Shown here piece by piece: positions 1 through 64,000 of a DNA stretch of 64,000 nucleotides (positions within the stretch are counted from its first letter, which is position 1; every line of letters starts with the position of its first letter). The notes beneath the pieces were generated by a model. That model did not search any database and was not told where the DNA came from. It saw only the letters and a list, made by a program, of their open reading frames with translations. The translations under genes and the position numbers were made by a program. Location: IMG/VR virus record IMGVR_UViG_3300033049_000066, positions 124,001-188,000 of that record; one strand, written 5' to 3'.

Positions 1-1
1 A

Positions 2-151
2 TTTGGCAAGTCCTTTAAGGTACGTGGCAAAACATTCACTATTGTTCGCATTAATCCAAAAGCAAAAGTTGGCGGTTACCCAATTATCGCTAAAAACGCA
101 AATGGCACATCTTATAAGTTTCCAGCATCATCAGCTATAGAGGCAGTATAA
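2..151 (+). CDS. 3' end of hypothetical phage protein (truncated by window edge)
   Basis: Open frame FGKSFKVRGK...AIEAV* ending just before ORF 153. Confidence 0.6.
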   Translation, partial: FGKSFKVRGKTFTIVRINPKAKVGGYPIIAKNANGTSYKFPASSAIEAV

Positions 152-152
152 C

Positions 153-581
153 ATGAAAGCGTACACTACACTTATCGCAAACGCCCTTTATTGTAACGAG
201 GAACGTGCTATTAACGTCGAGCGTTATATAAACGAAGGTAATATGATAAATTGGGCAGACGCAAGCGCCCAACTAATAAACACGATCGCTCGTGCTGTAA
301 ATGAAAAACTAATACGTGAGGTGGTCGCTCGCCCAGCAAGGAAAACAGCAACCACTTCGGCGCCATCGGCTGCGAGGAAGGCTAAAGCCGCGCCGAAAGC
401 CGCTAAGAAAGCGACAAAAACAGGCACGAAAATCGCACACGCTATGATAATTTACAAAGAAATGTTCGTAGATGGTACGCAGTGTAGTCGTCAGGACGTG
501 ATTAGCGCACTAACAAACAGCATGGGCATTTCGCGCCAGCAAGCTGCTGGCTATTACCAGACCTGCAAGAAGAGAGTATAA
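153..581 (+). CDS. Hypothetical protein with Ala/Lys-rich linker and C-terminal HTH-like segment
   Basis: ORF; AKAAPKAAKKAT linker; SRQDVISAL..GISRQQAAGYY. Confidence 0.6.
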   Translation: MKAYTTLIANALYCNEERAINVERYINEGNMINWADASAQLINTIARAVNEKLIREVVARPARKTATTSAPSAARKAKAAPKAAKKATKTGTKIAHAMIIYKEMFVDGTQCSRQDVISALTNSMGISRQQAAGYYQTCKKRV

Positions 582-1408
582 TGTTAAATAAAACAATAGC
601 AAAAACGCTTACAGCACGTTACACTCTGCCTAATCGTACATTTGGACTTGGTACTAGCAAGGCAACCAGCAACGAGTGTCGCTTCCGCAGGTTAGTCACG
701 AACATAATCGTTGGTGGCTCACTCGAGGAAAATGCACTAGCCGCCCAAGGAGATATATTTGAAAAATACAATGATTGCGAAGCGATTGCCGATGCAAGGC
801 TTGGCATACTCACAGCAATTTTACAAGCAAATGGTATAAGATTTGCGAAGCGTAAGGCAGAGTACCTTATACAAACTGCTATAAACATTATGCATCAGCA
901 CAAGGGACAAGTTCCGGACACTCGAGCGGCACTAGAGCGATTCCGTGGCGTTGGTCGACATGTTGCTAGCATCGTCTTAGCACTTGGATTTGGTCAAAAT
1001 CACTTCGCGGTTGATTTGCATGTAAAGCGGGTTGCGTATCGGTTAGGATTGGTGGGCAAAAAAGACTCAGAACGTGTAATTGAGAAGAAGCTTACCGAAG
1101 GGGTTGCTCCTGAGGATTGGGCAAAATACTCACGCGCATTTGTTGACTTCGGTAAAGAATTTTGTACAAAGACTCCAAATTGTAACAAATGCTTTCTGAA
1201 AAAGAAATGCGAAAAAGTCCAAGAACCCATTGCTACCGCTAAGAGTTCGGCGCAAGCAGTTAAAATTGGTGATGGCGTTTATAAAATTGTAGCAGGCAGT
1301 TCAGCAATTCCGTACAATGTTACAGTTAAACAAGGTGCAGTCTCGTGTAATTGCAAAGGCTACAGATTCCGTAGAACCTGCTCGCATCTTGCAGAAATTT
1401 CGCAATAA
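581..1408 (+). CDS. Endonuclease III-like HhH-GPD DNA glycosylase with Fe-S Cys cluster and C-terminal SWIM zinc finger
   Basis: HhH LERFRGVGRHVA, AVDLHVKRV, C-x5-C-x2-C-x5-C, SWIM CNC..CSH. Confidence 0.85.
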   Translation: MLNKTIAKTLTARYTLPNRTFGLGTSKATSNECRFRRLVTNIIVGGSLEENALAAQGDIFEKYNDCEAIADARLGILTAILQANGIRFAKRKAEYLIQTAINIMHQHKGQVPDTRAALERFRGVGRHVASIVLALGFGQNHFAVDLHVKRVAYRLGLVGKKDSERVIEKKLTEGVAPEDWAKYSRAFVDFGKEFCTKTPNCNKCFLKKKCEKVQEPIATAKSSAQAVKIGDGVYKIVAGSSAIPYNVTVKQGAVSCNCKGYRFRRTCSHLAEISQ

Positions 1409-1470
1409 TAGGTTGACACATAACACAAGTTCGTCTATAATACTATTATACAATACAGGATACAAGCACA

Positions 1471-1869
1471 ATGTCAACACCTAATCCAGAAATTGGGACA
1501 GTGATCACGCTTACAACTCGGTATTCGAACGAATACATGTTTGCGGATTCACAGTACAATGACACTACCTACGAAAATGTAACTGTATTGAGCCCAGAAC
1601 CATGGATGAAATCAGATCAAATAAAGATATCAAGTTGTACTGATCGGATGCCGTTCCGGGTTATTGCTATGAAAAATATTCATTCAATAGACAATACAGT
1701 AATTGAGTCATTTGTTTCCAGCATTAGAGAAATTCTAGTACAGGGTTCAAAAGATAATCAGTACACGGTTGTCGTAGATAACAGCATAGCAATATCATGT
1801 ACATGCCCAGGATACACATTCCGAGGTAAGTGTAAACATTTAACCGCAGCTGAACTAGAAGTAGCATGA
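1471..1869 (+). CDS. SWIM zinc-finger protein
   Basis: C-terminal SCTCPGYTFRGKCKH; own sigma70 promoter TTGACA-17-TATAAT at 1413-1441. Confidence 0.8.
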   Translation: MSTPNPEIGTVITLTTRYSNEYMFADSQYNDTTYENVTVLSPEPWMKSDQIKISSCTDRMPFRVIAMKNIHSIDNTVIESFVSSIREILVQGSKDNQYTVVVDNSIAISCTCPGYTFRGKCKHLTAAELEVA

Positions 1870-2049
1870 ATTCAGAGATTATCACAAAATGCAAGACTTT
1901 AGAAGCTCAAGTAATTATGTGTACCTTAAAAGGATTGAACACGAAAGCCATGTTATTACGCGGCATAATACAAGCTATTAAATATACACCCAAGAACGCA
2001 ACAGTAAACGCAACAGTAAACACAACAGTAAACCACCAGAGGAACTACA

Positions 2050-2277
2050 ATGGATACAATAAATCATAAGCTTGTTAATCACGTAACGCGACTTGAGGCG
2101 ATCGCATTTTGTCAAACAAATCGCGATAAATTCATTGAATTAGCTGGTGATGCCAAGGACGGATTATTGGAATTTAACGAATTAATTAACTTACTCGAAA
2201 ATGGTGAAATCACAGCTAAAGACTTGCCAGAATACTGTATGAGTGATCAAGAGCTTTCTGACAACGAAAGCTCTTGA
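2050..2277 (+). CDS. Hypothetical protein
   Basis: ORF with GAGG RBS. Confidence 0.55.
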   Translation: MDTINHKLVNHVTRLEAIAFCQTNRDKFIELAGDAKDGLLEFNELINLLENGEITAKDLPEYCMSDQELSDNESS

Positions 2278-2502
2278 ACTAATGTATAAGTACAATTGCT
2301 AGTCAACTAAGTTCAACGAGAATAAAATGAGAAAGTTAGTGAATGGATTAATACCGGCATTTACAGATTGCCCGTACAGGAAAGAGTGTGGCACTTATGG
2401 TAAGGAATTTTGTTTTCAAACTGGCATTAAGCACAAAACATCATATTCCTGTGGCATGGCCCGGGCATTTGATATATCCGAAAATCACAAACCTAAAACA
2501 AA

Positions 2503-2829
2503 ATGACACTAATGACATTGAATTCAAGGTACGTAGCAGATATAAGTTATTGGTTTTGGTATCGAGAATCATGGACAGCGATATTAACAGTAGTGGCGGA
2601 AATTTACGCCGAAACGTGGGATGATCCACCAGCAATTTGGAAGCTCAGAACTTGGTTTGAGCTTCTGTTGGTACCATTACTAGCAATCATCTTGATTTTA
2701 TTTGCAGGTGCGCCTATCTGCAAAAGAAACGCTATTCGGGCTGCTAAAGATCAACACGAGCTCCCAGTATACAACAAAAAGAATATTGAATATTTTACAA
2801 TGTTAAATCATCTATACGGAGTAGAATGA
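2503..2829 (+). CDS. Hypothetical membrane protein
   Basis: ORF with a hydrophobic helix, coupled to the next gene. Confidence 0.55.
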   Translation: MTLMTLNSRYVADISYWFWYRESWTAILTVVAEIYAETWDDPPAIWKLRTWFELLLVPLLAIILILFAGAPICKRNAIRAAKDQHELPVYNKKNIEYFTMLNHLYGVE

Positions 2830-3224
2830 TGACAGATACCATCCGAGTTGACCTCAGAACAAGAGGTTTCTTTGAAACATTTAACTATTATCCAGTAGGT
2901 ACTGAGGATCAAATTGAGCTTTACAACTTTTTCATTAAGGGTTGGGAACCGGGCAGTTTTCACCGTTCTATGTTCGCAAATGATTTATCTGGTGCGGCGT
3001 CACACTCACACGTCGGCAACTGCTGGGAAAATATCATGGCAGTTATGAAGTGGCTTAAGGCTTATGTGCCAGCTCAATATTGGGGCAATTCTGCTGCGAT
3101 CGATAATTGGCGACTCATTGGCAATGAAGCCCGGAAAAGAGTTTGCATTGATTTGGGCTGGGTATTAACAGACAAAGAGCTTGCCTGGGCAATGCTCAAC
3201 GAAAAGAAAGTGAATTATGATTAA
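2826..3224 (+). CDS. Hypothetical protein
   Basis: ORF; ATGA overlap with upstream gene. Confidence 0.7.
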   Translation: MMTDTIRVDLRTRGFFETFNYYPVGTEDQIELYNFFIKGWEPGSFHRSMFANDLSGAASHSHVGNCWENIMAVMKWLKAYVPAQYWGNSAAIDNWRLIGNEARKRVCIDLGWVLTDKELAWAMLNEKKVNYD

Positions 3225-3390
3225 ATACGGAAAATCAGAAATGGGCAATTTTACACACGTTCGTGGTGGCGGATTTTATTATTTTTCAATACCAACTCCA
3301 GCGGCGATGCCAGTTCTACCAAAACCATCAGCAAAGTTAGCGTGGACTAAATTAAACAACAGCAGCTGGGAAAAAAAGAGGGGACGGTGA
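3217..3390 (+). CDS. Small hypothetical protein (57 aa, below ORF-track cutoff)
   Basis: MIKYGKSEMG...LAWTKLNNSSWEKKRGR*, overlapping both neighbours. Confidence 0.5.
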   Translation: MIKYGKSEMGNFTHVRGGGFYYFSIPTPAAMPVLPKPSAKLAWTKLNNSSWEKKRGR

Positions 3391-3575
3391 TTATATTAAT
3401 TGTGTACGTGTTTGTTGGATTATTAATAGGCAATGCTGTATTCATTTATTCTATTTGGAATAAAGTACCCGGGGTTCTTGGATTTACTCTCCAGTGGTTG
3501 GCATGCGTCGGGCTAGGATTATTGTGGTTACCGGTCTGTAGCTATATTTTATATAATAGCAGTTGGAAAATTTAA
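3387..3575 (+). CDS. Small two-TM membrane protein
   Basis: Hydrophobic ORF; GTGA overlap. Confidence 0.5.
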   Translation: MIILIVYVFVGLLIGNAVFIYSIWNKVPGVLGFTLQWLACVGLGLLWLPVCSYILYNSSWKI

Positions 3576-3836
3576 AATTTAACAAAGATAGATATATACA
3601 ATTGTAAGGATTGTTAGGTATTGCCTAATCTGTAGTAAGCATTTATGGAACAAGTAATGATTCACAAATTTAAACCGTCTTCAGAAAAAAATGAAAAGAA
3701 AATTGAACTCCGATTTAGCCAGAGAAAATTAATAACAGTTATTAACTACCCAGATGCAGACCCAAGAGATCGCATAGCTGATGAATATGAAGAAGATGAA
3801 CAAATTGAATAAATATAGCTAACAAAGGAATTAAAT

Positions 3837-4628
3837 ATGAGATCAACAGAATTTATAAACGAAGGCGTCGATAGAAATATCGCGGATGTTAAAGAAAATC
3901 ATCCGGACGTATATGCACTACTAAGTAAAATACTTGGATCTACGACGCTTGAAAAAAGTACTGTTAGCTCGTTTGACGCTGCTGGCGCGCACCAAGTCTT
4001 GGTACAAATTAAACCGTCAGCAGGACTAATTAATGCAGAGGCCGGATTCTATTCCGCTGGGATCGAATACGAAATAAAAATTGGGCCGGCGTCGCAAGGT
4101 GGGCTGAAATTACTTTCAGGATCCAACGGAGACATGAGCTGGACGGTAAAAGACAGTGGCCGAATCGGCAATTTTACACAGACCTGGCAGTTTAGTATAG
4201 CGAAAACCAACACCAACGAAGAGCTGGTTAGCGCACAGTCGGTTTTCGCTTCAAACGCTTCAAATATACTAGGACAAGAAGGCATTACGTTTTACGAAAA
4301 ACCTAGCTATTGGTCGGACTTAGAACGCAAAGCACTTAGCAATGACGCATTAAGAACTGCCGAATTTGCACTTGAAGAGGAAGGCATTGAGTTAAAAGAA
4401 TACGATGCGTTTGAAATATTTGCGATTAATCCTAATCGCAAATCTTCGTATGTTAGAGGACCGTTGCAGTCCGTAGAAAATATGCCGCAAGAAAAAGTGT
4501 TTGTAATACATAATTTGCCGTACAGCGACGAGGAACCTTCAGTCACGTCCGACCCCAAGGTGGGAACATTCTTAGTTGATGCACACGGCGCACATAGTTA
4601 TATTAGATCGTGGATTTTAATAAAATGA
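3837..4628 (+). CDS. Putative internal virion protein with capsid-targeting-like N-terminus
   Basis: MRSTEFINE N-terminus; ATAAATA at 3809-3815; AAGGA RBS. Confidence 0.65.
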   Translation: MRSTEFINEGVDRNIADVKENHPDVYALLSKILGSTTLEKSTVSSFDAAGAHQVLVQIKPSAGLINAEAGFYSAGIEYEIKIGPASQGGLKLLSGSNGDMSWTVKDSGRIGNFTQTWQFSIAKTNTNEELVSAQSVFASNASNILGQEGITFYEKPSYWSDLERKALSNDALRTAEFALEEEGIELKEYDAFEIFAINPNRKSSYVRGPLQSVENMPQEKVFVIHNLPYSDEEPSVTSDPKVGTFLVDAHGAHSYIRSWILIK

Positions 4629-4930
4629 AAAAAATTATTGCTAGGCTGCTAACACTGCCGGGCAGCTTAGTTAGATTGCTAACAGTTAAGATGAAACGAT
4701 GGTTCATCACTAAATATTTTAAATAACGAGACACAAATGAGATCAACAGAATATTTAATGATTTTATTAAAACGGGAGAACAATGATGGCTAAGCAGAGA
4801 CGGATTAAGAATCCGGTGGCAAGATGTATGACGCAAGTTACCCAGGCCACAACGCACAAGGATAAGAAAAATGATTATAAACGTAAATCAAAACATGCAA
4901 AAAGGTCGCAAGACCTTTTTCATTATGTAT

Positions 4931-5203
4931 TTAATCTTGTTTCTTCGTTACCCAACTTCGACCAGTCTTTAAGTACCAATCAATCATCTTACCGGCCAGT
5001 CCAAACAATGCCGGAATTGTAACACCAGCAAATGCACTTACTTCTACAGATCGTTCAATAGCAGGTAAACTCATGTACCATGCTGAAATATCATATATAT
5101 AAAAACCTGTAAACCACAAAACTGCGATCAATATGCTACGTGGTATAATTCTATACGCATCAAGCAATTCGGCCCCGTTTAGCCACCCTTCTTTATTTTC
5201 CAT
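4931..5203 (-). CDS. Putative holin-like two-TM protein
   Basis: Two TM helices, basic C-terminus, directly downstream of the spanin pair. Confidence 0.5.
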   Translation of the reverse strand: MENKEGWLNGAELLDAYRIIPRSILIAVLWFTGFYIYDISAWYMSLPAIERSVEVSAFAGVTIPALFGLAGKMIDWYLKTGRSWVTKKQD

Positions 5204-5246
5204 GTTATCTCCCATAAACATTGTAACAATATTTATATGAAAGAAA

Positions 5247-5642
5247 TTATTTTATAACTTCGAGGTCACTATCTCGTTTTTCAACAGCAATATAATAGGT
5301 TTTATACGCTTTAATCACGGCATTAAGTTGCTTAATTAGTACCTGCTGATCGCTAATATTAAGTGATAATAATTCATAATCATCACCTGCGAGCCCAATA
5401 ATTGCAACTGGTTTACCTTGCTTGTGTAACTGGGCGAAGACTTGATTAACGTTATCTGCAGTTACAACGATCCATTTTAACTCACGATGCACGTACCGAT
5501 CAGGTTCGGGAAGGACAAGTGGAATACGTTCCACTGGTTCAGTTTTCACTAACAAATCACGTGTCCAGCTGCATCCAGACAGCATCATTATGATTAATAG
5601 TACAGAAAATAGGTTAGTAAATAGGTTAGTAAATAGTTTCAT
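5247..5642 (-). CDS. o-spanin (Rz1-like lipoprotein)
   Basis: Lipobox LSGC after hydrophobic signal; Pro-rich segment; overlaps the i-spanin stop. Confidence 0.75.
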   Translation of the reverse strand: MKLFTNLFTNLFSVLLIIMMLSGCSWTRDLLVKTEPVERIPLVLPEPDRYVHRELKWIVVTADNVNQVFAQLHKQGKPVAIIGLAGDDYELLSLNISDQQVLIKQLNAVIKAYKTYYIAVEKRDSDLEVIK

Positions 5643-6118
5643 AGCTTTGGTTTGTAGTTCGGGTTCGCGATGTTCGGACAACTAGAATTTGTTTGACTTT
5701 TCTTAGTCGCAGTTAATTCTTTAGCTGTTAGCTCAGAACCGCTCAATATTTCAAAACATCGTCCGACATCAGAGGTGCCCTTGTTGACAATTTTAGTGAT
5801 AAGTCCAGGCTTGTTCTCTGCGAGGTATGCGAGATCGTGCTTTGCTAATTTTGTACGGAGCGCGTTATTTTCTGATCTAGCATTTCTGAACTGCTTACTC
5901 ACTAGTAGTACCTGCCGACCGCTACGCACAGCATCTTTCTCCATTGTCGAGATGGTCGCTTTTTGTAGCGTGACAGCAGTGCCAAGGCGAGAATTATTAT
6001 CCCTGAGCGTCTTGATTTCATCTTGTGACCAGCTATAGTACCAATACGCGCCGCCGGCAGCAGAGAATAGAAATATAGCGAGCACACCGTATATATATAA
6101 TTTTGCAGATCCAATCAT
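5639..6118 (-). CDS. i-spanin (Rz-like)
   Basis: N-terminal TM followed by coiled coil; paired with downstream lipoprotein. Confidence 0.75.
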   Translation of the reverse strand: MIGSAKLYIYGVLAIFLFSAAGGAYWYYSWSQDEIKTLRDNNSRLGTAVTLQKATISTMEKDAVRSGRQVLLVSKQFRNARSENNALRTKLAKHDLAYLAENKPGLITKIVNKGTSDVGRCFEILSGSELTAKELTATKKSQTNSSCPNIANPNYKPKL

Positions 6119-6276
6119 AATATTATTTAGCCTATCTAATAGACACGATGCAATAAATATGCTATAATATATGTCTTCATAAATATTCTAAGTATTGTTA
6201 AACTCGGCGCCAGTTACTTGTAGGCGTACCAACTAACGAGGTGGGGTGGTTATCCAAAACCGTACAATACGAATAT

Positions 6277-6420
6277 AGTGCTATTAAATCTGCCGCCACA
6301 AAGACTAACATCCTCTTAGCGGATGGCGTTCAACCAAGCGGATCACGGGTGGTATCCGGTTAGTTTATTATTTAACATTTGCCATATAGCACTTAGAGTC
6401 AACTGCGTCGCAGTTGACTC
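6277..6420. ncRNA. Candidate structured ncRNA followed by a perfect 11-bp hairpin
   Basis: AGTGCTAT(6277)/ATAGCACT(6386), GACTAAC/GTTAGTT, CATCC/GGATG; GAGTCAACTGC-gtc-GCAGTTGACTC. Confidence 0.4.
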
Positions 6421-6445
6421 GACTTAATAACAGTAGGACAGTACA

Positions 6446-6670
6446 ATGAGAATAATAAATAAAATTAAGAAATTGTTAACTCGTAAGAAAAGTGCCGAAG
6501 CCTTAAAAATGTGGGAGGGCCTCTGTGCCGCTCCAACCGAACCTTCCAAATCACTGGACATTGACGTGGGGCATTATATGTCCTTGCAAACGCAACGTGA
6601 AAAAGATCAGTACTTCATTGATTTAAACAGACGGCGTAGCAAGGGATATGAATATGAAAAATTGCCATAA
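6446..6670 (+). CDS. Hypothetical protein
   Basis: ORF with AGGA RBS. Confidence 0.5.
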   Translation: MRIINKIKKLLTRKKSAEALKMWEGLCAAPTEPSKSLDIDVGHYMSLQTQREKDQYFIDLNRRRSKGYEYEKLP

Positions 6671-6678
6671 ATACAAAT

Positions 6679-7098
6679 ATGAGAGCACAAGAATTTATTA
6701 AAGAAGTACAATCACAAGGTGAGATTCGAGGCCTTGAGGCCGAGTTAGACAATATGTTTAAGACCCTCGGGCTGGATGTTGAGTTCACATCACACTTTGT
6801 TGAAAGATTACTAGGGCGTGAGAAGCAAGTCACTTACAATGAAATACTAGCTGCGTTCGCCAAGTTAAAAAAGAAATATAAAAGACAGCTTCTTAAAGCT
6901 AAAAAAATAGACATGGGCCCGGCCGCACTACAAGATCTTGACAGTGACTTAAACGTTTTATTTGCGATACAACCAGACAAAAAGAACAATGAGTACGACC
7001 TAGTCAACATCACGGTCAAGCGTAAGGATCCTGAGAAATTTCACACAGACACACCAAGTGGCAACGCGACACCATTTAAAGTTGGATCAAAGAAATGA
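6679..7098 (+). CDS. Putative internal virion protein with capsid-targeting-like N-terminus
   Basis: MRAQEFIKE; ATAAATA at 6667-6673. Confidence 0.7.
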   Translation: MRAQEFIKEVQSQGEIRGLEAELDNMFKTLGLDVEFTSHFVERLLGREKQVTYNEILAAFAKLKKKYKRQLLKAKKIDMGPAALQDLDSDLNVLFAIQPDKKNNEYDLVNITVKRKDPEKFHTDTPSGNATPFKVGSKK

Positions 7099-8057
7099 GA
7101 GCACAAGAATTTATTAAAGAAGGTGGCTGGTCATCTGTCACAACACAAGGCACAATTATCACACCACAAACGATTGCTAATAGCATTTCAGTAATGAAAT
7201 CATTTCAGGATTCATTTAATGAACTGTTGGCTAGTCAAGATATTCCACCAATTAAGATTGGTAATCCGGTCGGAAGTGGCACTTACTATAAACGTGACTT
7301 AGCTCAAAACCCAGACAAAGAGTACGGTGATATTGATGTTCAATTCATTCTGCCTCGCATAGAAGGAAAATCTACTAACCAAGCACAGCAGATGTATTTT
7401 AATGCTGTGAAAGAGTTCTGTCGACAAAATGCGAATTTCGAAACAGATAACGGAATGAACGTAATCTTCCAAATCGGTGATGATTTTATTCAAGTTGATC
7501 TCGTTGCGATATTTGACGATCGCTTGGAATTTACAAAGGCACTGGCGCCCGAACACGGTACAAAAGGCGTCTTGAGCGGTAGCTTGTATTCTGCGTTAGG
7601 GCAGGCTCTCGACATTAGTATAAGTGATGCTGGAATTCAAGGCAAAACTATAGATGATAAACTTGTAAGCTACCGTAAATCCAAGGGCACAACGCTCAAC
7701 ACAATCTCAACTGATCATCAAAATTGGGCGATGGATATCGCTAAATTCATGGGTGCGAAGACCGCATCCCCGCTGCTTAAAAAGTACCCTGGCATGAAGG
7801 ATGAGGTTCGCATAGCAGATATTGTCAAATCTGTCAAGGGAATTGCGCAGACATTAGCACAGAATCATATTTTGCCAGTGCCGTACTGGGACGCAGAAGA
7901 GCTGATACAAACAGTCCGTGATATTTATGTACAGAAAATCAACGCTGTGATCAACTCCTCCAAGTTCAACAAGGCTGAAGGCGCGGCAGTAGCAAAGGCC
8001 GCTAAGATCAAAGATATGCTAGCTACACGCAGCGCAGAAATCGCCAGCCTTTTCTAG
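7095..8057 (+). CDS. Pol-beta-superfamily nucleotidyltransferase with capsid-targeting-like N-terminus
   Basis: MRAQEFIKE; VGSG...YGDIDV...IQVDL motifs. Confidence 0.7.
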   Translation: MRAQEFIKEGGWSSVTTQGTIITPQTIANSISVMKSFQDSFNELLASQDIPPIKIGNPVGSGTYYKRDLAQNPDKEYGDIDVQFILPRIEGKSTNQAQQMYFNAVKEFCRQNANFETDNGMNVIFQIGDDFIQVDLVAIFDDRLEFTKALAPEHGTKGVLSGSLYSALGQALDISISDAGIQGKTIDDKLVSYRKSKGTTLNTISTDHQNWAMDIAKFMGAKTASPLLKKYPGMKDEVRIADIVKSVKGIAQTLAQNHILPVPYWDAEELIQTVRDIYVQKINAVINSSKFNKAEGAAVAKAAKIKDMLATRSAEIASLF

Positions 8058-8137
8058 TCACATTGCGCGATTTAAACCGCTTACAGACGCTTACAGCGCG
8101 TCAAATTCTCACGTAACCTATTGATTAAACTAAATTG

Positions 8138-8222
8138 TAAGTCATTGATTCTTGGGTAAAATAGAAGTTGACCTTTTGGGCTAAATGTTATATAATATAT
8201 AACAGTTCGGAAACGAGCAACA
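8138..8222 (+). promoter_or_regulatory. Repeated early promoter cassette (IHF box + TTGAC-17-TATAAT + conserved leader)
   Basis: TAAGTCATTGATT 8138-8150; TTGACC 8168; TATAAT 8191; AACAGTT..GCAA leader. Confidence 0.85.
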
Positions 8223-8225
8223 ATT

Positions 8226-8546
8226 ATGAATACAGTACAAAACACATTCGATCGCTTGAAGTACGACATCCAAGAAGATGATTATGGCAGCCGATATTGG
8301 TACATAAATGGTGAATTGCACAGAGAAGATGGGCCTGCTATTGAATTCGCAAATGGTGCTAAGTGGTGGTACAGAAATGGCAAATTACACAGAGAAGATG
8401 GCCCAGCAATTGAGTTTGCGGATGGCTCCAGGGCCTGGTACAGGCATGGCATAAGACACAGAGATGATGGACCGGCTGTTGAATATTCAGATGGCGAAAC
8501 ATACTGGTACATACACGGTGAGGGTCGCGGTGAGGAGGGACCTTAG
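8226..8546 (+). CDS. HR(E/D)DGPA-repeat protein
   Basis: About 23-aa repeats WYxNGxLHREDGPAIE. Confidence 0.85.
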   Translation: MNTVQNTFDRLKYDIQEDDYGSRYWYINGELHREDGPAIEFANGAKWWYRNGKLHREDGPAIEFADGSRAWYRHGIRHRDDGPAVEYSDGETYWYIHGEGRGEEGP

Positions 8547-8554
8547 ATATTTAC

Positions 8555-8640
8555 TAAGTCATTGATTCTTGGGTAAAATAGAGGTTGACCTTTGGCGCTA
8601 TATGTCATATAATATATATAACAGTTAGATAACAAGCAAA
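8555..8640 (+). promoter_or_regulatory. Repeated early promoter cassette
   Basis: IHF box 8555; TTGACC 8585; TATAAT 8608. Confidence 0.85.
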
Positions 8641-8659
8641 CAAACAATCAGGTGGTATT

Positions 8660-8863
8660 ATGAACAAATTGTTATTAATCGGGTTAGGCACTACGTTGTT
8701 AATTGGATGGAGTGACTGGGCAGTATCAGCACCGTTAATTGACCAGCATCCACTTGAGCTTATTTCTGAAGAAGAATGTGCTGAGCGACGAGCCGAGCGT
8801 GATCGTATGCAGGCACACGAAAAACAAGAATCAGTTGCGTTTTTTAAGAGATGGGAAATATAA
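8660..8863 (+). CDS. Small secreted or membrane hypothetical protein
   Basis: Signal-like N-terminus behind promoter. Confidence 0.55.
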   Translation: MNKLLLIGLGTTLLIGWSDWAVSAPLIDQHPLELISEEECAERRAERDRMQAHEKQESVAFFKRWEI

Positions 8864-8922
8864 AGGTAGACATCCTGCTCGTAGTCCTGTATAATATAAT
8901 ATTATCAGTTTACGGAATTAAA

Positions 8923-9171
8923 ATGAGTTATTATTTTGAAATATTGGACGCAGGTGCTCGCTATTTTTCATTACCGGCGGGATATTATGTAAGTAATACT
9001 AAACGAATGGGCGGCCGACAACAACATTTAACACAAGCAGCTAACAGAATTTGGGAACAACAAGAAGCTGGTGTACGTTACGTAAAGAATCGAGCAGGTC
9101 CGTCTAAGGACGTTGATATGAAAGAATTTATGTGGATTGCATTACGTGCGGTGGAGATCGATAAATTATGA
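8923..9171 (+). CDS. Hypothetical protein
   Basis: Start moved to MSYYF, behind a TAGACA-TATAAT promoter. Confidence 0.6.
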   Translation: MSYYFEILDAGARYFSLPAGYYVSNTKRMGGRQQHLTQAANRIWEQQEAGVRYVKNRAGPSKDVDMKEFMWIALRAVEIDKL

Positions 9172-9340
9172 AAAAATTTCTATTTAACCTCGGCCTTATC
9201 CTTGGTGTGATTTATATAATACTACTTGGTCTGCTTGTGGGTTTAAATGGCCAAAGTTATAACTTCAACGACACAAATTTACTAATTAACGATGGCAGAT
9301 TCCATTTTTCAGAACCAACTAACAATTCGGAGATAAACAA

Positions 9341-9844
9341 ATGAGAGCATATTTTTTCGGAAACATGTACCTGTCTAGCATTCAGCAAGGACTGCAATCG
9401 GCACACGTCGTGGGTGATATGGCTGCGAAGTACCGCCCTAATCAATTTGGATCCACTGACCAATCTAAAATATTTTATGACTGGGCAGAGCACCACAAGA
9501 CGATAATTTTGCTGGATGCTGGCTACGGTGAAGCGATACATGATCTTCATGAATTTTTCAAGCTAGGTGAGAACGATCTGTATCCATATGCTATGTTCAA
9601 TGAAAGTGATGCGGCACTAGATGGCGCAGCTACATGCGTTGGCATAGTGCTAACAGACCGTATGGTAGAAGGTCTGGTAGCTTGGAGAAAGGTAAGAAAT
9701 CGTCCGAAATCACCGCGTACTGCACTTGACCGGCTTGTTCAGGAAGCAGACGGAATCCTTGTAATCGACAAGATAGAAACTCAGTACACTAAATGGGAAA
9801 TTGAGCTCATGTCTCGAATAAGTAAATTTGGGCTGGCACGATAA
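9341..9844 (+). CDS. Pth2-like peptidyl-tRNA hydrolase fold protein
   Basis: GLQSAHVV, KTIILL, FNESD..LDGAATCVG pattern of phage Pth2-like proteins. Confidence 0.55.
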   Translation: MRAYFFGNMYLSSIQQGLQSAHVVGDMAAKYRPNQFGSTDQSKIFYDWAEHHKTIILLDAGYGEAIHDLHEFFKLGENDLYPYAMFNESDAALDGAATCVGIVLTDRMVEGLVAWRKVRNRPKSPRTALDRLVQEADGILVIDKIETQYTKWEIELMSRISKFGLAR

Positions 9845-10092
9845 TGCTTACATACACCACAAGCGACGGCACAGTGTTTATTTATAATTCGGATCTTTCG
9901 GAGGTGCTAATAAACGTATCCAACGACGATATCGAAGATATTAGTTACTTAACAGATGCAACAACCGCAGAACCAGTAAGCCAAGTTACCGTGTCGGGCC
10001 CAGCCCTATGCGAATTTATTGCGAATCATTTTCGTAATACAATAATTAATGATTTAGAAAACATAGACCTCGGTCAACTTTTTAAAGGATGA
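9844..10092 (+). CDS. Hypothetical protein
   Basis: Coupled ORF. Confidence 0.55.
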   Translation: MLTYTTSDGTVFIYNSDLSEVLINVSNDDIEDISYLTDATTAEPVSQVTVSGPALCEFIANHFRNTIINDLENIDLGQLFKG

Positions 10093-10375
10093 ATCATGCG
10101 TAAGATAACTTTTGCAATATTACCAACGAGGGCAGGCGGCCAACGCTACTAAAGGAGAAGGAAATGAGAACACCAGAAGAACAAAAACAGTGGGCAATGA
10201 TTGATTCTGTAGTACGGCCCTTGTCAAGTCGCATTGATCATCTTGAAAAAGAGGTGCGGCGCTTGAAGTCTGAACAGCAATCAACAAAAAGTGAGATAGC
10301 ACGGTTACGTCGAAGATGATGGGTTACTGTCGAAGCTAAAATGTACAAGTTACAAAATTTAACGAGGATAACACA

Positions 10376-10891
10376 ATGACAAGTCGCGGATATATATTTA
10401 CAGCATGTACGATCGCAATGGTTCTTTACTGGACAACCGGACTGTTCGCAGACGGCATGGTGCCGATAGCAATGATTGCGGCATTTTTATTAATGGATGC
10501 CGCAGGTAGGTTCAGGCAGGAAATGGCAGACGCGGATATCGGGGTCGACAAGGAGGATGAGCTGGATGAGCTCACTGACCGACAGAAGGAATTTAGACGA
10601 CTGCTGAAAGAAGGCAAGGAAAATCAGCAGCTGGAGCAGGCACCTGGTGAGGATGACGAGGCTGTCAGCCTGGCTGATTTTACAGCCACAATCAAAATGA
10701 TCAACCAGGATGGGGTGAGGTCGGTGATCACGATAGAACCTGATGGTGAGATCCGCATCCATGGCCATCCGGAGCCTGAGGTGATTCAGGCCATCAGTCA
10801 GTTAAAATCTACCGTGAAGCAACACGGTGCGATGGCCGTAGCTGAGGAACTAGGTAGACAAATTGACGAAATAAATCGGAGTAACAATTAA
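10376..10891 (+). CDS. Membrane protein with acidic C-terminal domain
   Basis: Two N-terminal TMs; GAGG RBS. Confidence 0.65.
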   Translation: MTSRGYIFTACTIAMVLYWTTGLFADGMVPIAMIAAFLLMDAAGRFRQEMADADIGVDKEDELDELTDRQKEFRRLLKEGKENQQLEQAPGEDDEAVSLADFTATIKMINQDGVRSVITIEPDGEIRIHGHPEPEVIQAISQLKSTVKQHGAMAVAEELGRQIDEINRSNN

Positions 10892-11264
10892 TGCATTATT
10901 GCCCGTGTTGTCGTAGTAAGCCGGATGAAAAACAACCGGTTCCGAGGGACTTAGGTTACTCAATCAGGTACCGGTGCGGTAGTCAAGTCGTTTATAAAAT
11001 TGAAGGCAAGTACTGGGAATGGGAAACAAAATGCACAGTGGAGCAGGATTCGCATGCAAAATAATATAGACATAATTTTCTTAGAGGGGCAGATGCGTGC
11101 CGTGAAGAAATTCGCTGTTGAGGCGCTAGGACAAGATTGCACAATTTCGTACTACGATGATCTCAGTTTGCTCGTCAACACCCGGCAGGATCTAGAGGAT
11201 GGTAGTAACTGTATTGGCTTCGATAATCTACTAGATATGATTGAAAAATTAGGAGACCGCAGAA

Positions 11265-12086
11265 ATGATTAAAAACGTTTTTATCAGGACCCGGCCGGGC
11301 ATCGATCCGAACATCACCGACGGCCTGTTAATTGCCGTCGGTGATTGTATTCGTGAAGCTGGACTGTATATTATCACGCAGAAAGACGAAATAGATGATA
11401 GTACGCTGGTATTATCGCTAGGTGGTGATGGCACGATGATATCGTCGATTTACTTAGCATCAAATCGTGATTCTTATGTTGCTGGTTTTAACTACGGCGA
11501 TCTTGGCTATTTAGTGCCATGCACCGCGTCGTCTACTAACGATTTAATCGCGCAATTAACGGCATTAATAACCGATGTTAATTTTCCGGATTCGACTAAG
11601 TCGACATTTAAAGTAACAAAAGTTCATTTGCCGGTCCTAACCTGGAAGAAAAATCAAGCAATAAATGATTTTTATTTTACACCAGCAGCGAACGGGACAG
11701 CGGCGGATTTTAAAATTGCAATTGGATCGGTTAATGCCGCATTTCATACAAAAAGTTCCGGCATTGTACTTTCGACACCGTTTGGATCAACAGGGCTCGC
11801 GCTTTCTGCGGGTGGACCAATACTAACACCAGACAGCAATGTTTTAGAAATTGTACCATTATTACCGCATACTCTCACCTCGCGCCCGATAATATTCCCG
11901 TACACAGAGAAAGTGGTGATTACATGGGAACGTAAGATTAACATGTTTGCTGATGGTCATCTTATTGATACATTTGGAGATGGCGAGGTTGAGATCAAGT
12001 GCACCCAAGGGAAAATTAACCTCGTGCAGCCAGTCAACTGGAACTTTGTTGAGAATCTCAAAAACAAAATGCGTTGGCATTCGTAG
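11265..12086 (+). CDS. nadK: NAD kinase
   Basis: SLGGDGT, GDLGYL, IND, STPFGSTGLALSAGGPIL, PHTLTSRP. Confidence 0.92.
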   Translation: MIKNVFIRTRPGIDPNITDGLLIAVGDCIREAGLYIITQKDEIDDSTLVLSLGGDGTMISSIYLASNRDSYVAGFNYGDLGYLVPCTASSTNDLIAQLTALITDVNFPDSTKSTFKVTKVHLPVLTWKKNQAINDFYFTPAANGTAADFKIAIGSVNAAFHTKSSGIVLSTPFGSTGLALSAGGPILTPDSNVLEIVPLLPHTLTSRPIIFPYTEKVVITWERKINMFADGHLIDTFGDGEVEIKCTQGKINLVQPVNWNFVENLKNKMRWHS

Positions 12087-12087
12087 C

Positions 12088-12187
12088 TAAGTCGTTGATT
12101 AATTCATTTGCAAATAACCGCAATTAGAGGTTGACCTTTGGCGTTATATGTCATATAATGTATATAACAGTTAGATATAGAGCAAAA
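12088..12187 (+). promoter_or_regulatory. Repeated early promoter cassette
   Basis: IHF-like box 12088; TTGACC 12131; TATAAT 12154. Confidence 0.85.
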
Positions 12188-12392
12188 TTATGAAACTAGC
12201 ACAATTGTATCGCAAGAATGTGATGAAATACGGACCAATAGTAGCAGGGACCGCTGTAACAATGATCTCTATTTTGTACTTATTTGGTCAATATGACGGT
12301 GATACATTCATCATGCTTATTGCTCTTACAACGATTATCGTTTCAACCGCAATGTTGTTTAACGAGTAACTAATTTTTCAACGGAGACTACC

Positions 12393-12701
12393 ATGAAACC
12401 AACCCTTCCAAAAAAACCCTCAGGTGCAGGCGCGATCGCAGCTACCGCAGCAATTTTAATTGTAGCGGGTGTCGCTGCTACAATGATATCATCACTACAG
12501 AACCCAGCATGTGCGACTGAAGTAGCTGATCTTACTGAATACCAGCAACATCGTGCATACGTAAACCGACAGGTTGCGGAGATTTTAACCGAGCAGTGTA
12601 ACCTAGAACTTAAAATGTTCAATGAAAATAATCAGCAAACAAACCCGAAGAATGCCATCTGTAAAGATGCATCCATTGCAATAGAACTTGCACTAAAATA
12701 A
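12393..12701 (+). CDS. Membrane-anchored hypothetical protein
   Basis: One TM; GGAG RBS. Confidence 0.6.
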   Translation: MKPTLPKKPSGAGAIAATAAILIVAGVAATMISSLQNPACATEVADLTEYQQHRAYVNRQVAEILTEQCNLELKMFNENNQQTNPKNAICKDASIAIELALK

Positions 12702-12918
12702 GTACAAAGGAAATTATGACCAACACTACAGCAACAATCACAGTATGTCGCAACACAAAATATCACACTGTAACATCAGAGTTAAGAAGTTATGTGTTGG
12801 TGTTAAACGACACAGAGCAGAAGAAACGAGGCAATATGCGAAAATTGAACGATGCTCTTAGTTGTAAGACCACTATGTCGTGTCAGTGTCCGGCGTGTAG
12901 CACAAGAGGCGAAATATT

Positions 12919-13140
12919 ATGAATTTTACGAACTTCACCATTGAAGAATTGCAACGCTTTGCTGAACATGGGACTGAGGGTGCTCTCGAAGCACTTGGGC
13001 GCCGTGCGATGACATTGACAGTGACAGGTGACGAGATTGAAAGTCCGTGCCAGGTAGAATTGGAACAGTTGCGAGCACAGATAGAGGACGAGATCCCAGA
13101 AGAATGTCCACATTGTGGTGAATATTTAGATTGGGATTGA
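12919..13140 (+). CDS. Small protein with C-terminal CPHC motif
   Basis: ORF with GAGG RBS. Confidence 0.55.
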   Translation: MNFTNFTIEELQRFAEHGTEGALEALGRRAMTLTVTGDEIESPCQVELEQLRAQIEDEIPEECPHCGEYLDWD

Positions 13141-13191
13141 ACTTGACCGCAATGCGTATTCATGCTATAATAAGCTAAACTAGAGGATGTT

Positions 13192-14190
13192 ATGAAAAAA
13201 ATTGTAAGAATGGTATTTGGTTCCCACATGTACGGATTAGATACGCCGAATTCTGATATGGACTACAAGGGTATTTACTTGCCGGACCTCGACGAGCTAT
13301 TGCTTGGTACGGCAGCGAAGAATATCAGTTTCACCACCGGCGATAACACGTCCAGGAATGGTGCTGAGGACGTCGACGAAGATTGGATGTCGTTGGGCGA
13401 GTTCATGAAGCTTGCGTTGAAGGGTGAGACTGTGGCACTGGATATGCTTCACGTGAATCCTGACTTGGTGAACGTCGAGCTTGATCCTGAATATGGTTAC
13501 ATTTGGACCGAGTTAGTTAAATTACGCCACTTGTTTTACACTAAGAATCTTAAATCTTACATGGGATACGTCAAGAAACAAGCAGCAAAGTACGGCCTCA
13601 AAGGTAGCCGCATTGCGAATATGCGCGAATCTATTAAAGTGCTTGAGCAGTTTAATGTAGAGCTACTGTTATCTGACGTATGGTACGGGCTGCCTGAGAA
13701 TGAATACGCTAAGAAGATTGAGATGCAGACAAAAACCGGCCAGACAAATCATTTCTACGAAGTGAACATGAAAAAGTATCAGGATACAAATTCTGTCGGA
13801 TATGCCCTGGAACGGATTCAAACCGCGCTGGATAGCTACGGTAATCGTGCTCTGCTAGCTGAGAAGAATGAAGGGGTTGATTGGAAAGCAGTCTCCCACG
13901 CTCTCCGTGCTGGATTTCAGTTGCGCGGCATTTTAAAGAGTGGTGGGTTTAGCTATCCACTCAAAGAAACCGAGTACCTCGCAAAAGTTAAGGCAGGTGA
14001 GCTTGATTACAAAACAGAAGTATCAAACGTGCTAGAAGCTGTAATTACGGAAATTGACGAACTTGTGTTAGTATCCGATTTACCGCAGACCGTAGATGTT
14101 AAATTTTGGAATAACTGGCTTTTGTTTGTGTACATGACTGCCCTGGCAGTACCGGACGTTAACAAATTTATGGAGGCACAAGATGAATAA
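13192..14190 (+). CDS. Phage nucleotidyltransferase (Nuc-transf-type)
   Basis: FGSHMYGLDTPNSDMDYKGIY; DWKAVSHALR. Confidence 0.85.
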   Translation: MKKIVRMVFGSHMYGLDTPNSDMDYKGIYLPDLDELLLGTAAKNISFTTGDNTSRNGAEDVDEDWMSLGEFMKLALKGETVALDMLHVNPDLVNVELDPEYGYIWTELVKLRHLFYTKNLKSYMGYVKKQAAKYGLKGSRIANMRESIKVLEQFNVELLLSDVWYGLPENEYAKKIEMQTKTGQTNHFYEVNMKKYQDTNSVGYALERIQTALDSYGNRALLAEKNEGVDWKAVSHALRAGFQLRGILKSGGFSYPLKETEYLAKVKAGELDYKTEVSNVLEAVITEIDELVLVSDLPQTVDVKFWNNWLLFVYMTALAVPDVNKFMEAQDE

Positions 14191-14674
14191 AATATACTTC
14201 GACTTAGATGGCGTTCTAGCAAACTTTGAAAAGGCGGTGGTGGAGACTGTGAAAATTCACTACTGGGATCGTAAGACAGACAAGTACTGGCACATCTTAG
14301 ACAAGGTGCCCGGCCTGTACGCTGGTCTCGAGCTTTTGCCATCGTCACTCGCTATGTTTAATTTAGTGCTAGACAAGCACGGCCCGGGAGTTGTAGAAGT
14401 GCTCACCGGGCTGCCCAAACCCACTGGATTCCTTAGCACTGCTGCTAATGACAAGAAAAATTGGGTTCACGCAATGGTCAACGCAAACGTACAGACCAAC
14501 GTCACAAACGGAGGTCGTTACAAGTACAAATATCTTGAGGAGAACCCAGGCGCGCTTTTAATTGACGATTACGATCGAAATATTAAATTATGGATTGAGC
14601 ATGGTGGCATTGGCATACTGCATACCGACCCGGCTTCGACCATTGAAAAACTAAAATTATTAAAACTATTATGA
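14183..14674 (+). CDS. HAD 5'(3')-deoxyribonucleotidase-like protein
   Basis: FDLDGVLANF ... LIDD..NI..W...GG.GILH. Confidence 0.85.
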   Translation: MNKIYFDLDGVLANFEKAVVETVKIHYWDRKTDKYWHILDKVPGLYAGLELLPSSLAMFNLVLDKHGPGVVEVLTGLPKPTGFLSTAANDKKNWVHAMVNANVQTNVTNGGRYKYKYLEENPGALLIDDYDRNIKLWIEHGGIGILHTDPASTIEKLKLLKLL

Positions 14675-14973
14675 TAATTAAATTATTTAAGAAAATTTTT
14701 GTTGATGTTACGTATCAAGTTATTGAGCAAAAAACCAAGCCCCAAGCATCATTTACACCACAGCACAGGAAGGGACTTGGCGCATGGCAGAATGTTGTAG
14801 TAGACGGATATCTTACAATACCTGAAAGATTCTATACACTTGAAGAGGCAAACAAATTTTTATTTAAATTTCAACAGAAGAAAGCAAAAGTGATGGAACC
14901 AGTAGAAATAGCGCATCCATTTGATGCTGTTTTTTATAAACTCAGCAATACTAAAACGAAAAAGGATAGATAA
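14671..14973 (+). CDS. Hypothetical protein
   Basis: Coupled ORF. Confidence 0.55.
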   Translation: MIIKLFKKIFVDVTYQVIEQKTKPQASFTPQHRKGLGAWQNVVVDGYLTIPERFYTLEEANKFLFKFQQKKAKVMEPVEIAHPFDAVFYKLSNTKTKKDR

Positions 14974-14974
14974 T

Positions 14975-15247
14975 ATGAAAATGTTTAGAGATATAGACGA
15001 GAATCAATATTGGCTAACGGTGTGGAGTCTATTGGCGGCAGTTTTTATAACCTTCGTGACGATGATCGCCATTAGTGCATATACCGAAGATCGCATGAAA
15101 CACGACTTAGTTGCGAAGGGACACGATCCGATCGCACTTGCTTGTTTATTCAATTCCGACATATCAAGTGTAGCAGGTCCGTGTCTGTTACTTTCGCAAG
15201 CCATTGCAAAATCAATCGAAGCAGAGATGCAAAATGATACTAAGTAA
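14975..15247 (+). CDS. Small membrane protein
   Basis: One TM; start moved to MKMFRD. Confidence 0.55.
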   Translation: MKMFRDIDENQYWLTVWSLLAAVFITFVTMIAISAYTEDRMKHDLVAKGHDPIALACLFNSDISSVAGPCLLLSQAIAKSIEAEMQNDTK

Positions 15248-15494
15248 AACGAATACCCCAAGACAATTTATGCCGATATGGTATGTGAGTGTTTTTAATT
15301 TAGTAATCATGCTTATAAATGTGACATTGTGGCATTTTAGTGGTAGTACAATCTCACTGGTGGTTGGCATATTTGCGCTCACTGCTGCGATAACTGGATT
15401 AATGATAATAAAACATAATGCGCGGAAAATGATATGGGCGGCGCTAGCGAATACTGATGGCAATGCTGCTGTGAAGTGGGAGAACGATAAATGA
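15234..15494 (+). CDS. Small two-TM membrane protein
   Basis: Hydrophobic ORF. Confidence 0.5.
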   Translation: MILSKTNTPRQFMPIWYVSVFNLVIMLINVTLWHFSGSTISLVVGIFALTAAITGLMIIKHNARKMIWAALANTDGNAAVKWENDK

Positions 15495-15600
15495 TTATAT
15501 TATTTATTGTGCTGGCGGTGATAACGGTGGTTGCGTTCACAGTCGGCTTGATCCGGCATCGTAGAAGGTTGCGAATTTTATGCGGCGAGGACGAACCCAA

Positions 15601-15867
15601 ATGACAGCTGACGGAATACTTGAACGCATTGAAAAATTAAAAGAAATGTGCGATGTGCAATGCACTGATGGCACTTGGAATCACGACGCTTATTTACACG
15701 GGATGGCTAACGGAATAATTTTTGCTTTATCTGTACTAACTGATGATGATGATCCAGACTTTTTAACGCTAACTGGAATTTACCTAAATGACTACAAAAT
15801 GGTTGACAAATTTAATAATTCATGTATAATAGTAAATAAGAGTAGAGATGACAATGAAACAGATTAA
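15601..15867 (+). CDS. Hypothetical protein
   Basis: GTWNHDAYLHGMANGI; GAGG RBS. Confidence 0.65.
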   Translation: MTADGILERIEKLKEMCDVQCTDGTWNHDAYLHGMANGIIFALSVLTDDDDPDFLTLTGIYLNDYKMVDKFNNSCIIVNKSRDDNETD

Positions 15868-16336
15868 AATTTCAATCCCAGAAAAACGTGATCTACAGCG
15901 TTGGCGGGACATTGTGTGGTTTAAAATCAGTGGTGGATTTTCCTGTGATTGCGGAACTAAATCACAATTTAGTCATGCAAAATTTGAATCTTCAATATAC
16001 AATAAACGATTTATGTTTATGAATAACACCAAAAATGTATGCCCAGCTTGTACGCAAAAAGAATTTAACAAGAAAGCAACACTTGTATTCGATGAAAGTA
16101 ATTGCAAATGTGATTGGTGCGACGAAACAAAATCAACAATGTCAATGCCAAGACCCAAACATGTTAAAAGTGTAGTACACTTTGGCAGCAACTGGTGGAA
16201 TGGTCATCACATCTGCCAAGATTGTTTCAATCTTGCAATTGAAGGCCGAGGCCCAATACATAGCTCACGGACCAAGTACATAGACAAAGTCGAGTACAAT
16301 TTAAATGAATTAGGATTATGGATTAAAATGAAATGA
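15848..16336 (+). CDS. Cys-rich zinc-binding protein
   Basis: Several CxxC/CxC motifs. Confidence 0.65.
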   Translation: MTMKQIKISIPEKRDLQRWRDIVWFKISGGFSCDCGTKSQFSHAKFESSIYNKRFMFMNNTKNVCPACTQKEFNKKATLVFDESNCKCDWCDETKSTMSMPRPKHVKSVVHFGSNWWNGHHICQDCFNLAIEGRGPIHSSRTKYIDKVEYNLNELGLWIKMK

Positions 16337-16929
16337 GTCAATCAATAATATTCGTGGATGTGGATGGGCCACTTCTTCCTCGGAAAATGCACATGTTCCA
16401 TCAGAATCGGAAAACCGGCAAGGAGAACCATCCACAGTTTGATGAATTTGGAATCCGGGCGTTCAATCTGTGGGCAAAATACAGCCAGGCGAAAATTGTG
16501 CTCAGCACCGCGTGGTCGTGGGCGTACAGCACAGACGAACTTAAAGAAATTATGCTCGCGAATGGGCTCGGCTTTGATTACCATACTGAGATTTTAACCC
16601 CGAAGAAACAGACCAGCTCTCGGTCGAATGAAATTGTGTGGTGGCTACACGACAATGCCGAGCACGGTGATAAATTTATTGCGGTTGACGATGATACTAG
16701 CTGTCAGGATATTGCTGAGCTGCTAGAAAGTAATATCCGCCCTAGTCCGGCCAAAGGAGCATGGATACAGGTTGATTACGACAATGGTATGAGCTGGGAT
16801 AACTTTTTGGATGGTTGTGAAGTTCTTGGCATTGACTTGGATGAAATATACGAAAAAGAGTTTGGCATTAAGAAGCCTACTGAGAAGCAGAAAGCATTGA
16901 GGCACACCTACTTGGAATCATTGATATGA
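16333..16929 (+). CDS. HAD-domain protein (RNA-repair-associated HAD type)
   Basis: FVDVDGPL, IVLSTAW, RSNEI..WL, FIAVDD. Confidence 0.8.
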   Translation: MSQSIIFVDVDGPLLPRKMHMFHQNRKTGKENHPQFDEFGIRAFNLWAKYSQAKIVLSTAWSWAYSTDELKEIMLANGLGFDYHTEILTPKKQTSSRSNEIVWWLHDNAEHGDKFIAVDDDTSCQDIAELLESNIRPSPAKGAWIQVDYDNGMSWDNFLDGCEVLGIDLDEIYEKEFGIKKPTEKQKALRHTYLESLI

Positions 16930-17696
16930 AAATACTGCCATACGGCTGGGAAATAAGACGTTGGATTACAAAAAAGCTATTTCCTGATCATCCGGCAGCC
17001 GCTTCCTTAGAGGAATGGGCTGCCCGGCATAAGAAAGATCGCGAAGATCACCCATTTCGGTACTGGATAGATAATGAATTTGTAGGATTCTTTACGCTAA
17101 ATGCGATGCGACTAAGCGATGTTAAATACTGGTTCTTGTACAGACTTCATCCCCAGCACATGCATCATTTGGTTAACACCGGATTAGATTATGGATATTA
17201 TGATAACGACACTATCATATTACATGCAAATTTTAATATTTTAAAGAGATTTGTTGAGATTGAGAAGTCGCACTTACAGCACGTTTTCAATAATGAGCCG
17301 AGCAGTACACCCGCAAGTGCCGGATTAAAATATCTAGACTGGGAATGTGGGCTGCGGTACAGTGAAACAGATGGGCTAGACGCAGATGACATTCGCATTG
17401 GCGAGTTAACACAGCAAGCAATAAATGCTCAAGAAATTAAAGAATTGTACATTTGGTGGACTGAAATTAGACCAAATCGACCGAATCCGTACCTGCTTGG
17501 CGAAGAACGTGAGTCTATAGATATTGTCAGTGATAACAGAAGCGTCATGGAAATAATGGCAGATCGCACACCGGAACAAAAAGAAACATCGCAGAAGCTT
17601 TTTGAAAAACAAGAGCAATTAAAAGACTTACAACACAACGAAGATACTGATATGCTTTGCAGACTTGTTCGTATACGGAAAGCAATGTGGGCATAA
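16926..17696 (+). CDS. Hypothetical phage protein
   Basis: Long coupled ORF ending RIRKAMWA. Confidence 0.75.
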   Translation: MKILPYGWEIRRWITKKLFPDHPAAASLEEWAARHKKDREDHPFRYWIDNEFVGFFTLNAMRLSDVKYWFLYRLHPQHMHHLVNTGLDYGYYDNDTIILHANFNILKRFVEIEKSHLQHVFNNEPSSTPASAGLKYLDWECGLRYSETDGLDADDIRIGELTQQAINAQEIKELYIWWTEIRPNRPNPYLLGEERESIDIVSDNRSVMEIMADRTPEQKETSQKLFEKQEQLKDLQHNEDTDMLCRLVRIRKAMWA

Positions 17697-17882
17697 GTTA
17701 TTTTTGGTTTCCGCACTAATTGGATAAATAAAACAAACGCTATTACAGTAATATCGAGTTGACAATAGAAAAAATGAAGTTACAATAACCAACTGTATAT
17801 AGTAGTAAGGCAACGCTGTTTTAGCGAATTGCGTTACAAAACAACAAGTTAACATTATTTCACGGAAATGTGCAATTAGAGG

Positions 17883-17999
17883 TTGACATTACTTGTAAAT
17901 GATTATATAATGTATGCAAGTTAAATAAAAGACGTTTACAAATTAATTTTAAATTAACTGTAAATAGAGGTTGACAGCGCTTACAAATCATTATATAAT
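17883..17999 (+). promoter_or_regulatory. Two tandem consensus sigma70 promoters heading the RNA island
   Basis: TTGACA-17-TATAAT at 17883-17911 and 17971-17999. Confidence 0.85.
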
Positions 18000-18026
18000 G
18001 TATGTAAGTTAAAACAGAGATACAAA

Positions 18027-18185
18027 ATGAGACAATTACATCTAATACAATTTAAACAATCGATAGCACTCATGCTAGGATGTATCTCACCCATTACGTC
18101 TTGGACACCGAGTTTCACATTAGCCACAGAGGCGAATAATGAACGAGGTTATGATGCTAACAGGGTTCTTGGAGCAAGTATGTAG
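18027..18185 (+). CDS. Putative 52-aa leader peptide
   Basis: MRQLHLIQFK...RVLGASM*; its 3' end overlaps the antiterminator strand. Confidence 0.5.
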   Translation: MRQLHLIQFKQSIALMLGCISPITSWTPSFTLATEANNERGYDANRVLGASM

Positions 18186-18210
18186 AAATTTAACATACTA
18201 AAAGTTTTAC

Positions 18211-18246
18211 AAGAACCCACAAACCGAAAGGAACGTGGGTTTTTTT
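18211..18246 (+). terminator. Intrinsic terminator with alternative antiterminator
   Basis: AACCCAC...GTGGGTT + U-tract; GGGTTCTTG(18163) can pair with CAAGAACCC(18210). Confidence 0.75.
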
Positions 18247-18249
18247 ATG

Positions 18250-18673
18250 AAATAAGTAAAAAAGAGGTTGACTTTAACTGTTATATGTCATATAATGTAT
18301 ATAACAGTTAGGAAACAAGCAAAAGATACAGATTAATTGTAAAATAAGTAAAAAAGAGGTTGACTTTAACTGTTATATGTCATATAATGTATATAACAGT
18401 TAGGAAACAAGCAAAAGATATTAGAAGTTAGGACTGTTTTTTATAATGTAGCTCAATGGTAGAGCTAGTGCAGATAGGTAATGTGGATTCTAGATTAAGC
18501 ATTATTGATAAACACGATCCGTACAACGGATGATCCTTGTTCGAATCAAGGCATTATAAAAAACAAGCTTAGCAGTTAGATAAAGATTAATTGTAAAATA
18601 AATGAAAAAGAGGTTGACTTTAACTGTTATATGTCATATAATGTATATAACAGTTAGGAAACAAGCAAAAGAT
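18250..18673 (+). repeat. Three copies of an ~80-bp direct repeat, each a promoter
   Basis: GAGGTTGACTTTAACTGTTATATGTCATATAATGTATATAACAGTTAGGAAACAAGCAAAAGAT with -35 at 18268, 18360, 18614. Confidence 0.9.
18435..18565 (+). ncRNA. tRNA-like RNA with extended acceptor and anticodon arms
   Basis: D arm TAGCTCAATGGTAGAGC, T arm CCTTG-TTCGAAT-CAAGG, 14-bp closing stem. Confidence 0.65.
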
Positions 18674-18869
18674 TTTCAAAGACGGTATATAATTTAAGAG
18701 CAAGCGGTGTAAATCCCCCTCACTTTATATAGCAACTCCGCCTAGAGATAAACACTAGATAAGCGGCCAGGCACGTGGGTATGAGGCTTAACAGTCATCC
18801 ACTAGAAAGGAACACAGGGTTGGTTTGTGAATACATAGCAAACCTCTTCATCCTGAATTGTTTTTGAAA
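18674..18869 (+). ncRNA. Candidate ~195-nt structured ncRNA
   Basis: 13-bp closing stem with G-U pairs; internal hairpins; no ORF. Confidence 0.45.
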
Positions 18870-18922
18870 TAAAAAGAAGTAACTGAACGGCCCGGTTACA
18901 AATAATAGGCCTAACAAATTTT

Positions 18923-18996
18923 ATCCCGGTAGTTTAATGGTAGAACACCAGGCTTTCAACTTGGTAACAGGGGATCGATACCCCTTCGGGATACCA
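18923..18996 (+). tRNA. tRNA-Glu(TTC)
   Basis: Cloverleaf; CCAGG-ctTTCaa-CTTGG; CCA. Confidence 0.9.
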
Positions 18997-19168
18997 AACA
19001 GTTGGACATACACATATTAGTCCCCGGGGAGAACTCGGCAAGACTTTATGTGCTTAACCGACACTGTTAGGAAGAATCTTCCTAACAGTTTAATTCGCTT
19101 TACTCAGTAAAGCACAAAGAACGGAAGCATCGGACATTACGTGCCGTGTAAGTCTTAACGAATTTTAA

Positions 19169-19242
19169 CAGGGTGTGGGAAACCGGTAATCCGTGTGTCT
19201 TGGACACTCAAGAAGCGAGTTCGACTCTCGCCACCCTGACCA
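19169..19242 (+). tRNA. tRNA-Pro(TGG)
   Basis: CAGGGTG/CACCCTG acceptor; ctTGGac; CCA. Confidence 0.85.
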
Positions 19243-19247
19243 ATTTA

Positions 19248-19313
19248 AAAGTGTACTTAAAGTGTACTTAAAGTGTACTTAAAGTGTACTTAAAGTGTAC
19301 TTAAAGTGTACTT
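19248..19313. repeat. 11-bp tandem repeat (AAAGTGTACTT)x6
   Basis: Six perfect copies. Confidence 0.95.
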
Positions 19314-19456
19314 TTAAGGATGTTGTACCGCAGCTTCTAGCTGCAACGTTAGATGTCATAATGCGATTAGTCATTGCGTGAACCCGCCTAACGACGCGAA
19401 CGGAGATCGACTCCCGTTTTTGATGAAATTGCAAACGCATCCTTAAAAGTACATTT
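19304..19456 (+). ncRNA. Candidate multi-hairpin ncRNA closed by a 19-bp stem
   Basis: AAGTGTACTTTTAAGGATG / CATCCTTAAAAGTACATTT; internal GCAGC/GCTGC and CGTTAG/CTAACG. Confidence 0.6.
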
Positions 19457-19465
19457 ATTAAATAT

Positions 19466-19551
19466 AGAAGTGTAGGAAAATTGGTAACCCCGGTAGGCTT
19501 TGAACCTGCTTTCTTCGGATATTGAGAGTTCGAGTCTCTCCACTTCTGCCA
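19466..19551 (+). tRNA. tRNA-Gln(TTG) with long variable arm
   Basis: AGAAGTG/CACTTCT; ctTTGaa; CCA. Confidence 0.8.
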
Positions 19552-19565
19552 ATTTAAAAAAATAC

Positions 19566-19651
19566 GCTGTCGCGGTGAAGTTGGAGAGTCACGCAAGATT
19601 GTAAACCTTGTCCCTATGGGTGAGTAGGTTCGATTCCTACAGGCAGCACCA
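19566..19651 (+). tRNA. tRNA-Tyr(GTA)
   Basis: ttGTAaa; variable arm; CCA. Confidence 0.88.
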
Positions 19652-19656
19652 AATTT

Positions 19657-19730
19657 GGCTTATTAGTATAGTGGCAGTACCACACGTTGTCTGCGTGAGA
19701 GCAGGAGTTCGATTCTCCTATAAGCCGCCA
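19657..19730 (+). tRNA. tRNA-Asp(GTC)
   Basis: GGCTTAT/ATAAGCC; ttGTCtg; CCA. Confidence 0.85.
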
Positions 19731-19931
19731 AAAATGGATAATATAATTAATGAATAATTCATTAATTATATTGTCAAGTCGATACTTAGACCTGATCAGT
19801 CTTTGTACAGGCTAACCAAAAATGGATAATATAATTAATGAAGATCACCGCCCATGAGGGGCTGGCACGAATTCATTGTTATATTGTCAAGTCGGTAATT
19901 AGACCTGATCAGTCTTTGTACAGGCTAACCA
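19731..19931 (+). ncRNA. Two tandem copies of a hairpin RNA ending in ACCA
   Basis: Copies 19731-19818 and 19819-19931 differ mainly in the apical loop. Confidence 0.6.
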
Positions 19932-19937
19932 AATTAC

Positions 19938-20013
19938 GCGGGATTGATGTTTAACGGCAGCATGGGAGTTTTCCAAACTTTTCGTATCGGTTCGAATCCG
20001 ATATCCCGCTCCA
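19938..20013 (+). tRNA. tRNA-Gly(TCC)
   Basis: GCGGGAT/ATCCCGC; ttTCCaa; CCA. Confidence 0.9.
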
Positions 20014-20233
20014 AATTAAAAGTATACGGTGTATATTATTACGTATACTTAAACAAATCGAAGGTGAAGGTTGAGAAATTGACTAAGTAACAACCCTGAA
20101 CTTTGGTAAAGATGGATAAAAGTGCCGGTCATTTCCTCCATCCAAGTCCCTGAGGCGTAGACCTCTACATAACGGTAGGTCAATACTGTTGCGGACTTGT
20201 CAATGGCCTCAAATTTAAAAGAGTAAGCAGAGC

Positions 20234-20309
20234 TCCAGGTTAACGTTCAATGGTGAGACGTGCTCGACTGTTAATCGAGAGGAGACTGAATCGTTCTCAG
20301 TACCTGGAG
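20234..20309 (+). tRNA. tRNA-Asn(GTT), no encoded CCA, extended acceptor stem
   Basis: TCCAGGT/ACCTGGA; CTCGA-ctGTTaa-TCGAG. Confidence 0.75.
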
Positions 20310-21091
20310 CTCTGCTTATTATTATATTCATCAACTGAATTCTTTAGCGTTTCGTACGATATCGAACAGTTAGTTTTCTTTTGATTATTTTTGGTCCAGG
20401 ACATTAATTCACAATTTAGCGGGTGTTTTATATAATAAGGGTCGTATCCGTTACGGATTGCAGTATTTACAGAAACCTTATGATCTCGAGTAATTCCTGA
20501 TGTATTTGAATACGACCACATTCCGTGTTCTTTAAGTATGCTGTTGTATTGCTCAAACAATTCCGGATAATTAGATAATGAAAACGTAAACGCATATCTG
20601 TTTCGATTATTTCGTTTATATAGATATGCGTGGTCGTTACAATATTTTTGTTTAATTCGTGAAATAAATTTTTCATTACAATGAGCACACTTTGTTAACC
20701 AAATTTTTGAATATGGCGAAGTTACTTTAGGCTTCTTTACTTTAGGCTTCTTTACTTTAGGCTTTGCTGGGTATTTTTCTTTAAGTGTTTTGGACAATTT
20801 TTTATAATGTTCGGTATCTCGTGCAAGATTATTGCATGTAGCTGAACAACTCCTTGAGCAAAATTTATTATGTCGCTGGATATACGGTAACGCAATCTCG
20901 CAGTGTCTACAGGCATTAGGATTTTCGCTGTATTTAAAAAGAACTATCTTATGATTTTTGCGGATGGCGCTTAATGTAGATTTTGCGTTATTAATCTTGT
21001 GTTGGTGATAGCCGGACTTATGCACTTTATTATGAGCTGATAATCCATATACTGATTTAAATTCTTTATCGCATGTTTTACATTTATACAT
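20297..21091 (-). CDS. Free-standing HNH homing endonuclease with zinc fingers
   Basis: C2H2 finger, CRHC..FCSRSC, TRDHKVS..IKHPLNCEL..NNQK; ATAAATA upstream. Confidence 0.8.
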   Translation of the reverse strand: MYKCKTCDKEFKSVYGLSAHNKVHKSGYHQHKINNAKSTLSAIRKNHKIVLFKYSENPNACRHCEIALPYIQRHNKFCSRSCSATCNNLARDTEHYKKLSKTLKEKYPAKPKVKKPKVKKPKVTSPYSKIWLTKCAHCNEKFISRIKQKYCNDHAYLYKRNNRNRYAFTFSLSNYPELFEQYNSILKEHGMWSYSNTSGITRDHKVSVNTAIRNGYDPYYIKHPLNCELMSWTKNNQKKTNCSISYETLKNSVDEYNNKQSSRY

Positions 21092-21158
21092 GTAACTATT
21101 TATAATATTTTGAGGTTCCGTTAAACTTTCAGGAGCCAAATTACATATAAATACAGTT

Positions 21159-21506
21159 ATGAAAATATTATTATCGATATTGCTGCTGCTAATTTCTTTA
21201 AGTAGTCAAGCAGAGCCGGGATGGAAAGTATTCGCAGAATTCTTCCTTCTAGACAGAGCCGAAGTATATTGTGGCAAAATCAAGGGTGACCGAGACATAA
21301 CTAAAATATTTACAAATAGGAAAAAAATAGCACTATCGGAAGTTGTCGACTCTGGCACATACTGGTGTGGAGTAACATACAATATGTCTGCAATTGGTGT
21401 GCCATTTGAGAGCAACCCAACCGAGCTAGAGCCAGTGCTAATGACAGTCGGACAGGGTGCAGAAATATTGGTATCGTCACCGAAACCCCCTAGTAATATA
21501 CAATAA
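21159..21506 (+). CDS. Secreted small beta-rich protein
   Basis: Signal peptide SQA/; TATAAATA upstream; ends PKPPSNIQ. Confidence 0.7.
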   Translation: MKILLSILLLLISLSSQAEPGWKVFAEFFLLDRAEVYCGKIKGDRDITKIFTNRKKIALSEVVDSGTYWCGVTYNMSAIGVPFESNPTELEPVLMTVGQGAEILVSSPKPPSNIQ

Positions 21507-21514
21507 TCAAATTA

Positions 21515-21704
21515 TGTCGTGTGCCATTGGAACGATTTCTGGTAAATGATACGATGCAGTGGTAATTGACCGAAACAGGTTGGCTTGGTCGCTAACAATG
21601 TCGAGATAGGAAACTGTAACTGAAGCACTATTCCTAACCAGTTGATGTGCGGATAACGTATTATTTACCAGAGAGATTGAGCTGATGGATAACACACGGC
21701 GCCA
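21515..21704 (+). ncRNA. ~190-nt rod-like RNA ending in CCA
   Basis: TGTCGTGTG/CACACGGCG-CCA; inner 18-bp stem TTTCTGGTAAATGATACG/CGTATTATTTACCAGAGA. Confidence 0.65.
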
Positions 21705-21850
21705 AATTAATGTTGAAGATACTGATATGCTCTGACCATTTGCGTTATCATACAGAATATGTCTTCATAAACTTGAGCATGGTAACTAGGACAGAGCCTA
21801 GGGCGGCCACAGATAGCACGTGGAAGGCGTCGGCGGGGAAACATGCATCC

Positions 21851-21921
21851 GGGGGCATAGTATAACGGGATTACGGGGCGTTTGCAACGCTTTGATCGGA
21901 GTTCGATTCTCCGTGCCTCCA
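21851..21921 (+). tRNA. tRNA-Ala(TGC)
   Basis: G3-U70; ttTGCaa; CCA not encoded. Confidence 0.88.
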
Positions 21922-21929
21922 CAAATTTT

Positions 21930-22004
21930 AGGCCTGTAGTTCCAATCTGGTAGAACGGCGGATTCCAAACTCGCATGTTGGGGGTTCAAATCCCTCCGGG
22001 CCTG
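21930..22004 (+). tRNA. tRNA-Trp(CCA)
   Basis: AGGCCTG/CGGGCCT; ttCCAaa. Confidence 0.85.
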
Positions 22005-22045
22005 CACAAGAGTCTACATCAAGACTCGAACTGATAAATAAAAGT

Positions 22046-22723
22046 ATGAAAACATATTATACAATTTATCAAGTTACAAACCAAGTAAACGGCAAAACCT
22101 ATATAGGAGCACATAAGACCAAAAACTTGAATGATGGCTACATGGGGTCAGGTAAATACGTAAACCGTGCTATATCAAAGCACGGGATAGATAAATTCAC
22201 AAAAGAAATACTCTTTATATTTAATAGCGCAGCTGAGATGTACGAAAAAGAAGGTGAGCTAGTTAACGAAGAATTTATTACAGAAGCTAATACATATAAC
22301 TTAAAAATTGGCGGATTTGGCGGATTTGACTACATTAATCAAAACCCAGAAATGCAAAATAACAGAACACCCGAAAGTATCTCCAAGGGCGGCCAGACGA
22401 CATGGACCAAACACAAAAAACAAATAAAAACACGCCTTAAAGAAAATAACAAAAATTTATGGAAGTTTCACTACAGCAAAATGAAAGAGCTTTCTAAAAT
22501 CGGAGTAGCAGCAATGAGCTCCCCGGCCGCCGTGGCTAAGAAAAAACAAACATTTGCGAAAATATCGCACCAGCAAGGGATTCGCAATTCGCAATTCGGA
22601 ACGATGTGGATTACCGATGGTATTGTAAACAAAAAGATTAAAAAAACTACCCCAATGCCAACCGGGTTTCGTAAAGGTAGAGTATTAAAACCACACCAAA
22701 CTAAAAGAATTATTGAGAAGTAG
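22046..22723 (+). CDS. Free-standing GIY-YIG (Seg-like) homing endonuclease
   Basis: TIYQVTN..NGKTYIG..GYMGSG..E..YNL; C-terminal GTMWITDG..GFRKGR. Confidence 0.9.
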   Translation: MKTYYTIYQVTNQVNGKTYIGAHKTKNLNDGYMGSGKYVNRAISKHGIDKFTKEILFIFNSAAEMYEKEGELVNEEFITEANTYNLKIGGFGGFDYINQNPEMQNNRTPESISKGGQTTWTKHKKQIKTRLKENNKNLWKFHYSKMKELSKIGVAAMSSPAAVAKKKQTFAKISHQQGIRNSQFGTMWITDGIVNKKIKKTTPMPTGFRKGRVLKPHQTKRIIEK

Positions 22724-22796
22724 GAAAGTTGATAACCCCAGCGGGCTTTGAATCCACCGCCTAACAGCTCTGAGCGTTCGACTCGCTCCTTCTCAT
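22714..22796 (+). pseudogene. Degenerate tRNA-Gln(TTG) with long variable arm
   Basis: TGAGAAG/CTTCTCA and T arm intact; anticodon stem mismatched; no CCA. Confidence 0.6.
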
Positions 22797-22811
22797 CAAA
22801 GGCAGAGCATA

Positions 22812-22896
22812 GCCCCGGTGGCGGAATTGGTAGACGCGCTGGTTTTAGAAACCAGTACCGAAAGGTGTGCGGGTTCGAGTCCCGCCCAGGGCACCA
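22812..22896 (+). tRNA. tRNA-Leu(TAG)
   Basis: GGCGGAATTGGTAGACGC; ttTAGaa; CCA. Confidence 0.92.
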
Positions 22897-22945
22897 GACA
22901 ACGTTCTTATTGTGGATAAATAGTAATACACAATGAGGAAGTATT

Positions 22946-23212
22946 ATGATAGAAGCAGCAACATTTTTATTTTTCGGCGCAGGCATGTTCTTTTTAGGAC
23001 TAATGTGCTTTCCATTCGTTATGTTTTTACGTGCTCGCCGGGATGATTCCTGGGACGATTCAAACATGACAAATATCTTTAGACTGATCGCACATATTTC
23101 AGCGCATCCATCAGATTTTGGAAAAATGCAATACAAAGATGGCACGAAACCATTTTGGTATCTTAGCAAGGACGAACTGTCCGAAATAGTAAAAACTAGA
23201 CCACCCAAATAA
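22946..23212 (+). CDS. Membrane protein
   Basis: N-terminal TM; ATAAATA and GAGG upstream. Confidence 0.65.
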   Translation: MIEAATFLFFGAGMFFLGLMCFPFVMFLRARRDDSWDDSNMTNIFRLIAHISAHPSDFGKMQYKDGTKPFWYLSKDELSEIVKTRPPK

Positions 23213-23220
23213 ATTAATAT

Positions 23221-23295
23221 GCCCCCTAAGCATTGATGGCGATGCAGTGGTTTTGTAATCCGCAGAGGTCAGTTCAAGTCTGGCAGGGGGCTCCA
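23221..23295 (+). tRNA. tRNA-Thr(TGT)
   Basis: GCCCCCT/AGGGGGC; ttTGTaa; CCA. Confidence 0.88.
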
Positions 23296-23344
23296 AATAA
23301 AATATAATCAATAACCTGTAAATCAATAACCGATAAATATACGT

Positions 23345-23677
23345 ATGTGGTCTTTTATAAAATTAGGTGGGTGGGTTGTGATCTGGAGTGTTCTCTGGAT
23401 TTTTTTATTACCGTTCCGGAAGGGCAGGCACAATTGCTTAACATGGGCAGTTGAAAGATGGGACACTGAAGGCGGGTATTTAGTTATTCGGTGGTGCCGG
23501 TCAAACAACCAGCAGTGGTTAAAATGGCCACACTTCCTCTGGATGGACGAAAAAGAATATAAACGTGTGGAACATCTTATTCCGCATCCCGAAGACGCAA
23601 AGAAGCACACGTTACCTCGACCTTGGTTTGACGGTAGACACGCAAAGGCCGATCCAAAAGGTCAAAACGAAAACTAA
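23345..23677 (+). CDS. Hypothetical membrane-anchored protein
   Basis: ATAAATA upstream; N-terminal TM; NC...WPHF. Confidence 0.6.
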   Translation: MWSFIKLGGWVVIWSVLWIFLLPFRKGRHNCLTWAVERWDTEGGYLVIRWCRSNNQQWLKWPHFLWMDEKEYKRVEHLIPHPEDAKKHTLPRPWFDGRHAKADPKGQNEN

Positions 23678-23685
23678 ACAAATAC

Positions 23686-23772
23686 GGAAGATTGACAGAG
23701 TGGTAATGTGCCCGGTTGCTAACCGGCGGCTGTGGAAACGCAACGGAGGTTCAATTCCTCCATCTTCCGCCA
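23686..23772 (+). tRNA. tRNA-Ser(GCT)
   Basis: ttGCTaa; long variable arm; GCCA. Confidence 0.9.
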
Positions 23773-23780
23773 AAAATAAT

Positions 23781-23874
23781 GGAGAGGTGACAGAGTCTGG
23801 CTTATTGTTGCAGTCTTGAAAACTGCCGGTCGCAGTAGTGTGGCCCGTGGGTTCAAATCCCACCCTCTTCGCCA
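23781..23874 (+). tRNA. tRNA-Ser(TGA)
   Basis: ctTGAaa; long variable arm; GCCA. Confidence 0.9.
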
Positions 23875-23879
23875 AAAAT

Positions 23880-23963
23880 CCTGCCGAACCCAAACGGCTC
23901 GGGAGCGTCCTGATAAGGCGTCGGTGAAAATCGCAGTTGGTTCAACTCCAACCGGCAGGACCA
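23880..23963 (+). tRNA. tRNA-Ile(GAT) with long variable arm
   Basis: CCTGCCG/CGGCAGG; ctGATaa; CCA. Confidence 0.8.
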
Positions 23964-23969
23964 AATAAT

Positions 23970-24046
23970 GCACTTATAGCTCAGCCTGGTAGAGCGGATG
24001 ATTGAAGATCTTCGCGTCAGTGGTTCAAATCCACTTTTGTGCACCA
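23970..24046 (+). tRNA. tRNA-Phe(GAA)
   Basis: ttGAAga; two acceptor mismatches; CCA. Confidence 0.8.
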
Positions 24047-24057
24047 GTTTACAAATA

Positions 24058-24130
24058 GTGATGCCGTAGCTCAGTTTGGGAGAGCTCCTGCAATGTAGGG
24101 TGTCGTTGGTTCAAATCCAACTAGCATCGC
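24058..24130 (+). ncRNA. Anticodon-less tRNA-like RNA
   Basis: Normal D and T arms; CCTGC-aat-GTAGG 3-nt loop; no CCA. Confidence 0.6.
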
Positions 24131-24241
24131 GAGGCGAGGAAAAATGGATGGCAGTCTTAAATACTTGTCGAGAATCCCTTATCATTTGGCTCTGTCAGGT
24201 TGAATGGTTGGGGTAACTTATTTTAACTGATAAATAACTGT

Positions 24242-24634
24242 ATGAAAAGTGCAGAATTTATAGTAGAAGGTACAGAAATCGTTGTAGGCGATCAAGTCGT
24301 TGCGAAGCGTTCCGCTCGTGGTGGGGACTTGGGTCCAGCGATACACATGGCAGTGACAAAGGATGAGTGGGATCGTGTCAAAGGTCAACGTGCAAATACA
24401 GATATTCAATCCTACGATATTGCTACAGCTGAAACGATTGTCAATGACATGGTAAAGCAAGGTGGTGAGATCATATGGAAATCAGCAGCAGAATATAATG
24501 CTGATGCACGTGAACTTGAAAATCACAGATTTAGAAACAATGCTGATGTCCAAAGTGGATTTGCCGCAGCAATCAACAGCACACGTGATAACGCCAGCGC
24601 AACCGCAAAAGCGTCACTATCACGAATTAAATAA
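24242..24634 (+). CDS. Putative internal virion protein with capsid-targeting-like N-terminus
   Basis: MKSAEFIVE; ATAAATA upstream. Confidence 0.7.
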   Translation: MKSAEFIVEGTEIVVGDQVVAKRSARGGDLGPAIHMAVTKDEWDRVKGQRANTDIQSYDIATAETIVNDMVKQGGEIIWKSAAEYNADARELENHRFRNNADVQSGFAAAINSTRDNASATAKASLSRIK

Positions 24635-24641
24635 CAAATAT

Positions 24642-24728
24642 AGCGAAGTATACAAGCAGTCAAAGTACTGAGTCTCATAAGCTCAGCCCGAACGGGTTCG
24701 CAGGTGCAAATCCTGTCCTTCGCCTCCA
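24642..24728 (+). tRNA. tRNA-CAT (Met/fMet-like) with long variable arm
   Basis: ctCATaa; 1-72 mismatch; CCA. Confidence 0.75.
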
Positions 24729-24736
24729 AACAATAT

Positions 24737-24812
24737 GGTCCTTTAGCATAATTGGTAGTGCTGCCAACTCATAATTGGTAAAGTGTTGGATCGTAGCCAA
24801 CAAGGACCACCA
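24737..24812 (+). tRNA. tRNA-CAT (Ile2 or Met)
   Basis: GGTCCTT/AAGGACC; ctCATaa; CCA. Confidence 0.85.
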
Positions 24813-24818
24813 AGTAAT

Positions 24819-24894
24819 GCCCTCGTAAGTCAACTGGATAACGGCTGGTTTTCTACACCTCGCAATGGGAGTTCGAATCTCTCCTTGGGCGCCA
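24819..24894 (+). tRNA. tRNA-Arg(TCT), weak stems
   Basis: ttTCTac; T arm; GCCA. Confidence 0.65.
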
Positions 24895-24970
24895 AAGAAA
24901 ATAAAGAAAACAGAATTAAACTTGTATTTAGAGAATGGCTGGATACAAGGACGAACTATTAAAACTTAAT

Positions 24971-25045
24971 GCCCTGTCCGGCGGATAATCGGTGGCGAGT
25001 CTTCGAAACTTGCTTACAGTGGTTCAACTCCACTACAGGGCGCCA
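24971..25045 (+). tRNA. tRNA-Arg(TCG)
   Basis: GCCCTGT/ACAGGGC; ctTCGaa; CCA. Confidence 0.8.
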
Positions 25046-25061
25046 AATAATGACGTTAGTA

Positions 25062-25919
25062 CTAAGGGTTGATTTCTGGCGGCAGGGGTGCTGATATGAT
25101 TGCGGTAGGCACATAACTTCCAACCCCAACATAATTGTTTCCATGTGAATCTTTGTTTGTTGGGCGAGTGCTAGTAACAATCACGTCGTCTACATACGAA
25201 TTTTGTGTTTGGGGTGACCCTCTCGGAGTATCTGGAGTATCGTTCCAGTAAGTATAAATGTATAATGAATTAGCGTAATCTGTAGCTGCTCTAAAAGTTA
25301 CACGATTAGTAATGTCTTTCATCAGCTTACCGTTTTTCCACACTCGAACGCGACCAGTGCCACCGTTATCAACAGATTTTGTACCGAACTTAATATACAT
25401 CTCATAGGTTTCCCAGACGCCTAGTTTTATGACGTCGGAAGATGTTCCGAACTTAGTCCATCCTAAATCGGCTCTACTTGAACCTTCGTAAATAAATTGA
25501 AATGGTGGTACGCTACCTTTACGGTTAATATACCAATCATCATATCCGCCATTTGACCCGTCTTGCCTAAAAGTTTTAATGCGTAAGAATTTTAATCGAG
25601 TGCTTGCATTATAATCGAAACCAATCGGAAAGTAGTTTCGCATTCTTACCCATATCTCGTCGCCATTTTTTAATGTGCTAGGGAATTTAATAATACCGCC
25701 CCATTCACCAAATCCTCTGGATCCTTTGGCGATCCTAAGTTTGCATGATTTACTTTGACTAGCGGCAGCGGCACTACTAACAACTGACCTAGTTGAGCTC
25801 CAGCCTGCGCATTTTTCACCATTTGATTGAGAGTCAAAAGATTGATTTATAGTCCACGCATTTGCGGTACTTGCTAGCAAACTTGTAATTAATATTATTA
25901 TTTTAAAATAGGTTATCAT
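25062..25919 (-). CDS. Secreted polysaccharide-lyase-like beta-sandwich protein
   Basis: Signal ANA/W; WVR..YFP.GF, LKFLR, WETYEMY, GRVRVWKNG, YVDDVIV; paralog of 34310. Confidence 0.7.
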   Translation of the reverse strand: MITYFKIIILITSLLASTANAWTINQSFDSQSNGEKCAGWSSTRSVVSSAAAASQSKSCKLRIAKGSRGFGEWGGIIKFPSTLKNGDEIWVRMRNYFPIGFDYNASTRLKFLRIKTFRQDGSNGGYDDWYINRKGSVPPFQFIYEGSSRADLGWTKFGTSSDVIKLGVWETYEMYIKFGTKSVDNGGTGRVRVWKNGKLMKDITNRVTFRAATDYANSLYIYTYWNDTPDTPRGSPQTQNSYVDDVIVTSTRPTNKDSHGNNYVGVGSYVPTAIISAPLPPEINP

Positions 25920-25974
25920 ATTAGTATTTATTAGAGAATTTTTTATTAATGATTACACAACCATAAATAAATAT

Positions 25975-26346
25975 ATGAAATACATACACGGAACCATATA
26001 CGGAATAATACCAATACCAGTTTTTTATGTTGATGATTTAGACTGGGCAGCTGGTAGATCATACGGATTTTTCATCCGTATTAAAAAAGATTACAAAGAT
26101 GATCGCGGGCTGCTCGAACACGAACTACAGCATTGTCGACAATTTTACAGAACACTAATGCTACATCCACTTCTGTACAAGTTCTCTAAAACATACCGTT
26201 ACAATTCAGAACTTGAATGTTACAGAGTACAGCTATCGTTTTCGCAAAATAAAAATCGATCAGCAAAACATTTTGTAAAATACATAACAACTTGGTATAA
26301 GTTAGACGTGTTGCCCGGCAAGGCACTGAGTGATCTTTTAGATTAG
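25975..26346 (+). CDS. HEXXH zincin-like protein
   Basis: LLEHELQHCRQ...ELECY. Confidence 0.65.
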   Translation: MKYIHGTIYGIIPIPVFYVDDLDWAAGRSYGFFIRIKKDYKDDRGLLEHELQHCRQFYRTLMLHPLLYKFSKTYRYNSELECYRVQLSFSQNKNRSAKHFVKYITTWYKLDVLPGKALSDLLD

Positions 26347-26350
26347 TGCT

Positions 26351-26429
26351 GCCCTTGTATCCCCTCGGCCTCCTAAGCTGGTGAAAGGTAACTGGACACA
26401 TGCCGGTTCGACTCCGGCCAAGGGCACCA
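26351..26429 (+). tRNA. Non-canonical tRNA-Arg(CCT) lacking a normal D arm
   Basis: GCCCTTG/CAAGGGC-ACCA; CGGC-ctCCTaa-GCTG; perfect T arm. Confidence 0.65.
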
Positions 26430-26441
26430 ATTTAAAACCAG

Positions 26442-26516
26442 ACTAGCGTAACTCAGAGGCAGAGTAGGGGTGTTACATACCTCAAGTCGGGATTTCGAAA
26501 TTCCCCGCTAGTACCA
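26442..26516 (+). tRNA. tRNA-Val(TAC)
   Basis: ACTAGCG/CGCTAGT; gtTACat; CCA. Confidence 0.85.
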
Positions 26517-26631
26517 ATTTAATAACGTAGCTCAGCTGCTGAAAACAGCAATATAGATACGTATCCAAATTACTAGACATCATTTGTATTATACTGTATA
26601 ATGCATGCTTACATTAACAAAGGAAAACACA

Positions 26632-26847
26632 ATGTCAAAAAATAACAAAGTAACTAAAATTGCCGGGATCTTGCATACACAGAAAGTGGCATCGGCGTTT
26701 CGTGTTGGTAGTCGTAAGCTAGGAAAATCAGCACATGCTATGTCTAGCGATGCGCTATTATCTGTATTAGCAGACAAATCACAAAGCAAATTTCACAAAA
26801 GTGCGGCGGATGTCCTTAGTCTGCGTGGTGTAGATTTAACAGCATAA
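26632..26847 (+). CDS. Small basic protein
   Basis: AAGGA RBS; TAGACA-TATAAT promoter. Confidence 0.65.
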   Translation: MSKNNKVTKIAGILHTQKVASAFRVGSRKLGKSAHAMSSDALLSVLADKSQSKFHKSAADVLSLRGVDLTA

Positions 26848-26854
26848 CCAGAAT

Positions 26855-26929
26855 GGGATCGTAACTCAAGCGGCAGAGCCCCGACTCTTAATCGGCGAGA
26901 TGTGATTTCAATTATCACCGGTCCCACCA
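26855..26929 (+). tRNA. tRNA-Lys(CTT)
   Basis: ctCTTaa; CCA. Confidence 0.85.
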
Positions 26930-26944
26930 AATTTAATATAATAA

Positions 26945-27020
26945 GGGTTGCTAACTCAATTGGCAGAGTACTCGGCTTTTAACCGAGAAGTTCCCGGATC
27001 GTTGCCGGGGCAACCCGCCA
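26945..27020 (+). tRNA. tRNA-Lys(TTT)
   Basis: CTCGG-ctTTTaa-CCGAG; CCA. Confidence 0.9.
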
Positions 27021-27025
27021 AATAT

Positions 27026-27186
27026 AGGTGTATGGCGGAATTAGCAGACGCTAAGTTATACGCAATCTTACTAGACGAGCCGCAATATTAAATTTGGTAC
27101 TGCCTACTGAATTTTATTATTGTGAATGGATACAAGGGCAGCAAAACATGCTCGTCGTGCAGGTGCAACTCCTGCTACACCTACCT
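27026..27186 (+). ncRNA. tRNA-Leu-like RNA with a giant variable arm
   Basis: AGGTGTA/TACACCT; Leu-type D arm; GACGAGC(27074)/GCTCGTC(27150); T arm GCAGG-TGCAACT-CCTGC. Confidence 0.6.
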
Positions 27187-27195
27187 AATTTAGAA

Positions 27196-27218
27196 TAGTG
27201 CCCCGGACCGGGGCACTA
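27196..27218. terminator. Hairpin between convergent transcription units
   Basis: TAGTGCCCCG-gac-CGGGGCACTA. Confidence 0.65.
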
Positions 27219-27220
27219 AA

Positions 27221-28333
27221 TTACTCGAACGTAATAATTATATCGTTAATGATGTAGCCGCCTGTTTTCGTGTGCTTAAAGAGCAGCGTATTATCGCCAT
27301 CCTTCCAGTACGAAGATGGAACAGTAAATGATAGTGAGACTGTCTTAGCATCATGTACTGCGCCGCCTTCAATGCCGAACAATATAATAGCTGGGTTGCC
27401 GTTAATAATTAATTCACCTTCGTCCTTAAAGTCCGGGTCGGTTACATTTAATGTAATAATACTATTTGAAGTAGTACTTGGTTTGCTAACCGCAAATGTT
27501 ATTGTAGCTTCCTCAGGAGCTGTCGCTGATAAACTAACTGGCAATACACCGCTGTTGTCGATTACAATTGTTTCATCTACCTCAAACGTTACAGCTACAT
27601 TGTAAATTTTATAACCAGCTGTCTTTGTATGTTTGAAAAGCAATGTGTTATCGCCATCCTTCCAATATGCTGCTGGTGTAGCAAACGATATATTAACTCG
27701 CTTAGCATCATGTACTGCGCCGCCTTCGGAGCCGAACAATATAATAGCTGGGTTGCCGTTAATAATTAATTCACCTTCATCGATGAAATCTGGATCGTAA
27801 ACATCAAGCACCATTATTCCACTTATGGCGTTACTTGGCTTATTGACCGCAAGCGTTATTGTAAATTCTTGCGGCGCAGTACCTTCTAAATCAGCAAGTA
27901 CACCAGGTACTGTTGGTACAGTTGGTACAGTTGGTACACCAAACGTAAATGTTGGCTTAGATGGTTTTGATGTGTTAATAGTTGATCGCTGTATTTCATT
28001 ACTATATCGAGATACTCTATTTTGAGTATCAGTCGTTGTCATCACGAAATAATAATTTGTGGAAAACGGCAAATCAAGTGTTGCGGTTACGTCAGTATTT
28101 GACGAAATCCAAACCTTATCGTTATACACACCAGAAGTAGTTCCGTAATGTATAGAGTATCCTTTTATTTCACTTAGCGGAAGTGATTCCCAGGTGCTAC
28201 AGTTGCTGGCAGACGCACCCTTAGGTGCCGCACAGGCGTCTCGCTCAGTTGGAATTTCCCATTTTAAAGTAAAGGGGGTTGCACTAACGCTAACGGACAC
28301 TAATAAGAGAAGTAGGGCTAAAAAGTTTTTCAT
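27221..28333 (-). CDS. Secreted FN3-like protein with two repeated beta-sandwich domains
   Basis: Signal VSA/; LKWEIP..IKGYSIHYG..SRYSNE; duplicated DPDF.DEGELIINGNPAIILFG...WKDGDNTLLFKHTKT. Confidence 0.75.
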   Translation of the reverse strand: MKNFLALLLLLVSVSVSATPFTLKWEIPTERDACAAPKGASASNCSTWESLPLSEIKGYSIHYGTTSGVYNDKVWISSNTDVTATLDLPFSTNYYFVMTTTDTQNRVSRYSNEIQRSTINTSKPSKPTFTFGVPTVPTVPTVPGVLADLEGTAPQEFTITLAVNKPSNAISGIMVLDVYDPDFIDEGELIINGNPAIILFGSEGGAVHDAKRVNISFATPAAYWKDGDNTLLFKHTKTAGYKIYNVAVTFEVDETIVIDNSGVLPVSLSATAPEEATITFAVSKPSTTSNSIITLNVTDPDFKDEGELIINGNPAIILFGIEGGAVHDAKTVSLSFTVPSSYWKDGDNTLLFKHTKTGGYIINDIIITFE

Positions 28334-28388
28334 TTAAATACCCCCTTAAACCATGAAAGAAGAGCGTTTATCCTTTCAAGGAGTCTTA

Positions 28389-28718
28389 TTAGCTCGCTGT
28401 AAAATTTACAGGTATGCTCGGTTCGACAGCTATAACAAATTCTAATTGCGCCCAGTCACTAGTAATACCGTTAATGTCAACTTCGCGCACACCAGCTGTC
28501 CAGTTACCAGCTTCAATTGGATTAGCCAGATCGGATATTGGTGCTACAAAAGATTGACTATTGGATATAACACCCATGATTATATTAAAATCGCTATCAG
28601 GAGCGCCAGTTGGCTTAATTGCTAAATCATAGCCTTTACGCTGTGAAGCGTCATATGTGCTTGAGTCAACGCGAGTTGTTGCGCCGTCCCAGGTAAATTC
28701 AGTTGGATTGATTATCAT
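28389..28718 (-). CDS. FN3/Ig-like small protein
   Basis: FTWD...GYDL...GNW..VREVD.NG..SDW; ATAAATA upstream. Confidence 0.6.
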   Translation of the reverse strand: MIINPTEFTWDGATTRVDSSTYDASQRKGYDLAIKPTGAPDSDFNIIMGVISNSQSFVAPISDLANPIEAGNWTAGVREVDINGITSDWAQLEFVIAVEPSIPVNFTAS

Positions 28719-28761
28719 TTTATTTTCCTATGTGATGTAACTATTTATCGTCTCTTACAAA

Positions 28762-29349
28762 TTACCAGGGAATTAATGATATTAATTTGTTAATGAAAGA
28801 TTTTTTAGTAGTCTTCATTGCTCTGTAACGTTCCCAGTCAAACAGTTTGCCGGGGTCTGTTTTACGCCTTGGTGACACATGATCGTGCCCGGCGATGTTC
28901 GCGACTGGGAATTTGTAAGTACGAAGTAATTCTTCGGTTAGTTCAATAAGTGCATCGTACTGCGCATCAGTATAGCCGCTTTCTTGGGTGGCAATCAGCT
29001 CGATGCCAAGCATCCAATTATTGCAATTGTCGTACCCGAGCCAGCGTGAACGACCAGCATGCCAGGCCTTCATCGGCAGTGGAACAAGATCGTAAACTGT
29101 ACCGTCTCGAGATATCATGTAGTGCGCAGATGCGTACATGCGATTAGGCAAATCTTTCATCTTAAACCACTTGCGATCTTTTTCCGGACGGTTTAAATCC
29201 TTAAATAATTGAATACATTTTTCAGGGTTAAATGGTTCGTCCGGAAACTGATACTTGCCACTGAAATAGTGAATTACAATGCCGTTAACTACTTTCATCT
29301 TAGATGAACTATAGCAATAATCTGGAAGCTTTTCGATAACTTTTTTCAT
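28762..29349 (-). CDS. N-acetylmuramoyl-L-alanine amidase (Amidase_2/AmpD-like), probable endolysin
   Basis: IVIHY, SAHY, AWHAG, GIEL, GHDHVSPRRKTDPG. Confidence 0.9.
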   Translation of the reverse strand: MKKVIEKLPDYCYSSSKMKVVNGIVIHYFSGKYQFPDEPFNPEKCIQLFKDLNRPEKDRKWFKMKDLPNRMYASAHYMISRDGTVYDLVPLPMKAWHAGRSRWLGYDNCNNWMLGIELIATQESGYTDAQYDALIELTEELLRTYKFPVANIAGHDHVSPRRKTDPGKLFDWERYRAMKTTKKSFINKLISLIPW

Positions 29350-29413
29350 TTTTGGACTCCTATCGAGTATTTATTAGGTTGACAAACAGGCAGGAAAATT
29401 ATATAATATATAG

Positions 29414-29887
29414 ATGATAAATCAAATTACAGGTAATTTATTTTCAGTAAAAGAAGGCTACATTATACACGGGTGCAACGCACAAGGTGTAATGGGTGCT
29501 GGGGTCGGGAGGACTATGAAATTCACATACCCGGGCGCATACAACATATATAAAAATTACATCAACAAAGCACGTGAATTAGGTGTATCCCCACTGGGAT
29601 CAAATACATATTATGCCATGAACAAATTAGTTATTATTAACGCTGTGACACAAGAATACTACGGAAATGACGGAAAGCAATACACCGATTATGATGCTGT
29701 TCGTGCTTGTTTTTATGATATAAATGCAGAAATTTTGCGATCACAAGAAATATTTGATAATATTCCCCGAGTGCTTAACTTTCCGATGATTGGATGTGGC
29801 TTTGGTGGTGGCAACTGGGAAGTTATAGAAGCTATCATAGAAAAAGAAATTAATAATAGTTTTGAAATGGTCTTATGGACTTTATAG
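29414..29887 (+). CDS. Macro-domain (Appr-1-p/ADP-ribosylglycohydrolase-like) protein
   Basis: GNLF..IIHGCNAQGVMGAGV..PMIGCGFGGGNW. Confidence 0.9.
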   Translation: MINQITGNLFSVKEGYIIHGCNAQGVMGAGVGRTMKFTYPGAYNIYKNYINKARELGVSPLGSNTYYAMNKLVIINAVTQEYYGNDGKQYTDYDAVRACFYDINAEILRSQEIFDNIPRVLNFPMIGCGFGGGNWEVIEAIIEKEINNSFEMVLWTL

Positions 29888-29898
29888 ATACTGAATAA

Positions 29899-29985
29899 CC
29901 CTCGGTGATGAAATTGGTAAACATAGAAGATTTAAAATCTTCCGCCTGAACAGGCTTGCGGGTTCAACTCCCGCCTGAGGGACCA
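29899..29985 (+). tRNA. tRNA-Leu(TAA)
   Basis: GAAGA-ttTAAaa-TCTTC; CCA. Confidence 0.9.
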
Positions 29986-29991
29986 AACAAT

Positions 29992-30088
29992 CCAAAGATT
30001 ACGCCGATTCTCCGCGGAACGGTGAATGGATGCCTCGCTTAGGCGCAGGCTGTGAATAACGTTGGTTTGACTCCAACTCTTTGGGCCA
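29992..30088 (+). ncRNA. tRNA-like RNA with acceptor, T arm and CCA but aberrant D and anticodon arms
   Basis: CCAAAGA/TCTTTGG-GCCA; GTTGG-TTTGACT-CCAAC. Confidence 0.55.
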
Positions 30089-30127
30089 ATTTAAAAGTGT
30101 ACTTAGGGGTGGTTGAATGTGCAAAGG

Positions 30128-30201
30128 GGCGACTTTAGCTTAATGGTAAAGCCCTCGGTTGTGATCCGAAAAGATGCGAGTTCGAATCTTCGTAGGTCGC
30201 C
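30128..30201 (+). tRNA. tRNA-His(GTG) inside a 34-bp flanking stem
   Basis: G-1:C73; ttGTGat; no CCA. Confidence 0.85.
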
Positions 30202-30262
30202 CCTTTGCGCATTCAACCACCCCTAAGTACATTTACGTTACAACACATGATAAATACTTACT

Positions 30263-30484
30263 ATGAAAGCAAATGAAATTATGCACGAAAGAACTAGTAA
30301 CCGCATTAAGGTACAAATGCACGAATACGGACCTATTGGTAATCGAAAATATTCATTAGTGGATATGCGAACTCGTAAGACACGAGCTACATCGTTCAAC
30401 GGACAGTTTGAGGCGAAAGCATACGCAAACAAAAGGAATTGGTTTATTAGCCCCGTTAATATAATCGAACCCGTTTCCAATTAA
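30263..30484 (+). CDS. Small putative internal virion protein
   Basis: MKANEIMHE; ATAAATA upstream. Confidence 0.6.
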   Translation: MKANEIMHERTSNRIKVQMHEYGPIGNRKYSLVDMRTRKTRATSFNGQFEAKAYANKRNWFISPVNIIEPVSN

Positions 30485-30574
30485 TCAAGTTAACCTAAAT
30501 ACTAGACATTAGTCCTAAACGATAGTATAATTGTACAAAGAATCATATACAATTTAACACTAACCAGGACCTCT

Positions 30575-31735
30575 ATGAAAACAAAATTCATGATCGGCGG
30601 TGATACCGTACACGTATTCAATATGAACGAAGAACTAGCGTTGGATAAACTCCCGCCACGGATCTACACCGTCCGGTTTGACCCACTACAGGGCTTTCAT
30701 CTTGGCATCACAAAAGATAAGCTTGACTTGCCTAGTAAGATTTACGGTGAGACTCCAATGCGTGTACAAAAGTGTATAGATACATATACCGATCGTACTG
30801 CATCTACCGGCATTTTATTAACCGGTGATAAAGGTACAGGCAAAACATTATTGATGTCGTTGCTTGCAAATGAAATAATTAGCAAATTAAAATTGCCAGT
30901 AATACTCATTAAAGAGGCATACGAAGGTGGTGCGTTTACAAACTTCATTGAATCCATTGGCGAATGCGCTCTTGTGTTTGACGAATTCGGGAAAATGTAT
31001 TGTCCAAATTCGAGACGCAACGAGAATGATATACCTCAAACCTCATTATTATCATTAATGGATGGGGTTGACAAAACCAAGCGTATGTTTATTTTGACTG
31101 AAAACAGCGAGCTGGACATCAACGACTTCATGCTAAATCGTCCGAGTCGCATCTACTATCACTTCAAGTACAACAAGCTTGACGAAGGCAGCGTCATCGG
31201 CTACTGCGAGGATTATAAGGTCGGCACCGAGGAGATAAGAGATATCGTAGATCTTGCTCGGCGCTCACAGGTTTTTAGCTTCGATATGCTCCAGACTATC
31301 GTCGAGGAGCACCAGCGTTACGGTACGTCAATAGGCGAGGTTGCGGAAGATTTAAATATCGACACGCGCGAAGAACAGGGCGATATGATTGAGGTGCTAA
31401 AAATACTCGAGCGTGGCACGAAAAATGAGCGTGAGATCTATGGCACGCCGTACGTCACAAAACCTAACAGTAGCTACACGTACATCAACATCAAGGATAA
31501 TAAAATTGAAAGTTCTGAGGTTGAGATGCCAACTGCAACGGCAGTGGATAGCACTGATAGCAGCGAAGATAGCCCTGTATGCGCAAGCGAGGAAAATAAC
31601 TATCGCTCCGAGTACGTCGAGGCGAAGAACTTAGCTTACGAAAAAGATGGGCAGCTGGTTTACGAAACAGAAAAATTCACCTTCATCGCAAAAGATATGC
31701 CCAAGCTTCAAACAAATTATTTGAAATTTTTCTAG
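30575..31735 (+). CDS. AAA+ ATPase
   Basis: GDKGTGKT, LVFDEFGK, LLSLMDG, NRPSR. Confidence 0.9.
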   Translation: MKTKFMIGGDTVHVFNMNEELALDKLPPRIYTVRFDPLQGFHLGITKDKLDLPSKIYGETPMRVQKCIDTYTDRTASTGILLTGDKGTGKTLLMSLLANEIISKLKLPVILIKEAYEGGAFTNFIESIGECALVFDEFGKMYCPNSRRNENDIPQTSLLSLMDGVDKTKRMFILTENSELDINDFMLNRPSRIYYHFKYNKLDEGSVIGYCEDYKVGTEEIRDIVDLARRSQVFSFDMLQTIVEEHQRYGTSIGEVAEDLNIDTREEQGDMIEVLKILERGTKNEREIYGTPYVTKPNSSYTYINIKDNKIESSEVEMPTATAVDSTDSSEDSPVCASEENNYRSEYVEAKNLAYEKDGQLVYETEKFTFIAKDMPKLQTNYLKFF

Positions 31736-31744
31736 GTAAACGAA

Positions 31745-32137
31745 ATGCGCACTAAATTATTAATTCTTGTAACTTTAACAGCACCACTATTTTTAATTGA
31801 CTGGTCGGCCAAGGAGAAGAGTTCCGGTGGTGAGGTCGACGCACTTTACTGGCACGGAGGGAGTCGCTACACCGTGAAGGACGACAATGGGGGCCTGATC
31901 ACAAGCAGAACGATACCGCCCTGGGGTAGTCCACACAACGGCAATGTCATTGTGTACAGTGATCTTGCTCCGGGAGAAAAAACTTGGTATCTCTGTGAGT
32001 GGGATTGGAGTTGGATGTACGGCACGATGGGTGGGGATGCGAATTGTGAAATTCACATTCACGGACTAGATGATATCATCCCCGGTAATTGGGATCATGG
32101 CAAATTTGGCAGAGGGTCAATCACACGCATAGAATAA
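31745..32137 (+). CDS. Membrane-anchored hypothetical protein
   Basis: Hydrophobic N-terminus; WDHGKFGRG. Confidence 0.65.
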   Translation: MRTKLLILVTLTAPLFLIDWSAKEKSSGGEVDALYWHGGSRYTVKDDNGGLITSRTIPPWGSPHNGNVIVYSDLAPGEKTWYLCEWDWSWMYGTMGGDANCEIHIHGLDDIIPGNWDHGKFGRGSITRIE

Positions 32138-32157
32138 AATATCGCCAAAAAGAATAC

Positions 32158-32233
32158 AGTGACATAGCTCAATTGGCAGAGCACGAAGCTCATAACTTCG
32201 AAGACGCAGGATCGTTGCCTGCTGTCACTACCA
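32158..32233 (+). tRNA. tRNA-Met(CAT)
   Basis: AGTGACA/TGTCACT; ctCATaa; CCA. Confidence 0.88.
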
Positions 32234-32270
32234 GACACTGAACAAATAGCAGTTAACTGCAGGAGGTAAC

Positions 32271-32747
32271 ATGTTCACCGTAGATGAAAAAACAGAAATA
32301 GTACAGTACTTAAAAGATATGCCCGCGAATTCCTCAGTGTATATCGGTTCTGACTCCGTGAAATACAAACGCAAGGGGTTATGGTACGCTCGGTACAACG
32401 TAGCATTCATTGTCCACATTGCATCAAAGCACGGTGGTAAGATTTTTCACACTACATCTGTCGAACGTGATTACGATCCTAAGAAGGAAAAGCCTCGTAT
32501 GCGACTAATGACCGAAGTATACAAAGCCGTAGGTGTTTACATGGAATTCGCGGAGGTACTTGAAGATTTACCTGTCGAAATCCACATCGATGTTAATTCA
32601 GATGAGAAGCACAACTCCAGCATCGTGCTGCGAGAAGCACTTGGCTACATCAAAGGAATGACCGGACTAGATGGAGTGCCTAAGCCAGATGCCTGGGCCG
32701 CATCGACGGTTAGTGATTACGGTGCCAGAGGGAAATTTACACACTAA
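32271..32747 (+). CDS. RNase H-like YkuK-family protein
   Basis: VYIGSDS, RLMTEV, EIHIDVN, KPDAWAAS..SD. Confidence 0.85.
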   Translation: MFTVDEKTEIVQYLKDMPANSSVYIGSDSVKYKRKGLWYARYNVAFIVHIASKHGGKIFHTTSVERDYDPKKEKPRMRLMTEVYKAVGVYMEFAEVLEDLPVEIHIDVNSDEKHNSSIVLREALGYIKGMTGLDGVPKPDAWAASTVSDYGARGKFTH

Positions 32748-32776
32748 GGATTCAATCGCGCAAGGATGCGCATTTT

Positions 32777-32852
32777 GCCGTCGTAGCTCAGTTGGTAGAG
32801 CGCAGACCTGGTACGTCTGAGGTCATCGGTTCAACCCCGATCGTCGGCTCCA
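32777..32852 (+). tRNA. tRNA-Thr(GGT)
   Basis: CAGAC-ctGGTac-GTCTG; CCA. Confidence 0.9.
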
Positions 32853-32892
32853 ATTTTAGATGCATTATAATGCTCGTATGATAAATACCGTT

Positions 32893-33876
32893 ATGCCAAG
32901 ACATAAAAAAATCGCGCAAAGACATGCGAAAATTCTTAATATACAGAATCCCGCAACAGGGAAATTTGAGTTAGATAAAATTAAAACAAAATACGATAGA
33001 ATCCTTAAATACTCATTTGCGGAAATATATATTATAGACGCTGGAACTATGAAGTTCACCGAAGTCAGCGCAAACGCACTGCGGAACCTCGGCTACACGC
33101 TGGCGGAGATGCAGAAGATGAAGGCTGGTGACGTCGCACCTCAGCTTTCTGCCGGGCAATGTAACAAGATTTTTGTTGCGTTGAACAGTGGGGAAAATGA
33201 GGTCGCGAAGATGAAAACAGTTATTTTGCGCAAAGATGGATCAGAGTACAAAGTTAATCTTCGCGTACAGTACGCGAGTGGTGAAGACCCAGTGTACATC
33301 ATAATGGCGTCGGACATCACAGAACGTGACAGGTACGAAGCTGAGTTAAAAGCCCTTGCCTTCCGAGACCCCGGCACAGATTTGTACAATAGACGGTACT
33401 TCTTAGAACACCTTAGGGGAACGATAAACCATGCTAACAGAATGCACTCTCCTATTGGATTAATTTTAATCGACATGGATGATTTTAGTAAGGTCAATAA
33501 CAATTACGGACACATCGCTGGTGACAAGGTAATCTCAGATTTTGCAAATAAGATATGCGATGTATTTTCAAGGAAGACAGACGTCGTAGCAAGATACGGT
33601 GGGGATGAATTTGTAGTGCTGTGTATCGACAATTCCGCTGAAACATTAATCGCAAAATGTAACCAGCTTATAGCTCGACTAAACAAAGCATTGTACTACG
33701 ACGGTCACACAATTGTCCAAACCGCAAGCATAGGCATTTGCCACTACAACGCGAATGCTATAACAATCTCAACTGAGGATCTTATTAACGGTGCTGACAT
33801 TGCTATGTACAAGGCCAAGGCAGCTGGTAAAAATCAAGTCAAAATATGTAACAACGACGACCTCAATGAGGATTAA
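32893..33876 (+). CDS. PAS-GGDEF diguanylate cyclase
   Basis: PAS (..RKDGS..DITE), NRRYF, IDMDDF..VNN.YGH.AGD, RKTD I-site, RYGGDEF; start placed after ATAAATA. Confidence 0.92.
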   Translation: MPRHKKIAQRHAKILNIQNPATGKFELDKIKTKYDRILKYSFAEIYIIDAGTMKFTEVSANALRNLGYTLAEMQKMKAGDVAPQLSAGQCNKIFVALNSGENEVAKMKTVILRKDGSEYKVNLRVQYASGEDPVYIIMASDITERDRYEAELKALAFRDPGTDLYNRRYFLEHLRGTINHANRMHSPIGLILIDMDDFSKVNNNYGHIAGDKVISDFANKICDVFSRKTDVVARYGGDEFVVLCIDNSAETLIAKCNQLIARLNKALYYDGHTIVQTASIGICHYNANAITISTEDLINGADIAMYKAKAAGKNQVKICNNDDLNED

Positions 33877-33894
33877 TGGCAATAATATTTAGGA

Positions 33895-34205
33895 ATTACT
33901 ATTTGAAGCTAAAGTAGGTTATCACGGACAAGGGTGCAAATCCCTTCATTTCCACCAAAAGCATCTTTTTACAAGGGTTCTTTTGGGGGATGATTTCAGA
34001 TTCGACGTGGGACTGAGGATAAGTGGATAGTACGGCAACGCAGAAGTCGTGACACTTGAAGAAGCAAACTTAAAATAATCGCAAACGATTCATTTTACAC
34101 TGAGGAATTAATGGCTGCGTAAAGCGCCACCCTCTGAGGTTGAAACAGCCTTATAACCAGCTTGTTAGTCGTGCCCTATTGACGAATGAACACAATGTAG
34201 GGGAC
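33895..34205 (+). ncRNA. ssrA: Circularly permuted (two-piece) tmRNA; tag ANDSFYTEELMAA*; outer boundaries approximate
   Basis: T arm + CATTTCC-ACCA (ends 33957) lies upstream of GGGGATG...GATTCGAC (33986); tag at 34081-34122. Confidence 0.88.
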
Positions 34206-34216
34206 GCGATACTTTT

Positions 34217-34290
34217 GACTCTATAGCATAATGGCAGTGCGAGGGATTGCAAATCCTTAGATCCCGATTCGACTTCGGGTAGAGTCTCCA
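34217..34290 (+). tRNA. tRNA-Cys(GCA)
   Basis: GACTCTA/TAGAGTC; ttGCAaa; U73-CCA. Confidence 0.9.
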
Positions 34291-34309
34291 TTAATCTAGG
34301 AAAAATATT

Positions 34310-35128
34310 ATGAAATATGTTATCTTTTTTACACTACTATTACTCGCGGCGCCAGCACAAGCATGGGTTGTTAACGCAAATTTTGAAAACGGCAATATAG
34401 GGAGCAAAGCCAAAGGATCCGATGGATTCAATAGTTCATTTTCAAATACAAAATACACGAATGCGGTAGTACATAGTGGAAGACAGGCTGCTGTCACCTC
34501 AATAAAACAAGGTGAATACGGATTTGGTAAATGGGGTGGCTTAATAAGATTACCGGCGACCCTTGGTGAGGGTAAGCAAGTATGGTTTCGTGCGTGGATT
34601 TATTACCCGGCCGGATTTAGTTTTACTAACAATGGCATTGGGGTAAAAACATTACGGTTACATACAAAATCATCTACTGGAAGCAATGATGGCTACTTCG
34701 ATGTGCTAACTAATAAAAATGGACTCACTGTTGGGATCGAGCAAACGAGCAAAATATTTATAAAAAATAACCCAAATTGGAGAGATGTGAGCTCCGGAAT
34801 TTCAACTGGTGTATGGTATGCCTACGAAATGTATGTAAAACTTTCGTCAGTGCCAGGCAAGGGAATATACAGAGTTTGGCTAAATGGAAAGTTATTACTT
34901 AATGATACAAAAACACCGACTCTGAAATCAGCAGGGTCCAAGGCAGACTTTATATATATTTGGTCTTATTTCAATGGTAGTTCACCTAAGGATCAAAAAG
35001 CGTACGTTGACGACATTATTATTACCAATGAAGTCCCGGGCGGCCGCGATGCACAAGGAAATAGATTTATTGGTATTGGTACTCAAACATGGACTGCTAG
35101 ACCAAAACCCCCAACACCTAACGAATAA
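34310..35128 (+). CDS. Secreted polysaccharide-lyase-like beta-sandwich protein
   Basis: Signal AQA/W; paralog of 25062-25919. Confidence 0.7.
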   Translation: MKYVIFFTLLLLAAPAQAWVVNANFENGNIGSKAKGSDGFNSSFSNTKYTNAVVHSGRQAAVTSIKQGEYGFGKWGGLIRLPATLGEGKQVWFRAWIYYPAGFSFTNNGIGVKTLRLHTKSSTGSNDGYFDVLTNKNGLTVGIEQTSKIFIKNNPNWRDVSSGISTGVWYAYEMYVKLSSVPGKGIYRVWLNGKLLLNDTKTPTLKSAGSKADFIYIWSYFNGSSPKDQKAYVDDIIITNEVPGGRDAQGNRFIGIGTQTWTARPKPPTPNE

Positions 35129-35139
35129 TTTCGCAGTAT

Positions 35140-35607
35140 TTAACGAGCGATGGTTATGTGTATTCCAACAACGGGGTTACCAGCTGTGACATTTTTGTGC
35201 TGGACGAATGAAATCTGTGGTGGCTGCCGGTCGCCGTATCCGTCCGGGGTCGGCATCGCTGTGTAGGTGATAGTCTGCGCATCTTCATCGCGCTTCAGCT
35301 TGGTAATACTCTTACGCGCACCATCTTGAAAGAATCCGTACAGCGCACCAATCACATCTTTTTGCACTGCTCCTGCTTCTGCAGGATCAGGGCCATTGAA
35401 GTACAGCCCGGTGTCAAGAAAGGTGTTTTTAACTTCCCAACTATCTCCCTTAGCGTACTTCGCAATAATATTGCTAAGCAGCTTCTTCACAGTCCATGCT
35501 TGCGATCTGTCCATCGTGCCAGTTTGAATCGCGTATCGAAGTTTTTCAACGTCCGACTTAGTAGGTGCTTTTTTCTTTGGTGCTTCTGTAATTTCTTTGA
35601 ATCTCAT
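35140..35607 (-). CDS. Putative internal virion protein with capsid-targeting-like N-terminus
   Basis: MRFKEITE; ATAAATA upstream. Confidence 0.65.
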   Translation of the reverse strand: MRFKEITEAPKKKAPTKSDVEKLRYAIQTGTMDRSQAWTVKKLLSNIIAKYAKGDSWEVKNTFLDTGLYFNGPDPAEAGAVQKDVIGALYGFFQDGARKSITKLKRDEDAQTITYTAMPTPDGYGDRQPPQISFVQHKNVTAGNPVVGIHITIAR

Positions 35608-35629
35608 AATACTATTTATCTAAATAGAA

Positions 35630-36202
35630 TTAAGGAATCATTGATTTTGTTAAATTGTTAATGAACTTACGGGCGCTTACTAACTCAGATATGTTAATCT
35701 TTGCTAAGTCTACGATAGTTACTCTGCCGCTGAACGGCATTAGAAATTCATCAACGGACGGTACTTTCATAATATGCCCTTTTCCAATTTCTTCTATAAT
35801 TTTCTTCGCATTCCGGACAACAATTTCTAGTTGTAATACTGCAATAACAAAACCGTGCCATGGTGATTCATAAGTGGCAACCTTGCGAGAGATCTTGGGT
35901 GTGAAACCAGTGCGGAGATTTTTGCCTAGCATTACGTTGTACATAAGATAGTGCGGCGCATGAAGCCAGCTTTCTGTTTTTCTGTGAGCACCATCTGGGA
36001 TGGTGTAATGATGCTTAGTTATGTTCTTGTATCCTTTGTCCTCAAATCGAGCTTTTTCTTCGCCAGTGAATCCGCAGTAAGACCAATTACATTGTCTGTG
36101 GTCGCAAACTATTCTAATAGATTTACATTCTTCTGCGTTCGATGCTGATTTCCATGCGGAAATAAATTTGGTGTGTTCTTCTTTTGAATTAAATTGTGAC
36201 AT
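35630..36202 (-). CDS. Hypothetical protein behind a regulatory uORF
   Basis: AAGGAG RBS; HYLMYNVMLGK..GFTP. Confidence 0.7.
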   Translation of the reverse strand: MSQFNSKEEHTKFISAWKSASNAEECKSIRIVCDHRQCNWSYCGFTGEEKARFEDKGYKNITKHHYTIPDGAHRKTESWLHAPHYLMYNVMLGKNLRTGFTPKISRKVATYESPWHGFVIAVLQLEIVVRNAKKIIEEIGKGHIMKVPSVDEFLMPFSGRVTIVDLAKINISELVSARKFINNLTKSMIP

Positions 36203-36223
36203 AATGTTCTCCTTTAAGTTAGT

Positions 36224-36305
36224 GATGTCGTTAATATTTTGGGGATAACGACATCCTCTAAGGAGGACGAATTATTGTGTGGTGTAGTTAGTGCTGAAGT
36301 TTCAT
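36224..36305 (-). promoter_or_regulatory. Leader uORF MKLQH*LHHTIIRPP* followed by a hairpin
   Basis: Read on the minus strand after ATAAATA; 10-bp hairpin 36224-36254. Confidence 0.55.
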
Positions 36306-36349
36306 ACTTTTATTTATCTGTGATCAGGTACGATAATATATTTCTCAGC

Positions 36350-36568
36350 CTAAACCCAGGGTCGGCCCGGTGTTAAATCGCCGGAGTTATTATCATTATC
36401 TACTAAATCACCAGGATTATTAGTATTGCCGTAAGTTGTTGGCAATTGGGTAACGTCAAGCGTGTCTCGGGCATTGCCGTCGGTTGTTCGGTCAGCGGCT
36501 GCTAGCGCTAATTTTGCGGCCTGTCTATCTTTTTTAAGTGGTAATGTTGATATGCCATTTGCTGCCAT
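36350..36568 (-). CDS. Small late protein (MAANGISTL...GRPW), probable virion component
   Basis: AAGGA RBS; ATAAATA upstream. Confidence 0.65.
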   Translation of the reverse strand: MAANGISTLPLKKDRQAAKLALAAADRTTDGNARDTLDVTQLPTTYGNTNNPGDLVDNDNNSGDLTPGRPWV

Positions 36569-36640
36569 AATTTTGTTCCTTTGTTCCTTATATTTATCAA
36601 ATCGGTTGACAGGTGCATGCAAATTTCGTATAATATACAC

Positions 36641-36862
36641 ATGATCGAATATCAATCTCGAGGCGAACGCACATGGTACAAGCTGAACGACTGGCAACTA
36701 ATATCTCTCAGTGACATTAACCGATTTACGTTCAAATTTCATGGAAAACTAGTTGATGAACGAAAATATTTAAATGCGTATATCGAAAAAGAAATCATAC
36801 ATGCTAAACTTAGCGGTATGAAAATATCAAAGCGCATTTCCAGCGGCAGATACAGACAATGA
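36641..36862 (+). CDS. Hypothetical protein
   Basis: Behind TTGACA-TATAAT promoter. Confidence 0.55.
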   Translation: MIEYQSRGERTWYKLNDWQLISLSDINRFTFKFHGKLVDERKYLNAYIEKEIIHAKLSGMKISKRISSGRYRQ

Positions 36863-37437
36863 AAATCGACATTAGCAGGCTAAACAAAACAAACGGTGGG
36901 CGGGATTTTTCGTACAATGATCGCGCTGAAGATGCTATAAGTAATGCCGTGTGTTATTACTATGATTTACAATCTAACGGTGGAACAACCGGGTTTAATC
37001 CCGGCTATGACAAGCTCATAAATCGTACAAAAGTTGAAATTAAAATTTCAACTGCTGCAGGCGTTTTCATAGAAATCGCTAAAGGTGATGGTACGCCAGC
37101 GGGCATTTTTACGTCTGAGGCCGATGTGTACTTAACCGTGAATCCTGGGTTTGATAAGCAGGTGTCTTGTATGAAAGTTCGGCTGTGGCACAAAAAATTA
37201 CTGGAACATTGGGCTCGTGGCATGTTGGAAAAGCAGCCCGACAAGCTCAAGCAGTACGCAAAAAGTAACCTCGGGCCTGGATCTGCTGGGTTCGTGCTAG
37301 AATTTAACGCAGTTGAAGATCTATACATACTAGGATTTAACTACGTGCTGGGGAATAAGCAAATTGTATTCAATACCCATGATATTCTTCCGCCTGGGCA
37401 ATTTGCGTTAAATAGTATCGGAAATTTTATAAAATAA
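36859..37437 (+). CDS. PD-(D/E)XK-like nuclease
   Basis: PGYD...KVEIK...FIE. Confidence 0.55.
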   Translation: MKIDISRLNKTNGGRDFSYNDRAEDAISNAVCYYYDLQSNGGTTGFNPGYDKLINRTKVEIKISTAAGVFIEIAKGDGTPAGIFTSEADVYLTVNPGFDKQVSCMKVRLWHKKLLEHWARGMLEKQPDKLKQYAKSNLGPGSAGFVLEFNAVEDLYILGFNYVLGNKQIVFNTHDILPPGQFALNSIGNFIK

Positions 37438-37613
37438 TATAAGTCATTGATTTAATTAGAGTTATAGCATTTATTATTATAGACTAATATATTGGTAAGT
37501 TATTGATTTATATAAGAATAGTGGTTTTTAACTTACTTTAAATTTTTAAATGCGTGTACTGGTACGTTAAACCTCATAAAACCGCCTTATTTTGCGATAT
37601 TTAAATTAATTTA

Positions 37614-37700
37614 TAAGTCATTGATTATTAGCTAAATTAGAGGTTGACCTTTGGCGCTACTTGTCATATAATGTATATAACAGTTAGATAAAGAGCAAAG
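37614..37700 (+). promoter_or_regulatory. Repeated early promoter cassette (further copies at 37929-38026 and 38472-38570)
   Basis: IHF box; -35 at 37644, 37972, 38515. Confidence 0.85.
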
Positions 37701-37703
37701 GTT

Positions 37704-37928
37704 ATGAATGATAGCACTTACGAAACTAGAATAGATTATGACGGTAACAAGCGATGGTACGTAAATGGAAAATTACACCGGGAAGATGGCCCAGCTATTG
37801 AACTTAAAAACGGTAGCAAGTACTGGTACAGAAACGACAAATTGCACCGGGAAGATGGCCCAGCTATTGAGTTCGCGAACGGTAGTAAGCACTGGTACTT
37901 AAACGGAATAAAAGTTGAGGAGTTCTAG
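37704..37928 (+). CDS. HR(E/D)DGPA-repeat protein (short)
   Basis: MNDSTYETRID...GIKVEEF. Confidence 0.85.
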   Translation: MNDSTYETRIDYDGNKRWYVNGKLHREDGPAIELKNGSKYWYRNDKLHREDGPAIEFANGSKHWYLNGIKVEEF

Positions 37929-38039
37929 TAAGTCATTGATTAATTGATTTACAAATAGCCGCAATTAGAGGTTGACATCTTGGGCTACTTGTCTTATAAT
38001 GTATATAACAGTTAGATAAAGAGCAAAGGAACAAAGATT

Positions 38040-38471
38040 ATGAATGATAGCACTTACGAAACTAGAATAGATCGTGTCGGTAACAAGCGATGGTACAACA
38101 ATGGCAAATTACATAGAGAAGATGGCCCAGCCGTTGAACTCGCAGACGGTGACAATCACTGGTACGTAAACGGTAAAATACATAGAGAAGATGGGCCAGC
38201 TATTGAGTTCGCAAATGGTGACAAATTTTGGTACATAAATGATAAATTACATAGAGAAGATGGGCCAGCTATCGAGTACGCAAATGGTAACAAGCGGTGG
38301 TACATAAATGGTAAATTACACCGAGAAGATGGGCCGGCTATTGTATTTGCAAACGGTAGTAAGCACTGGTACTTAAACGGCAAAAGACACAGAGATAACG
38401 CACCGGCTATTGAATTTGCGGATGGCGATAAGGCGTGGTACTTAGACGGAATAAAAGTTGAGGAGTTCTAG
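38040..38471 (+). CDS. HR(E/D)DGPA-repeat protein
   Basis: Same termini as 37704, three more repeats. Confidence 0.85.
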   Translation: MNDSTYETRIDRVGNKRWYNNGKLHREDGPAVELADGDNHWYVNGKIHREDGPAIEFANGDKFWYINDKLHREDGPAIEYANGNKRWYINGKLHREDGPAIVFANGSKHWYLNGKRHRDNAPAIEFADGDKAWYLDGIKVEEF

Positions 38472-38573
38472 TAAGTCATTGATTAATTGATTTACAAATA
38501 GCCGCAATTAGAGGTTGACCTTTGGCGCTATATGTCTTATAATGTATATAACAGTTAGATAAAGAGCAAAATT

Positions 38574-38768
38574 ATGAATGACTTTCAGTATTACGCTGCA
38601 ATATTCGCAGCCAGTGTATTTTTAATTGCGCGACTACATACATTTTATGTACGTCGCTCCGGTATAAAAAAGACGGCTGCTATTAAAAATCGTGTTCGTC
38701 GCTATGCGACATCTCGTGTGAAAGTTTCTGCTTGGGATAAGCCTGAATTTCGTCGGAGCATAAGATAG
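38574..38768 (+). CDS. Small membrane protein
   Basis: Directly behind promoter cassette. Confidence 0.55.
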   Translation: MNDFQYYAAIFAASVFLIARLHTFYVRRSGIKKTAAIKNRVRRYATSRVKVSAWDKPEFRRSIR

Positions 38769-38980
38769 TGAAGATTACAAATAACAAAGATTTAGAGCTA
38801 GCAACTGCACGGTTTGAAAAAATAGTTAATTCTATAATGCTAGATAAAGGTACCTACACAATCAACGAATTAGACAAGCTGTTAGCTGAAGTAGCGTCTA
38901 TCGAAGAACAGATTACAAAATTTAAATCAAGTAAAGTGAAGGCAACCGTACGAATGTCAGGTGTGGTCCGTGGTGAGTAA
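38768..38980 (+). CDS. Hypothetical protein
   Basis: Coupled ORF. Confidence 0.55.
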   Translation: MKITNNKDLELATARFEKIVNSIMLDKGTYTINELDKLLAEVASIEEQITKFKSSKVKATVRMSGVVRGE

Positions 38981-39443
38981 GATTGATTTTCTCGGACGAA
39001 CATTACGCTGTGGGGATTACGTATCCGGCGGACTTTCAATGCATGAATTAACTAGCGTGTTTCAAGTTCGCGGATTTACTACTACAAAATGCAAAATTGC
39101 ACCGTTAGAGAATGAAAAATTAGTTCGAATGAAAAATAGCAACGATCTAATTAAACTAGACGAACAAGACGTATTACATTTGTTAAATCAGGTTTGTACT
39201 GACTTACTCGGCCAAGAACTTTTGATTGGTGATTATGTGTACGGTGGAAGAATTGGGATGGTACTACACCCGGTTATATTTGAGATAATAGGATTTTCTT
39301 CATATAAAGTGAAATTAAAACCAGTAATTTGTAGCCGTCCCGGAACCGCAGTGGACGTATTAGACGTAAGAGAAGGGTCATCCTTAATTAAGGTAGATCC
39401 AACATTAGTTACATTCAAATGTTTAACCAGGAGCAATGCATGA
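38961..39443 (+). CDS. Hypothetical protein with internal duplication (DxLG..L..GDYV x2)
   Basis: Two homologous halves. Confidence 0.65.
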   Translation: MWSVVSKIDFLGRTLRCGDYVSGGLSMHELTSVFQVRGFTTTKCKIAPLENEKLVRMKNSNDLIKLDEQDVLHLLNQVCTDLLGQELLIGDYVYGGRIGMVLHPVIFEIIGFSSYKVKLKPVICSRPGTAVDVLDVREGSSLIKVDPTLVTFKCLTRSNA

Positions 39444-39755
39444 TTAAATTTAAATTACAAGCACTAGTAGAAGGATTAAAATCAGCACTTATTACGTACA
39501 GCGCGATCATTAGTGGCGCGTGGGCGATAACACAATTTACTGGCAATGGCTAATGATATCCGTGACGTTTAACGCCAAAACCGCAAACTCGCGTCGTATC
39601 CAGAATTTGGTTAAGCAGTACGGCGGGTGGTTTGACGCGAACCCAATGGCAATAAGCAGGGATACTAAAAAATCACAATTTCGCATATCATTTAATAATG
39701 CAGCGCAATACAAACAATTTTCAGTACGTTCTCATTTATTGGAGCAACCATTTAT

Positions 39756-40106
39756 ATGAAATTTAGCATTTTAATGTCGTTTGAAACTACGGCAGCAAGT
39801 GGCGGTGAACCGCGCAGACTCATTGATATAGAAGGTGACCTGTCATCTGTAAAAACTTACATCCGTCTAGCGAACTCGCAGGATTTCAAGTGGGGTGCGG
39901 TAACTAGGATCGATTCCGGCTTGAAATCTGGCGATGTGGATCGCTGGCTCATTAAGAAATATACCCCCGCAACTACACTAAGGTTACATATTTTCTCGTA
40001 TCATAACGCGATATCGGAGTCCATCGGAGATGCAATAATGACATGTTATGATACGCAAATTGGCACGTGGAAAGCGAAGAAACTACTAGGTGCTGACGAA
40101 TTTTAA
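39756..40106 (+). CDS. Hypothetical protein
   Basis: GGAG RBS. Confidence 0.6.
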   Translation: MKFSILMSFETTAASGGEPRRLIDIEGDLSSVKTYIRLANSQDFKWGAVTRIDSGLKSGDVDRWLIKKYTPATTLRLHIFSYHNAISESIGDAIMTCYDTQIGTWKAKKLLGADEF

Positions 40107-40109
40107 ACA

Positions 40110-40460
40110 ATGGAGATTACTGTGAACGAAAACCCAATAAAATCTAAAGGACAGGCAGACACTGCTGCTGCTTACATCGAGTACCTATCTGAACGGATGA
40201 GCGACGATTACATCAGTGACAAGGAACTAGATGATACCTTTAACCGCATGATTGCTGTATCGCACGACCTTGCTGCGTTTTACGCAAGCCACGACTGGGT
40301 GGCTGATGCCGGGCTGGAAGATGAGGGCTACGGAACTCCTGTAGCGCCATATAGCCCGCCTTATCTCGTTGTAGATAATGTTGTAATACTAGACTCCGAT
40401 GATTTAACTGAGTGGCGCAGAAACAACTTTAGCATCGTTAAATCCGACATAGCGGCTTAG
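40110..40460 (+). CDS. Acidic hypothetical protein
   Basis: ORF in operon. Confidence 0.6.
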   Translation: MEITVNENPIKSKGQADTAAAYIEYLSERMSDDYISDKELDDTFNRMIAVSHDLAAFYASHDWVADAGLEDEGYGTPVAPYSPPYLVVDNVVILDSDDLTEWRRNNFSIVKSDIAA

Positions 40461-40462
40461 AA

Positions 40463-41158
40463 ATGACTACAGAAGAAACAGTTGAAAAACGCCCGCTGGT
40501 ACTTTGGTCCGGTGGATTTGATAGTACCGCGCTGGTGATATCGTTATTACACGATGGTGATATTGATGTTCTGTATGTTAGTCTTGATAATAACTCAGCG
40601 CCGCAAAAGTATGAGAAAAAAGCAATTAAAAAACTAAAACGTATTATTGTGAATGCGAAGCTGAAAGGTAGTATAATAAATGAACACGCATTCGGATATG
40701 GTTATATTGACGTGCGCGACAATATGTATTCGCAGCCGGCGCTATGGGTACATGCAGCGGCGTTTGTAGCAGACAGTGAAATTCACAGTACTGTAGAAAT
40801 TGCGTACATCAAACACGATGATGCCTGGCATTTTAAAACTGAGATACAAGATGCGTATGCAGCACTAACAAAATTGATTTGCTTTGGTATTACCGTGCCG
40901 CTAAGCTTTCCGTTTGAATGGCGCACAAAAGCATCTTTGCTTGAGGACCTGCAGGATGTTTCGCAATGTGATAAAATTCTAAAAGCTGTGCGATATTGTG
41001 AGGGAAGAGAGGCCGCTCCGTGTGGCGAATGCGCTTCGTGTAAGCGTCACATAAGCGAGCTACATACTGCCCCTCGGCTAATTAGTGTTGACATGACCAA
41101 CGAGGTCGTATCACGTCAAGAGACAGAAAATTTAAAGGAGACAGAAAATGTCAAATGA
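40463..41158 (+). CDS. QueC-like PP-loop ATPase
   Basis: LWSGGFDST; TK; YCE..PCGECASC..H zinc motif. Confidence 0.75.
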   Translation: MTTEETVEKRPLVLWSGGFDSTALVISLLHDGDIDVLYVSLDNNSAPQKYEKKAIKKLKRIIVNAKLKGSIINEHAFGYGYIDVRDNMYSQPALWVHAAAFVADSEIHSTVEIAYIKHDDAWHFKTEIQDAYAALTKLICFGITVPLSFPFEWRTKASLLEDLQDVSQCDKILKAVRYCEGREAAPCGECASCKRHISELHTAPRLISVDMTNEVVSRQETENLKETENVK

Positions 41159-41501
41159 TGCAAATGAATACCGGTACTTATTTTTAGTACGCCAGCGATT
41201 TGGTGAGGTGCCAACTGTTGATTCGTTCTATCAACTACAACTCCCAGCTGGCCTCACAGGTGATCAGGCTAAAGTTATGACTGTTTTAAACGCAGATTTT
41301 TGCAAGGAAGAGCTAACAGCAGACACGCAAACATTGTTCGGCATGGATCTACGGTTAAGGGCTAACTCCGATATGTTCAACAGTGTCTGCTTAGTACGCA
41401 CAACCTCAGAGATTGACGCGGATGATCTCGACATAATCATTGCTAATAAGCACAGTGAGGGTGAATTGCTAGACTTTTTGGACGAATCGGCAATAAAATA
41501 G
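41148..41501 (+). CDS. Hypothetical protein
   Basis: AAGGAG RBS. Confidence 0.65.
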   Translation: MSNDANEYRYLFLVRQRFGEVPTVDSFYQLQLPAGLTGDQAKVMTVLNADFCKEELTADTQTLFGMDLRLRANSDMFNSVCLVRTTSEIDADDLDIIIANKHSEGELLDFLDESAIK

Positions 41502-41538
41502 GTTGACAGATTCGCAGAAGAGCGTATAATATATACAC

Positions 41539-41666
41539 ATAGGCTATGCAGGACGGGAGTTGTGCCCGTAACTAGTTCCTTCTAACTTAAACTTGAAGTT
41601 GGCTTGCTGAGGTTTCGGCCTCCGCGGTCAACATGCGCAAACACGCAACTACCTGCAATTACCTAT
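41539..41666 (+). ncRNA. Y-RNA-like ncRNA, copy 1
   Basis: ATAGG-CTA-TGCAGG..TAGTT / AACTA-CCTGCA-ATTA-CCTAT; loop motif TCCTTCTAACTTAAACTTGAA; follows TTGACA(41503)-TATAAT(41525). Confidence 0.65.
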
Positions 41667-41682
41667 ACTTAACAATTGAATT

Positions 41683-41748
41683 TGCGGCTATAAAAAGACT
41701 TCCTTCTAACTTAACTTGAAATTAAACTTAGTCTTTTAACTTTCCGCA
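41683..41748 (+). ncRNA. Y-RNA-like ncRNA, copy 2 (minimal)
   Basis: TGCGG-CTAT-AAAAAGACT / AGTCTTTT-AACTTT-CCGCA; loop TCCTTCTAACTTAACTTGAA. Confidence 0.65.
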
Positions 41749-41770
41749 CTTATTTTAACAGAGGCGCTAC

Positions 41771-43837
41771 ATGGAACAGAAAATCGCAATTAAACTCGCT
41801 GGTGGAATTATCCTTCCGCTTAACAAGCGTAAAGAAGATATTGGGTACAGTTTATCTTTCATTTCTAATTTAATGGCACACGGTTATATGCCAGATAAAA
41901 AATTATCAAATGCACTCAGCGAACTTTCTGTTACAGACATAACGTCTTTGTCCGAAGCCGTCATGCCGGTCCTTAAGGAACTGGTGGGCGCAAATGTTGT
42001 TCACAAACCCATGTATCCAAATTTTCCTAAGCAGGTAATGGAGGCTGACGCTGCTGAATTATTCCGGGTAGCGCAGGCACACTATTTCACAAAAGGTAAG
42101 TGGATGCCCGAGTTTCACCTAAATGACAGACCTCTGGCCTACGAAAATGTAAACTTCAAGACTCTTAGCATAGTAGATGGTCATGACATGGACCAAGTGT
42201 TTACTAATATCTTACAAAGTGCAGATTCAATTTCAGAATTTAACAAATCTGTGCTGGCGTGGTTTATCGCAAATCGCACATTCGTCATCCCCGAGAAAAT
42301 TCCCTTCAAGGAAAATGTTTGCGTAGTTGCAGGACTGCTACTTGACGCTGATATGTGGAACAGCACTCTCGTAAAAGATACGACTGATATCCTGCGAATT
42401 GTGACGTTCATCAACGGTGGGGATATTTCTCTCGCTGAGAACACGAAATTTAAGTCTCTGCCGAGACGCGTGAGAAAATTGCTAATTCTGGATTTGGAGC
42501 GTGTGGCGCGAGAGGAAGATTTTGCCCGGCACAGTAACAAGTGGATAAAATTATTTCACAATCTTCACGTTGGTGACTATTCTTCGTCGCTCTACCAGAT
42601 TGCGAAAAAATTGCGAGAGAATAAGAAAATTACAACGTTCAATGGTCGACTTGAAGCTCTGCTATCTATCCCGGATGTGAAAGATTGCATCACTTTGCTA
42701 CAGCAGCGCCCAGGGATTTTCGCGAGGAAAATACTCGAGCTTATCTCCAAGGACCCAACAGATAAGAAGGGCATTGTCGACGCATTCTCGAGCGTGGTGG
42801 ACGATGTGCCGGCACGAAATTTGACGCAACTCCTGGGCGCGGTGAAGGTCCGTGGGGGCGTGGTACAGAAGAGGGTCGTCTTTCCAAAAGGCCTAGTACA
42901 GCATGCCTACGTTCTACGCAACGAATTAGCGCGGTTGAATCCAGCTGTGCGTACACATCTCAATGATGTAGTGACCGCATCGCTTAAAAAACGTTTTAGC
43001 GGCTTGGACGCGCTCGGCAAGGTTTATATTGACCCTGCTTTGTACGAATGCCCGCTGCCTGTTGGAATGCGGTCAGCAAGTGAAGGCTTGCGAGAAGTTG
43101 CGCGAGGCACACGCATGCCTATTGGCAACAAGGGGACGTTGCGTCTTTTTGTGTACTGGAAGGGTGAGGACATTGATTTGTCGGCTACGTTCCATGACGA
43201 AAATTTTAATCAGGTTTACACTGTCTCGTACTCCAATCTTAATGCGCGCCATTTTGACGCGGTACACAGTGGCGATATCGTCAGCGCACCAAACGGTGCT
43301 AGTGAGTTCGTAGACGTAGACATTCAGTCGGTGCTTGATGCTGCATACGATATACGATACGTAGCAATGCACGTAATGGTCTTTACTGGGCCAGCTTTCA
43401 AAGAGCACGATGTTTGCTTTGCTGGATGGATGACGCGTGATAAAACTAACAGCAATGCTATATATCATCCTAAGACTGTGGAACAAAAGATTGATATTCG
43501 TGGGGCGACTAAAAATGTTATTCCTGTGATTTTTGACCTTAAGAAACGTAAGGCAATTTGGACTGACATCAGCACGAACGGTAAGGGCTTCAGCACAGAC
43601 GGTAACAAGACACCGAGCGGAAACAATGTCGAAAACAATAAAGCTACAATCGAAGATATGGTCGAAGCTTTTACAAGTCTCGACAATAAAATTACGCTCG
43701 GGGAACTATTTGAAATGCACGGACAGGCACGTGGCAACCTTGTCACCGACCGCAAGGATGCGGACTTTATTTTTGCGATGGACGACGCCGATGTGACGCC
43801 GTATGATATTATCGACATCAACGCTAATTTTTTATAA
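41771..43837 (+). CDS. TROVE-like helical protein with C-terminal TerD domain (Prok-RING_4-type architecture without RING)
   Basis: HKPMYPNFP, IPFKEN, TDILR, WIKLFHNLH, RPGIFAR; TerD-like LRLFVYW..DIDLSA..HSGDIVSAPNGASEFVD. Confidence 0.75.
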   Translation: MEQKIAIKLAGGIILPLNKRKEDIGYSLSFISNLMAHGYMPDKKLSNALSELSVTDITSLSEAVMPVLKELVGANVVHKPMYPNFPKQVMEADAAELFRVAQAHYFTKGKWMPEFHLNDRPLAYENVNFKTLSIVDGHDMDQVFTNILQSADSISEFNKSVLAWFIANRTFVIPEKIPFKENVCVVAGLLLDADMWNSTLVKDTTDILRIVTFINGGDISLAENTKFKSLPRRVRKLLILDLERVAREEDFARHSNKWIKLFHNLHVGDYSSSLYQIAKKLRENKKITTFNGRLEALLSIPDVKDCITLLQQRPGIFARKILELISKDPTDKKGIVDAFSSVVDDVPARNLTQLLGAVKVRGGVVQKRVVFPKGLVQHAYVLRNELARLNPAVRTHLNDVVTASLKKRFSGLDALGKVYIDPALYECPLPVGMRSASEGLREVARGTRMPIGNKGTLRLFVYWKGEDIDLSATFHDENFNQVYTVSYSNLNARHFDAVHSGDIVSAPNGASEFVDVDIQSVLDAAYDIRYVAMHVMVFTGPAFKEHDVCFAGWMTRDKTNSNAIYHPKTVEQKIDIRGATKNVIPVIFDLKKRKAIWTDISTNGKGFSTDGNKTPSGNNVENNKATIEDMVEAFTSLDNKITLGELFEMHGQARGNLVTDRKDADFIFAMDDADVTPYDIIDINANFL

Positions 43838-44192
43838 TGCTAACTGGAGTAAATTATGCCTAAAACAATTGTTATCTTTGCGGTCGTTGGCGCGTTTTAT
43901 GTGGGTACGCTAGTAGCGGATGGAATCCAACTAGTCAGTCAACATTACGAAATTCAATCTCTGCCGGTGCCAGCTCCCAAGGACGAAGATCGTTGCAGGG
44001 GTCAAATCAAACGCACTGTCTCATCCTTGCTAACACAGGAGATGCCTGCGTGACGCACAAAGGCAGTTGGCAGCGGCCGACGCAGGTCACCAAGGATGAG
44101 CGGGATCTACGACACGATATTACATTCTGCAAGGACGAGAAAGAGAAGCGGGCTCTGATAAGAAAACTCAAGAAGCTTGAGAAGTCTCGGCT

Positions 44193-44399
44193 GTGAAAAT
44201 TTACAGATGGTTGCTTGGGGGTATTTGGTATCGTGCTCAGAATTTGTACGGTCGCTACCCCGAGTGGATTCGTCCTTACGATCGCGACGAGCGACACGAG
44301 GTGTATGGCCGGGAAGAATATCCGTACAGGATTTGGACTTCAAAACGTACAAGTACCGAGAACCCTGAATACGTCATTCAATTACTAAAGCAAATATAA
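44193..44399 (+). CDS. Hypothetical protein
   Basis: Coupled ORF. Confidence 0.5.
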   Translation: MKIYRWLLGGIWYRAQNLYGRYPEWIRPYDRDERHEVYGREEYPYRIWTSKRTSTENPEYVIQLLKQI

Positions 44400-44791
44400 T
44401 GCCTGCGCAGAAACCTATGACCAAGCGTATGAAAGAGATGATGGAATCTCTATGGGCTCGTGGTGACATCCGTGCTGACCAGCTCGACAAAAATGTGCTA
44501 AAAAAGTTAATAAAGGCTGGTCAAGTTAAGCGAATACAAAGCACAAGAATCGGCCCTGGCATAAGAAGTTCGGTTACAATGATTGTTGCATTAGTCCAGG
44601 CACCAATACAAAATGAAACTAACACTGGTGGTCCTTACGCTAAGCGCAAGGCGCAGCTAGATTCTTCCGGATTGCCGTACAGAGGCAAGACGTGGGGTAA
44701 GATACGACTAGACCTGCCGCGTCAGGCGCGTGAGAAAGAAATATCCGATAAAAAGAAAATGTGGGCAAAACTTAAACGGTACCGCGCATGA
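44399..44791 (+). CDS. Basic hypothetical protein
   Basis: Coupled ORF ending KMWAKLKRYRA. Confidence 0.6.
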   Translation: MPAQKPMTKRMKEMMESLWARGDIRADQLDKNVLKKLIKAGQVKRIQSTRIGPGIRSSVTMIVALVQAPIQNETNTGGPYAKRKAQLDSSGLPYRGKTWGKIRLDLPRQAREKEISDKKKMWAKLKRYRA

Positions 44792-45099
44792 GTACAGCAC
44801 AAGACACATTCAATCGATTAAAAACGAAAATTGTCGTAGATAACGAGGGCAATAAACACTGGTACGTCAATGGGCTATTGCATCGGGAAGATGGCCCGGC
44901 TGTTGAGTACGCAAATGGTGACAAATTTTGGTACAAGAATGACAAGATGCACCGTGAGAATGCCCCGGCTGTTGTCCGTACAAATGGTGACAAGTTTTGG
45001 TACCAGAATGGCAAATTGCACCGAGTGGGCGGTGCGGCCGTTGAATTTGCAGAGGGTGATGCCGGTTGGTACGAAAATGGTGAAAGGATATGGAAATGA
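44788..45099 (+). CDS. HR(E/D)DGPA-repeat protein
   Basis: MSTAQDTFNRLK leader + repeats. Confidence 0.85.
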   Translation: MSTAQDTFNRLKTKIVVDNEGNKHWYVNGLLHREDGPAVEYANGDKFWYKNDKMHRENAPAVVRTNGDKFWYQNGKLHRVGGAAVEFAEGDAGWYENGERIWK

Positions 45100-45476
45100 G
45101 TACAGCACAAGACACATTCAATCGATTAAAGTACGACATTCAAATACATGCTGATGGCACTAAAATTTGGTACAAGCATGGCGAAAGACATAGAACAGAT
45201 GGGCCAGCCGTTGAACAGCTAAATGGTGACAAATTTTGGTACAAAGATGGCAAAAGACACAGAACAGATGGGCCAGCGATTGAATACGCGGATGGTGATA
45301 AAAAATGGTATCAGCATGGCAGATTACATAGAGATGACGGTCCAGCCGTTGAACACGCCGACGGCACCAAAATTTGGTACAAGAATGGTAAAAAACACAG
45401 AGATGATGGGCCTGCTATTGAATATCCAAATTGTGACAAATTTTGGTACATAAATGGCGAGCTAATAGACAAATGA
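45096..45476 (+). CDS. HR(E/D)DGPA-repeat protein
   Basis: ATGA-coupled; same leader. Confidence 0.85.
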   Translation: MSTAQDTFNRLKYDIQIHADGTKIWYKHGERHRTDGPAVEQLNGDKFWYKDGKRHRTDGPAIEYADGDKKWYQHGRLHRDDGPAVEHADGTKIWYKNGKKHRDDGPAIEYPNCDKFWYINGELIDK

Positions 45477-45991
45477 ATACTGCACAAGACATATTTGATC
45501 GCCTGAAGTACGACATCCAAATAGATGCCTGTGGTGACAAATTTTGGTACCAAAACGGTAAAAGACATAGAGATGACGGGCCAGCTATCGAGTACGCAGA
45601 TAGCAGCAAAGAGTGGTACAAGCATGGCGAAAGACATAGAACAGATGGACCAGCCGTTGAACAGCTAAATGGCGAGCGACATTGGTACAAGGATGGCAAA
45701 AGACATAGAGAAGATGGCCCCGCATTTGTATCAACAAATGGCACCAAGCACTGGTACAAGCATGGCAAATTACACCGAGAAGATGGGCCATCAATTGAGC
45801 TAGCAAATGGCGACCAACATTGGTACATAAATGGCAAAAGACACAGAGAAGATGGACCAGCTATTGAACAGGTAAATGGCGACCGAAGTTGGTACCAAAA
45901 TGGTGAAAGACATAGAGAAGATGGCCCGGCAATTGAATACTCAGATGGCACCAAGCACTGGTACTTAAATGGTGAAAGAATATACAAATGA
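45473..45991 (+). CDS. HR(E/D)DGPA-repeat protein
   Basis: ATGA-coupled; MNTAQDIFDRLK. Confidence 0.85.
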   Translation: MNTAQDIFDRLKYDIQIDACGDKFWYQNGKRHRDDGPAIEYADSSKEWYKHGERHRTDGPAVEQLNGERHWYKDGKRHREDGPAFVSTNGTKHWYKHGKLHREDGPSIELANGDQHWYINGKRHREDGPAIEQVNGDRSWYQNGERHREDGPAIEYSDGTKHWYLNGERIYK

Positions 45992-46368
45992 ATACAGCAC
46001 AAGACACATGGGATTGCTTAAAATACGACATCCAAATAGATGCCTGTGGTGACAAATTTTGGTACCAAAATGGTGAAAGACATAGAGATGATGGGCCAGC
46101 TATCGAGTACGCAGATAGCAGCAAAGAGTGGTACATAAATGGGCTATCGCACAGAGATGATGGACCAGCTATTGAGTACGCGGATGGTGACAAGTTTTGG
46201 TACATAAATGGTAAAAGACATAGAGAAGATGGGCCAGCTGTTGAGCTAGCAAATGGCGGCCGAAGTTGGTTCGTTAATGGTGAATTACATAGAGAAGATG
46301 GACCAGCTGTTGAACTAGCAAATGGCGACCGAAGTTGGTACATAAATGGTAAAAGAATATATAAATAG
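45988..46368 (+). CDS. HR(E/D)DGPA-repeat protein
   Basis: ATGA-coupled; MNTAQDTWDCLK. Confidence 0.85.
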   Translation: MNTAQDTWDCLKYDIQIDACGDKFWYQNGERHRDDGPAIEYADSSKEWYINGLSHRDDGPAIEYADGDKFWYINGKRHREDGPAVELANGGRSWFVNGELHREDGPAVELANGDRSWYINGKRIYK

Positions 46369-46428
46369 AGGTTGACAGTATAGGTAAATACTGTTATAAT
46401 AAGTACATAAACATCAATTAGGGAGCCT

Positions 46429-47508
46429 ATGCAGATGATGAAAAAACAATACGATTTAGTCGTTTATATCGGCAGATTTCAACCAAGACACAACGGCCAC
46501 CGCGAAACAGAGCGGATAGCGTCGACATTAGCAGATAATGTGCTAATACTAATCGGGTCCGCAAATGGGCCTCGCACTACACGAAACCCCTGGACATACA
46601 AAGAACGTGCTGCTGAAATCCGCGAGGATTCCGAAGTCATGAATCTCATGATCGACGGATTAGATGATTACACGTACAATAATAACAAGTGGGTACAGCA
46701 AGTTGGTGAGAAAGTTCAACGTGCGATCGACAAGGTTATTGAAATTGATTTATACACTTCTTCACCGGATTCGCTCAGCAAAGGTGACACCGTTAACGTC
46801 GCAATTGTAGGGCATGATAAAGATCACACTAGTGATTATCTAAACAATTTCCCCCAGTGGGATTACATCGAAGTTCCAGCATATCCTTCAAGCACTGATA
46901 GAATTGATTCCACTAAAATTAGACAGCTAATGTTCAGTGGACAATTGTCATTTATTGACGGGGTGGTTCCGGGCAGTCAAGTCCGTGATTTTACAAAGTC
47001 CAAGGAATTTGCAGGATTACTTGACGAATGGAACTACATCGCAGAATATAAAAAAGCTGCTAGCGCCGCACCGTACGAAACGATCTACACAACCGTAGAC
47101 GCTGTCGTTGAACAAAGTGGGCACGTTCTGCTCGTTCAACGAGGCAGTTTCCCCGGCAAAGGCTTGTGGGCAATGCCCGGTGGATTTATTAATCCCAAGG
47201 AAAGAATTGTAGATGGCATTATTCGTGAACTACGTGAAGAAACAAAACTTAAAGTACCCGAGAAAGTACTGCGAGGATCAATCACGCACCGAGACGTTTT
47301 TGACGATGTCGAGCGTTCGACACGTGGGCGCACAATTACTCACACTGCGTTAATCCAATTAGATAATGCATCCTCATTACCAAAAGTGAAAGGAAGTGAC
47401 GATGCGATGAATGCCAAGTGGTTCTCACTTGCAGAGTTTGAAACAATGAAAAATATCATGTTCGAAGATCACTATTCGATTATAAAAAATATGCTGAGTA
47501 GAGCATAA
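46429..47508 (+). CDS. nadM: Bifunctional NMN adenylyltransferase / Nudix ADP-ribose pyrophosphatase (NadM-Nudix)
   Basis: YIGRFQPRHNGH, RNPW, STKIR; Nudix PGG..RELREET; RGRTIT; GSDDA. Confidence 0.92.
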   Translation: MQMMKKQYDLVVYIGRFQPRHNGHRETERIASTLADNVLILIGSANGPRTTRNPWTYKERAAEIREDSEVMNLMIDGLDDYTYNNNKWVQQVGEKVQRAIDKVIEIDLYTSSPDSLSKGDTVNVAIVGHDKDHTSDYLNNFPQWDYIEVPAYPSSTDRIDSTKIRQLMFSGQLSFIDGVVPGSQVRDFTKSKEFAGLLDEWNYIAEYKKAASAAPYETIYTTVDAVVEQSGHVLLVQRGSFPGKGLWAMPGGFINPKERIVDGIIRELREETKLKVPEKVLRGSITHRDVFDDVERSTRGRTITHTALIQLDNASSLPKVKGSDDAMNAKWFSLAEFETMKNIMFEDHYSIIKNMLSRA

Positions 47509-47538
47509 ACTATTGCGCGGAGTGCGCAGGAGAAAAGT

Positions 47539-47853
47539 ATGAAAATTATAGCAACCACAACCGAGAAGAACTTTTTAGTAGAAGCTACTGAATCTGAACT
47601 TATGACATTAGTTGGTCTCTCAAATACTAATAATGCACGGTCACAAGATTTTAAACATAGTCGGTTACGAGTTAATGGCGAAATTGATGTTAGTAAATTC
47701 GCCAAGACCGCATCTTATGTTCGGAGGATGGATGAGCAGAATTTACAAAGAATTAAGGAGTTTCTAACGGGCGCCATCGATAATATCGATGAGGCTACTG
47801 ACACTGTAAACAAAATAAACTTATTTGACATGTTAGGTGATGAAGATGAATAG
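47539..47853 (+). CDS. Hypothetical protein
   Basis: AGGAG RBS. Confidence 0.65.
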   Translation: MKIIATTTEKNFLVEATESELMTLVGLSNTNNARSQDFKHSRLRVNGEIDVSKFAKTASYVRRMDEQNLQRIKEFLTGAIDNIDEATDTVNKINLFDMLGDEDE

Positions 47854-48769
47854 CCTACTACTCGCTCACTGGTACGCACCAGAGGCGGTGAAAGAAATGG
47901 CCGACTACGTTGGTGACAGTCTCGGACTGATACAAGAAGCGCAAAGGATCAACCCTGAGAGGCTAGTATTTGCTGGGGTGAAGTTCATGGGAGAAACAGC
48001 GAAGGTTATGCTCCCTGATACTACTGTCGTTATGCCGGATATCAACGCAACGTGTTCTCTTGTTACGCAAACTAACATAGAGGATTTATATGCCTGGGAT
48101 TCCGCAAATCGAGAGACCGCTAAGAAAAATGGGCGGGACGTTACTCACATTATGTACATAAACAGTTCTGTTGATATGAAGGCAGTTGCTGACATTATTG
48201 TTACATCAGCAAATGTAAATGCGGTGGTTGAGGATGAGATCGCCAAGGGCAATAAAGTCATTTTTAGCCCTGACAAAAACATGGGCAAATACATCAACCA
48301 AGAATTTAATTATGATATGACCGTGTTCTCGTCAGTTTGCGAAGTTCACGACGCATTTAACATTAACCAGCTTAACGAAGATATGGGTGGGTGGACGGAT
48401 GGTAGCAAATTCTTAGTGGCACATCCTGAGAGTCCAATTGAGGTATTAAACAAAGCTGATTTTGTAGGCAGTACTAACAAAATGCTACAGTGGATTATTG
48501 ATTTCCCGTACAAGGTAGGCACGATTTGGGTAGCGACTGAAGCCGGACTCTTGTTTGATATGAAAAAGGCGCGGCCCGGGCTTGACATTAGGCCGGTATC
48601 CGCGTATAATGGATGTATGTGCAATGAATGTCCTTATATGAAATTAAACACCATAGACGCGGTACAGCAAGCAATAAATGGTGCCAGCGGTACTGTTATT
48701 GATTATTTAACAGATGAGCAATTGGAAGCGGCACGTAAACCAATTGAACGTATGTTAATTCTTAACTAA
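47846..48769 (+). CDS. nadA: Quinolinate synthase
   Basis: LAHWY, GDSL, GVKFMGET, TCSL, YINSS, TSAN, CEVH, AHPE, GST, TE, ECPYMK. Confidence 0.93.
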   Translation: MNSLLLAHWYAPEAVKEMADYVGDSLGLIQEAQRINPERLVFAGVKFMGETAKVMLPDTTVVMPDINATCSLVTQTNIEDLYAWDSANRETAKKNGRDVTHIMYINSSVDMKAVADIIVTSANVNAVVEDEIAKGNKVIFSPDKNMGKYINQEFNYDMTVFSSVCEVHDAFNINQLNEDMGGWTDGSKFLVAHPESPIEVLNKADFVGSTNKMLQWIIDFPYKVGTIWVATEAGLLFDMKKARPGLDIRPVSAYNGCMCNECPYMKLNTIDAVQQAINGASGTVIDYLTDEQLEAARKPIERMLILN

Positions 48770-48786
48770 AATAGAGGAGCTCTATT

Positions 48787-50253
48787 ATGAACAAAATACA
48801 AAACATGTTCGCACCACAAGCGAACGACATAGCATACACAGAAGATAAGAAATTAAACATTAGCTTGATATGCAGAATTGACAGCTATAAATTTTCGCAT
48901 CCGTTTGCCTATCCGAACGATATAAACATTGATGGGATGACCTCATACGGTGAGACCCGCGTGTCACCAAAAGATACAATCGTTCCATTTGGTATGCAAA
49001 TGCTTCTTAAGCGTTATCTTACTCAGACAATTACAATGGCTGACATTGACGCGGCTGAGGATTTTAGCACCGCACATTTCGGCAGGACACTGTTTGATCG
49101 CAGTGCGTGGGAAAAAGTTGTCCGTGAATACGCTGGCAAGCTCCCGCTGATAATCAGAGCGGTTCCGGAAGGAACAGTCATGAATGGTAGCCAGCCCATC
49201 TACTCAGTTACAGTGCTAGACAGAGATTTGTTCTGGATGAGTGCCGGCTTTGAAACGCTCATCCAACGCGCGATTTGGTACCCGACGACGATTGCCACGA
49301 TGGATTACATCGTGCGCAATGAGATGGAAGCGTTCTACGATAAGACAGGGGCTGACAAATCTTTGCTCCCGTTCGCCCTGCATGATTTTGGAGGACGTGG
49401 GGTGAGCAGTGCGGAAACCGCCGAGATTGGTGGCGCCGCGCATCTTGTTAATTTTCTAGGCAGTGACACGGTCGAGGGCGTTCTTGCTGCGAATTTCTAC
49501 TACAAGGAAGAAATGAGCGGGTTCAGCGTGTACGCTACGGAGCATGCCATACAGTGTTCCTTCGGTAGCGGGACAGATGACGCGCTACGCTATCTTAGAC
49601 GACAGCTACGCAATGCCCCGCCGGGTTCCGTCGTAAGCATTGTTATTGACGGTTACGACGTGTATCGTGAAGCAAATCTACTATGCACCGTGATGAAGGA
49701 TGAGATTATCGCCAGCAAGGCAAAGGTCGTGTTCCGGCCGGACAGTGGGGACATGATGGAAATTATCCCTCGCTTGCTATTGATGCAATCAGAAGCATTC
49801 GGTACTACAAAAACTGCCGAGGGCTACTTACAAATAAATTATGTCGGGCTCATCCAAGGGGATGGAATTGACAGAGCGATTATTAGCGAGGTCTTGGATT
49901 TAGTTACGTTCTTGGGCTTTGCGGCTGATACGGTGATGTTCGGCAGTGGAGGCGCTTTGCTACAAAAAGTGAATCGTGACACGCTGAAATTCGCACAGAA
50001 GGCCTGCGCTATTCTCGTGGATGGTGAGTGGGTTGGTATCGCAAAAGACCCAATTACCGATCACGGTAAGAAGTCCAAGGAAGGGGTATTGACTCTCGCA
50101 AGAAATATCGAGAGTGGTGAGCTAACGACGGCGCGGTTAGACCAGGGGTCGTTGCCGGCGGGGATGGAAGACGCGATGAAGCTCGTGTACTTCAAAGGGG
50201 ATTTGTTCAATGAAATTACATTCGCAGAGGTCAGAAAAAATGTTATCAAGTAA
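48787..50253 (+). CDS. nadV: Nicotinamide phosphoribosyltransferase (Nampt)
   Basis: DSYKFSH, LHDFGGRG, GSDT, ATEH, RPDSGD, QGDG, FGSGGALLQ..NRDT, KDPITD..KKSK. Confidence 0.95.
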   Translation: MNKIQNMFAPQANDIAYTEDKKLNISLICRIDSYKFSHPFAYPNDINIDGMTSYGETRVSPKDTIVPFGMQMLLKRYLTQTITMADIDAAEDFSTAHFGRTLFDRSAWEKVVREYAGKLPLIIRAVPEGTVMNGSQPIYSVTVLDRDLFWMSAGFETLIQRAIWYPTTIATMDYIVRNEMEAFYDKTGADKSLLPFALHDFGGRGVSSAETAEIGGAAHLVNFLGSDTVEGVLAANFYYKEEMSGFSVYATEHAIQCSFGSGTDDALRYLRRQLRNAPPGSVVSIVIDGYDVYREANLLCTVMKDEIIASKAKVVFRPDSGDMMEIIPRLLLMQSEAFGTTKTAEGYLQINYVGLIQGDGIDRAIISEVLDLVTFLGFAADTVMFGSGGALLQKVNRDTLKFAQKACAILVDGEWVGIAKDPITDHGKKSKEGVLTLARNIESGELTTARLDQGSLPAGMEDAMKLVYFKGDLFNEITFAEVRKNVIK

Positions 50254-50450
50254 TACACAATATTCAAATTTTGTATCGAAGTCATGCAAGGGTGAGAAAT
50301 GTCACTGCGGGGCTGCCGCATCGCACAAGGTCGCGGAGGAGATTCTCTCGGATGATCCCTTGCTGAATTTTCGACATGAGCTCACTGCGTACGTTTGTCG
50401 GTCGTGCTTCACTAAAATTATGAGCGGGTGGAGAGACCCTGGAACAAACG

Positions 50451-50927
50451 ATGACAAAATATGACTTTTCAAATGTCTACGAGGATGAGGATGGCTGGTA
50501 TCGCTTTCACATCACCGACCTCAGTGGCACGGAATTTAAAAGTCAAGAATTCTTCACAAGCGCTGACGCACTTAAAGATTTAAAATATGTGCAGGGGTCT
50601 ATCCAAGCTACTGACGAATTTTTGCTAAATTTAAATGATGGATTCTGCCCTATATGTGGGCGAGCAAATGACGGTACTATGTCTGCGCATCATTTAGTTC
50701 CTAAATGTAAGAAGGGCAAGGACACTGTTAGCATCCATCGTGTCTGTCATGATGCGATTCATGCTACCTTCACCGACAAGGAACTTTCTCGAGATTTCAA
50801 CACGGTGGAGAAGCTGCTTGGGGATGCGCGAATACAGAAATTTGTGAGATGGGTAGAGAAGAAAGCTGCGAATTTCACAAATCCTAGCATTATGAGCAAT
50901 AAGAAGAACCCAAATAAACATAAATAA
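50451..50927 (+). CDS. HNH-family protein
   Basis: CPICGR..HHLVPK...HRVCHDAIH. Confidence 0.8.
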   Translation: MTKYDFSNVYEDEDGWYRFHITDLSGTEFKSQEFFTSADALKDLKYVQGSIQATDEFLLNLNDGFCPICGRANDGTMSAHHLVPKCKKGKDTVSIHRVCHDAIHATFTDKELSRDFNTVEKLLGDARIQKFVRWVEKKAANFTNPSIMSNKKNPNKHK

Positions 50928-50997
50928 GAGGTTGACTACTTATACAAGATGCTGTATAATGTAATTACATTCTTACACTATCTCCTGGAGGGGAAAA

Positions 50998-51978
50998 ATG
51001 AAATATCTATATCTTTTAATATTTACAATCGCACTGGCTGGTTGTTCGGGTCAGGATGGCACCGGGACACAAGGATTACCCGGAAGAGACGGAACAGATG
51101 CTCCACTACCAGTAGTGGATCTGTGTTTAATTACGCTCCCTGAGAACAATTTGTTGCTTGGCATAGTGACAGAAGATATGACCATCACACTTGCTGATTC
51201 ACCATACAATGCCACTGGGAGTACGTTACGACTTGCGTCATATGTTACCCTTACTATCGAAGCCGGTGTTGAAATATACGGTGGATCTATTCTCGTTGAT
51301 GGCATACTAGAAGTGGCAGGCACAAAAGAACAGCCGGTTATATTTCACGATGCAGAGATTCAAGTTGCAAGCTACGAAGAAGGCACTGCGGAAATTAACA
51401 TCAACTATGCCGTGTTTAACAAAGGGAAGTTACTAACCAAAGAAAAACCTTATTTCAGCAGCTCGATTCGTAATTCTGTGTTTCAGAAAACAGATTCAAT
51501 ATTAATTTATCGGCCACTGTACGATATAACCGTGGAGAGAAACATCTTTCTTAATGCTGGTGGTCTTACGATCGGAACACAATCCGCTATAGTGACTGTT
51601 CGCAATAACTATATGTATAATCCGGTTATCGGCGGAACATCTGTTGGCGGGATTCTAAATGAGTTTGCTTATTCCGGCAGTGTCATTGTTGAATATAACA
51701 GTTTCGTAAATATATCAGAACAAGCGATTGGATATGCCTCCGATGCTGAAGCTGCGAGCATAGCTGCTGATTCCAATTATTGGGGCACGATTGATCCTGA
51801 CACAATCACTGATTTTATACTTGATAGTCAAGACAATGGCACTGATGTTGGTGACGGCGGAACCTACTATGGATTCATAATCGACAGCAATCCATTGATA
51901 GGTCATCATGCGCATACACCAATTCCTGCAGACTTAAACAATGACGGCGTGCCGGATGCTATAAATGCGTGTTTGTAG
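50998..51978 (+). CDS. Lipoprotein with short collagen-like stretch and beta-helix-like domain
   Basis: Lipobox LAGC; GxY triplets; DSPY..LTIEAGV; NYWG. Confidence 0.75.
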   Translation: MKYLYLLIFTIALAGCSGQDGTGTQGLPGRDGTDAPLPVVDLCLITLPENNLLLGIVTEDMTITLADSPYNATGSTLRLASYVTLTIEAGVEIYGGSILVDGILEVAGTKEQPVIFHDAEIQVASYEEGTAEININYAVFNKGKLLTKEKPYFSSSIRNSVFQKTDSILIYRPLYDITVERNIFLNAGGLTIGTQSAIVTVRNNYMYNPVIGGTSVGGILNEFAYSGSVIVEYNSFVNISEQAIGYASDAEAASIAADSNYWGTIDPDTITDFILDSQDNGTDVGDGGTYYGFIIDSNPLIGHHAHTPIPADLNNDGVPDAINACL

Positions 51979-52030
51979 TAGCAACTAGCTAATCCAATCT
52001 AATTATCAAATCGAACTTGGACGTAATACA

Positions 52031-52927
52031 ATGAAATACCTTTATCTTTTAATAGCTGTGATGGCAATCTCATCGTGCAGTGGACCAAACAAGATCACCT
52101 TTACTGATACTGGGCGGTGGAGGTTGGCTGCTGACGCAGAACCAATTGTAGAAACCTTAGTAGGGCACGAGGTTGAAAATACCAAGCCCGAACCGGAAAT
52201 AGTCGAGCCCGAACCGGAAATAGTCGAGCCCGAACCGGAAGATTCAATCTATCTTCTCAATCCGGCGCTTTCACAAACACTAATTTACACAGGGCCGATG
52301 TCCGGCAAGGTAGACTTCGCAGTCGGGTCGCGTACTTTCATAGCGGATCAGATACGGTTTGCTCCAGCGGTGTGGGCTCGGTGTGATGGGGGTGGTTACG
52401 CAAGCGTAGAGGGTGATGAATGTACGCCTCTAGAAAATACTAATACCGCCCGGTGGGGGAAACTCACAAAGCAGATTGCTCCGTACTTAGAATCCGAGGA
52501 TGAGCCAGATGAACACACGCTGTTCACAGAAGCTGATCGCAATGTCATTGAAGTAATTGGTGGTACTCGCTATGGGGTACTGAGCTTAACTGCTGCTATT
52601 ACCAGTGTGCCATCAACACTAGAATCATCGCAGCGCGGGGAGATCTACACATTAAATCATAGCTGGCGGGGTTACCCTTCGTACCTGTCTGTAGAAACAC
52701 AAATTTCCGATGACAATGAATACGCCTGTACTAGAATTTTAATTACAGCACTGGGGTATTTTGCACTAGAGAATGAAATCCCGAGCATTATTGTGGATGA
52801 AATTATATGTGGAAATGAGCGCTATGATCTTGTGTTATCGAATGATTCAGTTGTATGGACTATGTTTTACCCGACATTCTCTATGGAAATTGAGCAAGTA
52901 ATTGCTAGTACTAGAATCGTACAGTAA
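52031..52927 (+). CDS. Lipoprotein with EPEIVEP tandem repeat
   Basis: Lipobox ISSC; signal MKYLYLLI identical to upstream gene. Confidence 0.7.
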   Translation: MKYLYLLIAVMAISSCSGPNKITFTDTGRWRLAADAEPIVETLVGHEVENTKPEPEIVEPEPEIVEPEPEDSIYLLNPALSQTLIYTGPMSGKVDFAVGSRTFIADQIRFAPAVWARCDGGGYASVEGDECTPLENTNTARWGKLTKQIAPYLESEDEPDEHTLFTEADRNVIEVIGGTRYGVLSLTAAITSVPSTLESSQRGEIYTLNHSWRGYPSYLSVETQISDDNEYACTRILITALGYFALENEIPSIIVDEIICGNERYDLVLSNDSVVWTMFYPTFSMEIEQVIASTRIVQ

Positions 52928-53001
52928 CCGCAAATAGAGGTTGACTTCCTGAGCTACTTGTCGTATAATGTATATAACAGTTAGAGAAAGGAGCAAAGAT
53001 T

Positions 53002-53235
53002 ATGGGAATAACGATAGATCAACAAAATAAACTCGTAACGAAAGCTGAAACAAAGAAAGATGGGTGTTACAGATATGATGGGTTCGCATACCGTGTGCGT
53101 GACTGTGGCGTCACGCACATTGGTGGTAAAGGTGAGATTCTAGCATGTTATGGTAGTTTCAATGTATTCGTATCCAGATATGATTGGCACACAGATCATG
53201 ACAAAGTTGCACAAGACATCCTTCGTAAAATATAG
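53002..53235 (+). CDS. Hypothetical protein
   Basis: Behind promoter cassette 52941-52969. Confidence 0.65.
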   Translation: MGITIDQQNKLVTKAETKKDGCYRYDGFAYRVRDCGVTHIGGKGEILACYGSFNVFVSRYDWHTDHDKVAQDILRKI

Positions 53236-53320
53236 GTAAAAATATGAAATTAACGAAACAAAGAGACATAGGCGATCTTAAGCCATGGCCTTGGTAATTA
53301 ATCAGGAAATAGGTAAAAAT

Positions 53321-53617
53321 ATGAAATTAGCGACGGATGGAGATGGGTTTTTAATTGATCGCACTGACTGGACTGCTGAGGTTATGCTAGAGCTAGCTAA
53401 ACAGAGCGAAATTGAAATAACTGACGACGTACAGGTCCTGGTGACGCAGGTGAGGCAAATGTACGAAGATGATGGCGTGGTACCTGCATTGCGTGTTTTT
53501 AGCAAGGCTACAGGTGGTGATCGCAAAGGAACGCACTTAAATCAGATTTTTGACGGTGGTCCCATGAAAAAACTGGCGAAAATCGCTGGATTGCCCAAGC
53601 CAACTGGCTGCGTGTAA
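53321..53617 (+). CDS. TusE/DsrC-family sulfur-relay protein
   Basis: TDGDGFL..DW..; F.GGP.K..AKIAGLPKPTGCV. Confidence 0.9.
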   Translation: MKLATDGDGFLIDRTDWTAEVMLELAKQSEIEITDDVQVLVTQVRQMYEDDGVVPALRVFSKATGGDRKGTHLNQIFDGGPMKKLAKIAGLPKPTGCV

Positions 53618-53644
53618 AATAGACAAAATACCTTAGATATTTAC

Positions 53645-53730
53645 TAAGTCATTGATTCTTTGTAAATTAGAGGTTGACCTTTGGTGTTATATGTCATATA
53701 ATGTATATAACAATTAGATAACAAGCAATG
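53645..53730 (+). promoter_or_regulatory. Repeated early promoter cassette
   Basis: IHF box 53645; TTGACC 53674; TATAAT 53697. Confidence 0.85.
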
Positions 53731-54067
53731 GAATAAAGATTATGAATAAATCACAAACATTAATAAACGAAATCGCCAATGAAATTGCTGATTTAGTATA
53801 CGAACGCAATACACTAAGCAACGACGAAAGTGAAGTAATTGCACGAGAAATTATCGCGAAAGTATTAAAAACAGTTTTTAATAAATAGGAAGAAGATTAT
53901 GCCCAACTCCCAAGATAACGCAGAACGTACCACAAGCAGAGCGGTTTCCAGCTTGCATTTTTGGATGAATTTAGCTGATGATTGTGAAGCTGGTAGCGGT
54001 AGTGAAGCGTACTGCCTAAGAAATGCTCGTATTTGGGCAAAGCAAATTTTTTGTAAGGAGAGCTCCA

Positions 54068-54259
54068 ATGGTTGAAGTTAAAATTATAGCTGTAAATTTG
54101 CGCACCAATGAAGTGTATACCGATTATTCAATATTTTCTAGTTTTGAAAAAGCTACGGCGTGGGGTGATGCTGCTAACAAAGAGAACCCAGGTTCTGTGC
54201 TTGATGTAGTAGATGAAATCGACTGGAATCACACAGAAGACAAATACGAGTACAAATAA
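54068..54259 (+). CDS. Hypothetical protein
   Basis: AAGGAG RBS. Confidence 0.55.
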   Translation: MVEVKIIAVNLRTNEVYTDYSIFSSFEKATAWGDAANKENPGSVLDVVDEIDWNHTEDKYEYK

Positions 54260-54706
54260 ATGAAGATGAAATTCACTTATGTAGACGTGACTGGTGAAGG
54301 TTGCGAAGGTTCGCTAAATTTGTTTTTTGGTGATACCTTCATCGCTCTTGTTGACGATGCGAAACTTGCGACTGAAATCAGAAAAGTACACGGCGCCAAA
54401 GCTGCTGAGAAACTAGATTCGTTCAATGAAATTCTGGTTCTGGACCTTGTTGCGAAAACTAGCGACGCATATTCCTATGATCGATACGGTGAAGATGAGT
54501 GGGAAAACATCACCCGTTTACTGGTTAAGAAAGGGCATCCGCGCAAGGAAATTTTAGCTGTATTGCGTTCTAAGCACATGCGGTGGTCAGCCGACGGTCT
54601 TGGTGCGAATGTTCAGGGCTTTATTAGGTACTACAACAGCGACACTATAACTAAAAATAAACCAGCTTGGATGCACAGATTGATGCAACGACTTCGCATA
54701 GCCTAA
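54260..54706 (+). CDS. Hypothetical protein
   Basis: ORF; DAYSYDRYG...LRSKHMRW. Confidence 0.65.
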   Translation: MKMKFTYVDVTGEGCEGSLNLFFGDTFIALVDDAKLATEIRKVHGAKAAEKLDSFNEILVLDLVAKTSDAYSYDRYGEDEWENITRLLVKKGHPRKEILAVLRSKHMRWSADGLGANVQGFIRYYNSDTITKNKPAWMHRLMQRLRIA

Positions 54707-54716
54707 AGAGGTAATT

Positions 54717-54974
54717 ATGGAATTTTTCTTTATCGTAGCAGCAGTAATAATTTTAATCGAAGCTATTGAATTTTATAGCGGCGATCGTAATGCAACTGGT
54801 CAACCCAAAAAGAAATGGTATTATAAGGCTAGCACGAGCGGCCTTAAATTGTACATCGATCACGAAACTGGCGTTCATTATATTAAGGGCGGGTTTTTTG
54901 ATAAAATGCAAGTAAGAATTAACGCAGATGGAACACCGTACATAGCTAAACAAACAACCGAGGACATAACATGA
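54717..54974 (+). CDS. Small membrane-anchored protein
   Basis: TM + YIDHETGVHY..RINADGTPY. Confidence 0.65.
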   Translation: MEFFFIVAAVIILIEAIEFYSGDRNATGQPKKKWYYKASTSGLKLYIDHETGVHYIKGGFFDKMQVRINADGTPYIAKQTTEDIT

Positions 54975-55261
54975 ACAGAACTTTTGACAGAGAAACACTA
55001 ACAAAAATGCTACACAATGAAATTTTATCAGTTACCTTCACCAAGAAAGACGGCACCGACAGAGTGATGAGATGTACGCTCCAAGCAAGTCTCCTCCCTG
55101 CGGTCGTCGTCAAGGAAGGTGAGGTGAAGAAGACAAAGAAGGTCAACGAGGATGTGCTCGCAGTCTATGATTTAGACAAGAAAGCGTTCCGCTCGTTCCG
55201 CATAGATTCGATCAAGGATGATGGCGTGGTATCTCTCCCGTCGGGCAAATTAAATGGATGA
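54971..55261 (+). CDS. WYL-like/SH3-fold phage protein
   Basis: VTFTKKDGTDRVMRCT...VYDLDKKAFRSFRID. Confidence 0.8.
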   Translation: MNRTFDRETLTKMLHNEILSVTFTKKDGTDRVMRCTLQASLLPAVVVKEGEVKKTKKVNEDVLAVYDLDKKAFRSFRIDSIKDDGVVSLPSGKLNG

Positions 55262-55481
55262 TGAACAGGATCGTCAGGATCGGCGTGATGCGATGATTTT
55301 AAAATCTATGTCGACTGTACTAAGGAATGCTCGCGCGATCAATTCCGACACAAGCGGGTACTACGAAGTTGAGAAAAGTCAGGACGAGAAATTACGCAAA
55401 GAATACCCAGCGCTCAATGACGCCTGGGAGAAATACCAAACAGTGCTGGTTATCTGCAAACACGCACACGAGAACAAATGA
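55254..55481 (+). CDS. Hypothetical protein
   Basis: LRKEYPALNDAWEKYQ. Confidence 0.65.
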   Translation: MDDEQDRQDRRDAMILKSMSTVLRNARAINSDTSGYYEVEKSQDEKLRKEYPALNDAWEKYQTVLVICKHAHENK

Positions 55482-55482
55482 T

Positions 55483-56058
55483 ATGACACAAGTATACTTT
55501 AATTCAGATTTGCACCTCGGCCATAGAAACGTCATCACGTTCCATGACAATTTTCGTGCCAAGTGCATGGGTGTTGAAACTATCGAGCAGCATGATGAGA
55601 TGATCTTTGACCTCTGGACGGACCGAGTAAGGAAGCGTGACGTTATCTACATATTAGGTGATGTTGGGTACCAGCTCGATCGTCTAACAGCCTTGCCCGG
55701 GCGAAAAATCTTAATGCTCGGCAATCACGATAAATCCCCCGCTAGCGAATATTTAAAAATATTTGACAATATCATTGGCCCAATCAAGTACAAGAAGCAC
55801 TGGCTAAGTCATTTCCCAGTACACGAAAGTGAGCTATGGGGGAAGAAGGTAATTTGTGGTCACACCCATTCAACCGGACTCAATGATGATCGATATATAA
55901 ATGTTTGCGTGGAAATGACCGGTGGGGTGCCAGTAAATTATCAGGATATTGTAAGTGGTAAGTACGTGACTTGGAACCGGGTTAATTATCCATATGGCGT
56001 AGTAGACAACTCAGTTAATCATAACCCGGACGCGAGTAAGGCAGATTCAAGTGACTGA
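55483..56058 (+). CDS. Calcineurin-like metallophosphoesterase
   Basis: SDLHLGH, LGD, GNHD, SH, GHTH. Confidence 0.9.
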   Translation: MTQVYFNSDLHLGHRNVITFHDNFRAKCMGVETIEQHDEMIFDLWTDRVRKRDVIYILGDVGYQLDRLTALPGRKILMLGNHDKSPASEYLKIFDNIIGPIKYKKHWLSHFPVHESELWGKKVICGHTHSTGLNDDRYINVCVEMTGGVPVNYQDIVSGKYVTWNRVNYPYGVVDNSVNHNPDASKADSSD

Positions 56059-56705
56059 CCACGCGATGCCGTAATATACCCAAATCCTAAATCTCTAAAA
56101 GTTTTACCAACATCAGCCTTGGTAAAATACGGTACTTGCCTAACAGTCCCGATGGTTAAAAAATTCTGGTTATTTTTACAATATTTGTATATAACATTTT
56201 GTGATATTTTATAAGGACATCCGGTCATAATTGCAGACATTGATGTAAAATATCCCCAGGGCGTTTTCCAATATCCATCGAACGACGAATGGGTATTTCC
56301 GGTCAACGCTTTGGATATCTTTTTACGCACTGCCAATCGCTTTGCTGGATTTTGAAGGCCTTTCATTGAAGTATAGTCTCGATTCATATTGTGGTGATTG
56401 TGATATTTTCCACCAGGTGATATATTATACCCATTATTTTTCGTGTTGTATTCGGTTATTAGTAAACGTTCAGCTACGTTAAGATAATCATAATCAAAAG
56501 ACACAAATAAAACTTCATGTATCCAATCATCGCTACCATACTTTTCAATAGCATTATGAAATTTTCCATTCTTCTTAAACGCGGATTTGGCATCTCTACA
56601 ATGTTCGGCAAATCGGACAGTTATTCCTTGCCGAGTAAGTCCAATATACGCTTTTCTAGTAGTTTTACTAGTGTGTTTATAAACTATATATTTAGATTTA
56701 TTCAT
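56019..56705 (-). CDS. Free-standing GIY-YIG homing endonuclease
   Basis: IVYKHT..KAYIGLT..RF..H..E..GYN; ATAAATA upstream. Confidence 0.85.
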   Translation of the reverse strand: MNKSKYIVYKHTSKTTRKAYIGLTRQGITVRFAEHCRDAKSAFKKNGKFHNAIEKYGSDDWIHEVLFVSFDYDYLNVAERLLITEYNTKNNGYNISPGGKYHNHHNMNRDYTSMKGLQNPAKRLAVRKKISKALTGNTHSSFDGYWKTPWGYFTSMSAIMTGCPYKISQNVIYKYCKNNQNFLTIGTVRQVPYFTKADVGKTFRDLGFGYITASRGQSLESALLASGL

Positions 56706-56924
56706 AATAATATTTATGACGGGCATACACACTCTGCCAGAATATAGTAATCGAAATAGTAGGCCTAAGTATATAATCGTGTTATAATTAACCTAAGAGT
56801 GGTAAATTCACAACACACGACAAAGTTAATAAGAAATTTGAAGATATTGTCTGGGATTTACCAAAAAGGTAGACATTATAATTAAGTAGTGTTATAATTT
56901 AATAAATCAAAAAGGAATCAAGTA

Positions 56925-57701
56925 ATGAATAAATTAGCAATCGCAGTATCCGCTGCCTTAGTTCTTAGCACATCACCAGTAATTGCCGGGGATGAGACAA
57001 TTATGTTTGAAATTGGTGTTGGTTTTGGAACATCCATTAAGGTTACAAAAACAAAGGAACAACTTGCGAATAAATTCAATCGGATGTTTTGCTATCACAG
57101 ACCTTCCGACACTCCAATATATGGTGCTGTCCGCTACCGATACGACAATGTCGAAGCACACGTAGGTGGCTGGTTAGTAGGCGCTGACAGTGCGAGATGT
57201 GATCGTGATTCATACGCTGTTGGGGTCGGCTACGTTTTTGACACACAGGATCACAGCGGTGAAGCATCAATTGATGATTTTTACGCTACGTACACCCCCG
57301 GCATTGCGTATACTTGGGGACGAAACAAAGAATTTAATATTCAAGATAATACCAACACCAACTGGCGTCTGAAGGATAACTTTCAATTTTACAATCGCGT
57401 AGCAATCGGCGGTGGCAATGAAAGTACTACGGGTGAGATAGGCATTGTGCGATACGGTAACCCAATTGGTGACTACGAGCGTACAGGCGAAACTTTCGTA
57501 ACGATTAGCGCAGGTTTCCGTGACTATGATGGTACTAGTGGTAGTGGTGCGGGCGCAACGGATCCAGGAGACGACGCTGGAATTATAAACACTATCAACA
57601 TTGTCGATAATACAAATACAGTTGATGGTCCGCTGAGTGAAGTAACAATCAACAATGCCGATGTTGCAGGTCAGGCAAATAACGGCAATTTTGACTTTTA
57701 A
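56925..57701 (+). CDS. Secreted, possibly outer-membrane beta-barrel protein
   Basis: Signal peptide; alternating beta strands (FEIGVGFG, YAVGVGYVF); terminal F. Confidence 0.55.
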   Translation: MNKLAIAVSAALVLSTSPVIAGDETIMFEIGVGFGTSIKVTKTKEQLANKFNRMFCYHRPSDTPIYGAVRYRYDNVEAHVGGWLVGADSARCDRDSYAVGVGYVFDTQDHSGEASIDDFYATYTPGIAYTWGRNKEFNIQDNTNTNWRLKDNFQFYNRVAIGGGNESTTGEIGIVRYGNPIGDYERTGETFVTISAGFRDYDGTSGSGAGATDPGDDAGIINTINIVDNTNTVDGPLSEVTINNADVAGQANNGNFDF

Positions 57702-57721
57702 GTAATCACCAGGAAATAACC

Positions 57722-58417
57722 ATGAAACAATTAGTATTAGCATTAGCATTGTTCTCTGCTTCTATAAACACAAGTGCAGTAACATTTAACGAAACGACTA
57801 ACGCTCGGCTCGATACCGAGTTTTTAATTAGCGGGGAGATCACTCACGTTGATACCACAACCAATCTCGAATGGTTAGATTTTGGGTCACACGATGGATC
57901 GCACGTTACATTTGGACAGTCTGTCAAAAATGCTCAAGTAAACTACGGTAGCCAGGGGTTTCGTCTTGCGACGGAGACTGAGGTTAGAAATTTATTTACA
58001 TTCTTCTTCACTGATTTTGTAGATAGTGGGAATGGCACAATGACCGTATATGAAGATCCAAGCTTGCGTTCAGTCACTGAGAGAAATAGCTGGTTACTGG
58101 CATTCGGCACTGATACAGTAACCACCGGAACAACGAACAACAACGAAACACTGTTTTCGGCAGGTATGTACAAAGATGACGATGGTACAATACAGTTAGC
58201 TGGGTTTAATCTAACATTGGAACCAACAACCGCACGTACTAAATTCTACAGTACAGAGTTCAATGTAGCAGGCGGATTAGGATCAAATGCTGGATACGAT
58301 AATCTTGGTGTGTTTATGGTGCGTGATTATGCTGTAGTACCAATATCGCCCGCAGTTTGGTTATTCGGATCAGGCTTACTTGGATTAGTAGCAATAGCAA
58401 GACGTCATGAAGCATAA
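57722..58417 (+). CDS. VPLPA/PEP-CTERM sorting-domain surface protein
   Basis: Signal peptide; DTTTNLEWLD, GFRLAT.TEV; VPISPAVWLFGSGLLGLVAIARR. Confidence 0.88.
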   Translation: MKQLVLALALFSASINTSAVTFNETTNARLDTEFLISGEITHVDTTTNLEWLDFGSHDGSHVTFGQSVKNAQVNYGSQGFRLATETEVRNLFTFFFTDFVDSGNGTMTVYEDPSLRSVTERNSWLLAFGTDTVTTGTTNNNETLFSAGMYKDDDGTIQLAGFNLTLEPTTARTKFYSTEFNVAGGLGSNAGYDNLGVFMVRDYAVVPISPAVWLFGSGLLGLVAIARRHEA

Positions 58418-58461
58418 TAGAAGTACAAAGATCAACAACCAATAATCAAAGGAAATTAAAA

Positions 58462-59106
58462 ATGAAAAATTCACTAATAGCAATCACAGCAGCAACTCTC
58501 GCAGTATCATCACAGGCCGGTGCGGCTACCCTCGACTTCGTAACGATGGCAGATGGTGCCGAAGGTGCTTTCACTACCCTCTTTGTCCCATCCTCTGTAG
58601 ATCTAAGCGTTACTGCCGGCAGTGGCAGTCCACTAAAAGCACTCGTCTATTTAGATGAAGGTGCCGGTCTTGGGGTGTGTACATCAGTAAATTCCAGTAA
58701 TCAATGTGATCCGAAAGATGGTGACGACATTGCTGGGTTAGATACACTCAGACTAAGTTTTGATACTGAAGTAACTCTTAATAGTGTATCAATGCTAAAC
58801 GGTTATCATCAGTCTGAACTAGGATACCAAACCAGTTCGTACGATGTTTTCACTGCCGACTATTCATTGTCAGTTGATGGCGGAATGGTAAGTACCGGCA
58901 ATCTTGCAGATCTCGTACAACTAAATCTAGTTGGTCGCAATTTTGAATTCGGTGTCGTTGCTGGTGGTGAGGCCGCTTCGCAGCGTTATTATATCTCAGG
59001 ATTAGAGTACAATGAAATATCACAAGTGCCAATTCCAGCCTCTGTTTGGTTGTTCGGGTCTGGATTGCTTGGGGTAATGGCAGTAGCAAGACGTCGTAAA
59101 GCATAA
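58462..59106 (+). CDS. VPLPA/PEP-CTERM sorting-domain surface protein
   Basis: Signal peptide; VPIPASVWLFGSGLLGVMAVARRRKA. Confidence 0.9.
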   Translation: MKNSLIAITAATLAVSSQAGAATLDFVTMADGAEGAFTTLFVPSSVDLSVTAGSGSPLKALVYLDEGAGLGVCTSVNSSNQCDPKDGDDIAGLDTLRLSFDTEVTLNSVSMLNGYHQSELGYQTSSYDVFTADYSLSVDGGMVSTGNLADLVQLNLVGRNFEFGVVAGGEAASQRYYISGLEYNEISQVPIPASVWLFGSGLLGVMAVARRRKA

Positions 59107-59130
59107 CGGAAAGTACAAAGATCATCAAAC

Positions 59131-59153
59131 AGCACTCTAAGGAGTGCTTTTTT
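59131..59153 (+). terminator. Intrinsic terminator
   Basis: AGCACTC-taag-GAGTGCT + U-tract. Confidence 0.8.
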
Positions 59154-59243
59154 ATGGCAAAATAAATGTAATTAGCATTTGACCTTTGGCGCTAGTTGTC
59201 ATATAATATATATTATAGTTAGTAAAAGGCAAAAGCAACGATT

Positions 59244-59693
59244 ATGAATACAGCACAAAACACATTCAATCTATTAAAGTACGATATTCGTGTTGACAAA
59301 GATGGTAGCACGAGATGGTACATAAATGGCAGATTACACAGAGATGATGGCCCAGCTGTTGAGTTCGCAAGCGGTGGCAGAGCGTGGTACCAAAATGGCA
59401 GAAGACATAGAGATGATGGACCAGCTGTTGAATACGCGAGCAGTGACAAATTTTGGTACAAAGACGGCAAAAGACATAGAGATGATGGGCCAGCTATTGA
59501 ATTCGCAGGCGGCACGAATCATTGGTACAAAGACGGAAAGTTACACAGAGAAGATGGGCCTGCTATTGAACTCGCGATTGGCGCGAATCATTGGTACCAA
59601 AATGGCAAATTACATAGAGAAGATGGCCCGGCGGTTGAATCCGCAGATGGCGAAAAACAGTGGTACTTAAATGGGAAGGAAGTAACCAAATGA
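59244..59693 (+). CDS. HR(E/D)DGPA-repeat protein
   Basis: Promoter 59179-59207; MNTAQNTFNLLK. Confidence 0.85.
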   Translation: MNTAQNTFNLLKYDIRVDKDGSTRWYINGRLHRDDGPAVEFASGGRAWYQNGRRHRDDGPAVEYASSDKFWYKDGKRHRDDGPAIEFAGGTNHWYKDGKLHREDGPAIELAIGANHWYQNGKLHREDGPAVESADGEKQWYLNGKEVTK

Positions 59694-60154
59694 GTACAGC
59701 ACAAGCGACCTTTGATGGGTTAAAATCTAGAATAACCGTAGACGATGATGGTGGCGCAAGATGGTACTCCGGGCTAGTATTACACAGAATAGGTGGGCCA
59801 GCAATTGAGCTAGCAAATGGTGGCAGGTACTGGTACATAAATGGTGAATTACACAGAGAAGATGGCCCGGCTATTACGTACGCAAATGGCACAACTCAAT
59901 GGTACCGGCATGGCAGATTACACAGAGAAAATGGTCCAGCTATTGAACGACTAACCGGCAGCAAGCACTGGTACATAAATGGCGTGAGACACAGGGAAGA
60001 TGGCCCGGCCGCTATGTACGAAAGTGGTGATCAATATTGGTACATAAATGGTGAGCTGCACAGAGAAGATGGGCCAGCTATTGAATTCGCGAATAGTGAC
60101 CAATATTGGTACAGAAACGGCAAGATAATAGACAAGCCTTTGGATATTTGCTAA
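59690..60154 (+). CDS. HR(E/D)DGPA-repeat protein
   Basis: ATGA-coupled; MSTAQATFDGLK. Confidence 0.85.
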   Translation: MSTAQATFDGLKSRITVDDDGGARWYSGLVLHRIGGPAIELANGGRYWYINGELHREDGPAITYANGTTQWYRHGRLHRENGPAIERLTGSKHWYINGVRHREDGPAAMYESGDQYWYINGELHREDGPAIEFANSDQYWYRNGKIIDKPLDIC

Positions 60155-60384
60155 CTTATTGATTTATATAGGATTCTAGCATTTATTAAAACAGAGTAAT
60201 ATATTGGTAAGTCGTTGAAATATATAAGAATAGTGGTTTTTACCGGCGTTTTTAAACGGCATTCACGTATCAGTACCAGTAAACATATCAAAACCGCCCT
60301 AAAATAATCGCAATTAGAGGTTGACCTTTGGCGCTACTTGTTATATAATGTATGTAACAGTTAGATAAAGAGCAAGGGAAGATT

Positions 60385-61221
60385 ATGAATCTAGCACAAG
60401 ACACATTCAATCGCTTAAAAACTGAAATTGTAATAGACGAATTTGGCACTAAGTATTGGTACGTCAACAGTGAATTACACAGAGAAGATGGCCCGGCTGT
60501 TGAACATTCGGATGGTAGCAAAGAATGGTACAAATCCAGAAAATTACATAGAGAAAATGGCCCAGCTGTTGAACTTACGGGCGGTGGCAAGTATTGGTAC
60601 TTAGACGGAAAACAACATAGAGATGATGGGCCTGCGGTAGAATTTACAAATGGCGGCAAAGAATGGTACAAACATGGCAAAAGACATAGAAAAGATGGGC
60701 CAGCTATTGAGTACGAGAATGGCTCCAAATTTTGGTACATAAATGATAAATTACATAGAGAAGATGGGCCAGCTATCGAGTACGCAAATGGTAACAAGCG
60801 GTGGTACATAAATGGTAAATTACACCGAGAAGATGGGCCGGCTATTGAACTTAAAAACGGTGGCAAGTACTGGTACATAAATGGAAAATTACACAGAGAA
60901 GATGGGCCAGCTATTGAATACGGGGATGGCACCCAGGCCTGGTACTTAAATGATAAATTACACAGAGATGATGGACCGGCTGTAGAATACGCAGATGGTG
61001 GCAGTGAGTGGTACCAAAATGGCAAAAGACATAGAGATGATGGTCCAGCTGTAGAACATTCAGCCGGTATACACAGAGAAGATGGGCCAGCTATTGAACG
61101 GGCAAATGGTGGCAGGTACTGGTACAAGGATGGCAAAAGACATAGAGAAAATGGACCAGCTATTGAACGGGCAAATGATGAAAAACAGTGGTACTTAAAT
61201 GGAAAGAAAGTAGACAAATGA
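60385..61221 (+). CDS. HR(E/D)DGPA-repeat protein (longest member)
   Basis: Promoter 60321-60349; about 11 repeats, one truncated. Confidence 0.85.
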   Translation: MNLAQDTFNRLKTEIVIDEFGTKYWYVNSELHREDGPAVEHSDGSKEWYKSRKLHRENGPAVELTGGGKYWYLDGKQHRDDGPAVEFTNGGKEWYKHGKRHRKDGPAIEYENGSKFWYINDKLHREDGPAIEYANGNKRWYINGKLHREDGPAIELKNGGKYWYINGKLHREDGPAIEYGDGTQAWYLNDKLHRDDGPAVEYADGGSEWYQNGKRHRDDGPAVEHSAGIHREDGPAIERANGGRYWYKDGKRHRENGPAIERANDEKQWYLNGKKVDK

Positions 61222-61598
61222 ATACCGCACAAGACATATTTGATCGCTTGAAGTACGACATTGTCACTGACAGTGCAGGCAACAAATATTGGTACTTACA
61301 CGGCAAATTACACAGAGATGATGGGCCTGCTATTGAGTACACAAATGGAACCAAGTTCTGGTACAAAAATGGCGAGAGGCACAGAGATGATGGCCCAGCG
61401 ACTATGTACCCAAATGGTGACAAGTTTTGGTACAGAAACAATAAAAGACACAGAGATGATGGCCCAGCTATTGAATACGCAGATGGTAGTAAGGAGTGGT
61501 ACATAGATAACAATTTACACAGAGAAGAGGGGCCTGCTATTGAGTACACAGCTGGCCAAAAAAAGTGGTACACGCATGGAGTAAAGGTAGACAAATGA
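61218..61598 (+). CDS. HR(E/D)DGPA-repeat protein
   Basis: ATGA-coupled; MNTAQDIFDRLK. Confidence 0.85.
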   Translation: MNTAQDIFDRLKYDIVTDSAGNKYWYLHGKLHRDDGPAIEYTNGTKFWYKNGERHRDDGPATMYPNGDKFWYRNNKRHRDDGPAIEYADGSKEWYIDNNLHREEGPAIEYTAGQKKWYTHGVKVDK

Positions 61599-61744
61599 GT
61601 ACATCACAAGAAACATTCGATCGCTTGAAGTATGACATTCATGTAGACGCAAACGGCAAAAAGGTTTGGTACAAGAATGGCGTACGGCACAGAGAGGATG
61701 ACCTGGCGATTGAAGAAGCAAGTGAACTCGCCAGCAAATCATAG
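61595..61744 (+). pseudogene. Truncated HR(E/D)DGPA-repeat gene
   Basis: MSTSQETFDRLKYDI..RHREDDLAIE..*; a single degenerate repeat. Confidence 0.65.
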
Positions 61745-62019
61745 TAAAACAGCCCTAAAATAATCTTAAATAACCGCAATTAGAGGTTGACCTTTGGGTT
61801 TTTCTGTCGTATAATGTATATAACAATTAGATAAAGAGCAAATATTATGAGTGTAACCGATTTACTAGAACTGCTGCAAGACATGAAAGATGAAGGCAAG
61901 GGAAACGCAACAGTTATGATCCCTAGTCAAACCGGGGGTGAATATTCACCATCGGCTGTCTATGAAAGCGGCGATAACGTAACAATTGATTAATTAAATT
62001 TTTAAAGTTGGAGAACGAC

Positions 62020-62268
62020 ATGAGAGCTTATACTGTTACAACAAAAGAGACTGATGAAGATATTACTGACACAACAGTCGTTGGATTAACTTCGAGCAGA
62101 AAAACTGCGATAAATGCCTGCGAAACTATACTTGCAAAAGTAGATGGTCCGGAGATTATAAAATGGCAGTGTAAAGATAAACATAACGGATATGCTGTTA
62201 AAGGTGGTACGGTTGTATCGTACAGCATGTTTTTTGTTAATCAAATAGAAATGACTGAAGAAGTCTAA
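62020..62268 (+). CDS. Hypothetical protein
   Basis: GGAG RBS. Confidence 0.55.
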   Translation: MRAYTVTTKETDEDITDTTVVGLTSSRKTAINACETILAKVDGPEIIKWQCKDKHNGYAVKGGTVVSYSMFFVNQIEMTEEV

Positions 62269-62294
62269 TCGCAACAGGACGCCAAGAGGGCACA

Positions 62295-63377
62295 ATGAAA
62301 GATTTATATACGAACTTATTAGCATTATCCGACAATGATGATACTCCATTTTATCATTCAGATCAAGTGCTATCAAATAATGAATTCTATCGAATTTTCA
62401 GTTATCATTTTACTGATCGTGAATCTTGGCTGCTACCGAGTGCGTTGGAATCTCGCGGAATTATGTTCGAAACTACTGCAGATGGTGAGTTCATTCGCAT
62501 CGCGTCACGCCCAATGCACAAGTTTTTCAATCACAATAGTCGGACTTTGCAAGGCGAGGTTGATTTCATCAACTACGGTACGCCAGCTTACGTCATGCAC
62601 AAGGCGGATGGTTCGCTGATTAGCTCGTACTTAAACGCTAATGGGGAGATTTTATTAAAGTCCAAGACTAGCATCGGGTCGGACTATGCGCAGCTCGCGT
62701 TGAAACTTTTGTTTGCTGACACGGCGATGTACGATTTTGTGAAGTGGTGTGAGGCGGATGGCTACACGGTGAATATGGAGTTGGTGTCGCCGGATCCGAA
62801 ATTTCGAATTGTGCTACACTACCCGGAACCGCGGCTGATTGTGCTAAATGTGCGACAGCGTGAGAGTGGTGGGTACATGGATCCAAGGAGCATCCCTAAG
62901 GAATTTTTCACAGGGTCGGCTGACGTCGGCGCTTTGCTCGAGCTTGACACGGTTACGAATTTGGAAGGCTACGTTGTGCTGGATGACAAGGGCAACTGGT
63001 GGAAGGAAAAAGCGGACTGGTACCTCGAGCGGCATCGTGCTAAGGATTTTGTAAACCAGCCTCTCGCTTTCGTCCAGCTGGTGTTGAAGGATGAGGCGGA
63101 TGATATTTTTACGTTGCTCGCGGATCAACCAGAGGTCTTGGCGGAGATGCAGGCGTTACAGCACAGTGTCATTACGGTCGCGAATGGGTATGTAAACACG
63201 GTGACAAAGTACTGGCAGGAAAACAAAGATTTATCACGCAAGGATTACGCAATCAAAGGTAAGGAAAATTTAGACTGGATGGAGTTCATGCTTGCGATGA
63301 AGTACTACTCAGGCACTGAGCCCGACTGGAATGAGTGCCTGCTAAAACAACTTAAGAAAATTAACTGGGATATTTAA
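62295..63377 (+). CDS. T4 Rnl1-like RNA ligase
   Basis: ESRGIMF, SRPMHKFFN, motif I KADGSLI, NMEL, EGYV. Confidence 0.9.
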   Translation: MKDLYTNLLALSDNDDTPFYHSDQVLSNNEFYRIFSYHFTDRESWLLPSALESRGIMFETTADGEFIRIASRPMHKFFNHNSRTLQGEVDFINYGTPAYVMHKADGSLISSYLNANGEILLKSKTSIGSDYAQLALKLLFADTAMYDFVKWCEADGYTVNMELVSPDPKFRIVLHYPEPRLIVLNVRQRESGGYMDPRSIPKEFFTGSADVGALLELDTVTNLEGYVVLDDKGNWWKEKADWYLERHRAKDFVNQPLAFVQLVLKDEADDIFTLLADQPEVLAEMQALQHSVITVANGYVNTVTKYWQENKDLSRKDYAIKGKENLDWMEFMLAMKYYSGTEPDWNECLLKQLKKINWDI

Positions 63378-63383
63378 GAAATT

Positions 63384-64000
63384 ATGAAAATTCATTTAAC
63401 TAGCGACATGCACATCGAGATGGGGCAGTGGCAAAAACCAACAGTGAAGTCTGATGTCGTCATTGCCGCGGGCGATATTGGGCTCGTTAGCAATCTGCCC
63501 TTATTGAAGAAATACTTCGATGATCTTAGAAAAACTACAGATCATATAATCTACGTGTTAGGAAATCACGAATTTTACAATTATGATTATCCAGCGGTGA
63601 TTGACGAGGCTGCGGATTTTGCGAAGGAAGAAGGCATACATTTCTTAGAGGAAAGTATCGGCACCGATAACTTGGTGCTGGATGGCGTTACCTTCTGGGG
63701 TAGCACATTGTGGACGGACCTTAAAGGTGGGGATCGTGACGTCATGCGGCGTGTTGGGTACGGAATGAATGATTTCCGCATTATCACCAATTCTACGAAA
63801 GGTGACGGTTTTCCATTTACCGCCCATGATTCAATTCTTATCAACGAGCGTACGCGCGAGAAAATCAACTGGGATGCTGATGTTGTGATTACGCACCATC
63901 ACCCGTTGCTGCGGTTGCATAAGAATTTTCCGATGAGCGACATTACCTACGGATTTTGTAACACTGGGCTCGAGGATAAGATCCGAGATTCAGATGTAAA
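63384..64000 (+). CDS. Metallophosphoesterase (runs off window; absent from ORF track)
   Basis: MKIHLTSDMHIE..AGDIG..LGNHEFY..TLWTD..ITHHHP. Confidence 0.85.
   Translation, partial: MKIHLTSDMHIEMGQWQKPTVKSDVVIAAGDIGLVSNLPLLKKYFDDLRKTTDHIIYVLGNHEFYNYDYPAVIDEAADFAKEEGIHFLEESIGTDNLVLDGVTFWGSTLWTDLKGGDRDVMRRVGYGMNDFRIITNSTKGDGFPFTAHDSILINERTREKINWDADVVITHHHPLLRLHKNFPMSDITYGFCNTGLEDKIRDSDV

What the first reader, a model, noticed from the sequence alone, without database searches (positions are those of the whole stretch)
41503..43837. TROVE-like/TerD protein preceded by two tandem Y-RNA-like ncRNAs: candidate phage ribonucleoprotein system
Seen: a sigma70 promoter (41503-41530) is followed by a 230-nt non-coding leader holding two copies of one RNA fold. 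Each copy has a 5-bp outer stem, an internal loop starting GG-CUA(U), an inner stem, and a near-identical pyrimidine-rich loop UCCUUCUAACUUAA(A)CUUGAA (about 41577 and 41701). The stem sequences differ between copies (TGCAGG/CCTGCA vs AAAAGACT/AGTCTTTT) but stay paired, which is compensatory change. Copy 1 also has extra inserted hairpins. Known (from memory of Pfam Prok-RING_4): proteins with this helical N-terminus plus C-terminal TerD are described as having ROT/TROVE-like repeats, and Ro60/TROVE proteins bind adjacently encoded Y RNAs through a bulged terminal stem. Inference: a Ro60/Y-like RNP with TerD in place of vWA and its own RNA family, possibly linked to the tRNA and RNA-repair genes in this window.
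Basis: partly seen in the sequence, partly recalled or inferred. Interest (0 to 1): 0.9.

Follow-up and report, generated by a model that had tools for sequence, protein, structure and literature searches.

The report
Y-RNA-like partner RNAs of TerD-type protein
The two RNA folds in front of this phage gene belong to a widespread structured small-RNA family that I could not find in Rfam 15 or the searchable literature; it sits next to one protein family in hundreds of phages and bacteria and sometimes carries a tRNA look-alike, so it resembles the Ro60/Y-RNA particle, although I could not show that the protein is related to Ro60.

Summary
A perfect sigma70-type promoter (41503-41530) drives a 240-nt leader with two copies of one RNA fold (41539-41666 and 41683-41748), followed by a 688-aa ORF.

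The fold is a family. Its consensus is an outer stem ending in GG, a CYAU loop, an inner stem, UUCCUUCUA, a variable apical domain, YUAG, the returning inner stem, CUUU, then CC and the returning outer stem.

- **Linkage to the gene.** A covariance model built from 51 phage copies found 143 matches beside homologous genes in 57 of 60 phage loci. It found 128 matches in 74 of 80 bacterial loci from many phyla. All but one lie on the gene's strand, directly upstream or downstream. About 700 kb of unrelated DNA gave none.
- **Structure.** Both stems covary strongly.
- **tRNA link.** Some copies carry a permuted tRNA-like domain, as YrlA Y RNAs do. Others lie between tRNA genes.
- **Neighbours and databases.** No other neighbouring gene is conserved. 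Rfam 15 has no matching family.

The protein is a RING-less relative of the MXAN_6230/SCO0854 family, with a helical-repeat N-terminus and a divergent TerD-like C-terminus. Pfam, profile-profile comparison and PDB fold searches did not confirm TROVE homology.

Best reading: a Ro60/Y-RNA-like ribonucleoprotein built from different parts. No expression or binding data were available.

The parts
41503..41530 (+). Sigma70-type promoter: TTGACA, 16-nt spacer, TATAAT. The predicted transcript start is 1-2 nt before the outer stem of module 1.
   Evidence: 12 of 12 consensus match. The same promoter-to-module layout is kept in the related phages L117 and L118.
41539..41666 (+). RNA module 1, the long variant (128 nt). 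Outer stem 41539-41543 / 41662-41666. CUA loop 41544-41546. Inner stem 41547-41552 / 41652-41657. Inserted hairpin 41553-41569. Conserved UUCCUUCUA 41576-41584. Apical hairpins about 41598-41647. 3' strand of the internal loop, AUUA, 41658-41661.
   Evidence: MFE fold z = -3.0. Compensatory inner-stem changes in L117 and L118. Model R1 does not score it as a whole.
41683..41748 (+). RNA module 2, the canonical short form (66 nt). Outer stem 41683-41687 / 41744-41748. CUAUA loop 41688-41692. Inner stem 41693-41700 / 41730-41737. Conserved (C)UUCCUUCUA 41699-41708. UUAG 41727-41730. AACUUU 41738-41743.
   Evidence: R1 score 69.8 bits, E 6e-14, the only significant match in the window. MFE z = -2.95.
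41760..41764 (+). Shine-Dalgarno-like AGAGG, 6 nt before the ATG. No terminator lies between module 2 and the ORF, so the RNAs and the mRNA are probably one transcript.
   Evidence: Sequence. The terminator scan found none in 41531-41770.
41771..43837 (+). ORF of 688 aa: a RING-less relative of the MXAN_6230/SCO0854 family. Helical-repeat N-terminal domain (aa 1 to about 430; 41771-43060). Beta-sandwich, TerD-like C-terminal domain (aa about 440-688; 43088-43834) containing HSGDIVSAPNGASEFVDV.
   Evidence: NCBIfam NF041916 E 4e-101. PHROG 33734. AF2 model pLDDT 85.8, pTM 0.82. ESM features place the C-terminal domain among TerD-named clusters. 3,523 clusters at 50% identity in the family.

Best explanation
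The leader encodes two members of a widespread structured small-RNA family that is absent from Rfam 15 and that I did not find in the searchable literature. I call it the GGCYAU/UUCCUUCUA module. It is most likely the dedicated RNA partner of the adjacent 688-aa protein.

Proposed mechanism:
1. In this phage the RNAs and the protein mRNA are transcribed together from the promoter at 41503. The transcript starts at the foot of module 1.
2. The two modules are probably cut out of the 5' UTR as species of about 128 and 66 nt.
3. The protein binds the two invariant internal loops (CYAU opposite RCUUU, and UUCCUUCUA opposite YUA), which two covarying stems hold in place.
4. The variable apical domain is a small hairpin here and a T-arm or a whole permuted tRNA-like domain in relatives. 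It is presented to something else, plausibly tRNA-handling enzymes, ribosomes or RNases.

This is the same logic as Ro60 with Y RNA/YrlA, but neither the RNA nor, as far as I can detect, the protein is a member of those families.

Shown: the RNA fold, its covariation, its strict linkage to and co-orientation with the gene family, and the tRNA-like inserts. Inferred: that the RNAs are stable, that they are processed, that the protein binds them, and the downstream function.
For: - RNA structure. The inner helix was not used to pick the seed sequences, yet it is 84% paired with double changes at 8 of 9 pairs, against 39-51% in slid controls. In model-aligned sets, 92% of cells pair across 143 phage copies, with double changes at 13 of 14 pairs. 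The figure is 96% across 128 bacterial copies that were not in the seed, with 12 of 14 pairs.
- Linkage. R1 matches occur in 57 of 60 non-redundant phage loci and 74 of 80 bacterial loci. Of 271 matches, 270 are on the gene's strand, mostly within a few hundred nt upstream or downstream.
- Specificity. About 710 kb of other viral DNA, including a canonical Ro60 locus, gave no match; the only four matches in that search lay on a contig that itself encodes a homolog.
- Reverse test. Searching 2.9 million viral contigs with the RNA pattern alone returned 117 new stretches, and 77 of them encode the protein within the stretch.
- Neighbours. No other protein-coding neighbour is conserved.
- Not merely a leader. 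The modules lie downstream of the gene in about a third of loci. They form arrays of up to 8 motif copies. They are interleaved with tRNA genes on the tRNA strand, 5-10 nt from them, in the genomes of close relatives.
- tRNA-like domains. Some modules carry one in the YrlA order of T-arm, closed acceptor stem, D-arm (compare PMC4201824). In one bacterium the module replaces the anticodon loop of a normally ordered tRNA.
- Cultured phages. XacN1, Weasels2, RcXuper and LpeD carry the modules in unannotated gaps beside the gene.
Against: - No RNA-seq run could be listed for this phage, so discrete RNAs are unproven.
- There is no direct evidence that the protein binds RNA. It has no recognised RNA-binding domain.
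- Homology to Ro60 was tested and not found.
- In the window the modules sit in the 5' UTR, so a purely cis-regulatory role is not excluded for this locus.
- Module 1 departs from the consensus and R1 does not detect it.
- Three phage loci and six bacterial loci (at least one of them, L194, cut off about 40 nt upstream of the gene) have no module within the fetched flanks.
- Some genomes keep modules far from the gene.
Confidence: 0.7

Rival explanations
1. The modules are only cis-acting leader elements. The protein, or a metabolite, binds its own mRNA to control translation or stability, and no separate RNA is made.
For: In the window and its close relatives both modules lie between the promoter and the start codon with no terminator in between. 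In many bacteria the last module ends 10-30 nt before the start codon.
Against: About a third of loci have the modules after the stop codon. Arrays of up to 8 motif copies extend more than 1 kb from the gene. Extra copies sit inside tRNA arrays tens of kb away in the same genomes. tRNA-like domains make no sense in an operator. No Rfam riboswitch matches.
Confidence: 0.12
2. The modules are tRNA-related RNAs that act on their own, for example as processing signals, decoys for anticodon nucleases or tRNA mimics. They merely travel with the protein gene in tRNA islands and do not bind it.
For: Modules are interleaved with tRNA genes. Some contain tRNA-like domains. The invariant CUUCUA(A) equals the anticodon loop of tRNA-Arg(UCU) in three of four phage tRNAs examined.
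Against: In bacteria the pair occurs without tRNA arrays, and the RNA is still immediately next to the gene, on its strand, in 74 of 80 loci across many phyla. The protein is the only conserved neighbour. The conserved 9-mer is not placed as a 7-nt anticodon loop closed by a stem.
Confidence: 0.1
3. The repeat is a chance similarity, a mobile-element repeat or a DNA-level site such as an operator or att site, with no RNA structure.
For: Only two copies occur in the window, and the whole leader folds only marginally better than shuffles (z = -1.7).
Against: All matches but one are on one strand (270 of 271). There are extensive compensatory changes in both helices and no matches in about 700 kb of control DNA.
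Confidence: 0.01

Closest known systems
Ro60 (TROVE + vWA) with Y RNAs, especially bacterial and phage YrlA/YrlB (Rfam RF02553; Chen et al. 2014, PMC4201824)
   Same: One or more small RNA genes sit beside the gene for a protein made of helical repeats plus a second domain. They are on the same strand and often co-transcribed upstream. Each RNA is a terminal stem with a conserved loop or bulge plus a variable domain. At least some copies carry a tRNA-like domain in the order T-arm, closed acceptor stem, D-arm. Other copies keep only a T-arm-like hairpin, as YrlB does. The pair occurs in both bacteria and large phages, often near tRNA genes.
   Different: The protein has no detectable TROVE or Ro60-type vWA domain, whereas the Bxz1 Ro control hits both at about E 1e-50. 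The C-terminal domain is a TerD-like beta-sandwich. The RNA lacks the GNCGAA(N)G / GGUCCGA Ro-binding motif and has GGCYAU ... UUCCUUCUA ... CUUUCC instead. Rfam's Y_RNA and YrlA models do not match it, and my model does not match the Bxz1 Ro locus.
MXAN_6230/SCO0854 family RING-domain proteins (NCBIfam NF041916; Pfam PF14447 Prok-RING_4)
   Same: Clear sequence homology over residues 282-664 (E 4e-101). More distant phage homologs carry the Prok-RING_4 finger, and one of them (L170) has a module just upstream. From memory, Pfam describes this architecture as a RING finger, an alpha-helical domain, ROT/TROVE-like repeats and TerD, with a suggested RNA-processing role.
   Different: The window protein lacks the RING finger: the equivalent segment has no Cys/His pattern. 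It scores below the family cutoff (339 against 600 bits). I found no record of an associated RNA for this family in the searchable literature.
TerD family (Pfam PF02342), calcium-binding beta-sandwich proteins of tellurite-resistance / Ter stress systems
   Same: The C-terminal beta-sandwich contains an HSGD...G..E..D.D signature, which from memory resembles the TerD HSGDN.TG..GDDE motif. One homolog hits PF02342 at E 6.6e-4. ESM features place the domain among TerD-named clusters at 0.93-0.96. NCBI names one homolog 'TerD family protein'.
   Different: The window protein and 27 relatives give no Pfam TerD hit. No TerD structure appears among the PDB fold matches. No other ter genes are nearby.
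Other tRNA-associated phage RNAs: tmRNA with SmpB, GOLLD and ROOL
   Same: They are encoded in or next to phage tRNA clusters. tmRNA also combines a tRNA-like domain with a protein partner and occurs in circularly permuted forms. GOLLD lies just downstream of the homolog in locus L123.
   Different: Size, structure and conserved sequences are all different, and Rfam models for these families do not match the modules.

Membership tests
Ro60 / TROVE protein family | Pfam TROVE domain (PF05731) | tested here: not met
   No hit at E up to 1 in the window protein or in 27 relatives. Positive control: Bxz1 gp220 hits at E 9e-50.
Ro60 / TROVE protein family | Ro60-type vWA domain that closes the ring (PF25045) | tested here: not met
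   No hit. The C-terminal domain is an all-beta sandwich in the AF2 model. The control hits at E 4e-54.
Ro60 / TROVE protein family | Remote homology by profile-profile comparison | tested here: not met
   hhalign of A1 (28 sequences) against A6 (25 Ro60 orthologs): probability 0.06%, E 0.78. Both profiles have low diversity (Neff about 2.6), so very remote homology is not excluded.
Ro60 / TROVE protein family | HEAT-repeat ring fold resembling solved Ro60 structures | tested here: inconclusive
   Foldseek against the PDB gave only generic alpha-solenoid matches, with no Ro60 in the top 50. The best solenoid matches had E 0.05 or worse; the one better hit for the whole protein (7jtk_A, E 4e-3) is also not Ro60. 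BFVD rank 15 is a predicted phage 'TROVE domain-containing protein', E 8.8e-3, TM 0.25-0.30.
Y RNA / YrlA (Rfam RF00019, RF02553) | Match to the Rfam covariance models | tested here: not met
   Nothing on the leader at E up to 10. Nothing at gathering score in 16 phage and 20 bacterial loci. As a control, YrlA is found at 32.5 bits upstream of Bxz1 Ro.
Y RNA / YrlA | Ro-binding motif GNCGAAN0-1G (or GGUCCGA) near the 5' end (PMC4201824) | tested here: not met
   The modules begin NNNGG-CYAU. No such motif appears in the family consensus.
Y RNA / YrlA | tRNA-like domain (T-arm, closed acceptor stem, D-arm) | tested here: inconclusive
   Absent from both window copies. Present in a minority of family members: 34 of 358 intervals (some overlapping) carry a T-loop motif, and roughly a dozen have the full T / acceptor / D layout, for example L207, L128, L122 and L124.
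Y RNA / YrlA | Encoded next to, and on the same strand as, the partner protein gene | tested here: met
   Met for the analogous protein rather than Ro60.
MXAN_6230/SCO0854 RING family (NCBIfam NF041916) | Full-length HMM match above the curated cutoff, including the N-terminal RING | tested here: not met
   339.5 bits against a cutoff of 600. Only profile positions 381-764 of 842 are matched. No Prok-RING_4 hit. It is a homolog, but a RING-less subfamily.
TerD family (PF02342) | Pfam TerD domain match | tested here: inconclusive
   Not matched in the window protein. A relative with 25% identity (L183) matches at E 6.6e-4, below the gathering score. ESM features support a TerD-like domain.
   Copy 2 (41683-41748): 69.8 bits, but it was in the seed. 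Copy 1 is not matched as a whole (6.8-bit fragment); it is assigned from its motif elements and covariation in L117 and L118.

The most novel reading that the evidence does not exclude
This is a second class of tRNA-mimicking ribonucleoprotein, evolved independently of Ro60 and shared by bacteria of many phyla and by large phages. The 9-nt UUCCUUCUA is near-invariant from Bacillota to Planctomycetota. It contains CUUCUAA, the anticodon loop of tRNA-Arg(UCU). In this reading it is not just a protein handle but engages a universal partner such as the ribosome, a tRNA-modifying or tRNA-cleaving enzyme, or an anticodon nuclease. Phages would embed these RNAs in their tRNA arrays to protect, repair or police the tRNA pool during infection.
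Probability: 0.2. Interest if true: 0.92.

Novelty: new variant of a known kind. Interest (0 to 1): 0.82.

Why it matters
Ro60 with Y RNA is so far the only well-known family of protein-partnered, tRNA-mimicking non-coding RNAs shared by animals, bacteria and phages, and its function is still debated.

A second system with the same design but different parts would show that this architecture is a recurrent solution. The design is a covarying stem with invariant loops, a swappable apical domain that can be a whole tRNA body, and a gene tightly linked to a protein made of helical repeats plus a beta-sandwich.

It would also:
- give a function lead for a large protein family (about 3,500 clusters at 50% identity) that is annotated as 'hypothetical' or 'TerD family';
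- explain unannotated gaps in the tRNA islands of jumbo phages;
- add a well-supported RNA family, with more than 270 instances here, to the catalogues.

Cultured carriers make it directly testable: Xanthomonas phage XacN1, Rhodococcus phage Weasels2, Rhodobacter phage RcXuper, Lactobacillus phage LpeD, and Brevibacillus, Paenibacillus and Heyndrickxia strains.

Tried and rejected
- Rfam. A gathering-score scan of the whole window found only 24 tRNA matches and a permuted tmRNA. A permissive scan of the leader found one spurious scaRNA match. Thirty-six related loci gave nothing relevant.
- Megablast of the locus against GenBank phages: no match.
- Protein searches. Pfam, PDB-sequence and PADLOC searches of the protein found nothing.
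- Fold searches. The PDB gave only generic solenoid or beta-sandwich noise.
- Ro60 homology. hhalign against Ro60 was negative.
- Conserved neighbours. An all-against-all clustering of flanking ORFs in 150+ loci found none; the nucleotidyltransferase seen near the gene in XacN1 and RcXuper is not general.
- Expression. Only DNA metagenome runs hold the sequence and no RNA run was listed.
- Exact 15-mer search in viral contigs: mostly chance hits, later reused as a negative control.
- UUCCUUCUA as an anti-Shine-Dalgarno mimic or an rRNA-pairing guide: I considered this and left it as speculation, because 6-7-nt complementarities are expected by chance.
- Literature. Searches for the protein family, the RNA motif or TROVE with TerD found nothing describing this pair. 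The Annual Review on bacterial Ro60 was not held.
Full report
**1. What is in the window**

The + strand carries a perfect sigma70-type promoter: TTGACA at 41503-41508, a 16-nt spacer, and TATAAT at 41525-41530. A 240-nt stretch without an ORF follows, then a Shine-Dalgarno-like AGAGG (41760-41764) and a 688-codon ORF (41771-43837).

The 15-mer TTCCTTCTAACTTAA occurs exactly twice in the 64-kb window, at 41576 and 41700. Folding the leader gives two modules of the same design:
- Module 1 (41539-41666): outer stem AUAGG/CCUAU, loop CUA, inner stem UGCAGG/CCUGCA.
- Module 2 (41683-41748): outer stem UGCGG/CCGCA, loop CUAUA, inner stem AAAAGACU/AGUCUUUU.

Each module folds better than its shuffles (z about -3). 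The whole leader does so only marginally (z = -1.7). The predicted transcription start lies 1-2 nt before module 1. No terminator separates module 2 from the ORF.

The window comes from a 293-kb uncultured marine phage contig, IMGVR_UViG_3300033049_000066. It also holds 25 tRNA genes and a permuted tmRNA.

**2. The fold is a conserved RNA family**

The protein has many homologs: more than 795 in the 90%-identity collection and 3,523 clusters at 50% identity. I fetched 73 phage loci encoding homologs at 25-70% identity.

A simple 5'-half pattern (GGCYA, 5-16 nt, CTTCT) occurred 165 times on the gene's strand and 15 times on the other. The hits clustered just upstream or just downstream of the gene.

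I extracted closed modules and aligned 51 short ones (alignment A2). The consensus is:

NNNGG CYAU [7-9-bp stem] (C)UUCCUUCUA ... variable ... YUAG [stem'] RCUUU CC NNN

Across more than 270 instances, GG, C, A, the nine nucleotides CUUCCUUCU, UAG, and UUUCC are each 74-100% conserved.

My script selected the outer helix for pairing, so its 100% pairing in A2 is circular. The inner helix was not selected. It is 84% paired, with double (compensatory) changes at 8 of 9 pairs. The covariation score for the whole 14-pair structure is 0.81, against 0.13-0.22 when the partner columns are slid.

**3. Linkage to the protein gene**

I built covariance model R1 from A2 and searched with it.
- **Phage loci.** In 60 non-redundant loci (461 kb) it found 143 matches at E up to 0.01, all on the gene's strand, in 57 loci. 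They lie immediately upstream or downstream of the gene.
- **Bacterial genomes.** A scan found 393 loci with homologs. The best 80 span Gammaproteobacteria, Planctomycetota, Bacillota (Brevibacillus, Paenibacillus, Heyndrickxia, Niallia, Priestia), Cyanobacteria, Acidobacteriota, Saccharibacteria and others. In these, R1 found 128 matches, 127 on the gene's strand, in 74 loci.
- **Covariation in an independent set.** The bacterial copies were not in the seed. They are 96% paired, with double changes at 12 of 14 pairs. Their alignment was fitted to the model, which favours the structure. The phage set gives 92% and 13 of 14.
- **Negative control.** I searched 721 kb: 79 unrelated viral loci that even contain the exact 15-mer, plus 50 kb of mycobacteriophage Bxz1 including its canonical Ro60 gene. 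The only matches were on a contig that itself encodes a homolog.
- **Reverse test.** I searched all viral contigs with GGCTAT-N7-10-CTTCCTTCTA. Of 117 new stretches returned, 77 contain the protein gene. Several of the rest come from contigs that encode it elsewhere.
- **Neighbours.** No other protein-coding neighbour is conserved.
- **Cultured phages.** Xanthomonas XacN1, Rhodococcus Weasels2, Rhodobacter RcXuper and Lactobacillus LpeD have the gene annotated as 'hypothetical' or 'cytoplasmic protein'. Their modules lie in unannotated gaps beside it.

**4. Independent small-RNA genes with tRNA connections**

In about a third of loci the modules follow the stop codon. In Heyndrickxia camelliae, for example, two modules are followed by a U-tract. 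Arrays reach 8 motif copies by the pattern scan and 6 significant R1 matches.

In the genomes of the window's closest relatives (L117 at 70% identity, L118 at 59%) and in others, extra modules lie inside tRNA gene arrays. They are on the tRNA strand and sometimes 5-10 nt from the flanking tRNAs. That placement suggests co-transcription and co-processing with tRNAs.

A minority of modules carry a permuted tRNA-like body in the apical domain: a variable loop, a T-arm (GGUUCGAAUCC), a 7-bp acceptor stem closed by a loop, U8-A9, and a canonical D-arm. The 'anticodon stem' opens onto the conserved junction. Of 358 intervals (some overlapping), 34 carry a T-loop motif and roughly a dozen have the full layout. 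Others keep only a T-arm-like hairpin. This is the domain order described for YrlA (PMC4201824).

In a Planctomycetota genome the same parts occur in the other circular permutation. The RNA has normal tRNA ends and matches the Rfam tRNA model at 49 bits. The module is inserted where the anticodon loop would be, and its outer stem is capped by a loop.

The window's own two modules have no tRNA-like domain. Module 1 belongs to a clade-specific long variant with a 17-nt hairpin, within about 23 extra nucleotides, between the inner stem and UUCCUUCUA. R1 does not score it. Its inner stem covaries among the three related phages.

**5. The protein**

- **Sequence families.** Pfam gives nothing for the window protein or 27 relatives. 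NCBIfam NF041916 (MXAN_6230/SCO0854 RING family) matches residues 282-664 at E 4e-101, below the family cutoff and without the RING part. PHROG 33734, of unknown function, matches the full length.
- **Distant homologs.** Two carry Prok-RING_4 and one hits TerD at E 6.6e-4.
- **Model.** The AF2 model is confident (pLDDT 85.8, pTM 0.82). It has a helical-repeat domain of about 430 residues and a C-terminal beta-sandwich.
- **C-terminal domain.** ESM features place it among TerD-named clusters at 0.93-0.96. It contains HSGD...G.SEF.D.D, which from memory resembles the TerD calcium-site signature.
- **TROVE claim.** I tested this four ways.
  - Pfam is negative, while the Bxz1 Ro control hits TROVE and vWA_Ro60 at about 1e-50.
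  - hhalign of the family profile against 25 Ro60 orthologs gives 0.06% probability.
  - Foldseek of the whole model and of a separately predicted N-terminal domain against the PDB returns only generic alpha-solenoids, with no Ro60 in the top 50.
  - BFVD returns full-length phage homologs, plus a weak match to a predicted TROVE protein at rank 15 (E 8.8e-3, TM 0.25-0.30).
- **Conclusion.** 'TROVE-like' remains an unverified label taken from a database comment. The protein is a helical-repeat plus TerD-like protein, and is not demonstrably Ro60-related. PADLOC has no match.

**6. Interpretation**

The most economical reading is a two-component ribonucleoprotein system. The invariant internal loops, held by covarying stems, would be the protein's binding site. 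The swappable apical domain, including tRNA mimics, would be the business end. This works like Ro60 with Y RNA/YrlA but fails the membership tests for both the protein and the RNA.

In this phage the RNAs are probably processed from the 5' UTR of the protein's mRNA. M. smegmatis YrlA and YrlB are likewise cut from a single precursor encoded upstream of rsr. A purely cis-regulatory role cannot be excluded for this one locus. It does not fit the family as a whole.

Function beyond binding is open. The association with tRNA islands and tRNA mimicry points to tRNA or translation-related quality control or conflict. The window does hold an RlaP-type nucleotidyltransferase (13192-14190) and a T4 Rnl1-like RNA ligase (62295-63377). 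They are distant and not conserved neighbours.

The invariant CUUCUA(A) is identical to the anticodon loop of tRNA-Arg(UCU) in three of four phage tRNAs I read. It is not presented as a 7-nt loop, so I treat this as a curiosity.

**7. Novelty and limits**

Rfam 15 has no matching family. Full-text searches found no description of this RNA or of an RNA partner for this protein family. A jumbo-phage review only notes ROT/TROVE proteins in a few phages (PMC7824862). The literature library is incomplete, so prior description elsewhere cannot be excluded.

No RNA-seq run holding this sequence could be listed. Expression, processing and binding are therefore all inferred.

Noticed in passing
window 33897-34122 (+): Circularly permuted (two-piece type) tmRNA gene inside the phage tRNA island; Rfam RF04321, 81.7 bits.
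   Followed up: no
window 18923-34290 (+): 25 tRNA genes, all on the + strand, interspersed with a GIY-YIG (SegE-like) homing endonuclease ORF (22046-22723). ARAGORN calls two tRNA-Gln(UUG) of 84-86 nt and other unusually long tRNAs.
   Followed up: no
window 32860-33876 (+): Phage-encoded PAS-GGDEF diguanylate cyclase (GGDEF E 4e-41), located between tRNA genes and the tmRNA.
   Followed up: no
window 11265-12086, 46429-47508, 47837-48769, 48787-50253 (+): NAD metabolism set: NAD kinase, NMN adenylyltransferase fused to Nudix, quinolinate synthase NadA, and a NAMPT/NAPRTase-family phosphoribosyltransferase.
   Followed up: no
window 13192-14190 and 62295-63377 (+): RNA-repair-type genes: an RlaP-family nucleotidyltransferase and a T4 Rnl1-like RNA ligase. 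There is also a Macro-domain ORF (29414-29887) and an RNaseH-like PF04308 ORF (32271-32747) in the tRNA island.
   Followed up: partly
L123:5693-6159 (IMGVR_UViG_3300012036_000005): A GOLLD RNA (Rfam RF02032, 184.7 bits) with an embedded tRNA lies about 700 nt downstream of the homologous protein gene, in a locus that also has three modules upstream.
   Followed up: no
L202:2243-2381 (Planctomycetota MAG NORP49, NVWA01000004.1): A normally ordered tRNA-like RNA in which the GGCUAU/UUCCUUCUA module replaces the anticodon loop, followed by a U7 tract. It is the circular permutation opposite to the YrlA-like form.
   Followed up: partly
L291, L288, L305, L341 (genomes of L117, L118, L183/L184): Extra modules are interleaved with tRNA genes, far from the protein gene. 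L183 and L184 have no module beside the gene but several in their tRNA arrays.
   Followed up: partly
L190 (Rhodococcus phage Weasels2) 4916-5271: The actinobacterial-phage variant of the module has CUUACUUCUA and GCUCACC in place of CUUCCUUCUA and ACUUUCC. This may reflect co-variation with its protein.
   Followed up: no
L189 and L191 (XacN1 ORF399; RcXuper gene 9): A 'nucleotidyltransferase' gene lies within 2 kb of the homolog in two cultured phages. It is not a conserved neighbour across loci.
   Followed up: partly
L314:1085-1161: ARAGORN calls a tRNA with a CUA anticodon ('tRNA-Pyl', an amber-suppressor type) in the tRNA array of a related huge phage.
   Followed up: no

What the first reader, a model, noticed from the sequence alone, without database searches (positions are those of the whole stretch)
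46429..50253. NAD reconstitution operon extended with de novo enzyme NadA
Seen: NadM-Nudix, NadA and NadV in one operon, plus NadK (11265) and a macro domain (29414) elsewhere. Known: Nampt + NMNAT form a phage NAD-reconstitution route that counters NAD-depleting defences. Quinolinate synthase, with its three Fe-S Cys motifs intact, belongs to de novo synthesis and is not part of that route. NadB and NadC are not in this window.
Basis: partly seen in the sequence, partly recalled or inferred. Interest (0 to 1): 0.6.

Follow-up and report, generated by a model that had tools for sequence, protein, structure and literature searches.

The report
Phage NAD salvage genes plus quinolinate synthase
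A large uncultured marine phage carries, inside its NAD-recycling gene set, an intact-looking copy of quinolinate synthase, the iron-sulfur enzyme that builds the pyridine ring of NAD. It lacks the enzymes before and after that step, so the phage probably boosts one fragile host step to keep NAD supplied.

Summary
A perfect sigma-70 consensus promoter lies upstream, and a second is embedded in the 3' end of nadA.

NadA looks functional:
- It keeps the three cluster cysteines and all catalytic residues of Thermotoga NadA.
- It folds as NadA (pLDDT 93, TM 0.83-0.87).
- It is under purifying selection.

The window is part of a 293-kb seawater jumbo-phage record. That record has no NadB, NadC, NadE or aspartate dehydrogenase. 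Neither do three relatives that are 91-100% complete.

NadA is not a one-off. More than 100 metagenomic NadA clusters form phage clades, and in at least 11 different phage contigs NadA lies within 6 kb of NadM-Nudix and NadV. One relative lacks NadA at the same position, so it is an accessory add-on. No verified GenBank phage has it, and no paper in the library describes it.

The nearest cellular NadAs (about 50% identity) are the housekeeping enzymes of Chromobacterium, Chitinimonas and related betaproteobacteria. There nadA often sits directly upstream of nadM.

Most likely the phage supplies the bottleneck enzyme of host de novo synthesis, adding new pyridine rings to an NARP2-type recycling route. 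The phage also encodes IscU and two IscA-type carriers. Function is inferred, not shown.

The parts
46372..46400 (+). Promoter P1: perfect sigma-70 consensus (TTGACA, 17-nt spacer with TG, TATAAT) upstream of nadM-nudix.
   Evidence: 12 of 12 matches; 18 perfect consensus promoters in the 293-kb genome, all on the + strand, against 0.4 expected.
46429..47508 (+). nadM-nudix: bifunctional NMN adenylyltransferase and ADP-ribose pyrophosphatase (the NMNAT half of an NARP2-type pair).
   Evidence: CTP_transf_like plus NUDIX; PRK05379 family 362 bits, under the 397-bit equivalog cut-off. HNGH motif at residue 21 and a near-canonical Nudix box. The true start is possibly ATG 46435 or 46438.
47539..47853 (+). 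104-aa ORF of unknown function; its end overlaps the nadA start.
   Evidence: No family match. Conserved only in near relatives: 38-41% identity in L001, 31% in L010. Absent from more distant NadA loci. No atlas lead.
47837..48769 (+). nadA: quinolinate synthase, a [4Fe-4S] enzyme. Cluster ligands C73, C168 and C265; catalytic H11, Y13, N109, S124, H171, H196 and E198.
   Evidence: PF02445 246 bits. Alignment to T. maritima NadA at E 1e-38. The catalytic residues and C168/C265 are invariant and C73 is nearly invariant across 27 phage-clade sequences. AlphaFold2 pLDDT 93.2. Foldseek TM 0.83-0.87 to holo NadA structures. dN/dS 0.07-0.21 where it could be computed.
48582..48610 (+). Promoter P2: perfect sigma-70 consensus embedded in the nadA codons for L-D-I...Y-N, 177 nt upstream of nadV.
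   Evidence: The same embedded motif lies at the homologous nadA position in L001 (8719) and L005 (8713); the hexamers are kept while the Arg codon in the spacer differs synonymously.
48787..50253 (+). nadV: nicotinamide phosphoribosyltransferase (Nampt).
   Evidence: NAMPT_N plus NAPRTase; NF006629 463 bits, over its cut-off. E 9e-110 to PDB 7yqo. The motifs that I recall as carrying human Nampt's phospho-His, Asp219 and PRPP-binding residues (HDFG, GSDT, RPDSGD, GDG, NRDT) are kept.
50451..50927 (+). HNH-like 158-aa ORF downstream of nadV (context only, probably not part of the pathway).
   Evidence: Weak HNH match at 17.7 bits. Conserved downstream of nadV in L001 (59%), L005 and L010.
11265..12086 (+). 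nadK: NAD kinase, 35 kb upstream (NAD to NADP).
   Evidence: NAD_kinase_C 66 bits. GGDG motif. Also present in relatives G001 and G005, where in G005 it lies next to nadA.
29414..29887 (+). Macro-domain protein (predicted to process ADP-ribose derivatives), with its own perfect consensus promoter at 29379.
   Evidence: Macro 22.8 bits against a cut-off of 22. Promoter.

Best explanation
The cluster is an early, host-RNA-polymerase-transcribed NAD(P) supply module of a marine jumbo phage.

NadV and NadM-Nudix form the known NARP2-type recycling route. Nicotinamide plus PRPP gives NMN, and NMN plus ATP gives NAD. The Nudix half would turn ADP-ribose into AMP and ribose-5-phosphate.

NadA adds an input of newly made pyridine rings. 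It condenses host-made iminoaspartate (from host NadB) with DHAP to give quinolinate. Host NadC, then NadD or phage NadM, then host NadE convert quinolinate to NAD. Phage NadK makes NADP from it.

Why only NadA? I infer that it is the weak link of the aspartate route. Its [4Fe-4S] cluster is oxygen-labile, the enzyme is slow, and its substrate decays within minutes. A phage that shuts off host transcription cannot rely on the host to renew it. The logic resembles cyanophage psbA. The phage's own IscU and two IscA-type carriers would help load the cluster.

Shown here: gene identities, intact active site and fold, purifying selection, conserved linkage to NadM and NadV, consensus promoters, and absence of NadB, NadC, NadE and NadX.

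Inferred: enzyme activity, dependence on the host enzymes, the reason only NadA is carried, and any benefit against NAD-depleting defences.
For: - NadA identity and integrity.
- Purifying selection: dN/dS 0.07-0.21, with synonymous sites saturated in the other pairs.
- Linkage: NadA lies within 6 kb of NadM-Nudix and NadV in the window and in L001/L009, L005/L020, L010, L011, L003/L015, L007, L008, L019, L014 and L017, despite rearranged gene order. G004 carries NadV elsewhere in its genome.
- Missing pathway steps: NadB, NadC, NadE and Asp_DH are absent in G000 and in the 91-100% complete relatives G001, G004 and G005.
- The subfamily is a true quinolinate synthase: it is the only NadA in the Chitinimonas, Jeongeupia, Chitinibacter and Chromobacterium genomes.
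- Promoters.
- Fe-S assembly: IscU (171 bits) and two A-type carriers in the own genome; A-type carriers in all three near-complete relatives.
- NARP2 is a proven counter-defence: as summarised in PMC13464706.
Against: - The host is unknown, so the presence of host NadB, NadC and NadE is assumed.
- There is no RNA or protein evidence.
- NadA scores below the NCBIfam equivalog cut-offs (274 against 294; 230 against 263), so it is a divergent subfamily.
- A relative with 68%-identical NadV lacks NadA, so it is dispensable.
- nadA-nadM linkage also exists in bacteria, so part of the phage linkage could be inherited rather than selected.
- De novo flux through a slow enzyme may be too small to matter against a fast NADase.
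- The phage Fe-S assembly genes may serve other clients. The window has an HhH-GPD glycosylase with a Cys cluster, and relatives carry up to 13 radical-SAM matches, 9 of them over the family cut-off.
Confidence: 0.55

Rival explanations
1. The phage handles quinolinate itself. The product of NadA would be taken by the phage NadV (a type II phosphoribosyltransferase related to NadC) or by an unrecognised phage enzyme, then adenylylated by NadM. The route would then need less from the host.
For: nadV directly follows nadA with a 17-nt gap. NadV accompanies NadA in every sufficiently complete genome examined. NadC, PncB and Nampt share a fold (established knowledge).
Against: NadV keeps the motifs that, by my recollection of human Nampt, carry the nicotinamide-specific Asp219 and the other catalytic residues. 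It is about 40% identical to the NadV of many phages that have no NadA. Nothing in the sequence suggests a dicarboxylate pocket. NaAD would still need host NadE, which the phages lack.
Confidence: 0.1
2. NadA is kept for something other than NAD supply. Examples: quinolinate as an end product, the reported triose-phosphate-isomerase side activity, or a role as an Fe-S or redox sensor.
For: The two neighbouring pathway steps are absent from the phage genomes. An extra CxCxxC cysteine pattern (C260, C262, C265) is invariant in the phage clade.
Against: NadA's consistent neighbours are NAD enzymes: NadM, NadV, NadK and NADAR. The full catalytic set for quinolinate formation is invariant. The same subfamily is the sole housekeeping NadA in several bacteria.
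Confidence: 0.12
3. NadA is neutral baggage. It came into phages as part of a bacterial nadA-nadM(-nadV) block and has no role of its own.
For: 26 of 79 bacterial sister loci have nadA directly followed by a full-length nadM-nudix. A Sulfurirhabdus MAG has nadA-nadM-nadV. Phages L014 and L017 show that same order. A relative lacks NadA.
Against: Strong purifying selection with saturated synonymous sites. More than 100 diverged clusters fall in phage clades. NadA stays linked through several different gene orders. A promoter for nadV is maintained inside its coding sequence.
Confidence: 0.1
4. The stretch is bacterial DNA, either a misassembly or a mis-called virus, so NadA is simply a host gene.
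For: The GenBank 'phage' records with NadA are of this kind.
Against: - The record is a single 293-kb contig with 25 tRNAs, many small ORFs on one strand, RNA ligases, Pnkp and an HNH gene.
- Close relative G001 is 344 kb with direct terminal repeats and is rated 100% complete.
- It shares gene order with the window around the locus.
- No NadB, NadC or NadE is present.
Confidence: 0.02

Closest known systems
NARP2 (phage Nampt plus NMNAT; example Vibrio phage KVP40 NadV/NatV)
   Same: The same two enzymes, adjacent in a phage genome: Nampt, and an NMN adenylyltransferase fused to a Nudix ADP-ribose pyrophosphatase. NARP2 is described as restoring NAD after depletion by defence systems (PMC13464706).
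   Different: NARP2 as described has no de novo enzyme. Here a quinolinate synthase is inserted between the two genes and is conserved there across many uncultured jumbo phages. 2018 GenBank phage records match NadV, but none of the 9 NadA matches is a verified phage.
Bacterial nadA-nadM(-nadV) clusters in Chitinimonas, Jeongeupia and related betaproteobacteria, and in a Sulfurirhabdus MAG
   Same: The same NadA subfamily (about 50% identity) and the same NadM-Nudix type (39-43% identity) as direct neighbours. Sulfurirhabdus has all three genes in the order seen in phages L014 and L017.
   Different: In the four genomes checked (Chitinimonas, Jeongeupia, Chitinibacter, Chromobacterium) this NadA is the only housekeeping copy, and all also have NadD. 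NadB and NadC were not searched for in them. The phages carry NadA alone of the de novo route. The direction of transfer is unresolved.
Complete aspartate de novo pathway (NadB-NadA-NadC)
   Same: NadA is a typical member by sequence, residues and fold.
   Different: NadB, NadC, NadE and aspartate dehydrogenase are absent from the phage genomes. The pathway is therefore not phage-autonomous.
NARP1 (Adps plus Namat) and NARP3 (PnuC plus NadR-like)
   Same: The same overall aim: keeping NAD available in the infected cell (PMC13464706).
   Different: No Prs-type domain was found in the own genome, and no PnuC in any of the six genomes. The chemistry differs too: ring synthesis rather than ADP-ribose recycling or riboside import.
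Phage genes that replace a fast-decaying host enzyme (cyanophage psbA)
   Same: The proposed logic: the phage carries only the most fragile step of a host pathway. This is an analogy from established knowledge, not a test.
   Different: A different pathway, and no turnover data exist for NadA in infected cells.

Membership tests
Quinolinate synthase NadA (PF02445 / TIGR00550) | Sequence match to the family model above its curated threshold | tested here: met
   Pfam PF02445 246 bits against a cut-off of 27. The stricter NCBIfam equivalog cut-offs are narrowly missed: NF006878 274 against 294, TIGR00550 230.5 against 262.9.
Quinolinate synthase NadA (PF02445 / TIGR00550) | Three cysteine ligands of the [4Fe-4S] cluster, one from each domain | tested here: met
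   C73, C168 and C265 align with T. maritima C81, C168 and C254. C168 and C265 are invariant and C73 is nearly invariant in 27 phage-clade sequences.
Quinolinate synthase NadA (PF02445 / TIGR00550) | Catalytic residues (T. maritima H19, Y21, D35/S36, Y107, N109, S124, H171, H193, E195, and the GST motif) | tested here: met
   All are conserved in the pairwise alignment. H11, Y13, D27, S28, Y107, N109, S124, H171, H196, E198 and T213 are invariant in alignment A2. The residue roles are recalled from the structural literature.
Quinolinate synthase NadA (PF02445 / TIGR00550) | Three-domain alpha/beta fold with pseudo-threefold symmetry | tested here: met
   AlphaFold2 pLDDT 93.2, pTM 0.89. The Foldseek top 17 hits are NadA structures with TM 0.82-0.87.
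Quinolinate synthase NadA (PF02445 / TIGR00550) | Catalyses iminoaspartate plus DHAP to quinolinate | not testable with these tools
   Needs complementation or an enzyme assay.
Complete de novo aspartate pathway | NadB (or aspartate dehydrogenase) and NadC encoded alongside NadA | tested here: not met
   PF00890, PF01958 and PF01729 are absent in G000 and in G001, G002, G004 and G005; PF00890 and PF01729 are also absent in G003. The control genomes were positive.
NARP2 (phage Nampt plus NMNAT) | Nampt homologue with catalytic motifs | tested here: met
   NF006629 463 bits, over its cut-off. Motifs kept in the alignment with PDB 7yqo.
NARP2 (phage Nampt plus NMNAT) | NMN adenylyltransferase (here fused to Nudix) encoded next to Nampt in a phage | tested here: met
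   Both genes lie within 3.8 kb on one strand.
NARP2 (phage Nampt plus NMNAT) | Restores NAD and rescues phage from NAD-depleting defence systems | not testable with these tools
   Needs an infection assay.
NARP1 / NARP3 | Prs-like Adps plus Namat (NARP1); PnuC transporter plus NadR-like enzyme (NARP3) | tested here: not met
   No Pribosyltran_N domain in the own genome. No NMN_transporter in six NadA-bearing phage genomes. Namat and NadR were not searched for separately.

The most novel reading that the evidence does not exclude
Phage-driven de novo pyridine synthesis could be a fourth way of restoring NAD. The phage would supply only the oxygen-labile bottleneck enzyme NadA, helped by its own IscU and IscA cluster-assembly proteins. 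That would make NAD restoration independent of recovering the nicotinamide released by NADase defences. It would also raise the total NAD(P) pool rather than only recycling it.
Probability: 0.35. Interest if true: 0.7.

Novelty: new variant of a known kind. Interest (0 to 1): 0.58.

Why it matters
The known phage answers to NAD-depleting immunity (NARP1, NARP2, NARP3) recycle breakdown products or import a precursor. None makes new pyridine rings.

A conserved, intact quinolinate synthase inside the NARP2-type module of many uncultured jumbo phages suggests that some phages also push the host's de novo route, and do so by supplying a single enzyme. If true, three things follow:
- It marks NadA as the controlling or most fragile step of NAD synthesis in infected cells.
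- It gives a reason for phage-borne Fe-S assembly genes.
- It offers a simple, testable addition for studies of defence and counter-defence in laboratory strains.

It also shows that cultured phage collections miss this trait entirely.

Tried and rejected
- **IMG/VR scan with the single protein.** It found nothing. An alignment-based scan found 11 loci.
- **ENA/JGI loci as genome handles.** They are not held, so IMG/VR records were used instead.
- **The 104-aa ORF as a universal NadA partner.** Rejected. It is conserved only in near relatives and absent at more distant NadA loci, and the atlas gave no usable lead. No complex prediction was run because I make no binding claim.
- **NadM replacing NadD in bacteria with nadA-nadM operons.** This would have tied NadM to the de novo route. 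Rejected: all five genomes have NadD.
- **Altered substrate choice of NadV.** No sign of it.
- **GenBank 'phage' NadA hits.** The best annotated one is bacterial chromosome, flanked by argJ, ogt and tRNAs. The others are UNVERIFIED records.
- **Direction of transfer between phages and betaproteobacteria.** Unresolved. The tree backbone has low support and the outgroups sit on very long branches. I ran no AU test.
- **dN/dS.** Most pairs are saturated at synonymous sites.
- **A specific NAD consumer or PRPP source in the own genome.** No NAD-dependent ligase and no Prs were found.
- **Expression.** Only three DNA runs from one seawater study hold the stretch. Read laying was not run, because laying the source sample's own contigs would add nothing.
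- **The large representative search (search of protein representatives).** Not used, because the word search settled the question.
Full report
**What is there**

The window is bases 124001-188000 of a single 293,278-bp virus record (41.6% G+C, rated 83% complete). The DNA is held by three runs from one seawater metagenome study, and no RNA run holds it.

On the + strand, 46429-50253 holds four tightly packed ORFs:
- nadM-nudix, 46429-47508
- a 104-aa ORF, 47539-47853
- nadA, 47837-48769
- nadV, 48787-50253

Family scans:
- NadM-Nudix matches CTP_transf_like plus NUDIX, and the PRK05379 bifunctional family at 362 bits (under that model's 397-bit cut-off).
- NadA matches PF02445 at 246 bits. It narrowly misses the NCBIfam equivalog cut-offs (274 against 294).
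- NadV matches NAMPT_N plus NAPRTase, and NF006629 at 463 bits, over its cut-off.
- The 104-aa ORF matches nothing.
- NadK (11265-12086) is confirmed. The macro domain (29414-29887) is just at threshold.

**Is NadA intact?**

- Aligned with T. maritima NadA (E 1e-38), it keeps the three cluster ligands (C73, C168, C265). It also keeps H11, Y13, the GDSL motif, Y107, N109, S124, H171, H196, E198 and the GST motif.
- These residues are invariant or nearly so in 27 related sequences that average 63% column identity.
- The AlphaFold2 model has pLDDT 93.2, and its best structural matches are holo NadA structures at TM 0.83-0.87.
- Between phage copies, synonymous sites are mostly saturated while non-synonymous differences stay at 0.13-0.24 per site. 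Where computable, dN/dS is 0.07-0.21.
- NadV keeps the Nampt motifs (HDFG, GSDT, RPDSGD, GDG, NRDT). NadM keeps HNGH and a near-canonical Nudix box, and NadK keeps GGDG.

**Transcription signals**

The genome holds 18 perfect TTGACA-N16-18-TATAAT sites, all on the + strand, against 0.4 expected. One lies 29 nt before the nadM ORF (46372). One lies before the macro gene (29379). One lies inside the 3' end of nadA (48582), 177 nt before nadV.

That embedded site is built from the codons for L-D-I and Y-N. It recurs at the same place in two relatives, while the Arg codon in its spacer changes synonymously. No convincing terminator separates the genes.

I infer early transcription by the host sigma-70 polymerase: one promoter for nadM, the small ORF, nadA and possibly nadV, plus a second promoter for nadV alone. 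Such a consensus also argues for a proteobacterial-type host rather than Bacteroidota. That last step rests on my knowledge of promoter types, not on a test.

**The rest of the pathway is missing**

- NadC (PF01729) and NadB (PF00890) give no hit even at E 1 in the own record.
- The same holds in five related virus records. These include G001 (344 kb, direct terminal repeats, 100% complete), G004 (91%) and G005 (100%).
- NAD synthetase and aspartate dehydrogenase are also absent.
- The control genomes rang in every search.

NadA therefore stands alone as a rule in these phages, not because the contig is incomplete.

**How widespread is it?**

- The word search returned more than 100 clusters at 51-75% identity, many on contigs of 170-363 kb.
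- In the window and at least ten further distinct phage contigs, NadA lies within 6 kb of NadM-Nudix and NadV. The gene orders differ: M-x-A-V, A-M-V, A-K-...-M-...-V.
- G004 carries NadV elsewhere in its genome. The three records with no NadV found are only 20-55% complete.
- A relative whose NadV is 68% identical has NadM, five small ORFs and NadV, with no NadA in its 139 kb (52% complete). NadA is thus an accessory add-on to the module.
- Among 50,697 GenBank phage records, 2018 match NadV but only 9 match NadA, all at 32% identity or less. The annotated one is bacterial chromosome, and the others fetched are unverified records.
- No close cultured relative of the phage was found.

**Cellular relatives**

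The nearest cellular NadAs (49-52% identity) belong to Chromobacterium, Chitinimonas, Neisseriaceae and related betaproteobacteria, and to some Gammaproteobacteria.

In Chitinimonas, Jeongeupia, Chitinibacter and Chromobacterium this is the only NadA in the genome, so the subfamily is a working quinolinate synthase there. In 26 of 79 bacterial loci, nadA is directly followed by a full-length nadM-nudix that is 39-43% identical to the phage gene.

A Sulfurirhabdus MAG carries nadA-nadM-nadV as a second NadA locus, in ordinary chromosomal surroundings. All five bacterial genomes checked have NadD, so NadM does not replace it.

Trees place the window in a well-supported phage clade. Phage-context sequences fall into about four clades. 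Their branching relative to the single bacterial clade is not resolved, so the direction of transfer is open.

**Supporting context**

- The own genome encodes IscU (171 bits) about 1.1 kb beyond the window's 3' end, between Pnkp and an Rnl2-type RNA ligase.
- It also encodes two A-type Fe-S carriers with their cysteine motifs (genome 69960-70313 and 74977-75348).
- A-type carriers occur in all three near-complete relatives, and IscU also occurs in G005.
- These proteins could serve NadA, but not only NadA. The window has an HhH-GPD glycosylase with a Cys cluster. Relatives carry up to 13 radical-SAM matches (9 over the family cut-off), while the own record has only one sub-threshold hit.
- PnuC, a Prs-type domain and NAD-dependent ligase were not found.

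**Interpretation**

The best reading is an NAD(P) supply module:
- NadV and NadM-Nudix recycle nicotinamide and ADP-ribose, as in NARP2.
- NadK makes NADP.
- NadA adds newly built pyridine rings, using host NadB upstream and host NadC and NadE downstream.

The reason for carrying only NadA is inferred from what is known of the enzyme. It needs NadB and holds one [4Fe-4S] cluster (PMC9981529). From memory, it is the oxygen-sensitive step of the pathway, it is slow, and it uses an unstable substrate.

The rivals are less supported: phage-side use of quinolinate, a role outside NAD supply, neutral baggage, and bacterial contamination. Each is set out in its own section.

**Novelty**

The two broad surveys of viral NAD and ADP-ribose systems do not mention quinolinate or NadA. 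The 2026 NARP3 paper lists only NARP1, NARP2 and NARP3. Eight searches of the paper library found nothing on a phage-borne NadA.

I rate it a new variant of a known kind. It matters to the NAD counter-defence field and is easy to test. Function remains unproven.

Noticed in passing
window 18923-34290: 25 tRNA genes on the + strand, covering 19 of the 20 amino acids. No Ile anticodon was called, and there are two Met-CAT genes. Several minus-strand ORFs in my rough gene list for this stretch are probably spurious.
   Followed up: partly
whole genome; window 1413, 15803, 17883, 17971, 29379, 36606, 37972, 41503, 46372, 48582: 18 perfect sigma-70 consensus promoters, all on the + strand (0.4 expected). 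One near-identical promoter cassette (TTGACATCTTGGGCTA...) recurs at four genome sites (61019, 161972, 195294, 253350), with a variant at window 52941.
   Followed up: partly
window 18250-18420 and 18614: A 92-bp unit repeated in tandem (1.9 copies, 100% identical). Its promoter-like core recurs at 18614. Each copy carries a promoter-like site whose -10 region lies in an inverted repeat, just upstream of the tRNA array.
   Followed up: no
genome 189082-189477 (about 1.1 kb past the window end); genome 69960-70313 (+) and 74977-75348 (-): The phage encodes IscU (NifU_N 171 bits, three Cys present) and two A-type Fe-S carriers. A-type carriers also occur in relatives G001, G004 and G005, and IscU in G005.
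   Followed up: yes
window 32860-33876: A phage-encoded GGDEF diguanylate cyclase (141 bits) with a weak PAS domain. This suggests the phage manipulates host c-di-GMP signalling.
   Followed up: no
window 13192-14190, 62295-63377; L104 1220-2095 and 2692-3642: An RNA repair set: an RlaP-like nucleotidyltransferase and a T4 Rnl1-type ligase in the window, with Pnkp and an Rnl2-type ligase just beyond its end.
   Followed up: no
window 581-1408: An HhH-GPD DNA glycosylase with a C-x5-C-x2-C-x5-C motif near its C-terminus. It is probably an Fe-S protein.
   Followed up: partly
window 34310-35128 and 27221-28333 (-): Weak matches to polysaccharide lyase and to a CBM-like domain, possibly capsule-degrading proteins. 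The minus-strand ORF overlaps the tRNA region and may not be real.
   Followed up: no
L022, L068 and 24 other bacterial loci; L044 5953-9506: Chitinimonas, Jeongeupia and related betaproteobacteria have a nadA-nadM(nudix) gene pair. A Sulfurirhabdus MAG has nadA-nadM-nadV as a second NadA locus beside a canonical NadA elsewhere in its genome.
   Followed up: partly
L003 5859-7043, L007 6768-7943: An adenylosuccinate-synthase-like gene (PurA or PurZ type) lies next to or near nadA in two more distant jumbo phages. L003 also has NADAR and NadK flanking nadA.
   Followed up: no
L020 (JALVEJ010000141.1, 3.2 kb): A contig binned in a Flavobacteriales MAG carries a NadA identical to that of phage contig L005, followed by a NadV gene and a third ORF that match the window's genes as L005's do. 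It is probably a mis-binned phage fragment, or a weak hint to the host.
   Followed up: no
L100 (CAKLQH020000046.1): The GenBank record 'Acinetobacter phage MD-2021a' contig is ordinary bacterial chromosome (zitB, sugE, ogt, argJ, nadA, tRNAs). The database label is misleading.
   Followed up: yes

What the first reader, a model, noticed from the sequence alone, without database searches (positions are those of the whole stretch)
56869..59153. Phage operon of VPLPA/PEP-CTERM surface proteins
Seen: promoter, a putative outer-membrane protein, two proteins with signal peptide + VP(I)xxxVWLFGSGLLG..RR tails, then a terminator. Both CTERM genes are followed by similar DNA (GCATAA..AAGTACAAAGATCA), so the tail module was duplicated. 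Known: these tails are processed by host exosortase in EPS-producing Gram-negatives. No exosortase is in the window. Inference: the phage remodels the host surface, for example for superinfection exclusion or aggregation.
Basis: partly seen in the sequence, partly recalled or inferred. Interest (0 to 1): 0.6.

Follow-up and report, generated by a model that had tools for sequence, protein, structure and literature searches.

The report
Phage cassette of exosortase-sorted surface proteins
A jumbo marine phage carries a small, self-contained gene cassette for an outer-membrane barrel protein and two secreted proteins whose C-terminal tails match the signal read by a bacterial exosortase that the phage itself lacks, so it probably uses the host's own sorting machinery to re-dress the infected cell's surface.

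Summary
A near-consensus sigma-70 promoter (56870-56898) is followed by three genes with ribosome-binding sites: p1 56925-57701, p2 57722-58417 and p3 58462-59106. An intrinsic terminator follows at 59131-59148.

- **p1** is predicted to fold as an 8-stranded outer-membrane beta-barrel. Its family was found only on phage contigs.
- **p2** has a C-type-lectin-like ectodomain.
- **p3** is a small beta-sandwich protein.
- **Tails:** p2 and p3 end in VPLPA-CTERM-type tails, the only two in the 293-kb virus record. The record has no exosortase.

The region is not host contamination. The window lies in a jumbo myovirus with a T4-type capsid. The same cassette, p1 plus one to three CTERM genes, recurs in other phage contigs at different genomic positions.

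Chromosomal homologues of p2 and p3, and identical tail types, occur in uncultured sulfur-oxidising Gammaproteobacteria. All four such genomes tested encode the VPLPA-specific exosortase XrtD.

The last ~82 coding bases plus ~35 non-coding bases of p2 and p3 are a 119-nt duplicate. This looks like recombination between tails that both proteins already had.

No RNA data exist and the host is unknown. I rate this a new variant of a known kind.

The parts
56870..56898 (+). Sigma-70-type promoter (TAGACA, 17 nt, TATAAT, with a TG extended -10) of the cassette
   Evidence: One search gives 11 of 12 matches. One search shows this promoter class is 73:7 biased to the coding strand of the record, against 1-10 in shuffles.
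56925..57701 (+). p1: secreted 258-aa protein. It has a conserved ~180-aa predicted 8-stranded outer-membrane beta-barrel and a variable, disordered C-terminal extension (residues ~203-258).
   Evidence: ORF. AlphaFold2 model with 8 strands, mean pLDDT 68. Foldseek matches to OmpA, OmpW, OprF, NspA, OmpX, PagL and Ail at probability 1.00, and to phage-encoded barrel proteins. The family has 30 clusters among 1.84 billion representatives. Every context examined was a phage contig. No match in 401 sampled gammaproteobacterial genomes.
57722..58417 (+). p2: secreted 231-aa protein with a C-type-lectin-like ectodomain (residues ~30-205) and a VPLPA-CTERM-type tail (residues 206-231, bases 58337-58417)
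   Evidence: ORF. Model pLDDT 88. The VIA-align list is dominated by C-type-lectin folds at Z 5-7.1. 52 homologues found; 42 of the 47 aligned match TIGR03370. Chromosomal homologue in Ca. Thiodiazotropha endolucinida, 29% identity, E 1e-13.
58462..59106 (+). p3: secreted 214-aa beta-sandwich protein with a VPLPA-CTERM-type tail (residues 189-214, bases 59026-59106)
   Evidence: ORF. TIGR03370 24.8 and 26.3 bits. Phage homologues at 34% identity, E 3e-33 and 9e-30. Chromosomal homologue in a Thiohalobacter MAG, 38% identity, E 1e-38. Atlas look-alikes are small PEP-CTERM proteins.
58336..58453 (+). Copy 1 of the duplicated 3' module (p2 tail-coding end plus ~35 nt of 3' flank, including the AAGTACAAAGATCA motif at 58421-58434)
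59025..59143 (+). Copy 2 of the duplicated 3' module (p3 tail-coding end plus 3' flank, motif at 59111-59124)
59131..59154 (+). Intrinsic terminator (7-bp stem, 4-nt loop, T-run) closing the unit
   Evidence: The next promoter lies at 59179-59207.
56019..56732 (-). GIY-YIG homing endonuclease gene abutting the cassette on the opposite strand; a possible agent of the cassette's mobility
   Evidence: PHROG homing-endonuclease matches, E 3e-24. A related cassette (L098) also has a GIY-YIG gene nearby. The link to mobility is inference.

Best explanation
This is a mobile, moron-like cassette of a jumbo myovirus. Host sigma-70 RNA polymerase reads it from its own strong promoter, most likely early in infection, and an intrinsic terminator closes it.

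All three products carry Sec-type signal peptides. p1 would be inserted into the host outer membrane as a small 8-stranded barrel. p2 (C-type-lectin-like fold) and p3 (beta-sandwich) would first be held in the inner membrane by their C-terminal helix. The host's VPLPA-specific exosortase (XrtD), which the phage does not encode, would then cleave them at the VP-x-P motif and pass them to the cell surface or matrix.

The phage thereby adds its own proteins to the infected cell's surface coat. The most likely pay-off is masking or altering surface receptors or matrix. That could exclude competing phages, avoid loss of progeny on debris, or change cell-cell and particle adhesion.

Shown:
- gene structure, fold predictions and tail type;
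- absence of an exosortase in the phage record;
- recurrence of the cassette in other phages at different positions;
- chromosomal homologues and XrtD in bacteria that carry the same tail type.

Inferred:
- early expression;
- actual processing by XrtD;
- surface location;
- the benefit to the phage.
For: Phage identity:
- 25 tRNA genes.
- NAMPT, NMNAT-Nudix, T4 RNA ligase 1 and a GIY-YIG endonuclease.
- A gp23-type capsid protein 68-70% identical to those of jumbo phages PA5oct, Vibrio 2.275.O and Phosso.
- One assembly contig with no differences spans the upstream phage genes and the cassette in two runs.

Transcription unit:
- Promoter and terminator.
- The promoter class is strongly biased to the coding strand.

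p1:
- 8-strand model and outer-membrane-barrel fold matches.

Tails:
- TIGR03370 scores.
- 42 of 47 p2-family members and 4 of 5 p3-family members match TIGR03370.
- The VP-x-P motif is conserved across the family, not only the hydrophobic helix.
- No exosortase in the 293-kb record.

Likely host lineages:
- The same tail type occurs in Thiotrichaceae, Thiohalobacter, Thiodiazotropha and other uncultured Gammaproteobacteria.
- 4 of 4 such genomes tested encode XrtD at 569-590 bits, against a cut-off of 400.
- Those genomes carry 3-20 tail-bearing ORFs, most of 150-300 aa.
- Homologues of p2 and p3 sit in ordinary chromosomal neighbourhoods.

Cassette recurrence and mobility:
- p1 plus 1-3 CTERM genes occurs in L003, L006, L008, L010, L098 and L099.
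- Against L003, p1 is 63% and p2 45% identical. The flanking phage genes are only 33-37% identical and lie 130 kb or more away in this genome.

Tail co-variation:
- Tails are more alike within a cassette than between cassettes (77% against 70%, permutation p 0.017, 5 cassettes).
Against: - The host is unknown, so the presence of XrtD in it is not shown.
- The p2 tail of this phage deviates from the family (VPISPA, RRHEA) and scores below the TIGR03370 cut-off. p3 is borderline.
- No expression data exist.
- Exosortase cleavage and the surface destination of such proteins are poorly established biochemically even in bacteria (my knowledge; Haft et al. 2006, PMC1569441, is a genomic inference).
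- Distant p1 relatives occur in phages without CTERM genes, so p1 and the CTERM proteins need not act together.
- The p1 model has only moderate confidence (pLDDT 68).
- Nothing here discriminates exclusion from adhesion or other roles.
Confidence: 0.65

Rival explanations
1. The tails serve only as plain C-terminal membrane anchors. p2 and p3 are inner-membrane-tethered periplasmic proteins that act without exosortase processing, for example as periplasmic exclusion factors like T4 Imm or Sp.
For: p2's tail is below the TIGR03370 cut-off and p3's is borderline. There is no exosortase in the phage. The host is unknown.
Against: The VP-x-P motif preceding the helix is conserved in all but a few of more than 50 phage homologues, and 42 of 47 match the sorting-domain model. 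A plain anchor would not need this motif. Chromosomal homologues with the same tail live in genomes with XrtD.
Confidence: 0.15
2. The cassette interferes with the host's exosortase pathway. Abundant phage substrates would saturate XrtD or displace host matrix proteins. This would loosen flocs or biofilm so that infected cells or progeny disperse.
For: The cassette has a strong promoter and one to three substrates per cassette. p3 has weak similarity to the floc protein PepA. PEP-CTERM proteins are needed for floc formation in Zoogloea and Aquincola (cited in PMC12642866 ref. 37; PMC9850573).
Against: The folded ectodomains are conserved, which argues that they have a function of their own and are not mere decoys. 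There is no direct evidence.
Confidence: 0.12
3. The region is host DNA joined to phage DNA by mis-assembly, or the genes are decaying passengers without function.
For: Homologues of p2 and p3 exist in bacterial chromosomes. The repeat-rich genes just downstream break short-read assemblies.
Against: - One contig spans the upstream phage genes through the terminator in two runs, with uniform depth.
- The cassette recurs in at least six other phage contigs.
- GC content equals that of the surroundings.
- The promoter belongs to the phage's own class.
- The ORFs are intact with conserved residues across 24-52 homologues.
Confidence: 0.02
4. p2, with its C-type-lectin fold, is a virion receptor-binding or diversity-generating-retroelement target protein like Mtd or TvpA.
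For: The fold list includes Mtd, TvpA and TaqVP.
Against: - No reverse transcriptase in the record.
- No template repeat of the p2 gene anywhere in the record.
- The signal peptide and membrane tail are incompatible with cytoplasmic virion assembly.
- The cassette lies in the early, promoter-dense region about 67 kb from the capsid gene.
Confidence: 0.02

Closest known systems
VPLPA-CTERM proteins with exosortase D (XrtD; NCBIfam TIGR03370 and TIGR04152), a branch of the PEP-CTERM/exosortase system (Haft et al. 2006, PMC1569441)
   Same: Signal peptide, small ectodomain, and a C-terminal VP-x-P motif followed by a hydrophobic helix and a basic cluster. The best-scoring sorting-domain model is TIGR03370. 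Close chromosomal homologues lie in XrtD-bearing genomes.
   Different: The genes are encoded by a virus that has no exosortase. There are only two substrates per genome. p2's tail is below the curated cut-off and p3's is borderline.
Phage morons encoding envelope proteins: lambda Lom (8-stranded Ail/Lom barrel) and Bor, T5 Llp, phi80/N15 Cor
   Same: A self-contained unit with its own promoter and terminator, in variable positions between phages. It makes outer-membrane or surface proteins that are not virion parts. p1 has the same fold class as Lom.
   Different: There is no sequence relationship. p1 matched no Pfam, NCBIfam or PHROG family. The unit is carried by a jumbo myovirus (none of whose genes examined here indicates lysogeny) rather than expressed from a prophage. 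It is coupled to substrates of a host sorting enzyme, which none of these known morons use.
Floc and matrix PEP-CTERM proteins (Zoogloea PepA, NF033554; XDP1, NF041927)
   Same: Small secreted beta-rich proteins with an exosortase tail. p3 gives weak partial matches (E 3e-8 and 7e-7).
   Different: Scores of 34 and 29 bits are far below the cut-offs of 80 and 125 bits, so p3 is not a member. Part of the match is the tail itself.
Bacterial C-type-lectin-fold surface domains (Legionella Lcl C-terminal domain/DUF1566, invasin/intimin tip domains, Bdellovibrio Bd2740 C-terminal domain)
   Same: The predicted fold of the p2 ectodomain, and the context of a surface-exposed binding domain.
   Different: The similarity is at fold level only (Z 5.7-7.1, sequence identity 6-15%), with no Pfam match. 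The ligand is unknown.

Membership tests
VPLPA-CTERM sorting domain (TIGR03370) | HMM score at or above the curated cut-off (25.35 bits) | tested here: inconclusive
   p3 scores 24.8 bits by hmmscan and 26.3 bits in the six-frame search. p2 scores 16.6 and 19.0 bits. 42 of 47 p2-family members match at E <= 0.001, best 1e-8.
VPLPA-CTERM sorting domain (TIGR03370) | Located at the extreme C-terminus: motif, then a hydrophobic helix, then a basic cluster, on a protein with an N-terminal signal peptide | tested here: met
   Sequences. The model predicts a helix at residues 210-230 of p2. Signal peptides were judged by inspection only.
VPLPA-CTERM sorting domain (TIGR03370) | Co-occurrence with exosortase D (TIGR04152) in the same genome | tested here: not met
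   There is no exosortase in the 293-kb virus record. The feature is met in 4 of 4 bacterial genomes that carry the same tail type. The phage's own host is unknown.
PEP-CTERM domain (PF07589 / TIGR02595) | HMM score above the gathering cut-off | tested here: not met
   p3 scores 17.4 bits against 20.7 for PF07589 and 13.2 against 16 for TIGR02595. p2 has no match. The relationship is at superfamily level only.
Flocculation protein PepA (NF033554) and XDP1 (NF041927) | Full-length equivalog score above the cut-off | tested here: not met
   p3 scores 33.7 against 80 bits and 29.4 against 125 bits.
Small 8-stranded outer-membrane beta-barrels (OmpA N-terminal domain, OmpX/Ail/Lom, OmpW, PagL) | Eight antiparallel strands forming a closed barrel, after a signal peptide | tested here: met
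   Eight strands in the model. Foldseek probability 1.00 to these barrels, target-normalised TM 0.5-0.6, and to phage barrel proteins. The model's pLDDT is only 68.
Small 8-stranded outer-membrane beta-barrels (OmpA N-terminal domain, OmpX/Ail/Lom, OmpW, PagL) | Sequence membership in a described family (Pfam, NCBIfam, PHROG) | tested here: not met
   No match. The PDB profile search found nothing.
Phage moron | Own promoter and terminator; present or absent, and differently placed, among related phages; not needed for virion or replication | tested here: met
   Promoter and terminator. Different contexts. L098 also has a terminator and promoter directly upstream. Dispensability was not tested.
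Diversity-generating retroelement target (C-type-lectin variable protein) | Reverse transcriptase and a template repeat near the target gene | tested here: not met
   No RVT_1 match in the record. No second copy of the p2 ectodomain-coding DNA.

The most novel reading that the evidence does not exclude
These would be the first viral substrates of the exosortase pathway. A family of marine jumbo phages exchanges a cassette whose proteins are addressed to the host's XrtD. The tails track host XrtD specificity, since they co-vary within each phage. The tail type could therefore serve as a host-range marker pointing to XrtD-bearing, probably sulfur-oxidising, Gammaproteobacteria. A bolder extension is that the phage-only barrel p1 is the outer-membrane partner that lets exosortase cargo reach the surface. 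That step is unknown even in bacteria.
Probability: 0.45. Interest if true: 0.72.

Novelty: new variant of a known kind. Interest (0 to 1): 0.6.

Why it matters
Exosortase/PEP-CTERM systems are widespread in environmental Gram-negative bacteria. How cargo is cleaved, modified and moved to the surface is still poorly understood.

Phage-borne, compact, fast-evolving substrates offer a natural minimal test set for that pathway. They would also show a new way for viruses to rewrite the host surface by borrowing a host sorting enzyme. The consequences could include phage-phage competition and aggregation or sinking of marine sulfur-oxidising bacteria.

The tail could also be a sequence-only clue to hosts of uncultured phages. 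I found no paper describing such proteins in tailed phages. None of the three proteins has a match in 50,697 deposited phage genomes.

Tried and rejected
- **Host contamination or chimera:** rejected (and the synteny).
- **DGR target:** rejected. There is no reverse transcriptase and no template repeat.
- **Membership in PepA, XDP1 or generic PEP-CTERM:** scores are below the cut-offs.
- **Deposited phage genomes:** no DNA match and no match for p1, p2 or p3.
- **p3 homologues:** the word-based protein search found only the tail. Homologues were found instead by reading the neighbours of p2 homologues and in a Thiohalobacter MAG.
- **p2 fold:** Foldseek against PDB found nothing. VIA-align gave the C-type-lectin list.
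- **Atlas fold library:** not installed.
- **Expression:** no RNA run holds the region. The contigs laid can show only presence.
- **The 14-nt post-stop motif as an RNA structure:** it is single-stranded in both folds, and its role is unexplained.
- **TGTTATAAT as a phage-wide motif:** only 3 copies in the window, not significant.
- **p1 in bacteria:** not found in the 401 sampled gammaproteobacterial genomes. This is a sample, not proof of absence.
- **Literature on XrtD:** nothing is held in the paper library. The XrtD-VPLPA pairing rests on the NCBIfam model name and my own knowledge.
- I re-ran it from the locus files.
- **Host naming:** not possible beyond lineage-level hints.
Full report
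**What is there**

The window is bases 124001-188000 of a 293,278-bp IMG/VR virus record, estimated 83% complete. Between 56869 and 59153 there are three same-strand ORFs with good ribosome-binding sites:
- p1, 56925-57701, 258 aa;
- p2, 57722-58417, 231 aa;
- p3, 58462-59106, 214 aa.

A near-consensus sigma-70 promoter lies at 56870-56898 (TAGACA, 17 nt, TATAAT, with a TG extension). A 7-bp stem plus T-run terminator lies at 59131-59148. The promoter is not a chance match. Sites with at least 11 of 12 consensus positions occur 73 times on the coding strand of the record, 7 times on the other strand, and 1-10 times in shuffles. Thirty-three of them lie in this window. The cassette is therefore a separate unit inside a promoter-dense region read by host RNA polymerase. 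By analogy with other large lytic phages this is the early region (inference).

**It is phage DNA**

- The window has 25 tRNA genes.
- It encodes NAMPT, an NMNAT-Nudix fusion, NadA, T4-type RNA ligase 1 and a GIY-YIG homing endonuclease.
- The record encodes a gp23-type capsid protein 68-70% identical to those of jumbo phages Phosso, Vibrio 2.275.O and PA5oct.
- GC content is uniform across the region.
- In two seawater-metagenome runs a single 5.5-kb assembly contig with no differences covers the upstream phage genes, the cassette and the terminator. Both runs may be the source sample, so this is a consistency check rather than independent support.

**The three proteins**

p1:
- It has no Pfam, NCBIfam or PHROG match.
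- With 23 homologues it models as eight beta-strands followed by a disordered tail, mean pLDDT 68.
- Foldseek matches the 8-stranded outer-membrane barrels OmpA, OmpW, OprF, NspA, OmpX, PagL and Ail at probability 1.00. It also matches many phage-encoded barrel proteins.
- The barrel part is highly conserved, with 34 invariant positions including two cysteines. The C-terminal extension is hypervariable: proline-rich in most members and collagen-like in one.
- An exhaustive profile search of 1.84 billion representatives found only 30 clusters.
- Every context I examined is a phage contig.
- None of 401 sampled gammaproteobacterial genomes had a match.

p2:
- It models with high confidence (pLDDT 88).
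- Foldseek found nothing in PDB.
- The exhaustive VIA-align list consists almost entirely of C-type-lectin-fold domains at Z 5-7.1. These include the Bd2740 C-terminal domain, TvpA, PvdO, CD94, DEC205, InvE/invasin/intimin tips, the Lcl C-terminal domain and Mtd.
- This is a consistent assignment but only at fold level.

p3:
- The Atlas search places it among small PEP-CTERM proteins with a beta-sandwich.
- It gives only sub-threshold partial matches to PepA and XDP1.

**The tails**

Both tails have a VP-x-x-x motif, a WLFGSGLLG-type helix and an RR cluster at the very C-terminus. The best sorting-domain model is VPLPA-CTERM (TIGR03370, cut-off 25.35 bits).
- p3 scores 24.8 bits on the protein and 26.3 bits in the six-frame search.
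- p2 scores 16.6 and 19.0 bits.
- Generic PEP-CTERM models score lower.
- At family level the signal is clear. 42 of 47 p2-family members and 4 of 5 p3-family members match TIGR03370. The VP-x-P motif, not just the helix, is conserved.

These are the only two such tails in the 293-kb record. The record has no exosortase.

**Relatives and mobility**

Homologues of p1 and p2 are adjacent in several other phage contigs. p1 is always first and is followed by one to three tail-bearing proteins:
- one gene in L003 and L006;
- two genes in the window, L008/L009 and L099/L104;
- three genes in L010/L011 and L098.

Homologues of p3 are the last CTERM gene in L008, L010 and L099.

In the L003-type phages the cassette lies between an RNA ligase and a phage ribosomal-protein-S21 gene. 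In the window it lies between a GIY-YIG endonuclease and an array of repeat-protein genes. In L098 it follows its own terminator and promoter, with a GIY-YIG gene downstream.

Against L003, p1 and p2 are 63% and 45% identical. The flanking phage genes are only 33-37% identical and map to 7-47 kb of this record, not to about 181 kb where the cassette lies. The cassette therefore behaves like a moron exchanged among distantly related phages. A role for the neighbouring homing endonuclease in that exchange is inference.

Distant p1 relatives occur in other phages without CTERM genes. p1 is therefore not strictly tied to the CTERM genes.

**Link to bacteria**

The same tail type is abundant in uncultured Gammaproteobacteria, many of them from sulfur-oxidising lineages: Thiotrichaceae, Thiohalobacter, Thiodiazotropha, Thiogranum and Ca. 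Muproteobacteria.
- A Ca. Thiodiazotropha endolucinida protein is a full-length homologue of p2 (29% identity, E 1e-13).
- A Thiohalobacter MAG protein is a full-length homologue of p3 (38% identity, E 1e-38).
- Both sit among ordinary chromosomal genes.
- Four of four tail-bearing genomes tested encode the VPLPA-specific exosortase XrtD (TIGR04152) at 569-590 bits, against a cut-off of 400. They also encode XrtA-like paralogues and 3-20 tail-bearing ORFs, most of 150-300 aa, the size class of p2 and p3.
- The window also encodes a DsrC/TusE-like protein. This kind of gene is known from phages of sulfur oxidisers (my knowledge), which fits, weakly, the same host guess.

**The duplicated 3' module**

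Bases 58336-58453 and 59025-59143 align over 119 nt at 76.5% identity (E 8e-18). Within the tail-coding part, identity by codon position is:
- second positions, 26 of 27;
- first positions, 20 of 27;
- third positions, 17 of 28.

The non-coding stretch just after the stop codons contains an exact 14-mer that is unique to these two places in the record. It is predicted to be unstructured. p2 and p3 belong to different families whose members all carry tails already. I therefore read the duplicate as old recombination or gene conversion between the two 3' ends, with the flank possibly under selection for an unknown reason. Relatives do not share this flank.

Across five multi-gene cassettes, tails are more alike within a cassette (77%) than between cassettes (70%; permutation p 0.017). 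Examples are VPAPAA three times in L010 and PAAAWL three times in L098. This is suggestive of homogenisation or of common adaptation to one host enzyme, but it rests on a small sample.

**How it most likely works**

Host RNA polymerase transcribes the unit, and all three products are exported by Sec. The host BAM machinery inserts p1 into the outer membrane; with an even strand number, its variable tail would be periplasmic. p2 and p3 are held by their C-terminal helix, processed by host XrtD at the VP-x-P motif and passed to the surface or matrix.

The gene structure, fold predictions, tail type, dependence on a missing enzyme, recurrence in phages, and bacterial counterparts are shown. Expression timing, processing, location and benefit are inferred.

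Among possible benefits I rank them as follows:
1. Receptor masking or superinfection exclusion, or protection of progeny from adsorbing to debris. This is analogous to T5 Llp and lambda Lom/Cor-type functions (my knowledge).
2. Changed adhesion or aggregation.
3. Jamming of the host exosortase pathway.

Nothing here separates these three.

**Novelty**

Phage morons for envelope proteins and VPLPA/PEP-CTERM proteins are each known. Their combination, a virus encoding substrates of a host exosortase, was not found in the literature held. The only near case is one 2026 preprint noting a PEP-CTERM domain in a Dehalococcoides integrative element. None of the three proteins has a match in deposited phage genomes. 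I rate it a new variant of a known kind, of moderate to good interest.

**Limits**

- The host is not identified.
- No RNA data exist.
- The complex prediction could not be run.
- The p1 model has moderate confidence.
- The C-type-lectin assignment rests on Z scores of 5-7.
- The XrtD-VPLPA pairing rests on the NCBIfam model definition and my own knowledge, not on a paper I could read.

Noticed in passing
window 53285-53617 (+): DsrC/TusE-like protein (PF04358, E 3e-25). Its C-terminus keeps only the last of the two DsrC cysteines. This is a sulfur-metabolism-type auxiliary gene, consistent with a sulfur-oxidiser host.
   Followed up: partly
window 59244-61744 (+): Array of at least five paralogous genes built from ~23-aa repeats (MORN-like by eye; Pfam gives only weak DUF6745 matches). 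Most are preceded by a TTGACC-17-TATAAT promoter. Short-read assemblies break here, and the long antisense ORFs look like repeat artefacts.
   Followed up: partly
whole record G000; window-wide: Near-consensus sigma-70 promoters (at least 11 of 12 positions) occur 73 times on the + strand and 7 times on the - strand (shuffles 1-10). Thirty-three lie in this 64-kb window, which marks a dense host-polymerase-dependent region.
   Followed up: yes
window 58421-58434 and 59111-59124: An exact 14-mer, AAGTACAAAGATCA, lies 3-5 nt after both CTERM stop codons. It is unique in 293 kb, unstructured in RNA folds, and better conserved than the third codon positions of the tails. Its function is unknown.
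   Followed up: partly
window 18923-34290: 25 tRNA genes interspersed with small ORFs.
   Followed up: no
window 46429-50253: NAD cluster: an NMNAT-Nudix fusion, quinolinate synthase NadA and NAMPT side by side. By my recollection (not checked here), NadA is an unusual addition to the usual phage NAD-salvage pair.
   Followed up: no
window 56019-56732 (-); L098:4142-4858 (-): GIY-YIG homing endonuclease genes lie next to the cassette in two otherwise different phage contexts. They may drive its spread.
   Followed up: partly
window 56780-56788 and 56890-56898: The extended -10 string TGTTATAAT occurs twice in the intergenic region upstream of p1, which may indicate tandem promoters. The window has only 3 copies, which is not significant on its own.
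   Followed up: yes
L003:10711-11623 and L003:17981-20711: Related phages carry a ribosomal protein S21 gene directly after the cassette. It is followed by a secreted 220-aa protein with CxxCH motifs (multihaem-cytochrome-like, faint Pfam matches). A PrkA/DUF444(/SpoVR) set lies further on.
   Followed up: no
L010:6766-7752: The p1 homologue of this phage has a long collagen-like Gly-x-y run in its variable C-terminal extension.
   Followed up: no
L100:3180-4061; L101:6001-6906: Distant p1-family barrels occur in other phage contigs next to DUF3135, thymidylate synthase, DHFR, PhoH and ribonucleotide reductase genes, without CTERM genes.
   Followed up: partly
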